A DNA stretch of 58,883 nucleotides, the filler included, from Sphacelaria rigidula (taxonomy: Eukaryota): NCBI GenBank assembly GCA_964200075.2. It is 9 parts of 9 records of this genome, joined end to end, with 100 filler letters (N's around TTAATTAATTAA, not from the genome) between each part and the next. Parts side by side here need not be neighbours in the genome. Positions count along the whole stretch, not along the records: positions 19,663 to 26,116 come from CAXNAA020019977.1; 8 more parts are not named here. The stretch is one strand, 5' to 3'. Shown one piece after another: positions 1-58,883 of the stretch. The translations under genes were made by a program, and so were the position numbers. Every line of letters starts with the position of its first letter. The first letter of the stretch is position 1. The notes under the pieces were generated by a model that searched no databases, was not told the origin of the DNA, and saw nothing but the letters and a program-made list of their open reading frames with translations.

Positions 1-269
1 AAGAAATCGTGAATTTGGTGATTTTGAGTCGTGATGATTTATCCTAACCGTGATATATATATATATATATATGCGTATATATTCCTAGACTTCTCTCGCT
101 ACGTGTACCAGAAGACGTGTCACGTGATCACGCGTTCCCTCTTCCATGATTGACTATTATAGTGCCGACCATTGTCTTCTGAGTGTTTTCGATCGGGTGA
201 GTTGTTTTTCATAACTCGTTTTCCAATCACTCACCAGTGAGTTAGGGCAGCATCACTGAGTGGTGTCCA

Positions 270-457
270 TTCTGGCCGGGTGAGTTATGAACTAGAACTC
301 AGCGGTGCAAAATCTGGCCTAGTGAGTTATAAACTAGAACTCAGTTATGCACATTCTGACCGGGTGAGTTATGAACGATAACTCAGTTATGCATATCTTG
401 GTCAGATGAGTTATAAGCTAGAACTCAGCGATGCACATTCTGGCCAGGTGAGTTATA
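270..457. repeat. 42-bp tandem repeat, about 4.5 copies
   Basis: Units start at 270, 312, 354, 396, 438 (TTCTGGCCGGGTGAGTTATGAACTAGAACTCAGCGGTGCAAA-like); each full unit holds an internal inverted repeat TGAGTT...AACTCA. Confidence 0.9.
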
Positions 458-1157
458 CAGCACAAGTGAGCTAACCCATCAGTTGTCCGACGTGTGAAAC
501 TATTAGCCCGAGGCGTGTTCTGCAGAACCGTATAAATGTGTGCGCCCGTGCAGCCCGGGACTCAGTACAATTATATAGAAAAGACAGAGGTGATCCTGAT
601 TGTTGTTTTGTACAGACTCTAGGCACACAAGTGCTGATTTTGACTGTGTGCACAAGGTTGAACACACTTCACTCGTTGCGTCCCCTCACTGGACAAAACT
701 ACTGTAATCCGATCGCACCGGGGTGACATTTGGCGCGCCCAGGACGTATGCTGGTGGACTCTTCTGTGGCCTTCTGCCGTAAAAGTGGTTGCCGTCGGTC
801 TTTTCTGTTCGCATATTTTTTTTCGTCAAGGCTTGAAATAATGACGTGTCTGGCCCGGGGACGGAAGGGGAGGATTCCCAGTTCCCAAGAGGTCAAACTC
901 CCACGCACCGTTATTCCGCGAAGTGCCATACAGACATATTTGAAGAGGCGCATTATTGCGGGACAAGTTCGAGTATACACCTGCATGTGGCATACACCTA
1001 CATACCAATAGAATCAGAAATGGATCATGATAAAACTGACAAATTTGAAGAGGAATGTGATCTCCCCAAAGATGCTCCCCGTATGACTCGTACCAGTATG
1101 GCCCGTATGGATTTCCCTACTGGCCCGTATCCGTACGCCCCCCGTAATTCCTCATGT

Positions 1158-1760
1158 CATACTGGTGGATGCTGGTGATATTGCGTATTTTGCAGCCTGA
1201 TACTGGCGAATACTGGTAATACTGCGTATTACGCCGTCTCCTACTGGCGTATACTGGTGATACTGGGTATTTCGCCACCTCATACTGGCGAATATTGGCG
1301 ATACTGTGTAATTTGCGGCCTCGTACTGGCGAATATACCGGCGATATTGGGTATTTCGCCGCCTCATACGCGCAGATACTGGGGATACTGGGTATTTCGC
1401 CGCCTCGTACTGGCGGATACTGGCGGTACTGGGTATTTCGCCGTCTCATACTGGCGAATAATGGCGATACTGGATATTTTGCGACCTCGTACTGGCGGAT
1501 ACTGGCGATACTGGGTAATTCGCCGCTTTGTACTGGCAGATACTGGCGATACTGGGTATTTTTGCCGCCTCGTACGAGTGGATACTGTTGGTCCTGGGTA
1601 TTTCAGTGTCTCACACTGGTGCATACTCACGATATTGTGTATTGTGGAGGATAACACTGGCGGATACTGGTGATACTGGGTATTGTCGCCGCCTGGTACT
1701 GGCAGATAATGGCGATATTGCGTATTTCATTGCCTCATACTGATTCATACTGTCGGATAC
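1158..1760. repeat. 41-bp minisatellite (GATACTGG family), array 1
   Basis: Consensus about CATACTGGCG-GATACTGGCG-ATACTGGGTA-TTTCGCCGCCT; three ACTGG motifs at about 10-bp spacing per unit; roughly 14 diverged units. Confidence 0.9.
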
Positions 1761-2494
1761 TAGGTACAATACCCCACGTCCAAAGTGGGGCAATTGGCAA
1801 TGTCTTACGATACTGACGATTTTCTCAGATTCCTTCGCTTGCCACTGCTCATTACATTGGAGACCTGAAGACACTAGAACCCGCTCCACATTTCAAAAAA
1901 ATATCATGTGCTCAATATTGAGTGACTTGCGGACTGACCGGTCATCGAATGTCCCGACATGTTTCAGCCCAAATTCCGACTCTTCGACATTTTCGGTCGA
2001 TCGAGCGTATCCCGATCGTATTTGGAAGAAATGATGAGTTTTTTCTTTGATACACCTAGTTTTTGCACCAGAGCAAAATAACTGCGTTTCACAATCAATA
2101 ACGCCCTCCTGATAAACGAGGTATCTACTCGTATCGCCCGATAACATCGACTAACTCTGACGAAATACCTCGTACTGGTGGATACCGGCATCCACTCCAA
2201 GCACGTGCAGACCTCGAGCACTTCGTTTCCAGGAATACCAATTCACCTACGAACAAGTAGTAGTAAAAGTGTATCATTTTCCCATCACACAAAGCAACAC
2301 ATAACGCAGCAGAAAATACCAGCAAGCACGCAGCGGCAGGAAAACCATGGGGCTAGTGTATGTGGGGTTTGACCAGTGGGGTCTTCTACGTGTGTGTGTA
2401 TGTGGGGTATAGTGTCTCTCGCTGTACCTTGATGCAGGTACTGGAAAATATCACATATGTTTTCGGATTAATGTCACTGAGTATTTCGCCGAAA

Positions 2495-3025
2495 GATACC
2501 GGCGGATACTGGCTACACTGGGTGATTCGCCGCCTCGCACTGGTGGATACTGGCGACACTGGGTATTTGGCCACCTCATACTGGCGGATACTGGAGATAC
2601 TGGGTATTTCGCAACCTTATATTGGCGGATACTGGGGATACTGGGTAATTCGCCGTCTCATGCTGGCGGATACTGGGGATACTGGGTAATTCGCCGCCTC
2701 ATACTGGCGGATACTGGGGATACTGGGTAGTTCGCCGCCTCATACTGGCGAATACTAGGGATACTGCGTATGTCGCCGTCTCACACTGGCGGATACTGGG
2801 GATACTGGGTAGTTCGCCGCTTTTTACTGGCGGATACTGGTAATAATATTGCGTATTTCGCCGCTTCATACTGGCAGATACTGGGGATACGGGGTATTTC
2901 GCCACCTCATACTGGCGGATACTGGCGATACTGGGTATTTTGCGGCCTCATACTGGCGTATACTGGCGATACTCGGTATTTTTGCCGTCTCGTACGGGTG
3001 GATACTGACCGTGCCCAGTATACGG
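2495..3025. repeat. 41-bp minisatellite (GATACTGG family), array 2
   Basis: Same unit as 1158-1760; CTGGGTAATTCGCCG recurs at 2641 and 2682 (41 bp). Related motifs continue at about 3285-3325 beyond a MITE insertion. Confidence 0.9.
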
Positions 3026-3027
3026 GT

Positions 3028-3275
3028 GACACTTTCTACGATAGCCTCCCCCCCAAAAGTGCATGGTTTTTGGATGCAAAATGTTGACGTAAATCGAAAT
3101 GGAAAAAGCCGAGTACAACGAGCAGCTGGAAATTCCCACGCTTGGGCTCGTTCTCGCCAATGTTGCCAATATGAGGCGCTTCATCCAGCCTGAACCCACA
3201 CATCAGGTGCTGTGTGGTCATTTTTTTCGTGACACTTTTGGGCTGGTTTGGGGGGGGGCTATCGTAGAAAGTGTA
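3028..3275. mobile_element. Non-autonomous TIR element (MITE), 4-bp TSD, Sola-like
   Basis: TIRs GACACTTTCTACGATAGCCTCCCCCC / GGGGGGGGCTATCGTAGAAAGTGTA; GGGT on both flanks (3024-3027, 3276-3279). A related single end lies at about 20073-20108. The Sola call is inferred from GA-type termini plus a 4-bp TSD. Confidence 0.75.
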
Positions 3276-3347
3276 GGGTGCGGGTGATACTGTACTGGAT
3301 ACTGGCCCCATACGGGATACGGGGAGCACCTTTGGATCTCCCGGTGG

Positions 3348-3690
3348 CCCCGGTGGCTCAGTCAGTTGGTAACCTCGACATCTCTTGACGGTTGGGTCGT
3401 AGGTTCAAATCTCGGAGCGATCTGGGTTTCTTTCTCACACAATGCCCAACAGTGCAAAGCGACTATGTCGTGGGTACACAAAATTTGACTTGATGGTCGA
3501 GGAGGGAAACATATTGCCACACCCCTCTCGCGATAGAAAATGAAGGCAAGCAACGCAGCAGGAAGGTGGAGAATAGAAGTAAAAACTACTATTGACCTCC
3601 CTCCTGTGTTACGTCGCCTGGTGCGCCCACATATACCAAAAGGTGAGAAGCGGCGTCCAGAATAGATAGGACGACAACACACACATACAT
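3348..3690 (+). mobile_element. tRNA-derived SINE with (CA)n tail
   Basis: A-box-like GGTGGCTCAGTCAGTTGG and B-box-like GGTTCAAATCT; body and 3' end (GGCGTCCAGAATAGAT...ACACACAC) are shared with copies at 38408-38761 and 11460-11932. Confidence 0.75.
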
Positions 3691-4052
3691 TATATACGAA
3701 CATACACCTGCATGGGCAATCGCCAAAACCGGTGTACCGACAGTATTTTCGCCAACATCCGGTATGGCTCACACCCCGCCTCAGAAAAGCTACTAATGCA
3801 GCCACCTGATTGGCCACATCCCGCCGCGTGCGTATTCTGGCGAAAACACACGGTATACCTGTTCTTGGAAACTCGATTTGGCTTTCACCGGTTTTTGGCA
3901 ATCGAGCCAGTAATGCTCAAGTTCCCGGCTAGCCCCAAAACACACACGTCGCCATATTCTATGTTACGTTTCGACGGCTGGCCGTTGGAGATCATAATAT
4001 CCCGAGTTTCGTTTCGTCTATCCGACCACCCGCCGTCCTGGAGCTTTGCCCG

Positions 4053-4120
4053 TCAATCCGACAACGAGCACGCTTTGTCAATCCGTCAACGAACACGCCT
4101 TGTCGATCCGACAAAGCACG
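4053..4120. repeat. About 25-bp tandem repeat, 3 copies
   Basis: TCAATCCGACAACGAGCACGCTTTG-like unit repeated three times. Confidence 0.6.
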
Positions 4121-6454
4121 CGGTGGTTCCACGGGTTTGAAGAGAACCTGCAGTTCAAAGCACACGGCGCCCTGACCAAACGAACCGTCACCCTCGCAGG
4201 AACATGCAGAGCACAACATGTCACCGCCCACGCGAATCCAACATCAAATGCTCCGACCTAGGGGGATTCTCCCGTTATCTCAGCGCGCTCTTTTTTTCAC
4301 AGCAGGAGCTTGTCTGTCGCCTGTTGTTGGGCGTACCGGCATACAAACACCCACGAGATCATCACCCAAGAAGGGGGCCACGGCTGCACGGCAGCTATTT
4401 GAATCGAAGAGCTTGCTGCCGCTGCCTGCATGTGCACCACGCTTCGGCACGTCTCCGTACCTTTTCTGACTGCACACTGTTTGACCTTAGTTGCAAACTG
4501 TAAGATGGGCAGTTAGGGCGTGTCTTCGCGCTTTTCTTTTGGATGGAAAAGATGGGGAAGCGGAATCAACCTGAGCGAAAATTTGTCGTGTTGATGCAGT
4601 TGGGTCCAGGTGGATTGTCATACTTCCCATCGAATAAAGGCAATGGAATTCGTGAGACGGTACATAGTCACTCGTCTACAGTACAGTACAGACTGTCTGT
4701 ACTGTCGGCACTGCTTGCAAGCAGGGTGCCTTGAGTGCGTGTTTCGTGCAGGAGGATATAGAGGAGAAGCGGGCAATGTGCAGTACAGACAGCCCTGAAC
4801 TATCAGTTATCTATGCTTGAAATACACCGTCAAAAAAGGGCGTCGGCATCGTGCAGGTTTGTGCTGCCTGCACCGTCCATGAGCGTGCACGCAAGTCGGT
4901 TGTCCACCGTGCGACGCAGTTCCGTCGCTGATGACCACCATGAGAGAAGATGCGCAAGTTTTCTCCAACAAAAAATGAACAAAGCATACCAACTACTGCA
5001 GTGCATCTATCCCTATGCTCAACTTGTGCGATATGCTGCAGGGTTGCGGTAGTGGCTGACAAAAAGTTGGATGGAGTTTGCATGATGCTGCAAAGAGATA
5101 TCATTTGGCGTGGTGATGTGGACGATGGGAGTCAAGTGCCGCTTCGTGCCCTTCGAACGCACGTTTTCGACCCAAAACGATTGATTTCCACCCAGTTACG
5201 TGCTTCTCCGCACGCCGCTAATTATAAAATTGGGTTGAAGCCTTCTCAAGGAAGATGAATGCGGGGGATCTATGAGATCGGGAAGAAAACATTCCACCGC
5301 ACTCTTTCGATCGAAAAGAAGTGCTTTTAGACACGCCCTTATTCGGTTCTTTGCCCAAGCGGGGGGATGATGATGAAATATATTCGAGCTGGACGTTCGT
5401 GTTGGTTTCGGGCAAGCGGACCGTTTTGCTCAAGTGTCGTACAGTTTTTGTTCACATTGTGTGTCGGTCACTATGATCCGTGGTCAAACAGAGAGTATGA
5501 TGTCATGACAGCTGGTATCGTAGCCTGAAACTCCCGGAACCGAGAGTAGCATCCGGATCAGAGAGGGGAAAAATCTCATAGGGCGATCAATACACATGTT
5601 AGCCGCGAGTGAAGCGATGGCACTGATAGGTATAACCCGTCGAAGACAAGAAGTGTACATTACGTGTACTTTTGTCTACCTGATTCCGGTTCACAGATTG
5701 GCCACCGCTCGCAGTCGAAACATTAACCCACCGCAAGGGTATTTCAATCAGTCATGCGCAATTTTTCCAAGTGAAATCGATGCCGATCCAGGAGGCAGGA
5801 GATGACCTTCCCTCGCCACCGAACAGTTGAGGCAACATTTTGCGTCATTTTCAAGTCAAAATGATGAATCGCAAAAACGGAAATCGTTCGTGGGTTCCCA
5901 AAGGCTTAACGAAACGAGGAAAGCGAGGATGGAATATATGATCACAGATGGTGAACGATGGCGGAGTGACGGATGACGTTTCCTTTTCGCGAAGAATAAC
6001 TAGCCGTTCCAATTCGGGTGGGAGCATCAGTAATGGAAAGACTGCTATCCGGTACTTGTGTAATTAGAATAATGCCGGCGGCGGCACCGCTGGCCATGGG
6101 AAAGCCAGCTGGGCACCCTCCTGACAGCCAAACTGCTCAATTGTGGAAACCCTTTCACGTCCATTTCGCATCGACATGGCATGGTTCCTTTCCTCTCGCC
6201 CTTCTTTCAATCCCAACATCATTTCTTGGTGTGACAACGCTTTTGGGGGGCGATGCGGGCACAGCATCACCTCCCAATCGACCGGGAAGACAGAAAAAAT
6301 CACGTGAACTCCCACGGCGAGTTCTCAAGTTTGTCGTCTCGTTTAAACGAGCCCTAATGCCATCAATTATTCCACACGACGATGATATGTTGCTGGACAG
6401 CTGCAACGCATAGGGAGATGAACTCACGAACAAGAAAAAAACAGTATGCGGAGG

Positions 6455-6554
6455 NNNNNNNNNNNNNNNNNNNNNNNNNNNNNNNNNNNNNNNNNNNNTT
6501 AATTAATTAANNNNNNNNNNNNNNNNNNNNNNNNNNNNNNNNNNNNNNNNNNNN
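6455..6554. other. Artificial contig spacer (N44-TTAATTAATTAA-N44)
   Basis: Identical 100-bp spacer at 6455, 13009, 19563, 26117, 32671, 39225, 45778 and 52331; the 12-mer gives stop codons in all six frames. Confidence 0.98.
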
Positions 6555-6617
6555 CCGGCTTTGTAGGGATGCGAGGTCAATGGTCTCATGACTATGGCAT
6601 GCATGATCATGAGTACA
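6555..6617 (+). mobile_element. 3' end of C-run-tailed retroposon family B
   Basis: CCGGCTTTGTAGGGATGCGAGGTCAATGGTCTCATGACTATGGCATGCATGATCATGAGTACA followed by a C-run; matches 13900-14212 and 23717-24021. Confidence 0.75.
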
Positions 6618-7154
6618 CCCCCCCCCCTGCTTGAAACTGCTCCTACGATCTACTCGCCGACAAAATCTGTTCCTCACCTGTGGAGATGGATAGGCCATCA
6701 TGTGCGACAAGTACAGGCTGAACTGCGGATTAGCCTCGAAGGTGCGAAGATCCTGGTGTAAGATTTTGAAAATGTTTCCCAGAACAAAACAAGGACGGGT
6801 TGTACACATTCACCATCACCTTATATCATGGCAATTTTCCGTGTTGGATCGTCATCACTACTTTTCCATGCCGTTTTCACTGCTGTGTTGGAACATTTCG
6901 CAAGCCAGTATCAAAGGGTTCACGGGCATGTGTGCAGGTATGTGTACATATACTCTCCACTTGCTTTCCTTTCATTGTTTTAGATCAGCCATTTCTTTCT
7001 GTACTTTGCTAGTGTCGATTTTTCTTTTTCATGACTTTTTTTGTCACGACTTCGTCTGCTATGTCGTTCTGTTCCACCTCTCTTTCTGTTTCTTTTTTTT
7101 TTTCTGCTCCTTTTTACTTTTTCTCAGAGCGTGTTTCAGTTTCGTTTTTGTTAG

Positions 7155-7240
7155 GTACGTCCATCATGAGTCCACGGCTGGACCCCTGGGGGGTCAGTTA
7201 AAGTTCGACAATCAATCAATCAATCAATCAATCGATCAAT
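7155..7240 (+). mobile_element. Probable 3' end of a (CAAT)n-tailed non-LTR element
   Basis: CCACGGCTGGACCCC...GTTAAAGTTCGAC(AATC)n; similar ends at about 7850-7907 and 42795-42830, partial matches at about 32180-32215 and 56368-56400. Confidence 0.45.
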
Positions 7241-7907
7241 ACTGCCGCCGTGTCCCGGTGGTGTTATGATCATGATCCAATCCATACCATTAGGGTGCAA
7301 AGAACGCGGATTTGATTCTCACCTCGATACGTTTGGGATTCTCCTTCAAAAGGACCTAATTCCCGTGGTTGAAGGCGTGAGCACGTGAGTAAGTGGTGAA
7401 CATATTTCGTTTGAGCGAGAGTCGACGCGGTGCGGGAGTATTGGTCGTGATCCAACCCACGAGACCAAAAATCGACGTGTGTACGGGGAGAGAGATGGGT
7501 TGCCTCAAGACCACGGACTGGTCCCGAGGAAGAGGAGGGGTTGGACGTGTGACGGTATATCTATAAATACGCATGAAGGAATATACCTACGGTGTATGAA
7601 TACAAAAATAAACCGCAAAAAGTGGACTCCTAGCTCGTGCATTATCGCAAGGTAATTTTTCGAGTATCCCTATCTTCTGTTTGCATGCCGCAAGGGTAGT
7701 CAGTCGAATAGTGAGATCAGAGCTGGAAGAAGATACGGGCATAGTGTAGCGGGGAAGGCGCTACTATCGGTAACATGGAAGATTTGTGGTTTATGCACGA
7801 TTGATTTCCTCATTCCCCACCTTTGCTGTCTCGGATAAATCTACCATGTTGATGATGACCACGGGTGGGTCCCAGGGAAATCAGTTCAAGTGCGACGATC
7901 AATCAAA

Positions 7908-8241
7908 GAGTCATGCTACGATGGAGGGGGGGGGGCGTACTCATTTGTTGCTTGCCTTAGTCGTTTGACCATTGACCACGCATACCTTTCGAGACGGGGG
8001 AAGGGTTCGATTCCGCGAAAAAATGGCTTCCTTGGTGCTTCAGACGACCCAACACACTCGCGGTGCGCTTGTATTTGGGTTAAAGCGATGTCAAGCGGTA
8101 TGAGTGAGCGTTACAAATCGGAAGCACGCGCGTTCGAACAACCGTTGCTGCTATCAACGACGATTGCAAGTAGAATTTCGTGGAAGAAAACGGGCCATTT
8201 CCCCCCCCCTCCCCCCCCCCTCCCCTATCGTAGGATGACTC
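7908..8241. mobile_element. MITE with 4-bp TSD (CAAA), Sola-like
   Basis: TIRs GAGTCATGCTACGATGGAGGGG / CCCCTATCGTAGGATGACTC; CAAA at 7904-7907 and 8242-8245. The same right end occurs at about 39370-39395. Confidence 0.75.
7936..7997 (-). mobile_element. 5'-truncated LINE family A 3' end, nested in the G-run of the MITE TIR
   Basis: Plus strand CGTACTCATTTGTTGCTTGCCTTAGTCGTTTGACCATTGACCACGCATACCTTTCGAGACGG with G-runs on both sides. Confidence 0.8.
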
Positions 8242-9628
8242 CAAATCAAAAGTCGATCTCACCTGCTGTGCTTGCGCTTGCTGACCAACTTGAGAAGGAT
8301 TCGACAAAACGCTCAGGAGTTGTACTATCTCAGCCACAGCCTGTTGTGATACAGCGGGGGGCGGGGGAACAACCAACCACACATCAAAGAGCACGAAAGC
8401 GAATGGTTGAGTGACTGAGGTGTATATATATATATAATGTATACGGTTGGGCCAGCTTGAAGCATTTCTGGCGCTTGTACAGCTTCGCACGGCGCGTGTT
8501 GAAGAGTTCGTAAGCTGAGATTTCGACACAACGTTCATATCACAACACGAAAGAGAGATGCCTTGGCCAAAGATGAAAAAAAAGCAAATTGAAGCCAGTT
8601 TCAGATTTCGACAAAAAAATTGAAAATGCACAAATGTATCAAAGCCATGAAGGCAATACGTTTTTGTGGATTGACGTGTAAAACGGACGAATGGAATTTT
8701 AGCTCACAAATCCGAAAGTTGGATCATGCATTTTGACTAGTATGATGGTGCGCATGTCACCGTGTAGGGCGGCAGTTCGTGGGTTTGGTACCGACATACA
8801 CGCCTTTTTTTTCTCGAGGTCGGCAAAAATACCTCCATGATATAAAAAACAACTCATGTTGCTTGGGTGAAAAATTCTCAACGTGCGTGCGGAAGGTCCT
8901 TGTAAATTCTCGGCAACAAAAAATGAAATTGGGCGCGGCGTTCCACTTTTTGTATCACACCGCTGCCCCGTGGTGGCTCAAGTGGTACAGGAGACTCCAG
9001 CGCCGAGGGCCGAGGGTCTTCAAAGGAAGGCAGCGCGTTCACTGCGCCAAGTTGACGGGAGGGTTTTGTGGGTCCGACTCTCACACCGCCTCGGGCAAAG
9101 CTTTCCGAGCGCTCGAGGCGCCTACTCGGCATGACTGCCGCGAGGTGGTTCAGCCGAGCCTCCGGGTAAGCAGCACACGAACCCGCTAACGGTGTCAACG
9201 TTGGGTAAGGTTTCCTCCTTCCTAAAAGGAATGCGGGGAAAAAAAGCTACGGAGGTCATGAGCTCGAATCCCGACAGATTTTTCATTCTTGCAGAATCTG
9301 ATACCGTCATTGAGGTCATATACTATGCAGCACATCTTCTATTTTTTCTTTCAAGCGGCAGATATCAGCAGGTTGGTCTGCGCGTCACAGCGATATACTC
9401 ACATTACGCTGAGTCGGGAAACTAAAGTAGTAGCCGTTGTGTGGTATATTAGAAAAGTCTCACTTTTTAGACTGGTTCAGCTTATTTCAACGCCTCCCCG
9501 TCCTCGAGACGAGCCAGTCGGTCTCGAGGAATCAGTCGACACATCTGCCACGCGTTATATGCAGAGCGAAAATTGAGGAATTGAGTCGGTGTTGAGTTAG
9601 GCCGTGTTTAGACCGGGTGGGGAGGGGG

Positions 9629-9722
9629 TGTACTCATGATCTTGAATGCCGCAGGCCGTGGTCGTAGGACCATTTACCTCGCATCCCTACAAAGCCGAGA
9701 CGGAACTCGCCGGGTTCTCGCG
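9629..9722 (-). mobile_element. Family B 3' fragment
   Basis: Reverse complement of the family B end; G-runs on both flanks (9615-9628, about 9735-9750). Confidence 0.7.
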
Positions 9723-9895
9723 GACCAGCCTCAGTGGGGGTGGGGGGGGCGAAGGGGCAAGCACATTGAGTCAGATGGCATGTTTTCAGGTTCGCGCTTG
9801 TTTGAAACTTTGACCATGCAGTACTTGGAAATCGTGTGCATGAACCATATGCTTCCCGCATTAGTCATGTTGACCCTTTGGGAGCCCCCCTCGTC

Positions 9896-9957
9896 CCATC
9901 TCGGAAGGGATGCGTGGTCAGTGGTCGAACGACTAAGGCAAGCAACAAATGAGTACG
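9896..9957 (+). mobile_element. LINE family A 3' fragment
   Basis: AAGGGATGCGTGGTCAGTGGTCGAACGACTAAGGCAAGCAACAAATGAGTACG then a C-rich run; another C-run lies just upstream (9885-9890). Confidence 0.8.
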
Positions 9958-11459
9958 CCCCACCCCCCCTTCCGTCCCCGGGCTAGATACCTCATGACTT
10001 CAAGCCCTGACAAGAGAGGATAATATGGGAACAGAAAATATCGACGGCAACCATTATTACGGAGGAAGGCCACGGAAGAATCCGCCAGCATACGTTATGC
10101 GCGCACCGAAAGGTCACCCCGGTACGGCCGGGTTAGTTCTTGTCCAATTAGGGGATGCAACGTGTCAACTGCCTTAAACTTTGAGCACACAGCCAAAATT
10201 GTCAGTCGTCCCTGAAGTCTGAAAAAAACTAAAACCGGGACCACCTGCCTTCGTTTTGTATACCGAGTCCCGTGCTGCACTGGGGCACGTTTTTATGCGG
10301 GTCTGAAAACCACGCCTCAGGCAAAACGTTTTGCGTGAAAGCTGAAAAAACTCTGTCGCCGTCATTACTCCCACAGTGCGTATTCAACGTGGTGGGGCAG
10401 GGTTTGGGATCCCCGTTCACGCTGTCCAGTGCTTACGGCTTGCACTATCCGGCTTCAATTCTGGAGAAAGAGCTAGTGAGGAGGGAATAGTCAAGGCTAC
10501 GGCCTTCCCTTCAACATCAAACCGCCCGCAAACGCCCGCGTTCGACAACCTCATCCGGTTTTCCGAAAGTGTGCCGGACTGTACCCATCCCCCGACGGAC
10601 CTCACGAAACAAATCACGGCCCGCAGTGTCGAGCGTTGTTTGGTGAGTTCAGGATGTGTGACGAGTCGGCGGGCGTTAATCTCAATTCCCATGAGCAGAA
10701 TCACTTCAAAAAATAAAAATCGTTGCGTTTTCTGAATATTGTGGGCTGTGATTCATTCGTTTCCATGATGACTCTCGCAAATGAGCTCGAGAACCAGGCA
10801 ATCAACGGCACGACGGTGGATCGCCTCGTGGATAGCGTAGTCGGGCACCCCAAAGACAATCTCGTGGGATGCAAAATGGACATGTGGCACTGCAGGCGGT
10901 GCTGTTATCGGACTTCCCCCGTGCGATTTTTTCATCGGTTCGGTAAAATTACCGAGACGTTCTTGAGCGGAGACTTGGTTTTTATTTTAGGGCGTACATA
11001 TGAGTATTTTTGCTAGGAACTCCTGTTCTCGATGCACGGTGCACGAAGGGTGCTTCTCGACGTTTACACTTGAAATGGTTAATGCTACCGTATTTGTGCT
11101 GGTACGTTGCAATTTGGTGTCCGGATGTTCTGTACGGTCAGTGCATGTGCTTTGGGGGCGTACGGGTGTTACAAAAACAATGATTAATTATTTTTGGCTA
11201 CATCTACTACACCATCGATGACCTTGGTCCACGTGCATTGCATGCCCGGCTTTGAATCGCTGCACGACCCTACGAGGGTTTTCTTTCAGTCGACCGGCTT
11301 TGCACACACCAAAATTCCGGGCTTCACGAGCTAATTTTTTCCAAATATCACACCAAGGATGCCAAAAAAGTGACCGAAGTTCACGAGGGAAACGAACAAA
11401 AATAGTTGAATCCGTTTGAATTCAAAATATGATATACCTTACCTGAACCATGAAGAAAA

Positions 11460-11932
11460 AAACGATTTCATGATCGACGAGGGACAGGGAGTGCTGAATT
11501 CCCTCTCGGTGAAAAAAAATACAAGCACCGCAGAAGGAAGGTGGAGAGAGCAATGCTACGGTAGGGGTGCACAAAATGTTTCTGGGTAGGTATACCGAAT
11601 GGAGACTACAATGATGCCGCGATAACCCCCCCCCCGAAAAACAAATATACAGGCATAAACCGGGCTGGATCGGAGGTGTGTGCGATACTCTGCGAACAAG
11701 TATGTGCGATTCATGAGACATGTCACCGGTCCAAGACCACAGCGAGGGAGGGACGCAGACAAGATTTCGCGAAAAAGTTCATCCTACCGTAGCATTGCTC
11801 CAGAGCTCAAACCATAAAAGAAGGGCAAGAACTCCTGTATTGGCCTTCCTCCTGTTACCCCTGCCGGTGCGCCCACATATACCACGAGGTATAGACTGGC
11901 GTCCAGAATAGATTGGATGACAACACACACAA
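11460..11932 (+). mobile_element. 5'-truncated copy of the tRNA-derived SINE, interrupted by a MITE
   Basis: 11460-11547 and 11801-11932 align by eye with consecutive parts of 38545-38761. Confidence 0.65.
11548..11800. mobile_element. MITE, Sola-like termini
   Basis: Perfect 18-bp TIR GAGCAATGCTACGGTAGG / CCTACCGTAGCATTGCTC; flanks GAGA / CAGA (4-bp TSD with one mismatch). Confidence 0.7.
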
Positions 11933-13008
11933 CCATTTGGCGACAGGTGACCCTTACATCAGCCCCCGATATTGTGACGAAAAATTGCGGCTGGCGCACT
12001 CTAGCTTTTTTCATACAGCATGAGGCCCCTCATGGGCGACATTGGCGGATTTCACGACTACTGAAGCAATTTTGCAGCTGCTCCGTGCACGCACGAGGTT
12101 TTTTTCTTCGTACCGTGTGGCAGGTCCACGTGAAATTTTGTCTGGCGTAGATTTTGTCACAGTGCGCTGTGCAAACCATTCCGTGAAATATTCCACAATA
12201 CAGGGCTTTCGATCGCGGGTATGCAGTATATACTTCGTACTAGAATCATACAAAACGGGAGCAGCTGCCGGTTTTGGACGTGAGATAACCTTGCCTGCCC
12301 TTACTACAGACAGTGCCGCGCAAATGCGTGCGCCGACCATGAAGATTTTGACCAGCGAAATGATATTATATTCACGGTGATAGCCTCACATGGAGCTAAA
12401 TCAATCAACATGAGACGACAACGTTTCTCTGTGACGACGGATCACAAGCGTCACCTCACCCCACTCCACGAAATACAGCTATTAATAACGCGACGGGAGC
12501 TCAAAACATCTGCCAGTAGCACGACGTCTCATAGACGGTGTGTGTATGTATGTGTGTGTGTGTGAGAGAGAGAGAGAGAAAAGACATGCAGGCAGATAGG
12601 CGGACACAAAAAAATCCTACTAGCTGCGCAGCTTTCTCGATCCCGGTGGAGGCGGCGCAATGAGTCCGGGACTGTCTTGTGTGTAAAGTGCGTACGAGGT
12701 CGATCACATGTGCAGTTCCTTCGGGTCGCTACATGTGTGGTTCTAGATACTGTGGTTTTTGTGCGAAAGAACAATTATGATCACCGCAGAACATGCGAGG
12801 AAAACACCATCACCTGCCCACATGCCAAAAATTTCCGAGAATTATCTTCATCCTACCAAGTGGTGAATACTACTGAAAATTACACCCCACCAAAAAAGGC
12901 TGAAACCCAACGACCAGAAGAGTGTAGCCCCCTTGTTGGTTGGCCCGAAGATCCCGAAGATTCAACGATGCATACAGGTCGCTTGTGTGCCGGAGCTCAC
13001 AAAGATCC

Positions 13009-13108
13009 NNNNNNNNNNNNNNNNNNNNNNNNNNNNNNNNNNNNNNNNNNNNTTAATTAATTAANNNNNNNNNNNNNNNNNNNNNNNNNNNNNNNNNNNN
13101 NNNNNNNN
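13009..13108. other. Artificial contig spacer
   Basis: N44-TTAATTAATTAA-N44. Confidence 0.98.
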
Positions 13109-13429
13109 CGGATTCGTCCCACGGAGGGACGGGGGGAGACGGGTGTTTTCATACTTTTGCCAAAGTCGTTACACCATCGGGGGCTTGCAAGTACGAAAAA
13201 AAAAAAGAGAAAAACTGCACGTCGAAAACAAATGCCTGAAGGAATGCCGACGGTTTTACGGTGGTCTTAAATCATGACGCTACCGCGACAAGTATATTAC
13301 ATTTCATCTTCATTTATTGATGAGGATCATCTGGCATTCTCAACATCACGGTTGCTCGTTTGAGAGAAGTTTGCGCGTACCTCCCTCACTCCGCAACTTG
13401 AGAAGTGGTTCTTCGCGGTATGAGATGAT

Positions 13430-13512
13430 TGGGTACGCGCACGGGCACGGGAACGAGTGGGGGTACGGGTACGGGTATGAGTACTGCCACGGGTACGGGG
13501 AAGGTACGGGTG
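13430..13512. repeat. Degenerate (GGGTAC)n hexamer repeat
   Basis: GGGTACGCGCACGGGCACGGGAACGAGTGGGGGTACGGGTACGGGTATG... Confidence 0.7.
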
Positions 13513-13899
13513 TTTTCGAGCGTATACGGATATAGATGTACACTCGAGGCATCCCGGTGTGTGGAGTATTCTGCCGTACCCATCGCTGGAAAAGCTCGCC
13601 CTCTTTCTTGTTGCCTGTGATCCCCTACCCCCCTTGTGTTCATGAGCCTGGTCCGGCGACAACCCGGCGTGCTCCGTCCCGGCTTTGTAGGGGCGGACCC
13701 CCTCTTTATGGGGTTGGCGTAGGTCGGCGATGACACTGTAAAAAAGGCCACTCTCTGCTTAAGCTGGGCAACCAGGTTACCGTTTCTCTTGCGCACTTGT
13801 GTTTTTTCGCGGTAACCATGATGGTCGTCGAGTTGGATCATATTATGCGGCGTGGGAGAACTTCAACTCCTCTCAAAGGGGATTATCGTACTACGTAGT

Positions 13900-14212
13900 G
13901 TTTGAATGGCCAGACACCCATGAGGCAGTGTGGAAGCCGTGGCTTGTCTCTGGAAGTTGCGATACCAGAAGAAAAATAAAGCAACTCATTGGAGGCTGTT
14001 ATCCAAATGCAAGATAATCAGCACGCTTAAGCCGAACAATCTTAGCAGCATGCAGCCCACGCTGCATGCGACTCGCCGAGCACACCACGGCGCTTCGCGT
14101 TTGGTGATTGATTGCGAGCCTTATTCGGCGAAAACCCGGCGTGCTCCGCCCCGGCTTTGCAGGGATGCGAGGTCAATGGTTATATGACTGTGGCATGCAA
14201 GATCATGAGTTC
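13900..14212 (+). mobile_element. Family B retroposon, long copy
   Basis: Collinear over about 300 bp with 23717-24021 and with the reverse complement of 15071-15280; shorter fragments at 13642-13692 and 39153-39224. Confidence 0.8.
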
Positions 14213-15070
14213 ATGGACTCACCGCGTACAGAGGGCGCCGGTGCCCTACTTGTATTGTCTGCGGAGCAGCGAGGACAGGATACAAGGGCCACCCGGCCGG
14301 GTACCTTCGCATTTACGGTAACATCCACGAGGAACGAGCGTCGTTCATTTGCATTTCCCGCAGCGCCAGATCCGGACTCGTTCTGCATTGGCACCAGCCT
14401 GATTTTTTAATCGAAATATATATACATATCGGGAGTTGGAAGCGATGTACGTCAGAATGTAAGACCTGATATCGTCCGGTATGGTCTGAAACAGCAATAA
14501 GAAAAATGACAGGTGACCTGCAAATGTTATATGTTAGTATTATTGTTACGATCATTATCATTATCATCAGATTATCGCAGTATCTAAAATTATCGTCATC
14601 ACTACCATTATCAGTCACCATCAATGCTACCACTTGTACTAGAAGTAGAAATAGTAGTAGTACGAGCCTAGTACTAGTAGTACTAGTCGTATTAGGATTT
14701 GCTGGCCTGTTCCAAAGATTATTTATTTTGTGTCATAGCATACGTACACACTATTTCCCAGGGATACGACATCACGTTATGATGTGAATTGTAGAGATAT
14801 ACAATACACCCTTTCAGCCCCGGAGCTCCGAAGGACCCCAAATTCGTTATTTGGGGGTCCGCTCACTGTTTGCTGTGCGGTACCTTTAATCTCGGCCCAC
14901 TCCCCCCTCAGGGCAATTCCATGGTCTCACGAGGGGATGAGGCTTCGCGCTTTGTTAAAAATGCCTAAGGTCGGCACGTTTATCTGTGACTCCTCGACCT
15001 TGCTACTGGGATCCCACCACTAACCCTTATAACAACCCCATGCACACCGAGAAAGCTCGGGCAGTGGGCT

Positions 15071-15280
15071 TGTACTCATATGATCTTGCATGCCGTAGTC
15101 ACGTAACCATTGGCCTCTCGTCCCCTCAAAGCTGGGACGGAGCACGCCGTGTTTTCGCCGGGCCAGGCTCGCTATCAATCACCAAGCGCGAAACGCCGTG
15201 ATGTGTTCGGCGAGTGACATGAAGGGTGAGCTGCATCCTACCAAGATTGTTCGGCTCGAAGCCTACTGACTGGCTTCGAG
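15071..15280 (-). mobile_element. Family B retroposon copy
   Basis: TGTACTCATATGATCTTGCATGCC...GGGACGGAGCACGCCGTGTTTTCGCCGG...AAGATTGTTCGGCTCGAAGCCTAC is the reverse complement of family B. Confidence 0.75.
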
Positions 15281-15288
15281 CGATGGGG

Positions 15289-15354
15289 CGTTTTCATTTG
15301 TTGCTCGCCTTCGTCGTTTGACCATTGACCACGCATCCCTTTTGAGACAGAGCA
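15289..15354 (-). mobile_element. LINE family A 3' fragment
   Basis: Minus strand encodes ...KGCVVNGQTTKASNK*; flanked by G-runs. Confidence 0.75.
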
Positions 15355-16734
15355 GGGGGGAGGTATATAAGGTACTCTCGACAAGAGCATGCGTCGGCAG
15401 ACCTCAGAAACATCGGTGCCGCGGCCGCCGACTCGGGTGAAAACACGCGCTGCGAGAGCTCGGGAAGGCAGTCCCCCCCGAAAATTGGAATTGTGGTGTC
15501 CACACTGAATCCTGGTCAGGCAACGATGGAGTATGACTGTGGACGAAATCAAGCAAATTGTACAGCGAGGGGTCGATCAACGCACCTGTTCCTGTATCTA
15601 CCGTGCACTTTCAAAACTGCACAAGGTATTGCATCAGCACTCCCGCAGTTAGACGACTGTCTTTGCACGCTCGACATTTCGATCGTTTGGCAAGTTTTGC
15701 TTTCGCTTTCCGACCACACAAATGAAAGGAAGAAAACTCAGTCAAGATGGGAATCGGAGGGCCGGCAGGCGAGTAACCTGTTCGGGGCGAGGTATAAGTG
15801 AGAGAGGCTCACGCTGAGCAAACAAATGGAAGTGGCCGTGAAAGGTAAACCTTATGTCGTTGATGTCTGCTATTGCTGAAAAGCATAGATTGCTCTGCTT
15901 CGCATTGCGCTTCCAATTTTCTTTTCCTTTGTTATGATGGAAAAGGAGCATAATCGGCATACATGTAGAAACACAGAAAGAAACACTTACTTAAATTTCA
16001 TTGTATAAATCCACTGAAGCTCTCGCGTCTGTACAACCACAAACATACCCGCCGGCCGTCGTGACTGCTGAATGCGGTTGATGAAGTTCATCTCCACGGC
16101 TACCAACTCTATAACACTGAAGACAGTTGTAGTCGTACTGTAAAGTGTATGTGTTAGCGTTGTGGTGCTGGGGTGTGTACTCGACGGGGATAGTCTTGAC
16201 TGTCTGGTCTCTCAAAAGCTACTTTTCGTGTGACGGAATGCTGTTTGCTTGACGACAACGCACTCGATGTAGGAAAAGGGCCGGCCGTGGTTATAGAGAA
16301 AAAGTGCACTGCGTACCGGAGCAACAGTCTCTCCGCTCCTACACTGTACAAAAAACACACCCGCTCGCCGTCAGGACTTCGATGTACGAAGAGGGTCGGC
16401 CGTGGTTGTGGGAAAAACGCAAAACGTATATCCACCTACATCCGGGGAAATAGGAATCCACCCACACCGTTCGTTATGACCGATCCCGCGTCGTTTTTTA
16501 TCATTCTGGAGCGCACGTTTTCTAAATCTGAGGCCCGATACCGATGTTCGCAAACGAAGTAAAGTCTTCACGTGTACCGTAGTGCAGGCACTAGTCAGTA
16601 GTCATATCCTCTGCATCTGCATACACTGTCATATACCTGCACCTGCATGTAGCCTCGAACCCTACAGTGAAGACGGTGTAGTACTGTACTGTATTGGCGA
16701 AGCACAGCTACCTACCGTGTTCGCGAGTACAGCC

Positions 16735-16915
16735 CGTACTTGCAACCTTGCACAACTGTACTGTCTGTGCTTGCAGAGTACCTGTGCTTGTCACCTTGCA
16801 CTACTGTACTTGTCTGTGCTTGCAGAGTACAGCCTGTACTCGGACATGCAGTGGTACAAGGTTACAAGTACAGGCTACAGTTGTGCCGTGTTTGAGAAGC
16901 ACAGCCTGTACTTAT
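16735..16915. repeat. Degenerate about 49-bp CTGTACT-rich tandem repeat
   Basis: CCTTGCAC(A/T)ACTGTACT(T)GTCTGTGCTTGCAGAGTAC occurs twice, plus diverged neighbouring units. Confidence 0.5.
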
Positions 16916-19562
16916 AATGTGCTACTGTTTGCAAAATCCCCGGCCTGTACTTGTGAATACTCATACGCTCTGCTGCAACACCCTGGCACTGCATTGTACT
17001 ACTACTGTTATACCGCAAGGTCTACATCGTACTGTGTGTATTGTGTCCATCATCTCCAGAAAAAAAATCTCATCCACGGCACCACCGGATGATGAAAAGT
17101 CGGAGTGGGTGTTTCCCGTCGTACTTCACAGTGACTCGTGCTGGCTGGATTTCGATGCTTCGTCGGTCCTCTTTGGATTTGTCGCTGCTGTATACACCCA
17201 TTTCTTTTCGTTTCGTCTTCTACGTGCTTACCGTTTCCTTTGAATTGTGCGATCAATTTTACTAGACGCTCAGAGTCATGCGAAGGGGGGTTGCCCATTT
17301 TGAATGCGGTTGATGCAGTTCATCTCCATGCCAACCAGCTCTCCGGTTTTGAAAAGTTCTAAAAACACTGTTGGACTTCTGTATTGTGTACGCAGTGCAC
17401 TTCTAATCATGTAGTCTACCGTCGAAAAGTTATAACAACACTGCCGGACTTCTGCATTGTGTTCAGTGTAATACTCTGTACTATTTCTGCATTGTGTTCA
17501 GTGTAATACTCTGTACTATTTATGATATTTTACTGCATTGTACTGCCAAAGTTCTAGAAAAAAACGAAGGTTTCTGTCACAGATTTTCTGTCACAAGAAA
17601 TCGATGTGACATGAGAAAAGGTCCAAGACAACACCATTTTTTTGCAAAAATTGGAATAGTGCTCAACCAAAACATTTGGCGGCGAAAATAAGACGTGGAC
17701 TTGAACCGACTTGCGGTGTTTTCTGCCGACAAAACGCACGCACTGTTGCTTCCTTTCTACACTGTTCAGCAGGTGAAGTCAGGGAGGGGGAGACAAGTGG
17801 GCTAGTGCTTAGCACAGCTGTGAAGCTGCCGTATTCATCACAGCCGTCCCGTACCCTGAGGTGTCCCAAACTGGTAAGATATACTTGCCCATGTCTGATT
17901 TGTTTGAGCATCAACCCACCCCCCCCCCCCCAACTGACTCTGGACGCTTCGACATTTTTTTGGCAAAGCATATATACGCTCCCGCCGACATTATTTAATT
18001 ATATTCGCACGCCCGAAATCCGGCCGAACACTATACATACCCCTCAGTGGCAACAAAACAATACATACCTTATATTTGTCGCCACCACCGTACACCACAT
18101 ACTGGATAGGCTTCTCTGCACCATATTCCAATAGCTATCGGTTTTAAACGCTCTATATTCAATAGCTCAGGTAAGCATCAAAACGCACGATATCATACAT
18201 TGCACTGTTATCAACATACGATACAAGGGGCGTATAATTGGAAGCTAAAAATCTACAAAGCAAACCACAAAGTAGTTGACCGAGTTTGTTCGACGAGGGC
18301 GGACGCGGATGTCACCCAGACACGCATAGCACCGTCAACATCGCATCGCATGATCGTGAAGTCTTTACATGATACATACAACACAGAAAACGTGGTACAC
18401 CACAATGCAGAACAGTTCGCTTGTCCGAGCAAACAGCAGTACATATCGAGAAGCAAAAAAAAAAGAACACCACATGGAGCAAACTTCACGCCTGGTCGAT
18501 GCCGTGCAGTAGAATCGCAAATTGGCTTTTTCTCGTCGTTGTTGACCCGACCCGTCCCGTCATTCGAAACTCATGAACGTCTCAAAATCCGTAGATACAT
18601 ATATAAATCACTGTGCAATAAAACTCTCACGCACCGCACAGGGATCGGATTCTCGGATCCAGAGGCAAGCGGATTTCTGTTCGTGGTGCGTCGCCATTGA
18701 ACAGGCTGTCCGCAATGTCGGCACGGCTTCGTTTTCGCTTCCATCTTCCTCCAGTGCGCGCCGCCAAACACTTGTTCGGGTATCACGAAGGGCTGCTCAA
18801 GTACCTGCAAGAAAGAGGAGATGACCGTACGAGCAATTTGTATTGAGTAATGCTCAAAACACCTGTGTCATCATTTGCGGCCCGCACTACGATACCGCTC
18901 CATATCTGCGAATTTTCTCGAATGCCAGCCAGTTTGTCATTTTCCATGCTTGATTTTCAGTGTACGTGAGTAGTGTCAACACGCGTACTCCCGATGAAAG
19001 AGGGCGATGACGATAGGATGTATCGTTTTGCCTTGGAAATCTTTCAACCGCGGGTCTACAAGAGAAGAGCTAATGTGACGATCTGAAAACGGATGTGTGG
19101 TGGCCGGCAGTACCACGGCGAACACAACTGGACGGCAAGTACACAAATAAGTAAAAATGAGAGAGCAGGTGATCTTGGCGGCATATTGAAAAGAATTATA
19201 TCTCCGCTTCCCGTCCTGCAACGAAGGCCATGATCGGTGCGGTCGGTACGGCGTGGGGAGGGTCTTTTCGGCGGGTGTAGGGCCGGAATCACCTTCAAGG
19301 AGTGATTCCTTCTCACTACTACCCTGAGCCAAGTGGTGTGGTACTAGAGTTGGGTCAGCACGGCGCTCATCAGGCACACCCACCCCTATTCTAATGCAGC
19401 AGTGTAATATGTCACACCCTGAGTGCTGGCATATCCTGCGTTACAAGCAGTGTAATGTGTTTACACCTTGAGTGTGGGCATGTTGGGATATGGTGTGTGC
19501 GCGGAGGCAGATGACACCGCTGTCGAAAGCTGGCACGCACACCCTTGATACAAAGGAGCGTG

Positions 19563-19662
19563 NNNNNNNNNNNNNNNNNNNNNNNNNNNNNNNNNNNNNN
19601 NNNNNNTTAATTAATTAANNNNNNNNNNNNNNNNNNNNNNNNNNNNNNNNNNNNNNNNNNNN
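19563..19662. other. Artificial contig spacer
   Basis: N44-TTAATTAATTAA-N44. Confidence 0.98.
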
Positions 19663-22600
19663 GACTTTCTTCCGGGGGGCTGCGCTACCTGATTCGGTAG
19701 TACGCTTGGAAACGTTGGCCTGTTTCTCCTGTGTGACAGAAGAGTTACGTCTAGCAGTACTCCTATCCTGCGGGGGGGGTCCTTTATCTACTGTCTGTTC
19801 GGGCTTCGGTTCACCTTTACCTTTACTCTGCTGCTCATTGTTACTGGAACTGGATGCGCGACCGTTGTGTCCCTTTTAGAAAGGGGCGTTACCCTTGGGA
19901 GGTTTACCAGGGCATTTTGTGTGTTGTCCAACGTTCTGAGGGTTGTTTCCCGGAGTGGTTTTGTTTTATGCCTCTCTTCAGGTTGCCTACGCTTTTCGAT
20001 ATCGTTACTACGGAAGCAGGCAGAGACTCCAGGGACAACTCGCTATCCGTCTTAGCTAATGCCGAAAAAAGTTGCACTTTCGGGGGGGGGACCATCGTAG
20101 AAAGTGTCGTAGAGTCCCATTTTCTTTCGGCCCTCTCCCACCTTCATCAATGCTTACTTTTATCGGTGGCAACGCTTCTTTTGCTTTCAAGATGCCTTAG
20201 TGCAGTCGCTAGCCGTCATGCTTGTCACGCCTCGTCGTTCCTTTACTCTTCCCCGTGCCTACCTTTTTTCTACTGCGATGTGTTCCAAAATCAGTACATT
20301 CAAAGCATTACCGACTTCTTCACATCCGACATCATTCACGCCAGATTTTGGCAGCATCTGTGACTGTGCAGCGGCTTCGTTTCTTCTCATCTTGGGCTCC
20401 GTTTCTTTCGGCTTTGTGTCGTGTTCTGTGCCTGAGCGTCTTTCTTTGCTCGTACCGAATCGTGGAAATCAATTTCCACCAAACGTGGCTACTTTTTGCT
20501 TTTCCCCGGCGCTTTGGGGGCCAAGAGGGGGAGGTGGGTGGGGTAGGAATGCCCTGCGTTCTACACGCAGCTAGTATAAACATGAGTTACCTGATATGAG
20601 GGCGGGAAGATCAAGTGTCTCGAATTAGTAATGTTCCTACCAGGGTGATCAAGTCGCTTGATATTGATGTGGTGTCAGGTCAGTTGATGTGACAGTTGAT
20701 GCTTCCGTGAAGCCATTTCCTTACTTTCGTGAACCTGGGATCTTATCCAACATCACGAGGGCTATTAGAAGTTGGTTCTTGTTCCCTGCGACATTTCGAT
20801 TCATGCGTTTGCTGTTACTACACGTCTATACAGCAGCAGGTGGCAAGTTGGTCGTTTAGATCGCACACCGGCAATTTTTCACCTTGCAGTGTGTTCCTTG
20901 TAGTTCGATCATTGTTTTTGGGCTCATTCTTCTTGTATACCGCTCTCGTGTAAAGACTTCCTCTGTCAACTCTTGCGTTTATGATCATGGGTGGTACGCT
21001 CCACGCACCCCGTGATCACGATCCGGAGGGATCGAACTAGAGTGTTCGAGGAATCAAGCTAATGTGACGTAAGAATTCAAAATTAAAAGATGACAGTGCT
21101 CCGAAGGTGGGAGTTGAGATAAAATATGTCCGTGCCATGTATTTTGAGCACGTATCACTCCCGTGCCGTGCCCTTCCCGACTTTCCGTAAAAAAAAGAAT
21201 GGTCAAAGGACGAGCACGGCGCCCAAACTAGTCGCGGTGCTATCAACAATGGTTATGATTGCCTCGTCGAACATTCACATGAGCTCTTAGCTCGTTTTTG
21301 CTCACGTAGAGAGAGTAAAACCAAGGGTCACGACGGGTAATGCATCCACGGCGCGCACGGAGGCGTGTCTGTCCCCGTTACAAACGGAAACCCTCCCTCT
21401 CCTCTAGTTGGAATACCCGTAGGCCACATCAACTAGCCCTCTGCGCCAGTCAGCCGAAAAGCTGGGCTCATCCTCGCATTACCCTTCAACCATTACCCCG
21501 CAATCCACAACAGATACCGCCAAGCTGCGGTGCTTCTTCTCCACGATATAGCCCTGGATGTCACTCGCAAGGTTCCTGATTATTCTCGCATGCCTGCGAG
21601 CGCCACGGCGTGCGCCAAGGGTAGCTCCGCGGAGTATTGCGCTGCGGTCCGGAATATTCGGCGTTCGCCACAAGTGAAGGCTTGGCGAAAATCTAGCCGC
21701 TTCATTTTCGGAGAACGCCAAGCGATAAGCGCCAGGTACGGAAACTCCTGAAATCTTGGGAGATCTCCGGGAAAACTATGTCGATTAGAACGGCCTTGAC
21801 TTGAGTGTCAAAATAAGCATCTAGCGACGTTATAAATTCCGCCGCTCACGATGTCACCCAGCCTTATTGCTCAGCCAGCAGGATTGAATTCGATTTCAGT
21901 GTGTATCGTTTGTTATTCCGTCGACATGAAGTTAACCGGCGGAATACCGTTGTCCCCATAACCAAGGTCTCCATTTAATGATCTTCGAAGCACATCGAAT
22001 AGGCGTAGAGGGGTTTTCGCCTTACAACCGCAGAACACGACAGGCGAGAGGTCCCGATCTGGAATAGCATTGTCAATCTGTGTAGAGTTCAACCAGCGTG
22101 CAAATCCTTTGCTATTTGTGAGAAGAGAAGGTAATGCCACTTGTACCACACGCGACCATCCGGCTACCCCCATAAAAATCCTCTCTGGCGGTTTTCAACT
22201 GCACATACTTCGTGCCCCAGGTTCACATATTTCACATATACCCATGGTAATACCGGTACGATTACAGAGAAACCAACGCATGTGCACTTAAACATGTAAA
22301 TATGTGTATCCGCGCACCATCTCTGGGAAATATCCTCTACTCTGGTGCTTTTTTTTTACCAGAACAACGTTGATATCACCCTCCAGGCTCAAGACGTTCA
22401 CAACTCAACGTGTCTGTAAATGCGTTTTCCGCAGAGAAGCCCGCATAACAATGTTCTCAAAATAGTGTTTTGTTTCCACAAAATGTGGTTGTAGCCTGAA
22501 CGAACTCCCTGGGAGGGGGTAAATGTGCGGGCCCGTCGGCCTAACTTCACCCGTCCCTAAACAGAGGCGCTCCGTTAGTTGCAGATCCACCCCACAATGC

Positions 22601-22982
22601 CGTGACCCGTCTTTTGATAGGGAAGCTCCCAAGCTTCCGAGCTTCGAACATATTAACCAGTCTCCAAGGACGAGAAAAACAGTTGCGATCCATGCTGGCA
22701 ACATCCACGTTCGCACCGACGATTCGAATCTTTGGCCGATGCTCATGAACCCGGTACCATCTGCCCGGAGGAACGACCTGTTGAGTTCCGTGTTCAGCTT
22801 TCATACCACGGCTCCATCAAGGTGAGAACGTCCCGCGTAGCCACCATCGAGAAAGGTTCGCCTGGAGAATGCTGACGATGAGCAGCATATCCTACTGGAG
22901 ATCAATACTTACCGAAGGCGAAGATACGACTCGATGGTGGTTGTTGAGCTACCAACTATGATCCGCCCTCTGCCTTGGCTCA

Positions 22983-23117
22983 TCAACGAGGCTTTGTTTT
23001 TCTCAACTCATTGAGGATACGCTTCGTGGCGATAGTGTCTTCATCATTTTCCCCAAGCGACTTTCTGCGAATTGCCAAGGCCCTCTCGAGGCTAGCTTCG
23101 GCCTCCTTGTACATTCC
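22983..23117 (-). CDS. Terminal exon of a TPR-repeat protein (kinesin-light-chain-like TPR; NB-ARC-TPR type)
   Basis: CAG acceptor, phase 0, GMYKEAEASLERALAIRRKSLGENDEDTIATKRILNELRKTKPR*; a diverged capping repeat in phase with the upstream 126-bp exons. Confidence 0.8.
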   Translation of the reverse strand, partial: GMYKEAEASLERALAIRRKSLGENDEDTIATKRILNELRKTKPR

Positions 23118-23716
23118 CTGCACGTGTTTCGGGGGCATATAAATGTATGAAACAGGCGAGCAGCGGACACGCACACGAGTTGGCAAATGCGCTGTGGAAC
23201 TCAGTCGACGAAATACTCTGCGAGATTCATTGTGCCTTCAGTAGCACGTCAAGTATCGGGGCGTATCGTGATCTGCTACCTGCAGATCGGGACTGAGTGT
23301 GACCAATAGCCTGCATCATATGACGGAGGTGATGCAAGCTGTAGAGATCCCAGCCGGATACCGGAATCGGAGCTGGGGCAGAACGTAGCCAATGTCCAGC
23401 GCGGTGGTCAGGGGTATGACGGATCCAGGACGTGCCGCTCATTGAGCAAACCATGCGGTACATTCCTGGGTTCCCGCTTCCGCGCCTTCACATCGGCGAA
23501 GCATCAGGTCAGCGGTCAGCCAGCGCGACAGGGGATTATCTCATGACAACGCGACTGAGACGTTTCCCAGCGCGTCGTGCACGACAGCGGGAAGCGGTCC
23601 CCAACGAGTCAAGTTCAACAACGCCTTCTATCACACGTTTTCACATGCCACGATGACCCAGGCTAGAGAGCTGTCGGTGAATAGCGTAACCAATCCCCCC
23701 CCCACCACCACCACTG

Positions 23717-24021
23717 GTTTGAGACCCATGAGGCAGTGTAAAAGCTGTGGCTGTCGCTGGAAGTGGCGATACCACAAAATGAAGCAACTCATTGTTGGCT
23801 GTCATCCAAGTGCAAGATTATCATTAGGCTTCGGGACGAACAATCTCGACAGGATGCAGCTCTCCCTTCATGCGACTCGTCGAACACACCACGGCGCTTG
23901 GCGCTCAGTGGTTCGGGTATGCAAGCCTGGGCCGGCGAAAACCCGGCGTGCTCCGTCCCGGCTCTGTAGGGATGCGAGGTCAATGGTCTTATGAGTCTGG
24001 CATGCATGATCATGACTACAC
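23717..24021 (+). mobile_element. Family B retroposon in the last TPR-gene intron
   Basis: Matches 13900-14212; C/CA-rich runs on both sides; a second short 3' stub follows at about 24055-24092. Confidence 0.8.
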
Positions 24022-25084
24022 CCCACACACACACACACACACCAGCGACCCTTCTTGATCTCATGACTGCGACATGCATGATCACGAGCACACCACCAGT
24101 GCACGGTGCTGGCTTGGTATGGGCGTAAAGGTCTTGCGACAACGACATTAAAAATCATAGGTACACCCCGTCTTTCCCGCCCTCCGTCGCCTTTTTTCCG
24201 CGTAGGATTTCATCTCTGCGGACGATGTTGTGGGGAAATAAAAGATCCAGAAGGATCGCACGAACGAATAGGAGGGTCACCATAAGGCGCGCGGTATAGA
24301 TGTGACAGCGAACGTGAACACATGCCGTGTAGTGACGTAACGAGGGTAAACACGCGGTAAAGTTTAAATGGAAGTGGGAATCACCGATCTTAGACCAGTA
24401 TACATACCCTGGTGTACGCTCTGGGCCAGTCTTGAGATGTGAAACCTTTTGAGCACACAAGTATTCCTGACTCAGCCGCATATCGCAACCTGATTACGCA
24501 CGGCTCTGCCGCCGTTCGAATCACGTTGACGCGCACCGTCACAACCGTACTGGGAATGCTGCACGATGACACAAAGCTCGTCAGTAGCTGCATCATGGAA
24601 GACCAACTCAGAGACGACTGTCACGTACAACGGGAGCAGGCAAAAGCGCAAACTGAAGTTGGGCTGCATTGCTCTTCCTCGATTAAATGAGAAAGGTTCC
24701 CTCAGCAGAGACTCTTCGCGAGATCGCTGGAACCGGGCGCAGAAGTATAGATATTCCAACGCACAGGTTTGCTTTGGTTTAGGATTCAGATTCCCTGTCC
24801 ATGATTCCGGTTTGAAGCTTCAAAATTAATGATGATGATGCGCTTGATGCAAACTCACGAGATTTCTGCAGGCCGAGGGAGCAAAATGACGGTTTTTAGA
24901 CACTCCACACCCGGCTAGACGGTAACCGACACGCTGAACGGCTCTCACGCGTTCGGCGAGTTGATCACGCCGTACCGATGGCCTCGCCGCCACTGGCCCA
25001 CACCATCACCGAACAACAACCAACACCACACATGGCAGGTGACACGTCGACACACGACTACCCAAAGCCTCAATCGGCTCTCAC

Positions 25085-25210
25085 CTGCGCTTGATACAAT
25101 CCCGCACGGTTGTGAAGCGTCGCGGCCAACGACGGGTGCTCGGCACCTAGCACCTTTTCTTCGATCGTCTGACACTGCTCATACAGCGGCTCGGCCTCCT
25201 CGTACCTCCC
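25085..25210 (-). CDS. 126-bp TPR exon (42 aa)
   Basis: CAG|GRYEEAEPLYEQCQTIEEKVLGAEHPSLAATLHNRAGLYQAQ|GTGAGA; phase 0-0. Confidence 0.9.
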
Positions 25211-25303
25211 CTGCATTGTAGTAATCACCGAACAACAACAAACACTAATCACGGGCGTTCACACGTCGACACACGACTACCAAAAGCCTCCATGGCCTCT
25301 CAC

Positions 25304-25429
25304 CTGCGCTTGATACAATCCCGCACGGTTGTAGAGCGTCGTTGCCAACGACGGGTGCTCGGGACCTAGCACCTTTTCTTGGATCGCCTGACAACGCTCA
25401 TACAGCGGCTCGGCCTCCTCGTACCTCCC
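25304..25429 (-). CDS. 126-bp TPR exon (42 aa)
   Basis: CAG|GRYEEAEPLYERCQAIQEKVLGPEHPSLATTLYNRAGLYQAQ|GTGAGA; phase 0-0; translated by hand, not in the ORF track. Confidence 0.9.
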
Positions 25430-25725
25430 CTGCATTGTAGTACACAGCGTGAGCGCGTGTGCGTTTCACTCACAGATCGACCTACAACTGCGGTGACACG
25501 CTGGCGCCACCGCCCCGCCCGCATGTGCAGGCGGTGAGGGCTGTATGCTCACAACGAATGGTGCTACGCCTGGTTGTCACGACTCTCACGCGTACGGCGA
25601 GTTGATCACGCCGTACCGATGGCCTCGCTGCCACTGGCCCACACCATCACCGAACAACAACCAACACCACACATGGCCGTTCACACGTCGACACACGACT
25701 ACCAAAAGCCTCCATGGGCTCTCAC

Positions 25726-25851
25726 CTGCGCTTGATACAATCCCGCACGGTTCGCGAGCGTCGTTGCCAATGACGGGTGCTCGGGACCTAGCACCTTTTC
25801 TCGGATCGCCTGACACTGCTCATACAGCGGCTCGGCCTCCTCGTACTTCCC
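25726..25851 (-). CDS. 126-bp TPR exon (42 aa)
   Basis: CAG|GKYEEAEPLYEQCQAIREKVLGPEHPSLATTLANRAGLYQAQ|GTGAGA; phase 0-0. Confidence 0.9.
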
Positions 25852-26116
25852 CTGCATTGTAGTACACAGCGTGAGGGCGTGCGCGTCTAACTCACAGATC
25901 GACCTACAACTGCGGTGACACGCTGGCGCCACCGCCCCGCCCGCATGTGCAGGCGGTGAGCGCTGTATGCTCACACAACGCACGGTGCTACGCCTGGTCG
26001 TCACGGCTCTCACGCGTACGGCGAGTTGATCACGCCGTACCAATGGCCTCGTTGCCACTGGCCCACACCATCACCGAACAACAACACCACACATGGCCGT
26101 TTACACGTCGACACAC

Positions 26117-26216
26117 NNNNNNNNNNNNNNNNNNNNNNNNNNNNNNNNNNNNNNNNNNNNTTAATTAATTAANNNNNNNNNNNNNNNNNNNNNNNNNNNN
26201 NNNNNNNNNNNNNNNN
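26117..26216. other. Artificial contig spacer
   Basis: N44-TTAATTAATTAA-N44. Confidence 0.98.
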
Positions 26217-26400
26217 CCCTCAGCGTTGTTTGACTTGCCATGGGTCCCAAGATATAGAGTTTTCCCCGCCAGGTGCCTCAAGCGTATCTTAATTGGTACA
26301 TTTCCCCCTCTCTCTCTATATATATATGTATATGTGTATATATTTAAGAATACTTGAATACAACCCCCTCCTACGTAGCGCTCGCGTAGGGGGAGGGGGG

Positions 26401-26447
26401 CGTACTCATTTGTTGCTTGCCTTAGTCGTTCGAACATTTACCACGCA
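26401..26447 (-). mobile_element. LINE family A 3' stub with TSD
   Basis: GCGTAGGG is duplicated at 26384-26391 and 26451-26458 around the stub and its G-run. Confidence 0.75.
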
Positions 26448-27487
26448 CTTGCGTAGGGCGTGACATATACTTCCATAGATTGTTCGTTTGTGTCTTGAGT
26501 GCCGATCGAGAAATTCTGCGGTCATGGGCATCAATACTTGGCGTATCACCCATGCATGAACGTTTCCCACCAAAATGTCCGCCGTGCCCCGACGGCCAAA
26601 GCGGGACACATTCAAATACTACTTCGGGTCGACTTCAGGAGTTTGACTCCCCTGACAGTTGGAGATATGACATCTAAGCATATTTTTGGTTATCACCATC
26701 CCTGCAGATGACAGAATTCAGTTTAGGCCTCTCGTTAGGGCGAACGAAAGAGCAGTCTCGCAAAAACGCTTTTATAGCCCTTCTGCGTCGTTTTAAGCCC
26801 TAAAAGAGAGTTAGGCGTAGTTTGACATCTTGGAACGACTTCCTGTACGAGTACTAGTTGAGAAGGTTCCAGGACAGCTTTGCGTGGTCCGGTCACCGCA
26901 GTTTTTTATTTTGGCCAAACAAGCAATTTTCTCGAGAGACGGTCAAGTCCAGAGAAAAATTACCTTTCTTCCCCCCCAGATCTGACCGTTCTTGAACAAA
27001 AATTCAACTCTGGCAAAAAAAAAAAAAGCGGCCATCGGAAAACTCGAAGATGTCCTGTAGCCGTCTCAACGAGTTGAGCAAGTCATTCCAAGGTATCAAA
27101 CTCCGCCTAGCTCTCTTTTGGGTTGTAAAACGACGAAGAAGGGACCAAAACAGCACCCTCACACGACTTTTCCCCCTGTTTGTCATAAGGAGCGGCCTTA
27201 GCTATTGGGAGGGAGAAATAAATAAAAGAACAATGAAAGAGTCGAGACAGCGCGTGGGCGAGCGGTTCGGACAAACCAGAGTTCATACGGGTTGACTACC
27301 TGTGAATGTTGAACGCGAATCATGTACCAAAGAGTCATCTGGTACGAATCACGGATGGCAAAGTTGTACGTTCAAGGTCGTACCGCACAAATCACGAACT
27401 GGGGACGAGTGCGTCACGTGCAGTTCTCACACAAATCAAGAGTGCGACATATGCACGAAAAACACAATTCCTGAAAAAAATACTAGT

Positions 27488-28030
27488 GGGAAACATGTAC
27501 AGTTGATTAATCTCGTATGGACGGAAGGCGGGGAACAGGTACGTACTAGTCATGCTGCATATATGGAAAATGGGGAACGTGTCGCTTGATTCACCTCGGT
27601 ATGAATCGAAGGTGGGGAACATGTACGTACTAGTCATGCTGCATATATGGAAAATGGGGAACATGTCGCTTGATTCACCTCGGTATGAATCGAAGGCGGG
27701 GAACACGTACGTACTATTCATGCTGCATATATGGGAAAGGGGGAACATATCACTTGATTTACCCTGTATGAATCGAAGGCGGGGAACAAGAAAGTGGGTA
27801 ACATGTACGTATGATTCACGCTGTATAAGTGGAAATTCGGATACACGTACGCTTGATTCACGTCGGGTGGCTGGAAGGTGGGAGACATGTATCCATGATT
27901 CATGCTGTATGGATGGAAGGGGAGATACATGTGCCTAAAATCCATGCTGCATGAGTGGAAATTGGAAAACATGCACCAATGATTCATACAAGACGGATGA
28001 AAGGTGGGAAACATGTACCCATGATCCATA
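27488..28030. repeat. 84-bp dimeric minisatellite (two about 42-bp subunits) decaying to monomers
   Basis: GGGAACA.GTACGTACTA recurs at 27531, 27615, 27699 (84 bp), with a second GGGAAC subunit halfway. Confidence 0.85.
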
Positions 28031-28377
28031 CCATCGACCGCAGATCACCACCGCGTCACCGCCAGCGCGGTACAGGTCAAATGACTCGAGAATAATGACC
28101 CCAAACCTAATTACTGGCCTTCAGAGTGGCATATTCAATCACTTGGCTACAGTATAGGCGTTTTTTCGTGCTGAACAAAGACCGAAACACTCAGACCGGC
28201 CTACCTACGATTGGAATGTAGGAGATGTGTACCTTCGACGAGGTACCGCACGGATCATACACACGTATCACAACTGCACACACGTATCACAACCTGTGTT
28301 CGAATCGTACTACTGATCCCTTGAGACTCCAGACAGAGGCAGGGAAGAGGGGCAGGGGGATACTCATGATATGAGGT

Positions 28378-28590
28378 CGTACTCATTTCTTGCTAGCCTT
28401 CGTCGTTTGACCATTATCCACGCATCCCTTTCGAGACGGAGCACTGTTTCTATTCCTGATGGAGACACCACCGGTATTTGTGGCTCCTTCCGTTTTTTCC
28501 ATACACTACACAAAAACCTCGAACATATTTTCTCTCCGTCCTGTTTCGTCGTCTGTGGCCACCATCCATCTCCGAGTATAGCGAGTAGTA
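28378..28590 (-). mobile_element. LINE family A, 3' about 210 bp
   Basis: Minus strand remnant AILGDGWWPQTTKQDGEKICSRFLCSVWKKR, homologous to 32229-32610. Confidence 0.8.
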
Positions 28591-30013
28591 GGAGAGGAGT
28601 TGGCAATGTGATGGAGCAAGATGCACTGGAGCTCGGAAATTATTTGTCTAACCATCAACCATTTTTGGACCTGGTCTCCAGAACGACCAATGAGGCTGGT
28701 TAGGAATGACGTGTCTGGCGCCTGCACGAAGCAGCGGCGTCATGTTGCTGAAATCGGCGCATGTAACCGCAGGGTCAAGAGCAAGACCGAAAGTTTCACC
28801 CAATCTATTTTGAGGTGCAGGGTGCGGATTAAGTAAATGTACATCTGATCGCAGTATGGGTCGCCGTAGAGAGCTTCCAGCAGGATACGACGATCGGCGG
28901 GCCGCCCGCCACTTGTGGCTTTGGATGATACATTTGTCCCCATCACCTTGCCACACAGCCCTTTGTGGTCGGGGTGGGCCACCATTTCTCTCTTTGTTGC
29001 GAGCGGCAAATTATCTTCGAAGGGTACAAGTATGGGCGTTGCGGCGCGCATACATGCAGCACAGTACAGTTCAGTACGCCTCTTCGACTGCAGTAGCAGC
29101 TGCCGCTGTATACTCCCTCGCACGTTCTGAGCAGTTCTCGGCTACCGAGATCAACTGCCAGTATACCGCTTCTTCATCCCCGCCAACTACATACATGTTC
29201 ACAGCGTTCTGCAAGGCATCGGCACAGGGATAGGCAGAATTCATGACGGTAGCTCCTGTTGTCTTTCCACGGCCCACCTGGGTTTATTGCCTCGTGAAAA
29301 TGGCCACATGGTAGCATGTACACTCCTTCCTGGCTTTTGCCCCTCCACCCTGTGTTGGTGTAATTACTACGTTTTAGTTTAGACTAGCGACCCAAGAAAA
29401 CTCCCGGGAAATCCCGGGGACGCTACACTGAACGCAAGTAATACGATAAGCCATGCTCCGAGCATCCTGGCTTTGGGAACCTGGGGAGGCTTATCTAGGC
29501 CAGGGATACGGCCCCCACACGATCTTTGCAGTGACATCACACTCGGCAACAGCCCCCGCGCTGGTCGTTCGGGTCTGGTCAAAAAAATTTGCATCGCTGT
29601 GATTGGGCAGGTCGCTTCCTGGCTTATTTTTCATTATTTCACCAACACATGGTCAACCCCGTGTTAGTGGGGGGTCGGTCCTACAGGGTTCACGATTTGA
29701 ATGGTACATAATGGTTTGGTCATCGAGCGGCGAAGCTGCGAGCGAAAAAGCCCCTCCCGGCAAAGGGGGCCCCGCTGGAGGTGCCGTGCCGGAGGTACGT
29801 TTTCACGCGATTTGGCTTCACTAGAGCCAAAAAATACGTGTGTTGTATGCAGCATACGTAGCCGGTAACGGTAAATAATGGTTTGAAACCATCATCCACA
29901 ATCTTCATATAACCATCACCATTATCACCACTACAAAATGATGATGGCCAGTTAAAAGTGGTACCATTTCCGAGCTTTAGTATATACACATATATGCATA
30001 TATGTACGCATAC

Positions 30014-30190
30014 CTGGACGTAAACCTTGTTGGGACCGTCTCTGGAAAAGGCAGTGATGAGTCGGGATAACGTCCCGGTATTCAAGAATCCTTCCATCTC
30101 TTTGCGGAAAATCCAGTCCTGTTTTTGATTCCGGCAGCCGAAGAAGAGCCACATGTCTCCTCGCCCCTCCCTGTCTCGGTATGCTTGGGC
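30014..30190 (-). CDS. MTRR: Exon of a methionine synthase reductase-like diflavin oxidoreductase (NADP-binding domain)
   Basis: CAG|AQAYRDREGRGDMWLFFGCRNQKQDWIFRKEMEGFLNTGTLSRLITAFSRDGPNKVYVQ|GTATGC; FFGCR, AFSRD and YVQ motifs of the CPR/NOS/MTRR family; MWLFFGCR favours MTRR. Confidence 0.78.
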
Positions 30191-30604
30191 CTGCCGCGGA
30201 AGACCCAGAAATCGAGAGTAAAGATATAACAGAGCAAAAATAAACAAGAACAAACAAGAGGAAATACTTCAAGTACTAAAACAACAAGAAAGATGGAATC
30301 ATGAGACAATACTACTACTACTACTACTACTACTAGTGATAATAATAATAAATTCATAAAAAAGATACAGCCCTAGAAAGGATGATTGCGGGTTTCGGAG
30401 AACCTAGAGAGCGTTGGCATCCCCACCAAAGAACGTTCCATTTCGAAAAATGGTTTCAGCCGGAAGTGGGTTCTGTCCGGTTCGGTACCGACAACGACAA
30501 GAAAATATCCCGGGAAAACAATTCACAAAAACTTTACAACAACCGAAGTTCAGAGGTTCAGTAGCAGCAGTACGCATGATTTTGTTCCAATATCCCGTAC
30601 ATAC

Positions 30605-30737
30605 CTCATCCTCTTCTCCTTCCAACTCGATTTCGTAGCCGCCTCTCCAGGTTCCGGAGCACACAGCATCCACCGTTTGGCGTCGCCTCGCGAACTCTTC
30701 CTCGCGATGCTTGAGGAACCCCACGAACGGTGCTACC
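30605..30737 (-). CDS. MTRR: Upstream exon of the same diflavin reductase
   Basis: CAG|g-VAPFVGFLKHREEEFARRRQTVDAVCSGTWRGGYEIELEGEEDE|GTATGT; continues the (GPGTG)VAPFxGFLxHR motif; ends phase 0, matching the next exon. Confidence 0.78.
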
Positions 30738-32228
30738 CTGTCCATGCGCCGTCACGATTTTGGAAAAATGCATTCTTCCATGAAAAGAGACGTCTGGAAA
30801 ATATGCAAGGGTCGGACAAATAATGATTCGTCTGGGAGTTACTTGGTTTTTGTGTTATTGGTTCGAATCGTACGAATCAATTCCTAGGCTTTGTTTTCAG
30901 CGTTGCAACCCAGGTACACACAGCCTAGACACGTGGAATTGCGCAAAAGTTGCGTGGATACCCCTTCGACCAGCGGTCAACTTCATTCTCCCTTTTGGGC
31001 AATCAGGCCGAAAAAATCGTGGATTTGGTGACTCGTAGTCGTGAAAATATGGGCATGAAAAATCTCTTGCATACACCAACGTCAGGGTGCAGTTAAGATT
31101 TGAAGATGTGCGAAGAAAGCTTCGTAAACACAGCTTTCGCGACTAAGCGGTGGGCAAACACACCGACGTCATAGTGAGTGCGCCCCTTTTACTCAACGTT
31201 TATGCAATATTAACCCTTTGGGGACCGGACTTTCAGAAACATGGGGTATGCACACAGGGGGATTCTTGTGAATCAGCATTCATTTTACTCGAGTACGACT
31301 GAAAAACGGTGCCGAACAACAAAAAAGGCCCCTGCGTGCAAACCACACGCTTCAGGGAGTCCGGTCCCGAAAGGGTTTCGTAACATTTTTGTTCTTGCTT
31401 TTGTGTTTTGTTTTTGTTTTTCCTCCACGTTTGTATGCATGCGTATAGGGACATTGCCGTATGCCATGGCTGTACGCTATACAGGCTACAATACTTCTTG
31501 GAATATCGGCAAGATGATCTTTCACTTTTCCATACTCATAGCCGCACGTGTACATATACACCGCATAATACGTTGAATACCACCCCCACTGGGGAGTTCT
31601 TGGGACCCGTAAGCTGATCACCGTGATTTTTACACTCAGGGTTGGGGCATGGGGGGCGGGGGGTATGCAACGAACTCTGGTCGAATAACACAGGTATCGC
31701 TATGGTCCGAAACATAGCCAAAAGCTCGTGGAGCCTAGGTGCTCTTCAAGAGAGGGGAGGGGGTGCTATTTCACGTACGAATGATACACACCGCTTTCCA
31801 TCTGAAGCCATGCTGGAAGGGCCGACCATTTGGAGGTTTCTTCCCAGATTATTTTTTCTTCCTTAACCTTTCCTGGTCCTCCGTTCCTCTCGGGTTTGTC
31901 GCTGCTTATCCTTTTGTTTATATCGCATTTTTCCTTGTTATTGTTTCGTGTTTCTTAGTTTTTCTCCATTTATTGTTCTCTCTCTTCTTATTATTTCCGC
32001 ACTTGTTTTCTTCACCAAGTGTTTTCTTCTTCTCTACCTTGTCCTTATTTTGTTCCGATATATATATATATATATATATTTTCCCATTCTCATATATTCT
32101 TCGTCTACGCTGTCTGTTCTACCTTTCTGTTTTCTTCACTTTTTTTCAGCGAGTGTTTCCATTTTGTGTTATCTCGAGTACGTACATCTTGTGGATAATG
32201 ACGACGGCTGGATCATGACTGGGGGGGG

Positions 32229-32610
32229 CATACTAATTTGTTTTTTGCCTCAGTCGTTCGATCATTGATCACGCATCTCTTTGCGAGACGGAGCACCGTT
32301 CCTGCTCCCAATAGAGACACCTGCATTATTTGAGCGTTCATTACGTTTCTTGGATACATTGCACAAAAACCGTTTACACATCTTATCCCCGTCCTGTTTC
32401 GCTGCCTGTGGCCACCATCTATCTCCTAGTGTAGCCATCGTTTTCTCGCTACTGTCTAATGCATCAAACGATTTCATGCCATCTTCGCTCACGTCCCGCA
32501 TTTCTCCTTTTGTAGTTCATATTCTGCCACTACATGACTTCAGCTCTCTGCTGCTGCTGCTTTGCCACAGGAGCAGTCCTCTGGATCTGCTTCATCCTCC
32601 ACACGGCTAC
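32229..32610 (-). mobile_element. LINE family A, longest copy (decayed ORF C-terminus)
   Basis: Minus strand, with lesions: SRVEDEADPEDCSCGKAAAAES*SHVVAEY...EMRDVSEDGMKSFDALDSSEKTMATLGDRWWPQAAKQDGDKMCKRFLCNVSKKRNE; the CxC...E..H....(C) pattern fits a non-LTR ORF2 zinc knuckle; ACTGGGGGGG on both flanks. Confidence 0.8.
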
Positions 32611-32619
32611 TGGGGGGGG

Positions 32620-32670
32620 CGTACTCATTTGTTGCTTGCCTTAGTCGTTTGACCATTGACCACGCATCCC
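32620..32670 (-). mobile_element. Second family A copy stacked at the same G-run
   Basis: CGTACTCATTTGTTGCTTGCC... starts directly after the duplicated ACTGGGGGGG and runs into the contig end. Confidence 0.8.
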
Positions 32671-32770
32671 NNNNNNNNNNNNNNNNNNNNNNNNNNNNNN
32701 NNNNNNNNNNNNNNTTAATTAATTAANNNNNNNNNNNNNNNNNNNNNNNNNNNNNNNNNNNNNNNNNNNN
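32671..32770. other. Artificial contig spacer
   Basis: N44-TTAATTAATTAA-N44. Confidence 0.98.
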
Positions 32771-32841
32771 CGTGTATGAGACCCGTCGTGTTGATACCTG
32801 CGGCACTGCTGCCACGCGCGTTAGCCGTGGCTTACCACTAG

Positions 32842-33045
32842 TCACGGATTATTGGCGGAATACGGGCCTTGGCGGATTTAGCCTCCTCGGAAAGATTTGC
32901 TCTATTTTCACGAGGATTCCAGCACGCTTGTCCGACATTTCGTACTCCCAGACTTTCTCTTGGCCGCATTCTGGATTTTTTCAGTTGCAAATCTTTCCGA
33001 GGAGACTAGAGCCGCCAAGGCCCGTATTCCGCCAATAATCCGTGA
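32842..33045. mobile_element. MITE-like element with about 59-bp TIRs
   Basis: TCACGGATTATTGGCGGAATACGGGCCTTGGCGG...GGAAAGATTTGC is mirrored by GCAAATCTTTCC...CCGCCAAGGCCCGTATTCCGCCAATAATCCGTGA; no clear TSD. Confidence 0.7.
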
Positions 33046-33270
33046 TGAAAGGTTCAAAAGGGCAGTTTTTAGACAGATTTTTTTTTCAGTCTATAAGAAG
33101 CGGCCTGATCGCCATCAGCTCGGGAGTCGAACAGCAAAAATAAATTTGGAAACGGTTACTATGGGATCGAGTTGTACCCGAAACCGTAATATTACGGTGA
33201 TGTGGGGCTTCGGCGTCGTCGAATGTCCGTTGGTGATACGCACGAAAGACCCAAGAAGATTTTCCTCAGA

Positions 33271-33455
33271 GCCTGTTTTAGCACGTAAGTTTTCGATCGA
33301 AATTGTGCGGTGGAAAGCAAAAATCCCGATCTGATCGGTCGAAATTTCAACCACCGTTGGAAATTTTGAAGATGGTTGAAATTACGACCTATCAGATCGG
33401 GATTTTTGCTTTCCACCGCACAATTTCGATCAAAAACAAATGTGCTAAGACGGGC
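33271..33455. repeat. Long inverted repeat (about 83-bp arms, 19-bp loop)
   Basis: 33271-33353 pairs with 33373-33455; the core GATCGAAATTGTGCGGTGGAAAGCAAAAATCCCGATCTGAT is a perfect match. Confidence 0.9.
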
Positions 33456-35353
33456 CCTTGTTCCACATCCGTCGTGAAAAAGTTCACGTCGCCCTCGAAC
33501 TTGGCAGTTCCGTCGCTACTGGTTCTCGAAATGGAGGAAAAAAACTGTTTTGTTGACCGTGTTTCACAGTTTCTCCGATATTTACGGGCTTCCGGGGGTC
33601 CCGGTGTGGAGACCCCCGGAAGGCGGTACAGAATGCTGTGCGTTCCGGGTAGTCCCGTGGAACACCTGTGCAAGGTTTGGTTGCGAAACTCGAACAGAAA
33701 ACCTCAAAAGAGGTTTTCATACTAAAATCAGGTAGTTGGGCTTTCGCACGTTCCAAGCTCGTTTCATCGCACAACAGTGCAAGACTTCACGTCGTTTTTA
33801 GGAGTTAGACATGAAATTTTGCACACACCTACAATATTTCATTGCGAAACTTTCGATGAACTTCGGTTTTTGACTTATTGTTTTTTTCAATGGTTTCGGG
33901 GGGTCCCGAGAGGTCCAACGTCCCCCGAGAACCCTGGTACCCCCGGAACCGGTGAAAAATTGAACAGCGATGAAACCTCGTCCATCAAAAGTTGCATTAT
34001 GAAGCATAGCAAAATTGTGAATAATTTAATGGTATATTCCCTAGAAAGGGCGTAAAGTTTTGCGGATGAGTGTTTGTAGGCTGATGAGCGTGCACCAGGT
34101 TGTAGTCTAGATATACTCATCACCTACTTGCGCATCTAGCTTAGATACACACCCTACCAGAGCACGAATCCTGTTTCTCTCAAGTGTTGGCCCCATTCAA
34201 CTCGTACAGCGTAGACGCACACCCTGCGAACGCTTTCAAGATCTCCCTGGTGTGAGTTGAGGTTTTAGGGATAAATGTGCACTGTATGTAGAGACTGACT
34301 TGTCAGGGTAAAGGGTTCGGCAATGCACCTCACGTAGACCTTTCTGCTGTTCTCATGAACATGAAATCATACACACATGGGCCGTGTTTCGGTTTGGCAT
34401 GGAGTGAAGTTTACGTGAGTTCTGAGTTCGCGTATTAAATCGTGAATGGTTGACGCGTTCTGGATATTTCGTACCCCATCTCGAACCCTATCCCTCAGGC
34501 AACAGTGGTGCATGTGGTTTCCTAGGCGAAGGGCGAAGGTGCTTAGGGAAGAGTACACTCACCGGTAGTCGGGATGAATACGGAGTGTTTCTGGCCGATA
34601 GTGTCCTCCACTTCGTCGATTGGAACTTTCCCGGAATTTCATCATTCGATTTGAATGTCAACATCGATATTTGGATCTCTGGTAGGGCTGACAGTCCCAA
34701 GTGCTCTGAGCGTGCGCTGAACGCGTTTCCGTCGAAATCAGCACTTTGCCTAGGGAATACTTCGCACCTCCCTCGCCCGAGGGTTCTCCGTATGTCTTGG
34801 GTTGGGGTCAGGGTTAGCTTTGGTCGGAACTATGTATTCCCGATAAATCTGTTTGAGCCAATCGACCAAGTGGTGATCGCATCTCGAGGCTTTCGGCAGT
34901 CGATTCCCGAGTAGCCTGGAATGGAACATGTGAGTACTCTCGTCAGACATAGTACCGCGTATCCAGTACTGTACTACGAGCTGGGCCAGCCAAGAGTTCT
35001 TATTCGAGGTTCACGGGTGGACGAAGGTGAGTGTTGAGATTCTAGGCGCTGAAATTTTGACACGAGGTTTGTATCACTGCGCTTAACTTTTCACTGAAGC
35101 TGTCAGGGAGAAACACACGGAAAATTAAAGCGATTTGAACTTTAAACGAATAGGAGGATGATGTCATGATGAGATCCACTGAAATAAGAACACAAAAAAA
35201 TATGTAGCGCACGAATGTTCAACTTGCGCGCAGAAGGTCCTTGTGAAATTTCGGCTCAAAACTCCTAGGATTGGGCTGCGCGTGAAAATTTTCACACGTT
35301 GGACGAGTCACTACTCGTCGAAACGAGTGCACTCGTTGATGTTTTTCGAAAAC

Positions 35354-35583
35354 ACAACGAGCATAACTCGACTACTCACCCTATTGATTTTTCCATGATG
35401 AGCAATGACTCGAGTACCCGCCCCAATAGTTTTTCCACAACGAGCAATGACTCGAGTACTCACCCTATTAATTTTTCAACGACAAGCCATGACGCAAGTG
35501 CTCGAGGACCTCCAAGAACGGCCAACGAGCAACCCCACGAGTGTTATTGCCACGAGTCATGGTCGTGGTCGTCCGACGTGTGA
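35354..35583. repeat. 42-bp minisatellite plus flanking module, copy 1
   Basis: ACAACGAGCAATGACTCGAGTACTCACCCTATTAATTTTT.. x4, followed by GAGGACCTCCAAGAACGGCCAACGAGC...CGTCCGACGT. Confidence 0.8.
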
Positions 35584-36247
35584 AGAAGTAATCAGTAATA
35601 TCCCACTCATGCGGCACAGCCAGGTACCTGACGCTTGACAGCGTGTCTCTCATCACATGGGCAGAGCCGCACTAGCGAATGCCGGAAGCCTGTGGTGGTG
35701 CGGAGCACTGTTCAAGCGGGAAAGCCGCAGCCCTCTTGCTGTACTGTTGGCGGCTGTGGCCTTTCTGCTTGCACAGTATTTCGCACCACCGCAGGCCCCC
35801 TGCATTCGCTAGTTCGGCTTCGCCTACTGTTGCCATCGCTGATGACTCATCACAGATATATCCGCAGTTCACAACGGATGCGCAGTCACTGTCAGCACCC
35901 ACTCGCACCTAATGCCTGCACGGTTCAGCTCATTTGTTCGAAACGATTTGGGGGTTGCTATTATGTCGATGTTGTTCTCCTTGGTATGCCTTGTACACGC
36001 ACAAGATGCCTGGCACATGCGCCAGATTTTTATGCGGGACCGTGAAGGCACCACAGACAGTCTGATAACATCATCCATCCTGTACATGATTTGCGACGTG
36101 AAATACCACGCTGTACCGCTGTGAAGCTTGACGCTTGTACATGTGCAGATATGCATATGGACGTGAAGATGGCGCGTTCAAGATTGCTGAGGAGCCCATT
36201 ATAATTATTAGCTCGTCTGGTTGCTGACTCCTCGACTCGAGCCGTGC

Positions 36248-36500
36248 ACAACGAGCAATGACTCGAGTGCTCGCCCTATTAATTTTTACACAACGAGCAA
36301 TGACTCGAGTACTCGCCCTATATGTTTTTACACAACGAGCAATGACTCGAGTACTCACCCTATATATTTTTACACAACGAGCAATGACTCGAGTGCTCGA
36401 GAACCTCCAAAAACGGCCAACGAGCAGCCCAACGAGCGCGAGTGTCACGAAGTCATACTCGTGCTCGTCCGACGTATGCAACTTTTTGTGTGACACCGCT
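36248..36500. repeat. 42-bp minisatellite plus flanking module, copy 2
   Basis: Units at 36248, 36290, 36332, 36374 (exactly 42 bp); same downstream module as 35500-35583. Confidence 0.88.
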
Positions 36501-37657
36501 ATGTCATGGTGGCGGAGGTGGGAAGGTTGTGGAGCTCTCATCCCTCTGAAGGTCTGAATATGGTGCCAGACTAAAAACATTTATGTTTAGACCGTGGATA
36601 TTTGACGATGAACTCGCATCGGCGGATAACGACGATGTAGTGGTACTGTACAGCGGGTGCACATGCACGACGGGGGTGCAGGTGTATGTGTATATTGGAA
36701 AGGTGTATGTGCGTACTCGTACCCGCTGTAAGCGGTCGCCAGCAGAGTCAACCGGAGTTGGTCTAAGATCTGATGTTACTTACTTGAGTGTAAACGAGAA
36801 TCGGATCTTGAGGGGGCTTGACAGTCCCGCTTGACAGTCCCGTGTGCTCCTAGCGTGCGCAGAACGCGCTTCCGCCCAAATCGGCGTTACATACGCCTAT
36901 TTGAGGTCTACCAGCGCACACTTTGCACAAGGGATCCTATGCAACTCCTTATCCGAGGGTTCTCGTTATGGCTTGGGTTGGGGTTGGGATAAGCGATGGT
37001 TGTAAGAACGTGTCAACCATGGACATAATGCAAACCAACTCCCGTTGGCCCGTAGACAGCAAAGGTCGCCTCGGTACAGTTTCACCGGCTGACCGTGCAG
37101 ATACGTCCGAGGTTTTCCAGGGAGCGGGGGTGGTTTTTGACAGGGGGTTTGGGCCCGTTTGCAGGACAGCCAAAAAGCTTACCAAGTCAACCATGTATAT
37201 ATGGAAGTTTTCCAAGGAAAATTACAAGTCAAGGAGGAGGCTTGAGAGGTGCGCAGTGACCATTCTGACCAATCACGGCTGTCAAAATGGTCACTTTGTT
37301 CCCCTACAGGTGGACTACTCGCTGACTAGCCGTATTTCTCATTCTGGTACGGGCAATTCAACCATAGAAAACATGGACACAAACAGCATGATTTCTAGTA
37401 TGCACGTGGTCTATGACGTGTGCCTGACCCATCATGTGTTCTTAGCATGGCTTCACACTGTAGTGTTGTTGTGAAACACCAAGCGGAGACACCAGCAGCA
37501 TGCATTAGACTGTGCTTAGTGGAGAGCGATGGCACGCTAGCTGTTTCTTGCCCTTGAATCCAGTCAAGACATGAATCGCACACATACTGACTGCACGCTA
37601 TTGACTGCAGGGTCAAAATAGATCAGGGCTTCTCTGGGACTATTTTCTATATAGATA

Positions 37658-38274
37658 CGAGCTGGGCCAACCAACGACGGGTAGTTTTCTCGCTCAGGCG
37701 ACGCACGACGCGATATTAGGAGTTGGACGCTGAAATTTTGACAGCGGCTTTTTATGATCGACATGCAGAACATCAAGTGAGCAGCAAAGAAAAAAGGAGA
37801 AAAAGGGGTAGTAATGGGGATTTGAACTTTTAGTAAAAACAACATAATGTCGTGAGTCCCGGAAAAAAAATGAGCATCTGTAGCTGCTCACGGAACGTAT
37901 CATTTCCTCGGGTGCAGGAGGTCTTCGTGAACTTTCAGCTCAAGAGTCGTCGAATTGGGCCGAGCGTGCAACGTTTTGCGTGACGCTGCTGCACCCCAAT
38001 ACTACCAAGTGCGGGGTGATTGCTAACGTGAACCCACTGCATGAAAAAGAGGGCACTCCGACACGCTATCGCCCAACGATATGAGGCGCACCCCCGTACT
38101 CTATGCAGTACGATAACGTCATCGGCAATACGACGCCAATCGAAGAGCGACGCAGTACTTTGTCATCAGGTGGGTCTGCAGTTCACAGTGATCTGCTTAC
38201 ATCGGGTTCGTTCGCGAAACTGGGAAAGCTGTGGTGTGAGCAACTTTTGGCCGCTTTTAAGCTGGCCTAGCTCG
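37658..38274. mobile_element. Tc1/mariner-like MITE, TA TSD
   Basis: TA|CGAGCTGGGCCA ... TGGCCTAGCTCG|TA; an orphan left end with similar subterminal sequence (GCTGAAATTTTGACA) starts at 34977. Confidence 0.7.
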
Positions 38275-38407
38275 TACCAAACATCCATATGTTCCACGAA
38301 ACACGTGTTTTGTGTAGCGAGAAATGAGCTGTTCTGAACCCCAAATGTTCCATAGTCCATCTCAGTCCACCCACGGGGTGGTCGCTCTCCAAAGGTAAAT
38401 CACCTCC

Positions 38408-38761
38408 CCCGGTGGCTCAGTTAGTAACCTTGAAACCGTGTGACGGTTGGCTCGTGGGTTCGAATCTCGGTGCAGTCACACGATCTGGGATTTTATCTCA
38501 CACAATGCCCAACAGTGGGGAGCTACCATGTGGTGGGTCCACGAAATTCGACTTCACGGTCGACGAGGGAAAGGAACCGCTGAACCCGTCCCTCGATAGA
38601 AAAGAAGGCAAGCACCGTAGAATGAAGGTAGAGAACGAAATCAAAATACAAAAGAAGCTCCTGTGTTGGCTTCCGTCCTGTGACCCCGGCTGATGCGCCC
38701 ACATGTACGGAAATTGTAAACTGGCGTCCAGAATAGATGAGATGGCACACGCACACACACA
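38408..38761 (+). mobile_element. tRNA-derived SINE with (CA)n tail
   Basis: A box GGTGGCTCAGTTAG, B box GGTTCGAATCT; collinear with 3348-3690. Confidence 0.78.
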
Positions 38762-39224
38762 TTCGGTCTCGCACTGACCACTCCCTTTAAGTGTGAAGAA
38801 AATATAGCCATCTGTTCCACGCGGTCGGCTATGTCCATCCGGTTTCGCATGGCCTAGAGAGTGAGGGCTGTTGGTGTATTTACCGACGTCTATTGTAGTG
38901 TTTGTGACTGTGTTTGGAGGAGCTCTGCATCTACCAAGAAGAAATGAGTGGGTGGGGGGTGAGGGGCAGGAGGGAGGGGGAAAGGCGCTACGGTGTATAC
39001 ATACATGTCATCTCCGAACATGAACCCCGCCGTGTGACTTCACCAACCAACCCACCCACCCCGCGCGCGCCCCTCTTTATAGAATAAAATTAACCTGTTG
39101 TCTTGGTCATTGTACTGCTCTAGCATGGTACCTCCCTTCCCCCCCCCCCTACCCGTGGCTGTCTCTGGAAGTGGCGATACCAGATAGTAAAGCAACTCAC
39201 TGTAAGCATTTATCTAAAGGCCAG

Positions 39225-39324
39225 NNNNNNNNNNNNNNNNNNNNNNNNNNNNNNNNNNNNNNNNNNNNTTAATTAATTAANNNNNNNNNNNNNNNNNNNN
39301 NNNNNNNNNNNNNNNNNNNNNNNN
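39225..39324. other. Artificial contig spacer
   Basis: N44-TTAATTAATTAA-N44. Confidence 0.98.
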
Positions 39325-40120
39325 TGTCTGACACAGTTATGAGCCTCTTTTTTCGTGCAACCAAATACCCCCCCCCCCCTATCGTAGGATGACTCTGGGC
39401 AAGATTGGCGAGGCGTGAGATAATCTTGCTACTTTGGTTACAGGTTGTCGCTACCGTGCGCTCGTGTACAAACATGTCGTGCGAGAGAGTGGCCGGCACC
39501 CGAGGTCGCACTATGATTGTTGTTAATAGCAGCTTGACACGTGGCTCGGGACGACTCACCAGACACCCGCGTACTCAGCAAAGTCTGTGAAACAAGGGCA
39601 ATCGTAACCAGCGCGAGCACGAGGGTCCATGGAAGCATTGGACATACAGACATAAGTACAGTATTGGAGCGAAATTATGAAGTGATCCCTTGTGTGGGTG
39701 ACGGTGTATGCACGTAAGTCCCACCGAGGGATGAACTTCCTGTCCTTGAAAATCTCAACCTCGATTTTCTCGATCATTACTGTGGCTTTTACCGGCTACC
39801 GCATCCACAGCCACTGCTGGAACGATTTCGCGCGGTTGGCTTGAGGATCGACGGAGAATTCTTCCGATAACCAGCAGGGTCTTCAGGAGCGCAGATTGTT
39901 GAGATTCTGCAGCAGGTCGGACAGGAGTACGATACAGATGGTTCGGTACACTACAGGCGGTTCAGCAGGGACGGTCGCACGCGGGGAGAACCCATGGGTT
40001 CTCTCCAATAGGAGAACCTGTTCAGACCTGTTCGAGGAACGTCCGTTTCCCCGGAGCATACACAGCTGTACTACAGTCCAGTGCGGAGTGTCTTCCGCTG
40101 GAGGTAATTTAGTGTCGAGT

Positions 40121-40223
40121 ATGTTCGAGCGCGTCATCGCCTCGATACTAACTCGTCTACTTGGAGAGTATGTTGAAGACTCTACCTTCAGCGCGGAGAG
40201 GGTCCGGCTTGGGATATGGCGAG
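40121..40223 (+). CDS. VPS13: VPS13-family lipid transfer protein, exon 1 (Chorein_N)
   Basis: MFERVIASILTRLLGEYVEDSTFSAERVRLGIWR-g|GT; typical MFExxxxxxLxxxLGxYVE...GIWxG start; phase 1. Confidence 0.88.
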
Positions 40224-41600
40224 GTTCGGAAATGTTCAAGTTTGGAACTGTAATGCACTGTACAGGAAGTACTGAGAGTAGCATGACTGGAGTACTCGTA
40301 CAGTACTTGTACGGTATAGTGTAGAGTGCTCACACAATAGTACACTAGTTCCGTCCCTGGTGACAGTTGAGAAGATACGCGTCGTGGTGATGCTTGTAGC
40401 GCTGCAGCAAGTCTGTATTGGGAAGTATCGTGCAAGGGAAATATGTTGAGGCTGTCCACTATACTACACAATTTGTAGAGCAAAGTACCCAAGGTTGTTC
40501 TTAGAACTACTAGACAAGATGGGAGATGCTCTACAGTATGCTGTCCGCCTGAACAAATCTCGTGCTTGTTTCAGTACTGCACTGTATGGCAGTGCTCCTG
40601 TACTGAAGTCTGAATGAGTCCAGCCTGTGATTCCCATCAATCCTTCATCCCCTCATGCAACGCTGGGGTACCGAGCAAAGTCTCACTTCCTCGGTATATA
40701 TGGTAGCCTCGTGCATCGAAGCATCTATCCTACAAGCAGCTTTGCGAGAAGTCCCTGCTCACGCAAAATAGTACGCTCATGATACCGACCCCACGCAGGA
40801 CGGGACAGTCGGTAGTAACTACACAGCATGTGCCGTACAAACTTCATGGGTAAGCAAGTCGCCCAACGGTAAACAAGCGCTGACTTCTCTCGGGCGGCAG
40901 CGGACCGCGTTCCTCGATTGTGTCAAATAAAGAAGTTCGCACAGACGTTGTATAAGCTTCCTGCATTAGAATGGAGCGTGTGTTTTGCCCCGAAGGTCCC
41001 ATTTGCAGCTGAAATCGTCTCGCTCTGCTCTGTTTCGCTAAGGAGGACACGACTGACTCTCACTTCCTGTATGATACACGCGAAGCAACGTTGCATCCCC
41101 GCATCAGAGGGTGCTTTGTCATGATATTATAGGAGCCGCTCTGTACCTTACACGGGCAGGGCTACAGACAGTAAGGCAGTGCCATAATAGCCTTCTGCTC
41201 CAGGTATACCCAGCGTTCGTCATTGGTATGATAACTGGTGAACCAGCGTTATGTTCTTCTTGGTCCTCTAGTACTAAAGAATAGTCCTCTCAATATTCTG
41301 CTGTAGCGTGCACGCCGGTTAGGGGCCGAACTGTCTCACAACGTTCTGAACCCAGTTTACGTGCTGCTTTCATGCGCGAACGGCTAAATCCTTCAAGTCA
41401 CAACATCGCGATGCCCCAGGCATCTCTAGCATGCATTTTCCTCCCGACCCAGGTTCCTGATCATATAATTCAAATACGCTGCCTCTCTCGTCGTGCCGGC
41501 TCCCCCTTACCCTAACCCTTTGGCTTTTGAACCCCATTGCGTACATACATTATGTCATCCAAACAACAAAAAAACATGCAACACCTGATACACACGACAG

Positions 41601-41755
41601 GTGACCTTGTGCTGGAAGACATGCACATCAAGAAAAGCTTGGTCGACACGCTGGAACTCCCCGTGGCGTTGAGGCACGGCACTATCGGTCGCTTGGAGAT
41701 ACGAATACCTTGGAAAAAACTCGGCAAGGACCCCGTCGTTGTAGTGATCGATCGG
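41601..41755 (+). CDS. VPS13: VPS13 exon 2
   Basis: CAG|(G)DLVLEDMHIKKSLVDTLELPVALRHGTIGRLEIRIPWKKLGKDPVVVVIDR|GTGAGT. Confidence 0.92.
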
Positions 41756-41960
41756 GTGAGTGTGGCATGAGGCGCGGGCCGTACTCGTTTGTCGTGCTCC
41801 CGGTGGGCTGGCTGCCGTCCCTTCTCCCAAGGCGTCGTTTCGCCATGCTTCCCTGGAGTGTGCTGCCCTCACGCATGACCAATGAGAGCTTTGCTTGAAA
41901 TATCCGTACAGTTATGCATTCCCCTTACGATGCAATACGCGTGCATCGTGGCACGCTGGA

Positions 41961-41965
<5 letters not shown>

Positions 41966-42012
<47 letters not shown>
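41966..42012. repeat. (CA)n microsatellite in a VPS13 intron
   Basis: Uninterrupted CA run just upstream of the exon 3 acceptor. Confidence 0.9.
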
Positions 42013-42015
<3 letters not shown>

Positions 42016-42039
42016 CGTCCCTCCAACGCCCGCCCGCAG

Positions 42040-42184
42040 GTGTTTTTGGTTGTAGAGCCAAAATTTGAGTGGGATGCGGACGCCGTAAAGAGGCGGGAGA
42101 AGGCTGTCAAATGTGCAAAGCTAGCCGCTGCCGAGCTGTTTCGAACCTCGCCGCTAGAGGACCCTAACGCTGCCTCGGAGCCAG
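42040..42184 (+). CDS. VPS13: VPS13 exon 3
   Basis: CAG|VFLVVEPKFEWDADAVKRREKAVKCAKLAAAELFRTSPLEDPNAASEP-g|GTAGGC; phases 0 to 1. Confidence 0.88.
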
Positions 42185-42535
42185 GTAGGCAATTTCGTGG
42201 AGTACTCGTTGTTGTGGGTTCTAGCTCTGGTTGTCGATCGCTTTTGTTTCAGGACGTAGTAGTGCGGGGCCGGGATGTAGAGTGGGGTATGGCACGTATG
42301 TCGCTGCAGCGAGAGGGTAGGAACGTATTTATACCCACGATACATTCGCCACTGAGGGCGTGTCCCCTCGGAATTGTTGAATACTTATTATGAGCCTCTT
42401 GTTGTGCGGTGCAGATAGTGTTTATGTGTAGTATGTGGAGATACACGCATATGATAATTTCGTTGCTACTCATGTCGAACGCCATTCCCGTATGATGCCG
42501 ACTTTTGCTTATTTTCCGCGCCATCGTGTGTTTAG

Positions 42536-42651
42536 GCGCGAGCAAGGGCAGATGGGGCTCTGGCCTACAAAAATGGGTGACCGATCGCCTCATCACCCGT
42601 ATCGTGGATTCGCTTCAGATCCACGTTCAAGAGGTGCACCTACGCTACGAG
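42536..42651 (+). CDS. VPS13: VPS13 exon 4 (GC donor)
   Basis: TAG|(G)ASKGRWGSGLQKWVTDRLITRIVDSLQIHVQEVHLRYE|GCGAGT; joins D of exon 5 to give HLRYED. Confidence 0.87.
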
Positions 42652-43208
42652 GCGAGTTTTGGACAGAAACCTGTTGGACTCACGAACTGCTCGACTTGCT
42701 GCAGCACATCGACGGCTCGTTCGTGACTGATTCGCGCATACTTCGTTGTACCAGAAAAATAGCTAGACCTCTCGCCCCAAATTTTGTGAAGTACCCCCCG
42801 TTTAAAGTGCGACTATCAATCAATCAAGTCGATCAATACTCTTTGAATAAGAGCCCCACCGCCGCCCCCCCCTCCCGCTCCTCCATCTTCCCCTACTGTG
42901 TGCTGGAAGCGTTTTCGTTCTTTTACAAACGCACAATTCCGTCAATGGTACCTGTAGCAGCATTGTGCGTGCCTACCCGAGGCGTGTCGCCGAACCCCCC
43001 TCGGCGGGACGCGGCGTGTCTCGTCTAGTTGTTTCTCCGCGTGCTACGTCGCTCCTCTGCTATTCCTAACAAACGTCCAATTCATCCTAAACAATGAAGC
43101 CCCCCCGTCCTCCCACTTCCTGACCTCCCGCCACACTCACCCACGCCCTTCCACCAATCCCCGATCATGATCAAACCTTCGCCTCCTCCTCGGTGCTCGA
43201 GCGCACAG

Positions 43209-43759
43209 GACCACCTCTCTCGGGCCAAGGTCCCGTTCTACGTTGGCGTGACCATGGAATCCTTGCACGCAGCCTCAACCGACCAGCCATGGGAGGCCCG
43301 ACCCCGCCCGCGCTATGGCCCTATAATCATGAGTGACGCCCGCAGCAACAGCCCGGTAATACCAACAGGAGAAGACGGAGGAGAGGTAGGGGGAAACAAG
43401 GAGAGTCAAATTGATAATGGAGTAGAAACAAAAGAGGCATCTGGCGCCTTTGGTGCTCGTGATTCAGCGGCAGTGGAGAATGGAGTCGCGTCGGCTGATG
43501 AAGAGTGGGACAACAGCACCGGCGCTAGCGGTGGCAGTGGTAGCGGCACCGGTGACGAGGGAATGGGAGAGGAGAGAGGGAAGGTAGAGGTGGGCGGCCA
43601 GAAGCAGGGGCAGCAGGAGGAGCAGCAACGGCCGTTGGTCAAGAAAGTCGTGCACCTTAACCAGCTGGCAGTGTACTGGAACCCTGCGGACGTCGGTAAC
43701 CCCTGCTCGATGCATCTGTCCGACATGCCGGTTGAGCAGGCCGAAGTAATTATGAGCAG
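43209..43759 (+). CDS. VPS13: VPS13 exon 5
   Basis: CAG|DHLSRAKVPFYVGVTMESLHAASTDQPW...LVKKVVHLNQLAVYWNPAD...EVIMS-ag|GTGCGC. Confidence 0.87.
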
Positions 43760-44058
43760 GTGCGCCGGTGTGCAGGGGGCAGGGGGGGGGAGGGATGGGG
43801 GGGCATACTACTGAGCGGAAACGACGTGTTGATCCTCAAAAACATGCATGGTGAAAAATCGTGCTTGTCGGCTTGTTGTTGGTTCTGCTGCTTCCACCGT
43901 GTTTTTGCAAGAAACGCCCATGTTTTGCCACATTTCCGATTTACGATGATCTGCTTTTCGCAGGTTGCCATTTGAACAATGTTGTCACTCGTAAGACCGC
44001 CGCTTGCTTCGCCTACGTTCACCTGACTGTACGGTTGGGGAGGCGGGACTTACTCGTA

Positions 44059-44639
44059 CGAGCTGGGCCAACTGATGGTGATTTTTAATGTTTCCGGGCC
44101 CGGCTGTGGGTAATGCGAAAATTTTGGCACGATATTTTCATCATCAATATGCACAACATTCTGCGGGGTACCACGAAAAAAAAACCCCAGAAAATTAGGG
44201 TGATTTGAAGTTTCAGCAAAAGCTGGAAGAACGCTATGATCCCGTGAAGATGAAGAAATACATCGGTATCCCTCGTGTTGTTGTGCGTACTTGTGTGCAG
44301 GAGATCCTGGTGCGATTTCGGCCAAAAAATCGTGAAATTCGGCCCAGGCGGCCACTTTTTGTGTGACACCGCTAAGCCCCTTAAATCCAAGTGATACAGG
44401 AGACCCCAGTTATGGAGGTCACGAGTTCAAACCCCGACATATACGTTTTTTTTGTTCCGTCGGTAAGGTCATCCATTATGCAGTACATTTTTTCAAGTTT
44501 TTCTTTATTCAGCGGCGATACCGTGCGTTACCAGGTTGGTCTGCAGGTCATACCGATATGCTCAAGTCGGACTGATTTGTTAAACTTGATACGTTATGGT
44601 GTGACATGCAAATGCGGAATTTACTGCTGGCCCAGCTCG
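44059..44639. mobile_element. Tc1/mariner-like MITE in a VPS13 intron, TA TSD
   Basis: TA|CGAGCTGGGCCA ... TGGCCCAGCTCG|TA, perfect 12-bp TIR. Confidence 0.78.
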
Positions 44640-45076
44640 TATAGCTGTCTCTTTCCAAGCAAAGTCCGCACACGGCCGACAGCGAAAATCTGCGATCCTC
44701 GGTAAACGCAACGGTGACGAGAGTTCGGGGCTGAAGTATCAAAGCGAATCTCGTTGTGACATACCTGCGCAGATCCTAATTTTGGCTTATTATCAGGGTC
44801 GGAAAGGTGCTGCTCCCAATAGAATCATCGACGTTCCAATGTATCTGCTATCCACTGCTTTTTACGCTTCTGCTTGCGGCTTGGGGCATGGGCCGGGGCG
44901 GAACGGGGCGGGGGGTGGGGGGGGGGGGGGGGATTCATGATCATGGATGGGGTGGGGGGGGGGGAGACGGGAGGGGAAGGGNNNNNNNNNNCAGCCGGAT
45001 TGGCCGGACCCGGAGAGGGAGCGGGGCCCCCTTGCCAAGTCGGGGCCCCCGCGCGAGTGCGTGTACACGAAATCAG

Positions 45077-45250
45077 ACTAATCGCGAGGAAGAACGAGGA
45101 CGATGCTGCAGCTTCCACAGGGACAGGAAAAATGGGGCTGATGGGACATGACGCCACCGACACGACGGCGGCAAGACTGAAACACCGGTACATTCTGAAC
45201 CCGGTGGATGCAGCTGCCCGCGTAGCGCTGAGCCTTGACTCTCTCGATCG
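45077..45250 (+). CDS. VPS13: VPS13 exon 6 (gene continues off-contig)
   Basis: CAG|a-LIARKNEDD...LKHRYILNPVDAAARVALSLDSLD-cg|GTGAGT; the phase-2 acceptor matches exon 5; HxYILxPV motif. Confidence 0.78.
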
Positions 45251-45777
45251 GTGAGTCTTATGTTCATACACGAGATTGACCGTTGGACGACGGCCGAAAA
45301 CACCAAAGCCACCCTCCTCGTATCATGATTACACCGCAGCAGTGGATCGTCTAGCCGGCGGTCATGTCATGTTTGGGTTATCATGCCTCGTGTGTGTATA
45401 TTTGGACCAGAACTTCGCCGGCGATAGTGTACGTACGCATACACAAATACCTCTACGTGCATATGTGCTTGTCGTGTGCATTTGCGGGTTATCTCGAGCG
45501 TACCGCATGGTACACAACACAACATCCCCCGGAGGACAAAGTTTCGAAGCCCAAAACGTCATCACCCAGGAGTGTTATTTGGAAGGTACTTATACAAGAT
45601 GCTCCAATACAGTACTGTGGACAACGACATGGTGCCAAAACAGCCGAGAATGTATCACCTGGGGGTGATATTCACGGGGGGGGGGGGGGGGGGGTATGGG
45701 GGCCCGGGCAAAAAACAAAGGGGAAAAAACAACGGGGACATCGATGACGTTGCGGGAAAGGTGGAAGGGAGAAGGGG

Positions 45778-45877
45778 NNNNNNNNNNNNNNNNNNNNNNN
45801 NNNNNNNNNNNNNNNNNNNNNTTAATTAATTAANNNNNNNNNNNNNNNNNNNNNNNNNNNNNNNNNNNNNNNNNNNN
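45778..45877. other. Artificial contig spacer
   Basis: N44-TTAATTAATTAA-N44. Confidence 0.98.
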
Positions 45878-46004
45878 ATTTTATTCTGAAGCTGCGGAAG
45901 CAAGTGGTCTAATCAACCACGGTGCAACCTCTGCATACTATTGTTCGCTGAACAGTAGTTGACCTGTCGTAAGGACAGTGCCACGACCACGAATTATTCC
46001 AACA
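45878..46004 (+). repeat. 3' part of the 5' LTR
   Basis: Ends in TTCCAACA, the inverse of the TGTTGGAA start at 52226; followed by TGTTTTGAGCCG, a possible degenerate GGTTATGAGCCC-type PBS. The two LTR pieces do not overlap, so identity cannot be shown. Confidence 0.6.
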
Positions 46005-46203
46005 TGTTTTGAGCCGTCGATTCGCGACCGCGTAGGTCTTAAGGTCATCGGCCTTCGTTTCGAGACTACGTCGGTCAGCACCAGCGAGGGGACTTCCCAT
46101 CAAGGTCGTCCCGGCAGCTAAAACGTGAGAAGAGCCCTATCCTCATATTCGTTTTTTGATCAAGGTTTTAGGTGTGATAAATTCTCACACATAGTGTAAC
46201 AAG

Positions 46204-49200
46204 ATGAATAATCAAGGAGAACCATCTGTTGCACAGCTCATCAGGAGCATCAGGAAATTCGACGGAACGAATTTCCTTGACTGGAAGCGCAGCACGCGCG
46301 CAATGATTTCCCTCACACATCCTGGGATTTTGGATATAATGAATGGAAGTAAACGACCCGCGGAAACCTTTGATGACGTGGAGCACACTCAAGGTGCCCA
46401 ATCAGTTCCAGTTGCACGACCCAGGTCAAGATCAACTCCGCCACACACCCGCTCCCAAGGAACCGCGCCGTCTTCATCTGAAGAGGCAGCCGAAACAAGT
46501 GATCCAGTTGGGGACCCGCTGGCTGGCAGTGGAGTGGACTTCTCTCGGGAGGATGCACATGTGAGAGTTGTGGTGAACAGATCTGAAGTTAATTATTGGG
46601 ATCGCTGCAACGAAAAGTTGTTCAATATACTATAATTGACAACTACAGGCCCAGCGGGTAGTTTTCTTCTTCGCTTCGAGCCGAAGGGCCACGCAAGACC
46701 GGATGGCAAAATTGCATGGGAGGCACTGGTCGATATATACGAGCACTCCTTGAAGCAACGGCGGCGTATTCTTATGCGTCAGCTAGATAACATCAAGATG
46801 TCACCCGGCCAAGATCCTGACGTGTTTTTGACCAAGATCTATGAACTACGTGATCAGCTGGTGTACATGGGTGAGCCCATTTCAGATGATAGACTCACGG
46901 ACATCGTGGCGGAAGGCTTGACAGATGAATACGACGGGATAAAGTATGATGCGGAGCGTGACCCAGACCTCAGCATCTCCGACATCGAAGTTACAATGAT
47001 AAATATGTATTCAAATCGCGTCGCACGCGGAATTTTGTCGAAGGGAACACGCGGCCGTGATTCCGCCATGATAGCAACCTCACCTCTCGATTCATCTGCA
47101 ACACCTACAAAATTTGCTGGGAAATGTTTTTCCTGCGGTCAGCCTGGACACCAAAGCCGAGACTGTCGCTCAAAACGACAACCTCACAGCAGGAGCAGGA
47201 CTGTAAAATGGTGCAGCCTGCATCGTACAAATAAACATGAAAACTTAGAATGTAAGAGTCAAATTACTAACGGTGCTGCGCCGACGAGTAGCAGCAGGTA
47301 CAAAAAGTACCAGAACAAGAACAACCATCGCCGTCGTAACACGCGGAACAGCAACAACAACTCCGGCTTCAGCACGAACAACACCATCAACCATCCGAAT
47401 CAAGCGAATACCGCCACCATGGACCCTGCGTCAACCACTTCTTCAACTACTGCTCCTTCCAATGATCGAGCTCAAGACACCAGCGGACTTTCATCTTCAA
47501 CATTGATTGAAAAATGCGCGCCACCGAGTGGCATAGGCTATACCTTTTTTGCCGATCCTGCAGACAAGGACATGACTCAGCTATCGGCTTCGATATCATT
47601 TAAGATGGTATGCGACTCCGGGGCCAGTCATCACTACATCGACAATCAGATACTCCCTAATATTGAAGAGGAAATGTTTGATTATGTGAAACTCGATCCT
47701 CCCATGAGAATTCTGACAGCTGGCCGTCATCTCCTCAGTGGGACTGGAAAGGGAGTACGACACTCCATCGTCTGTGATCGACAGGGTCATCAACAATCCG
47801 TCCGCCTTCCGGCCATTATTGTTCCAGGCCTCGGTAAACATCTTTTTCCACCTGTCGAGGCATTACTGAAAGGAGTATTAACTATATTTTCGGTAAATTC
47901 TCACGTGGATCTTGGAAGCTTCAAAATTCCTATCCGGACCGACAATACCGGTACGCTACACTTCCTCAACATGAAACTTATTCGGGATCAGAAGACATTC
48001 CGCACAAACTCCGGGTCTACGTTTACAGCTAAGGTGGTTTCTGGAGACTGCATGGGCCAAGGAACAGCATTTACAGCTATGGCCACCGAGGACGACCCCG
48101 CGGCTCTTTCAACCACTGTAAGTGCAGAAATATGGCATAAACGCCTGGGCCATCCGACTGAACCAGTTATGCGTCGTATCATGAATACACCCGAGGCGGG
48201 TGTCAAGTTTACAGGTTCACTTTCTTCGTGTGACACCTGCATGCTAAACAAAAGCACCCAGCAAAACCATCCGAAGACCGCGGACTTTTCATCAGTGACT
48301 GAGCGTCTACAACTTGTAACAACGGACCTGTCAGGACCCATCATACCGACTGCATGAAGAGGATATAGGTATATGGCTAAATTCATCGACCACTACAGTC
48401 GACTGAAAGTTGTATACTTTTTCAAGGCAAAAAGTGAGGCAATTGCTACCGTGTGCAAGGACGTTCAAGACGTGGCAATTCCCTTAGGACTACGAGTACA
48501 CCGCCTGCGGTCGGATCGGGGGGGATAATATACCGCAGACTACTTTCGACGATACTGCAAAACTACAGGAATTCTCCAAGAGTTCACCTGTCCACATACT
48601 CCCCAGCAAAATGATATGTCAGAACGCGACGGAAGACCTATTCTAAACATAACCCGTTGCCTCTTGAACGAGGCGAACCTACCCAAATACCTGTGGGGTG
48701 AGATCGCAGCAACTGCAGTATTTTTAATCAATCGTCTGCCACATCGGAGCATCAACAGCGAAACACCGTATTACAGGATGTTCGGGAAACAGGCGAAATT
48801 ATCGTTTCTACGCACCATAGGTTGTCGTGCATTCGAACACAAGGAAGGACACCTCAACAATTGGAAGACAAGGCATGGGAGGGAGTTCTGATAGGGTACG
48901 ACAGCGACAGCCCTTCATACCGCATCTACGACCGGCACTCCGGCAGGATAAGTAGTTCCAGAAACGTCACATTCATTGAGCAAGCATCCGGAGCTCCAAC
49001 CAATTTGTGGCAAGAACCAACTCCGAGTACTTGGGAGGGAAATATTGACAATCAACAATACGAGGAACATACTAATCAGAATAATTTCAACTTCAACAAC
49101 AACGTTCTTGAAGGTATCAAGCAGCTGGAAAATATCGAAGACAGTTCTACTACTTCAATACATCCAATGCGACTTCGACCTGCTGGCAGTGTGGAACAGC

Positions 49201-50924
49201 CTACTGCAACATCTTCAACGACTGAACAGCAGTCCAATGAACTACGTAAATTAGCTCTGACGGCGGAATATTCATCACAGCAATACATGGCTCTGGAAAC
49301 TGTTCTACAGTATATCGGAACGGTTGGCATAGAAAGCGTAGTGCCACCTGCATCGATTCCAGTTCCCAACAACTACAAACAAGCATATTCCTCACCTTTC
49401 GCATTAAAATGGAGAGCAGCCATGTTAGACGAACTCCGCAGCATTTAAGATCATCGCGTGGCCGACACTATTCCAGCTGGAAACGTTCCGCCGAACAACA
49501 ACATAATTAGCACGAGATGGGTCTACAAGGTCAAAGCTGACGGACGATTCAAGGCCCGACTAGTTGTACAGGGTTGGGCACAACGACACGGCTTCGACTG
49601 CGGGAGCACTTTCGCACCGGTCTGCCGACTGGAGAGTCAGCGAATCCTCCTTGTGATTGCAACTGCAAAAACCTGGTCAATAATTGCCCTCGATGTTCAA
49701 ACAGCCTTTTTGAATGGAAAGCTACAGGAGACAGTATTTTATAAGCAGCCACCTGGATTTGAGACAACGGACCCTACTACCGGGCAACCACATGTGATGC
49801 TTTTGCGCCGGGCCCTTTACGGTCTGCGTCAGAGTCCCAATGTATGGAACGCAACGGTAGACTCCGAGTTGAGGAGAATCGGCTTCACTACTACTGCGAG
49901 CGACCCCTGCGTCTATACGAGAGGACACGATGATAAATACGTCATGCTTACGCTGTTTGTGGATGACATCCTTCTGACCGGACCTTCGATCAAGCTTCTT
50001 CAAGACGTTCAAGATAAACTAAAGAAGGAGTTCTCCATTTCAGAGCTTGGACCCGTGTCCCTTATCCTCGGCATGGAAATAACGAGGGATACAGAACAGG
50101 GAACACTCAAATTATCTCAGCACAAGTACATCCTCTCCTTACTACAAAAATTCAAGATGGAGTCTTGTAATTCAGTGCATACACCAGGGATCATCAATAA
50201 TACACTTCCAGCTTCGGAGGAACATCTACTACTGGATCTTCAAGGGATGAAGCAGTACCAAGCTATGGTGGGAAGCTTGATATTTCTATCCCAGTGCACG
50301 AGATTCGATATAGCCTTCCGCGTTACTCAGGTCGCCCGCTACATGAGCAAACCTACCACGGAGCACATGGCAGATGCCAAACGTATTTTTCACTATCTGA
50401 AAGGTACATCGGATCTGCCCATCGTCTACCGCAGTTCAAGAAACAAGTTGGAACTCAAAGGTTTCGCAGATTCGTCATATGGGAATGAAGGTCTTGGAGG
50501 GAAAATGAGATCAACATCTGGGACTATGTTTTTTCTGGCTAACGGACTTATACATTTTTCTTCGAGTCTACAACGGATAACAGTCTCTTCTACAACCGAA
50601 GCTGAAGTTATAGCACTGGCAAGAGGAGGAAAATTCGGTACATACCTTTTCAATCTTCTTCGAGAGCTTGGGTGGTCTCTGCGGCCTCCAACGATTTTTT
50701 CCGATTCACAAGGTGCCCTCCACCTCTCTTCGAACGCGAAGTACAGTAATAAGAGCAAACATCTGGCGATTAGGTTCTACAGCCTCAAGGACCTCATCAA
50801 AAACGACCAACTAATCGTCAACCATGTCAGGATTAGTCGTCAGGTGGCCGACATACTCGCAAAATATTGTGAAAAGGCAACACACCGGCGACTCCTTAGT
50901 GCAGTCGCCGATTTCGGAAAGTGA
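46204..50924 (+). pseudogene. Disrupted copia gag-pol polyprotein
   Basis: Zinc knuckle CFSCGQPGHQSRDC, protease DSGASHH, WHKRLGH, integrase TDLSGP/SDRGG/QNDMSER, RT FKARLV...LFVDD, RNase H ADSSY/STTEAE/DSQGA; in-frame stops at 46633, 48355, 48526, 49446 and a frameshift near 48855. Confidence 0.93.
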
Positions 50925-51152
50925 CTCTACCGACGGAGGTAACAGATGTTCGTCATTAACAAGGATGACGAACTAACAGGCGTGCGTCATTACCAGTACG
51001 TCATTTTCAAAGGGGGCGTGTCAACTTTCGTACGTCAAACACTTCGACAAAGCAGGGCTGGGACCACCACCAACGCACGCCCAGTCACAACTCTCAAACC
51101 ACCTCTCCCATCTTCATCTACCGACATACATCACTACTTCCTTTCTTCAACA

Positions 51153-51773
51153 ATGAGTGGGTCACGCAACGTCTCCAACAACATCAACAACATCAACAAC
51201 ATCAACAACAACCGCGGAAGAGCCCCTCGCAATACTCGCCGGTACGTGATTCACGATGGTACCAATAACAGAAACAGCCGTCACTCTCGCCAACAAGCGA
51301 TGAGGCACCTCGGAATCACACCACGCGCGAGAGCTCGCCTTCACGACATGGCCGCCCCAGGGACCAGACAAACCATTACAGGAACCAGCATCGACTGGGG
51401 GTGCAGAAGGCAGCACGTACAGCAGGTGGGAGTGCCTGGACAGACCTGGGACGCGAGGAGGAGGATGGCAAACGACCTGCGCGCCTACGGCTTTTGCGAC
51501 AAGAGCGAGTACGCCACGATTTTTGATTTTCTGACTTCATTGAGACAACTGTATTCAATCACGGATATCATGTTCTTTTTAGATCCGAGAATTCTGAATT
51601 TTTTGGCAAGGGCATGGATGCATGAACAACCGGATGATTTCGATGTTTTAATCCTAAGGAGGGTACATCTTTCTCTGGCAATGAGGCTATCAAAAGTTGT
51701 CTCCCCTTCTAGACTGTACCCGCCGGAATTGTCCAAGTACGGTAGAGATTTAAGGTTGTCAAGGGGATTTTAA
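51153..51773 (+). CDS. Extra ORF of unknown function inside the copia element (206 aa; frame open from 50946)
   Basis: Uninterrupted ORF between the pol stop and the 3' PPT; ACAATG start context; Asn/Arg-rich N-terminus and a globular-looking C-terminal half; AATAAA at 51793 and 52014. Confidence 0.6.
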   Translation: MSGSRNVSNNINNINNINNNRGRAPRNTRRYVIHDGTNNRNSRHSRQQAMRHLGITPRARARLHDMAAPGTRQTITGTSIDWGCRRQHVQQVGVPGQTWDARRRMANDLRAYGFCDKSEYATIFDFLTSLRQLYSITDIMFFLDPRILNFLARAWMHEQPDDFDVLILRRVHLSLAMRLSKVVSPSRLYPPELSKYGRDLRLSRGF

Positions 51774-52216
51774 GTCCCGAGTGTGCAGTGTTAATAAATG
51801 AGTACTGTCTCTTGATCTAAGGTTGTTGAGTATCAGAGTACGTGTGCTTGATATTTGCATACTGAGTGAAGTGCTGCATTTTTTGGGAAAAACCATTTGG
51901 GCTAAAGGCACCGAAATTTTGATGTCATTCAAATAGCCCGAGTACATATGTCTAGGGATGAAATTCCACCAGTGACGATATTTCTTCAAGTAAACGTATA
52001 CACCTGTACGCATAATAAACAGACTGATTTTTACATATCAGCTCAGCGTATTTCGGTTGATTCTTCGGTTTGATTTGAGTTGAGTTTCACCCATCAGTAC
52101 AGCGTACCTTGTAGCTGACCTTTTACACATCAGTACAGTGCGCTTTGTGATACTCTTCGTTCATTTGTCTAGTTCACGATTTGATTGAAATTTGATTTGC
52201 TATCCACGTACAACTT

Positions 52217-52330
52217 AAGGGGGTGTGTTGGAAATCTATACAGCCAACAATCTAGCTGTATGTCTTCTGTGTGTGAGTTTTTACTCTATAGCAGATTAGC
52301 GGGTCAATACGTCTCGGTTCAACTAGGAGC
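52217..52330 (+). repeat. Polypurine tract and 5' part of the 3' LTR
   Basis: AAGGGGGTG (52217-52225) directly followed by TGTTGGAAAT. Confidence 0.75.
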
Positions 52331-52430
52331 NNNNNNNNNNNNNNNNNNNNNNNNNNNNNNNNNNNNNNNNNNNNTTAATTAATTAANNNNNNNNNNNNNN
52401 NNNNNNNNNNNNNNNNNNNNNNNNNNNNNN
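52331..52430. other. Artificial contig spacer
   Basis: N44-TTAATTAATTAA-N44. Confidence 0.98.
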
Positions 52431-54213
52431 CCTCCCCCCGGAAAATCTACCTGAACCCTGTGATCACGTCTTTTTCATCTAGTAGTAATGGCATGGGACC
52501 GTCGAGATATTCCGTCATGCGTTGGAACACCCGTCTGTTGGATCTGCCGTTGAAGGGTTCGGTGATGTTTTGCTCACGGGCAACAGCACGGGCGCAATTT
52601 CCTTCAAGTGAAGGCTCACCGCCAGCGTCCGCTCCTCCTCGCTCCCGCTGCACGTTCGTCCCGTACACGCCACCGTCTGAATGCTTTTTTTTTTTCCCTG
52701 TGATTCTGTGCCGTGACATTGTTGATCGGTCGACAGGCGGATTATGCATTCGCCCTGTTTTTTGTGGGGGTTGCGGCGACTGCTGTAGGGCAGGTGGTCG
52801 TGAACCATCTCGTCAAGAAGGTGATTATGACGATAACTTCACAGCAGTAGTCTTCACTTTACGCCTTTTTCTCGGTGACAAGACATTTTTTTTTATTATA
52901 TTTGAGCATGCTTGATTGAATCTGTACTTTCTCTCTTCTTCCCCCCCCTCCCCCATCTTTCTCTATTTTTAGGATGCTCGTCAAATGATCAACTTGTCAG
53001 TCGTAGGTTAAAATGACGTGCACTTTTTTTTTTTCAAATCAAGGCATCAACCCGTTAATGCCACCCGCGGTCGAAAGACGTAATATTTCCGGGCAACCGC
53101 GCATCGCAAAAACATCACTCCGCGGTGGTCCGCTGGTCATGCTCCATTGTGGGAACCCCTCGCCCCCACTCCATGGCCCATCTTTAGATGCAGAGTCAAA
53201 CAACTGCACAAATTTCACAATATATATATATATATATATATCCCGTTACAACAACATTGACTCCGCCAAACCCATCTGCATGAAGGAAACGATGGCTTGC
53301 CATCTCGGGGCTTTTTTATCTGCCTTACTGGGTTCCATTCTAGTTGGATTTCCTGGATACAGGGGTCTACTTATTGCCACTGCGTGCACCAGCGCGCCGC
53401 ACATCTGTCTCCTCAGCGAAGTCGAATTAGTTGGCAGAGCGCCGTGTTCTAGTGTACAAGTACAGCGCCAGTAGGATAGATGTGAACTACGCTTCGCTAG
53501 GGGTGAGGCAGTAGAGTTGCGGTTCCCGATTAAGAACGTTGTCGTACCCTGCTGCCGAAGGATCTCCAGAGCGAGGCGTGACTCTCTCGTTGTCATTTAG
53601 GCGAGGACGCGGCCGTGACCGATTGTAGGCGTGAAGAACAAGTGAACGAGTCGGTATGGCAGTACTGACAACGCTCAATCAGGGTTCATGTGGTGCCCCC
53701 GTTTTTCCAAGCTCTTATACCGGAGACCCCGTTGCCTAGGTTGCCGAAGATCCAGTTTCACAGGTTTGAACATTTTGGGTTCAATTATTTGTGTCACTGG
53801 TGGACCCCGTTCCTGAGACTATTTTTCCGGCTTACATGTGTATTTGGATGTTCATTACGCTCATGCTTATATGGTCTCCACATATATACTACACCTTCTT
53901 CGTTCGACGAGAGGTGACGGTCTGCCTGCGTTGAGGTCAGGATTGTCGATAGGGATTGAGTCGGGTTTGGTTGTTGGTCTGTATGACCATCAATATGTGC
54001 AAGGATCCGTGGCTGCTAAGTTCATGCGCAATCATCAATCGATCGATGGCTTGAACATGCGCCAGAGATGACAACGACCTCGTGCTGTCATCATCTATAG
54101 CGACCTGTACGTACGTATGTCTGCCCCACTTACGCGAAATAATCGCTCTAATCTCCCCCCGTCCCGTCCCGTCCCGTCCCGTCCCGACCTCTCCGGCCAT
54201 CTACGCGCCGCAG

Positions 54214-54360
54214 TACAAGCGAACGAGCTTCATCATCTTGTCCATTGGATCCGTGGTGGCTCTCAGCGCGGTGATGATGGGAGGCCACAGTCTGTACAGT
54301 TTTATGTTTCCGCGGGAGGATGCTGAGGAAGGCGGAGGCTTCTGTTCAGTAGGAGAATGA
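54214..54360 (+). CDS. Terminal exon of a membrane protein, probably eukaryotic TauE/SafE (sulfite exporter) family
   Basis: Pyrimidine tract (CCCGT)n then CAG|YKRTSFIILSIGSVVALSAVMMGGHSLYSFMFPREDAEEGGGFCSVGE*; the last TM helix and terminal FC resemble plant/algal TauE C-termini; upstream exons not found on this contig. Confidence 0.6.
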   Translation, partial: YKRTSFIILSIGSVVALSAVMMGGHSLYSFMFPREDAEEGGGFCSVGE

Positions 54361-56899
54361 TGACCTGATCTGGAGAGGAACGGTGCTCAACGAGAAGGAG
54401 GCGGGGAAAGCGTCTACTTTGGATTTAGGGGGGTAGAATACTCTGTAGCGAGCGTCTACCGCGTTTTTTGTGTCGTGATTTTCTGTCCCCTGCACGCGAG
54501 GTGAAAGACCGAGGCCTGTGTTGTGCGATATAAGTTGAGTGGGGGTGTCGGGGATGATGCGCCACCACCCCTGTCGCTCCCATCACTGGCTCGTGACATG
54601 ATCGAAAGATGGCCAAACTGAAATCATGTTGGGGATTTTTTTTTTTAAGAATGAAGACCGAATCCCTCTGAGGGAGTGTGCTGGGGGGGCATGTTGCGGG
54701 AGGTTGCGGGAAGTTCTTGCTTTATTGGATTGCTATGATGTCATTATCCAGTGCGGTCCACTATAACAATATTTTCGTGAGATTGAGAGTAGAGGAAACG
54801 ATTGAGAGTGAAGAGCAGTCAATAAGTGAATGAATAGTTTCAGTTCCGAAACGCCCCTCCACGAGGCCCGATACGCTTTTTGCAGTTTCTTGCCACTGAA
54901 GCCCTTGATATCCCCGAGTACAATGTGGACGGGTAGCTGTAAGCACGCGCCCGTGTTACAGGCAAAGATTGGCACATACAGAATGATAAATTGGACAAGT
55001 TGAAGCGAATGATGAAACACATTCTCAATCAGCGCTCTACTTTAGGTTTCACGAAAATGTTTTCCCATGCATGTCATTGCGGCCGTTCTTGCGATCGGAT
55101 TTTCGCAGTCGAAGGGTTCATGAGTGTACCGGAAGGGTTGTGTGTCAATACCGCGTTATCCATCGTACCGTCTTGGGGATTTGTGTAAAATGGTGATGTA
55201 CCCTCGACAAGCATTTACTTTTGATTGTCTTTCCCTCTTCTTCTCTTCTGTGTAGTTATATCCACCTTGCTCAAGCTCTTCCATGACGTCTGTAGAGCGT
55301 GACTTTTTCCACCGGCTGGTGACGAGGGTGTTACTGCACTCTTTTTGCTCGTCTCATTAAGTGTGTTAGGTCGCCAACCCAACAATCATCGCAAAGACGT
55401 GTTGGTGAGGGTCAACTCTACTTGCTGGTTTCCCACAGTGCTTCCTGTCCCCCGCGCAACCTTGAGGGATTTTGCCATGTGCCTCGTTGAAATGGGTCGA
55501 GATTCGACCCCGGGGCCTCTTGTTCAGGGAGAGTGAAGTTATCTCTTGGTGTCACCAATATAAAGAGGTGCTGAAGCCGTCTCTTTTACCTTAACTTCAG
55601 GCCCGAATCTCCCAACTGCCTGAAAATATAAAACCTCTGGCGAACCTTAGCTTTGCAGGCACCGAAATTTTTTCGTTGTATTTGTTTTTGCACAGAAGAA
55701 TGGGCAGACTAAGATATGACCAGGGACCATAGCGGTTTTGTGCGATCACGTGGTGACCACGTGGTGCGGCTAGAAACATGAAACCTAGGATGCACGAGAC
55801 GGCACTACTGATACTACGCCGTGCGAAGTCCAGCCGAATCACCTTAATTCCCAAGAATTGTTTTTCACCTAGGACTCTGGAACTTCTGTCATCGGAATCC
55901 AGATTTTTACGGCGTATAGTAGTTGTCAAAAGCTACCAGCAGATGAAGAAATGGAACCATATCTCGAAGAATTGGTGTGGATGCCAAGATTTTAATTTTC
56001 CGGATTATCGTCCTCAATGAAGAGCGCCATCCTCAAAATGGATGATCGGCTGTTATTTGACGTGGTAACAGGGGATTCTGGAAAAAAGGGAACGAATTAT
56101 TTAGATGAGAAAAAAAAATTGGGGCTCAGAACTGTTCGAAATGGTACCCCTCTTCTTCAAGGCACCGAGAGAGACTGGTGAGAGTCTCCCATAAGGTTGA
56201 AGGACCGAGCCCGTATTTCAAACAAGTACCCACTCCGCACATTCAACTACTACACTACAGTCAGTGGCTTCCATATTTTGTTCTGTTTCTCGTTCTTCAC
56301 TTTCATACTTCCTTCTCTTCTTTCCTCGTTGTCTCTTCAGCGATTGTACCCATATTTTTATCTCCCTTGAGTACGTCCATCTTGGACCACGGCTGGATTA
56401 TGATTCTTTTTGTAAGGGATGAATTCATGCACAACAATCACTCAACACTTAACCCATCAAATAATAATAATACACATGGCAACATCACCAGTTCGTCCAT
56501 AGACTGACACAACATATACATACACATACGTCACTCTCCACCGCCCAGAAAATGACCTATTCATCCACTCTTATCCGAAATTCCCGGAGTGCAATCGTGC
56601 TCGCGCCCGCCTGGTGCCTGAATGAAGTCGAAAATCATCCATAATACTTGTGTGACTGATCACCTTCGCGGTAACGTGGTCAAATCCGGCATAATGTACT
56701 GGACCAAGAACAACAGATGAGCCGGGTCCATGTCCAGAGGTTTGCAGGTTGCCCTGGAGGTGCGTGTCAAAATCCGCTGGTTGGTTCATCCGCCGCAAAT
56801 GAGGCGACCCATATAGAACATAACCAACACTGGTGCGCGACTGACGCAGCACAGCACAAGGCCAAGTCATCAACAAATAAGGCAGGGGGGAAGGGGGGC

Positions 56900-56968
56900 C
56901 GTACTCGTTTGTTGCTTGCCATAGTCATTGATCACTCATTGACCACGCATCCCTTTCGAGACGGAGCA
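56900..56968 (-). mobile_element. LINE family A 3' stub with 15-bp TSD
   Basis: AATAAGGCAGGGGGG (56876-56890) and AATAAGACAGGGGGG (56970-56984) flank the stub. Confidence 0.8.
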
Positions 56969-58883
56969 TAATAAGACAGGGGGGGGGGGGGGAATCTCCA
57001 CAAACGGGTCCTTTACGCGTTTTTCTCATTATGGCATGTGAAGAACTTCATAACAAGCGGCACTGTACACATACATTATAGGGAAAACTGCAGCAGGAGC
57101 AACAGGCTCGATCATCCATCTCCTCTGCACACGTCATCCAGGCGGAAATTCCCGCTGAGATCAAACTTTCTCGACCAGCACTCGACACACAATAACAACG
57201 CAATCTCTAAGCAACTACACGCAAAACACGTACTGTACACGGAAAAAAAAGAGAGAGCTACGAGTACGGAGCATGACTGAACCAGTATACACAAAGCATG
57301 CCAACTCATCACCGCGATTGTAGATCCCCGAGTTTTCTCATGTCCCGTTCACAGGCACAGAAAACGATTCACTCGCAATCTACAAAAAAACATGTAGAGG
57401 ACAGATAAACCATTTAAACGAAAAAAAAACAGAAACACGAAATAACACAACGGAGAAAAATTCATAAAACCGCCGCCAAGCGACCGGACGCACCCACGTC
57501 ACTTGGTGTCGTACCACCGTTCCGTGGACTTGATACATACAACACACGCTTTTTTTCCTTCTAAATAATCTGGCAGGAGCAACTCAGCCAGCTCACCATG
57601 AGAGACTGAGCGCGACCGACCTTTCCACTACCTTCGCCTCTAAGCGGCGCATTATTCTGCACTACTTGTACTGCTCAAGACAGCAGGCGTCGCGGTCGAT
57701 CCGTGCCAGGAACAAAGAAAAGGGTGGCAGAAGGACAACGACAAAAGTACGCAAAATGGTCAACTGATTGGAAGAAGACAGCATACATACACATGTCTCA
57801 ATTTACCACAACAGTGTTTTTCGGGGGGAGTTTCACCACCCAGTCGTGAAGAGCAGGAGTACACAGTCGACCAATGACAGACATTCCCACCTTTCTAACC
57901 CACATCACACATATGACAGCAGCAACCGCCACATCACAACAAATATGGGGGCTTCAAGTAAGGCGGCAGACAACATGCACACATAAAGATATTGCACGAA
58001 CTCACCAGCGCTTACGTCGCAGGGGGGGGGGGGTATTCGCTGTAGCCGTATGTGCAGCATGTATGTGTCACTATCCATCCTTCTCTATTCCCCTCTCTCC
58101 CGAAAAAAAAACAGAAAGAAAAAAAATAAAAACGTAACCATGACAAAAAATATCACACAAGATAACATAAGAGATTATTCTCTATATAAAGGCAGAGTAT
58201 ATGTATCAAGGGAACGGTAGAAGAACTCACCCACTGTTTCGCACGGTGTGCGTAACTCTGACTCGAGGAAAGAAAAAAAACAAGAAAAAAACAAACCGCA
58301 AGATTTTAGTCTAATTCTCACCCGCATCCACGTCGTGAAATCACCACGAAACTTCCTTCAAAAGTATTCATAACCACTCACTCCTCTTCATGTGAAGGGC
58401 GTAACATTGCTCGCTGATCAGATACCAAAGCTTTGCTGGGTATCGTGCACGTTACAGACTACCGTGTCTCCGCCCCAGGCCCCACACTTTCGTTCAGGCT
58501 CACGAACCATCGTATCATGGGCGAAGCAGACTCGCTTCCCTGATATGTGTCATGCTTTACGGACCGGGTGAGAAACAAGGCATTAATATATTCCGCGGGA
58601 CACCAACACGTCTCCTGCTACACCCCAGCTACTTGGATTTGTAGGATACGTACGGCTCTAGCATAAACTCATAAAACATCCTAGTTAACTGTGCGAAGAA
58701 CGAGGAGCCGAGAAAACAAACATTGATTACTCTCCGCCATTTCGGAAGGCAAAACAAAAAAAATAACGATCCAGCAAAGAGCACAGGGATTAATCAAGGG
58801 GGGGGGGGGGGGGGGAAAAAAAACATACCCCCCCCCCCAAAAAAAAAAAAAAAAAAAAAAAAAAAAACAAATAAAAAGAAAAA

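What the first reader, a model, noticed from the sequence alone, without database searches (positions are those of the whole stretch)
22983..26116. Modular TPR receptor-like gene built from interchangeable exon+intron cassettes
Seen: three 126-bp phase-0 exons, each encoding one 42-aa TPR unit, embedded in near-identical introns (422-bp period), then a diverged capping exon; the contig breaks inside the next cassette, so the real array is probably longer and collapsed. Established: brown algal NB-ARC-TPR and ROCO-LRR genes have one-repeat-per-exon domains proposed to diversify by exon shuffling as candidate immune receptors. Inference: homogenised introns supply recombination substrate, and symmetric phase lets units be gained, lost, reordered or skipped in frame. 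The class is known, but the mechanism and any somatic component are, to my knowledge, unresolved.
Basis: partly seen in the sequence, partly recalled or inferred. Interest (0 to 1): 0.72.

Follow-up and report, generated by a model that had tools for sequence, protein, structure and literature searches.

The report
Brown-algal one-repeat-per-exon TPR gene tail
This is the expressed 3' end of a brown-algal TPR-repeat gene of the known candidate immune-receptor type, in which a 422-bp exon-plus-intron unit was copied in tandem and the assembly broke inside the array; it is an ordinary new member of a described class.

Summary
On the minus strand lie three 126-bp, 42-codon, phase-0 TPR exons (25726-25851, 25304-25429, 25085-25210) with AG/GT borders, then a terminal TPR cap exon (22986-23117, stop 22983-22985). 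The 422-bp period holds only once. The B-A intron is a 93-nt deletion form, giving 219-bp spacing, and the cap lies behind a 1,967-nt intron holding a dispersed repeat. The window is a chain of ~6,454-bp contigs joined by N/TTAATTAATTAA linkers, so this contig is 19663-26116 and DNA beyond 26116 is not adjacent. It ends 29 nt short of the next exon.

Contigs of three runs that behave as RNA join the predicted exon borders; a DNA run does not. The nearest proteins are brown-algal NB-ARC-TPR proteins (units up to 83% identical, same cap type; 80-90% to an 88-aa Sphacelaria rigidula model). No NB-ARC is in the window, so that domain is inferred.

Intron divergence (5-8%) matches exon synonymous divergence (7-12%), so recent tandem duplication of the whole unit explains the "homogenised" introns. 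There is no sign of targeted diversification, structured intron RNA or somatic change. The class, its exon shuffling and its alternative splicing are published. Verdict: new member of a known kind, interest low.

The parts
25852..26116 (-). Partial cassette intron upstream of exon C, cut by the contig end. It corresponds to positions 30-296 of the 296-nt intron, so the next exon would begin 29 nt beyond the break.
   Evidence: blastn 93.3% over 269 columns; 95.4% without gap columns; contig end and linker
25726..25851 (-). TPR exon C: 126 bp, 42 codons, phase 0
   Evidence: Pfam TPR_12 E 1.2e-10
25430..25725 (-). Full-length cassette intron, 296 nt, GT..AG
   Evidence: not unusually structured (z -1.30)
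25304..25429 (-). TPR exon B: 126 bp, 42 codons, phase 0
   Evidence: TPR_12 E 2.1e-11
25211..25303 (-). Short cassette intron, 93 nt: the first 80 nt plus the last 13 nt of the 296-nt form, with 203 nt deleted
   Evidence: an RNA contig joins across it in X1 (skips 93, ends CT..AC on the + strand)
25085..25210 (-). TPR exon A: 126 bp, 42 codons, phase 0. It is the most diverged of the three and matches 38 of 42 residues of the single unit of the Sphacelaria rigidula model P0001.
23118..25084 (-). Last intron, 1,967 nt. Only its first 147 nt (24938-25084) are homologous to the cassette intron, which marks the 3' edge of the duplicated unit.
   Evidence: blastn 93.9% over 147 nt; spliced out in contigs of X1 and X6 (skips 1967, CT..AC)
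23721..24024 (.). Dispersed repeat of about 300 bp inside the last intron, followed by a short CA run
   Evidence: six further matches on other contigs of the window, 80-94% identical; very high summed depth in all four runs
22986..23117 (-). Terminal exon: 44 codons, a half TPR plus a capping helix, followed by stop 22983-22985
   Evidence: [quoted passage not shown]
21394..22985 (-). Stop codon plus a probable 3' untranslated region of about 1.6 kb, with a step in depth near 22520-22550
   Evidence: X1 contigs with 0-1 differences: 22878-23075 depth 2213, 22518-22822 depth 2229, 21394-22547 depth 863, then 21033-21422 depth 45. No Pfam match for the 131-codon open frame inside it. Inferred, not mapped.
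26117..26216 (.). Artificial linker (44 N, TTAATTAATTAA, 44 N) between unrelated contigs
   Evidence: eight identical linkers between pieces of 6,453-6,454 bp

Best explanation
The region is the 3' part of an expressed brown-algal gene of the NB-ARC-TPR (NLR-like, candidate immune receptor) family.

Shown:
- Its TPR domain is encoded one 42-residue period per 126-bp phase-0 exon.
- The last three repeat exons and their introns are copies of one 422-bp unit.
- The exons are spliced at the predicted GT..AG sites onto a family-typical C-terminal cap exon.
- The short-read contig ends inside the next copy of the unit.

Inferred:
- The array grew by tandem duplication (unequal crossing-over or replication slippage) of a segment holding one exon with parts of both flanking introns. 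That would explain why the 296-nt intron is a junction product and why homology stops 147 nt into the last intron.
- Exon A is older and B, C and the cut copy are younger.
- One intron later lost 203 nt.
- Because every unit is in phase 0 and of equal length, germline gain or loss of units, or skipping of exons in the RNA, changes the number and order of TPR periods without breaking the frame. That would alter the ligand-binding superhelix of a receptor whose N-terminal NB-ARC switch lies on unassembled DNA.
For: 1. Exons, frames and splice borders; Pfam TPR_12 at E 1e-9 to 2e-11 per exon.
2. Cassette homology and its limits. Exons are 90.5-93.7% identical. Introns are 95.4% (upstream of C vs C-B) and 92.5% (C-B vs B-A). 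pS of 0.067-0.119 is about the same as intron divergence, so exon and intron are the same age.
3. Exon differences group B with C: 6 A-specific differences against 2 B-specific ones.
4. Splicing. Joints with CT..AC ends on the + strand run 23116->25084 (X1 depth 2132, X6 677), 23116->25725 (X4 836) and 25209->25303 (X1 126). All are 0 in the DNA run X9. Exon and 3' contigs in X1 have depth 863-2229, against 145-248 for identical intron contigs and 45 downstream.
5. Relatives. 3,077 proteins reached E <= 0.001, and the highest unit identities among the 120 listed belong to brown-algal or unnamed eukprot proteins.
6. I picked 20 such proteins by name or identity. 6 long ones have a unit >=78% identical to exon B or C (P0003, P0005, P0006, P0007, P0014, P0016). 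5 of these 6 list PF00931.
7. NB-ARC was confirmed in the 4 of 4 proteins rescanned: P0003, P0004, P0009, P0014 (E 1.6e-14 to 7.7e-21). P0003 also has TIR_2.
8. The cap exon matches the last 65 or fewer residues of P0001, P0003, P0016, P0035, P0048 and P0117. P0003, P0016 and P0117 carry NB-ARC.
9. The published description of the class fits: 126-nt, 42-residue TPR exons in 13 of 24 Ectocarpus NB-ARC genes (PMC3341825 sections 16, 19).
Against: - No NB-ARC, TIR or further TPR coding sequence is in the window (0 of 305 matches outside 22900-26116). The contig ends, so the N-terminal domain is unproven.
- Of the 20 relatives I picked, 9 list PF00931 and 11 do not (5 of the 11 are named partial). 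TPR-only models with near-identical units exist, for example P0007 at 83%.
- No inactivated TPR exons were found in the introns or on the other strand. These are one of the published marks of shuffling in Ectocarpus.
- pN/pS is 0.74-0.93, and variable sites are not enriched at family-variable positions (p 0.25). This gives no support for selection on binding residues, and it also fits relaxed constraint.
- The runs are Logan contigs whose kind is not on record. Their RNA nature is my inference from the joints and the depth pattern.
- The 93-nt intron has no listed DNA contig across it.
Confidence: 0.7

Rival explanations
1. The gene is a TPR-only gene (no NB-ARC) of the same repeat family, for instance a scaffold protein or a reservoir locus of TPR exons.
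For: 11 of the 20 relatives I examined list no PF00931, among them P0007 (unit 83% identical) and P0002, a 1,916-residue protein with TPR families only. No NB-ARC is in the window. PMC11378527 (passage) mentions LRR-only loci as a possible reservoir for shuffling in the sister ROCO family.
Against: 5 of the 6 long proteins with the most similar units carry NB-ARC. The cap exon type is found at the ends of NB-ARC-TPR proteins. 5 of the 11 models without NB-ARC are named partial, so their N-termini are missing.
Confidence: 0.18
2. The region is a transcribed pseudogene or orphan 3' fragment left by the fast birth-and-death turnover of this family.
For: pN/pS is near 1 among the three exons. The closest database entry is an 88-residue model of just one unit plus the cap (P0001). 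The Ectocarpus family holds many putative pseudogenes; P0004 is named 'likely pseudogene', and section 16 of PMC3341825 agrees.
Against: All four exons keep open frames and canonical splice sites. They are spliced, and the junction contig's depth equals that of the terminal exon. P0001 comes from a contig of at most 6,971 bp, so its shortness probably reflects a cut assembly as well.
Confidence: 0.08
3. The cassettes are substrates of programmed somatic rearrangement, as Zambounis et al. hypothesised, so that cells of one individual carry different arrays.
For: There is only a hint. The TPR exon joined to the cap is C-like at the one discriminating base in X4 but A- or B-like in X1. Exon-exon joints not predicted by the contig order also occur (25209->25084 in X6; 25846->25303 with 4 extra letters in X1, X4 and X6).
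Against: The last 27 nt of A, B and C are identical and the shorter side of these joints is 21-28 nt long (31 for 25209->25084, 43-44 for 25846->25303), so exon skipping, paralogues or strain differences explain them as well. The DNA run shows no rearranged joints in the array among the rows shown. PMC11378527 states that no somatic recombinant loci have been reported (passage).
Confidence: 0.03
4. The irregular cassette structure (93-nt intron, only three units) is a short-read assembly artefact of a longer regular array.
For: The contig ends inside a repeat copy at a stretch shared by all copies. Summed depth of DNA contigs over the cassette intron bins (1,532-3,065) exceeds that of unique flanks (48-290) in X9. 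The tool warns that this figure is not a copy number.
Against: The 93-nt intron has its own substitutions (7 mismatches in 93 aligned nt against the C-B intron), and the alignment shows no sequence shared across the deletion junction that a k-mer assembler could have mis-joined. The three exons differ from each other at 8-12 positions, so they are distinct copies rather than one collapsed consensus.
Confidence: 0.1

Closest known systems
Ectocarpus NB-ARC-TPR genes with repetitive TPR exons (Zambounis et al. 2012, PMC3341825; sections 15, 16, 19 and 27 plus passages read)
   Same: 126-nt, 42-residue exons, one TPR period each, phase 0 and of equal length. The exon motif is of the published type GKYxEA[E/D]PL[Y/F].... 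The family shows gene and repeat turnover. Units are up to 71% identical to the Ectocarpus siliculosus protein P0004 and up to 83% to other family members. The C-terminal cap is of the same type.
   Different: NB-ARC is not seen here because the contig ends. No inactivated TPR exons lie in the introns. The organism is a different brown alga; the nearest named protein is from Sphacelaria rigidula. Here the whole 422-bp exon+intron unit is visibly duplicated, with intron divergence equal to synonymous divergence. In the sections and passages I read I did not find such an intron analysis for TPR loci.
Alternative splicing of shuffled TPR exons in brown-algal NB-ARC-TPR genes (Teng et al. 2023, Plant J 114:246). 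The paper is not held; I know it only through its title in reference lists and through citing passages in PMC11378527 and PMC13449251.
   Same: In-frame exons that can be combined differently in the RNA. One run here (X4) joins a C-like exon directly to the cap, which would skip B and A.
   Different: The evidence here rests on one discriminating base in contigs and does not separate skipping from paralogues or strain variants.
Brown-algal ROCO-LRR genes (PMC3341825; PMC11378527, section 11 read)
   Same: One repeat per exon, symmetric phase, tandem exon arrays, and a proposed role as diversifiable receptors.
   Different: Those have 72-bp LRR exons (phase 2 according to PMC11378527), LRR copies on the non-coding strand and a ROC-COR GTPase. 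None of that is present here.
Sphacelaria rigidula 88-residue model P0001
   Same: One TPR unit (38 of 42 residues identical to exon A) followed by the cap (80% identical). It is the nearest sequence found.
   Different: It is a two-exon model that starts at the ATG lying 6 nt upstream of the exon in the intron's acceptor region, which is also present before each exon here. That start is probably an annotation artefact of a cut contig.

Membership tests
Brown-algal NB-ARC-TPR genes with repetitive TPR exons (Zambounis 2012) | TPR domain encoded by 126-nt, 42-residue exons, one period each | tested here: met
   Three such exons with AG/GT borders; TPR_12 E 1e-9 to 2e-11; definition in PMC3341825 sections 16 and 19
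Brown-algal NB-ARC-TPR genes with repetitive TPR exons (Zambounis 2012) | Successive phase-0 exons of identical length | tested here: met
   Exons start and end on whole codons. RNA contigs join 23117|25085 and 25210|25304, read with the tool's +1 cut. The criterion is in PMC3341825 section 17 (passage).
Brown-algal NB-ARC-TPR genes with repetitive TPR exons (Zambounis 2012) | N-terminal NB-ARC domain (PF00931) in the same gene | tested here: inconclusive
   None in the window (0 of 305 tblastn matches outside the TPR exons). The contig ends at 26116, neighbouring pieces are unrelated contigs, and no genome is held.
Brown-algal NB-ARC-TPR genes with repetitive TPR exons (Zambounis 2012) | Closest relatives are NB-ARC-TPR proteins and share the C-terminal cap | tested here: met
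   5 of the 6 long proteins with units >=78% identical list PF00931. NB-ARC confirmed in 4 of 4 rescanned. The cap matches the C-termini of P0003, P0016 and P0117, all with NB-ARC.
Brown-algal NB-ARC-TPR genes with repetitive TPR exons (Zambounis 2012) | Inactivated or reshuffled TPR exons in the introns of the coding strand | tested here: not met
   tblastn of the four exon peptides at E <= 10 finds only the four exons on this contig. Only about 2.6 kb of intron is available.
Brown-algal NB-ARC-TPR genes with repetitive TPR exons (Zambounis 2012) | Diversifying selection on TPR exons | tested here: inconclusive
   pN/pS 0.74-0.93 from 8-12 differences per pair. The 7 variable positions are not enriched at family-variable positions (p 0.25; 203 units). 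The data are too few to decide.
Pfam TPR_12 / TPR_10 (kinesin-light-chain-like TPR) | Score above the curated cut-off | tested here: met
   TPR_12 scores 38.3-44.3 bits against a cut-off of 30.1 for exons A-C. The terminal exon scores 24.7 bits, below the cut-off.
Somatically rearranged cassette receptors (VLR- or V(D)J-like) | DNA-level differences in cassette number or order between cells of one individual | not testable with these tools
   Only contigs of public runs could be laid. Among the rows shown, the DNA run has no rearranged joint in the array.

The most novel reading that the evidence does not exclude
The exon joined to the cap differs between runs: C-like in X4, A- or B-like in X1. 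Exon-exon joints also occur that the contig order does not predict. On the boldest reading these reflect DNA-level differences in cassette number or order between strains, life stages or cells. The locus would then be a live example of ongoing, possibly somatic, cassette rearrangement in a brown-algal receptor gene, rather than alternative splicing or paralogues.
Probability: 0.06. Interest if true: 0.8.

Novelty: new member of a known kind. Interest (0 to 1): 0.25.

Why it matters
Brown algae lack the NLR-LRR receptors of plants. Their NB-ARC-TPR and ROCO-LRR genes, built with one repeat per exon, are the main candidates for pathogen receptors, and whether they diversify somatically has been open since 2012.

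This locus adds little to that question by itself. It does give a clean, small example in which the duplicated unit can be delimited: 422 bp, with its 3' edge 147 nt into the intron. Intron and synonymous divergence agree, which argues for plain recent tandem duplication rather than a special homogenising or targeting mechanism.

It also shows how such arrays break short-read assemblies. Repeat numbers, "short" gene models such as the 88-residue P0001, and family counts in fragmented brown-algal genomes are likely to be underestimates. The unique flanks (the last intron and the cap exon) would serve as anchors for long-read or PCR tests of array variation.

Tried and rejected
- **Own genome:** not held, so the 296-nt intron and NB-ARC exons could not be sought genome-wide.
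- **Public metagenome contigs:** scanned with a 25-nt intron motif and a 26-nt exon/intron-border motif; 0 matches each.
- **Earlier findings of this scan:** searched by place, sequence and words; nothing.
- **Sequencing runs:** no RNA holder is listed as such. Three runs of unrecorded or guessed kind were used and behaved as RNA.
- **Depth over the array:** summed contig depth over the TPR exons (84,000-99,000 in X1) and over the cassette introns in the DNA run cannot be read as copy number. The tool says so, and many paralogous exons map at 90% likeness.
- **Parts without listed contigs:** for example across the 93-nt intron; these say nothing.
- **AlphaFold2 of P0001:** run without an alignment to place helix borders; mean pLDDT 68, pTM 0.28, helices merged. 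Not used.
- **Structured or small-RNA-bearing intron:** the 296-nt intron folds no better than shuffles (z -1.30; 20 of 200 shuffles as good). There were 0 Rfam matches at E <= 0.1 on the whole contig. Rejected.
- **Other genes on the contig:** six further open frames, including one across the intronic repeat and one in the 3' region, gave no Pfam match better than E 0.013, all below cut-offs.
- **Hidden or inactivated TPR exons:** none in the long intron or on the other strand.
- **Family-wide variability test:** negative (p 0.25).
- **Teng et al. 2023:** could not be read, and supplements of PMC3341825 were not opened. Both may hold intron or site-level analyses that bear on how new the intron observation is.
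- **Failed paper search:** one search failed on term syntax and was not repeated.
Full report
**What is in the sequence**

The finding lies on the minus strand. Three open 126-bp segments at 25726-25851 (C), 25304-25429 (B) and 25085-25210 (A) each read 42 codons. Each is preceded by ...tgcag and followed by gtgagag. Each matches Pfam TPR_12 above its curated cut-off (E 1.2e-10, 2.1e-11 and 1.5e-9).

A fourth, diverged exon at 22986-23117 reads 44 codons and ends in the stop at 22983-22985. Its TPR_12 match (E 2.7e-5, 24.7 bits) is below the cut-off.

The exons align to TPR_12 profile positions 17-58 and to TPR_10 positions 16-41. An exon is therefore one full 42-residue period that begins in the turn inside a repeat. 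From general knowledge of TPR structure, it carries the second helix of one repeat, the linker, and the first helix of the next.

**The cassette**

Start-to-start spacing is 422 bp (C to B) and 219 bp (B to A), not a uniform 422 bp.

| Intron | Coordinates | Length | Relation to the 296-nt form |
|---|---|---|---|
| Upstream of C (cut) | 25852-26116 | 265 nt kept | positions 30-296; 95.4% identical, gaps excluded |
| C-B | 25430-25725 | 296 nt | reference |
| B-A | 25211-25303 | 93 nt | first 80 + last 13 nt; 203 nt missing; 92.5% over shared columns |
| A-cap | 23118-25084 | 1,967 nt | only first 147 nt homologous (93.9%) |

The A-cap intron also contains a ~300-bp dispersed repeat at 23721-24024, with six further matches on other pieces of the window. 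tblastn with the four exon peptides finds no other TPR unit, intact or broken, on either strand of the window.

**The break, and what the window is**

N runs occur at regular steps. Eight 100-bp linkers (44 N, TTAATTAATTAA, 44 N) separate pieces of 6,453-6,454 bp. The window is thus a chain of size-sorted separate contigs. The gene's contig is 19663-26116, and DNA beyond 26116 is not its neighbour.

The contig ends 29 nt short of where the next exon should start, in a stretch that all intron copies share. This is what a short-read assembler does at a repeat. Its hope of finding NB-ARC exons upstream cannot be met in this window. Twelve family proteins gave 305 tblastn matches, none outside 22900-26116, and no genome is held.

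**Expression and splicing**

One look-up found nine runs holding the stretch, from three studies, none recorded as RNA. I laid Logan contigs of X1, X4, X6 and X9 on the contig.

- In X1, X4 and X6, contigs join the predicted borders with CT..AC ends on the + strand, which is GT..AG on the gene's strand.
- The cap is joined to a TPR exon: 23116->25084 in X1 (depth 2132) and X6 (677), and 23116->25725 in X4 (836, two contigs).
- A is joined to B: 25209->25303 in X1 (126).
- None of these joints is in the DNA run X9.
Depth is 45 below that and 145-248 in the introns.

I conclude that these three runs behave as RNA, that the gene is transcribed and spliced as predicted, and that it has a 3' untranslated region of roughly 1.6 kb. 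The last point is inferred.

The X4 joint would skip exons B and A. However, the last 27 nt of A, B and C are identical and the shorter side of the joint is 28 nt. The assignment therefore rests on one base. Exon skipping, a paralogue, an unassembled upstream unit or a strain difference all fit.

Other joints also show that more exons of this kind are transcribed than the contig holds. These are 25209->25084 in X6, and 25846->25303 with four extra letters in X1, X4 and X6. They do not say from which locus.

Contigs about 9% diverged from the cap exon and last intron occur in X6 and X9 (records 22, 27, 28, 30, 31). These point to a paralogue or a related strain.

**Relatives**

The cap exon alone found one protein, the 88-residue Sphacelaria rigidula model P0001 (80% identical). 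Its single TPR unit matches exon A at 38 of 42 residues.

Exon C found 3,077 proteins at E <= 0.001. Among the 120 listed, the highest unit identities (78-83%) belong to brown-algal or unnamed eukprot proteins, and bacterial TPR proteins are lower. I picked 20 such proteins by name or identity.

- Six long ones have a unit >=78% identical to exon B or C, and five of these list PF00931.
- Rescanning four of them (P0003, P0004, P0009, P0014) confirmed NB-ARC at residues ~220-490 in all four (E 1.6e-14 to 7.7e-21). P0003 also has a TIR domain.
- The cap exon matches the extreme C-termini of P0003, P0016 and P0117 (all with NB-ARC) and of the partial models P0035 and P0048.
- Against this, 11 of the 20 list no NB-ARC. 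Five of those are named partial.

The organism is a brown alga. I did not try to name it further.

**How the array arose and how it would work**

Exons are 90.5-93.7% identical in nucleotides, with pS 0.067-0.119 and pN 0.062-0.088. Introns differ by 4.6-7.5%. Intron and synonymous divergence agree, so exon and intron are the same age. The simplest account is recent tandem duplication of a 422-bp segment holding one exon and parts of both neighbouring introns.

On that account the 296-nt intron is the duplication junction. Its first ~147 nt come from the intron downstream of the founder exon, and the rest from the intron upstream of it. This explains why homology stops 147 nt into the last intron (inference).

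A carries 6 private differences against 2 for B, so B and C are the younger pair. The 93-nt intron is a later 203-nt deletion. It has its own substitutions and no shared sequence at the junction that would suggest a mis-join.

Nothing requires active homogenisation:
- The intron is not unusually structured (z -1.30).
- It matches no Rfam family.
- The seven variable residues (positions 2, 12, 15, 17, 23, 30, 33) are not enriched at positions that vary across 203 family units (p 0.25).

Functionally, equal-length phase-0 units allow gain, loss or skipping of whole TPR periods in frame. That follows from the structure and is the published idea.

**What is known**

Zambounis et al. 2012 (PMC3341825; abstract, sections 15, 16, 19 and 27, and passages read) describe exactly this class.
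- 13 of 24 Ectocarpus NB-ARC genes have 42-residue TPR exons.
- Inactivated exons lie in introns of the coding strand.
- They report some positive selection.
- They propose targeted somatic recombination.

PMC11378527 (2024; passages and section 11 read) reports the same for ROCO genes in four species. It cites Teng et al. 2023 for alternative splicing of NB-ARC-TPR exons. It states that no somatic recombinant loci have been reported and calls combinatorial splicing the simpler explanation.

Teng et al. 2023 is not held. I saw only its title in reference lists and those citing passages. The Phaeoexplorer preprint (10.1101/2024.02.19.579948; one passage) notes that ROCO and NB-ARC-TPR orthogroups expanded during brown-algal diversification.

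Searches behind these statements are. In what I could read I found no analysis of intron-versus-synonymous divergence for TPR cassettes. The unread paper and supplements may hold one.

**Verdict**

The class assignment is well supported by relatives, but NB-ARC is unproven, and the "homogenised intron" step is better explained by recent duplication of whole units.

This is a new member of a known kind, and interest is low (0.25). The boldest reading not excluded is that the run-to-run difference in which exon abuts the cap reflects DNA-level cassette rearrangement. I give that about 6%.

Noticed in passing
window 6455-6554, 13009-13108, 19563-19662, 26117-26216, 32671-32770, 39225-39324, 45778-45877, 52331-52430: Eight identical 100-bp linkers (44 N, TTAATTAATTAA, 44 N) separate pieces of 6,453-6,454 bp. 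The window is a chain of size-sorted unplaced contigs, so adjacency across any of these gaps means nothing. A separate 10-N gap lies at 44982-44991.
   Followed up: yes
window 23721-24024; further matches at 13913-14208, 15080-15269, 6555-6621, 9625-9731, 13645-13692, 39155-39203: A dispersed repeat of about 300 bp, 80-94% identical between copies, sits in the last intron of the TPR gene and on at least four other contigs of the window. It has by far the highest summed depth in all four runs laid. It was not classified, and the open frame across it has no Pfam match.
   Followed up: partly
window 25852-25857, 25430-25435, 25211-25216 (minus strand): Each cassette intron ends ...ACAATGCAG, which puts an in-frame ATG 6 nt before every TPR exon. 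The Sphacelaria rigidula model P0001 starts MQG..., that is, at this ATG. This is probably a gene-caller's start on a cut contig.
   Followed up: partly
window 22823-23762, contigs of runs X6 and X9: Besides contigs identical to the window, versions about 9% diverged cover the cap exon and the last intron (records 22, 27, 28, 30, 31). In X6 the diverged intron version has the higher depth (221 against 28). This suggests a paralogous locus or a related strain.
   Followed up: no
window 46636-50921 (+), on the contig 45878-52330: Copia-type LTR retrotransposon frames: Retrotran_gag_2 (E 7.6e-10), zf-CCHC, gag_pre-integrs and RVT_2 (E 1.5e-63). Several stop-separated frames suggest a decayed or frameshifted copy.
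   Followed up: partly
window 27487-28029: Tandem arrays with periods of 84 bp (3.6 copies, 89% matches) and 42 bp lie on the neighbouring, unrelated contig.
   Followed up: no
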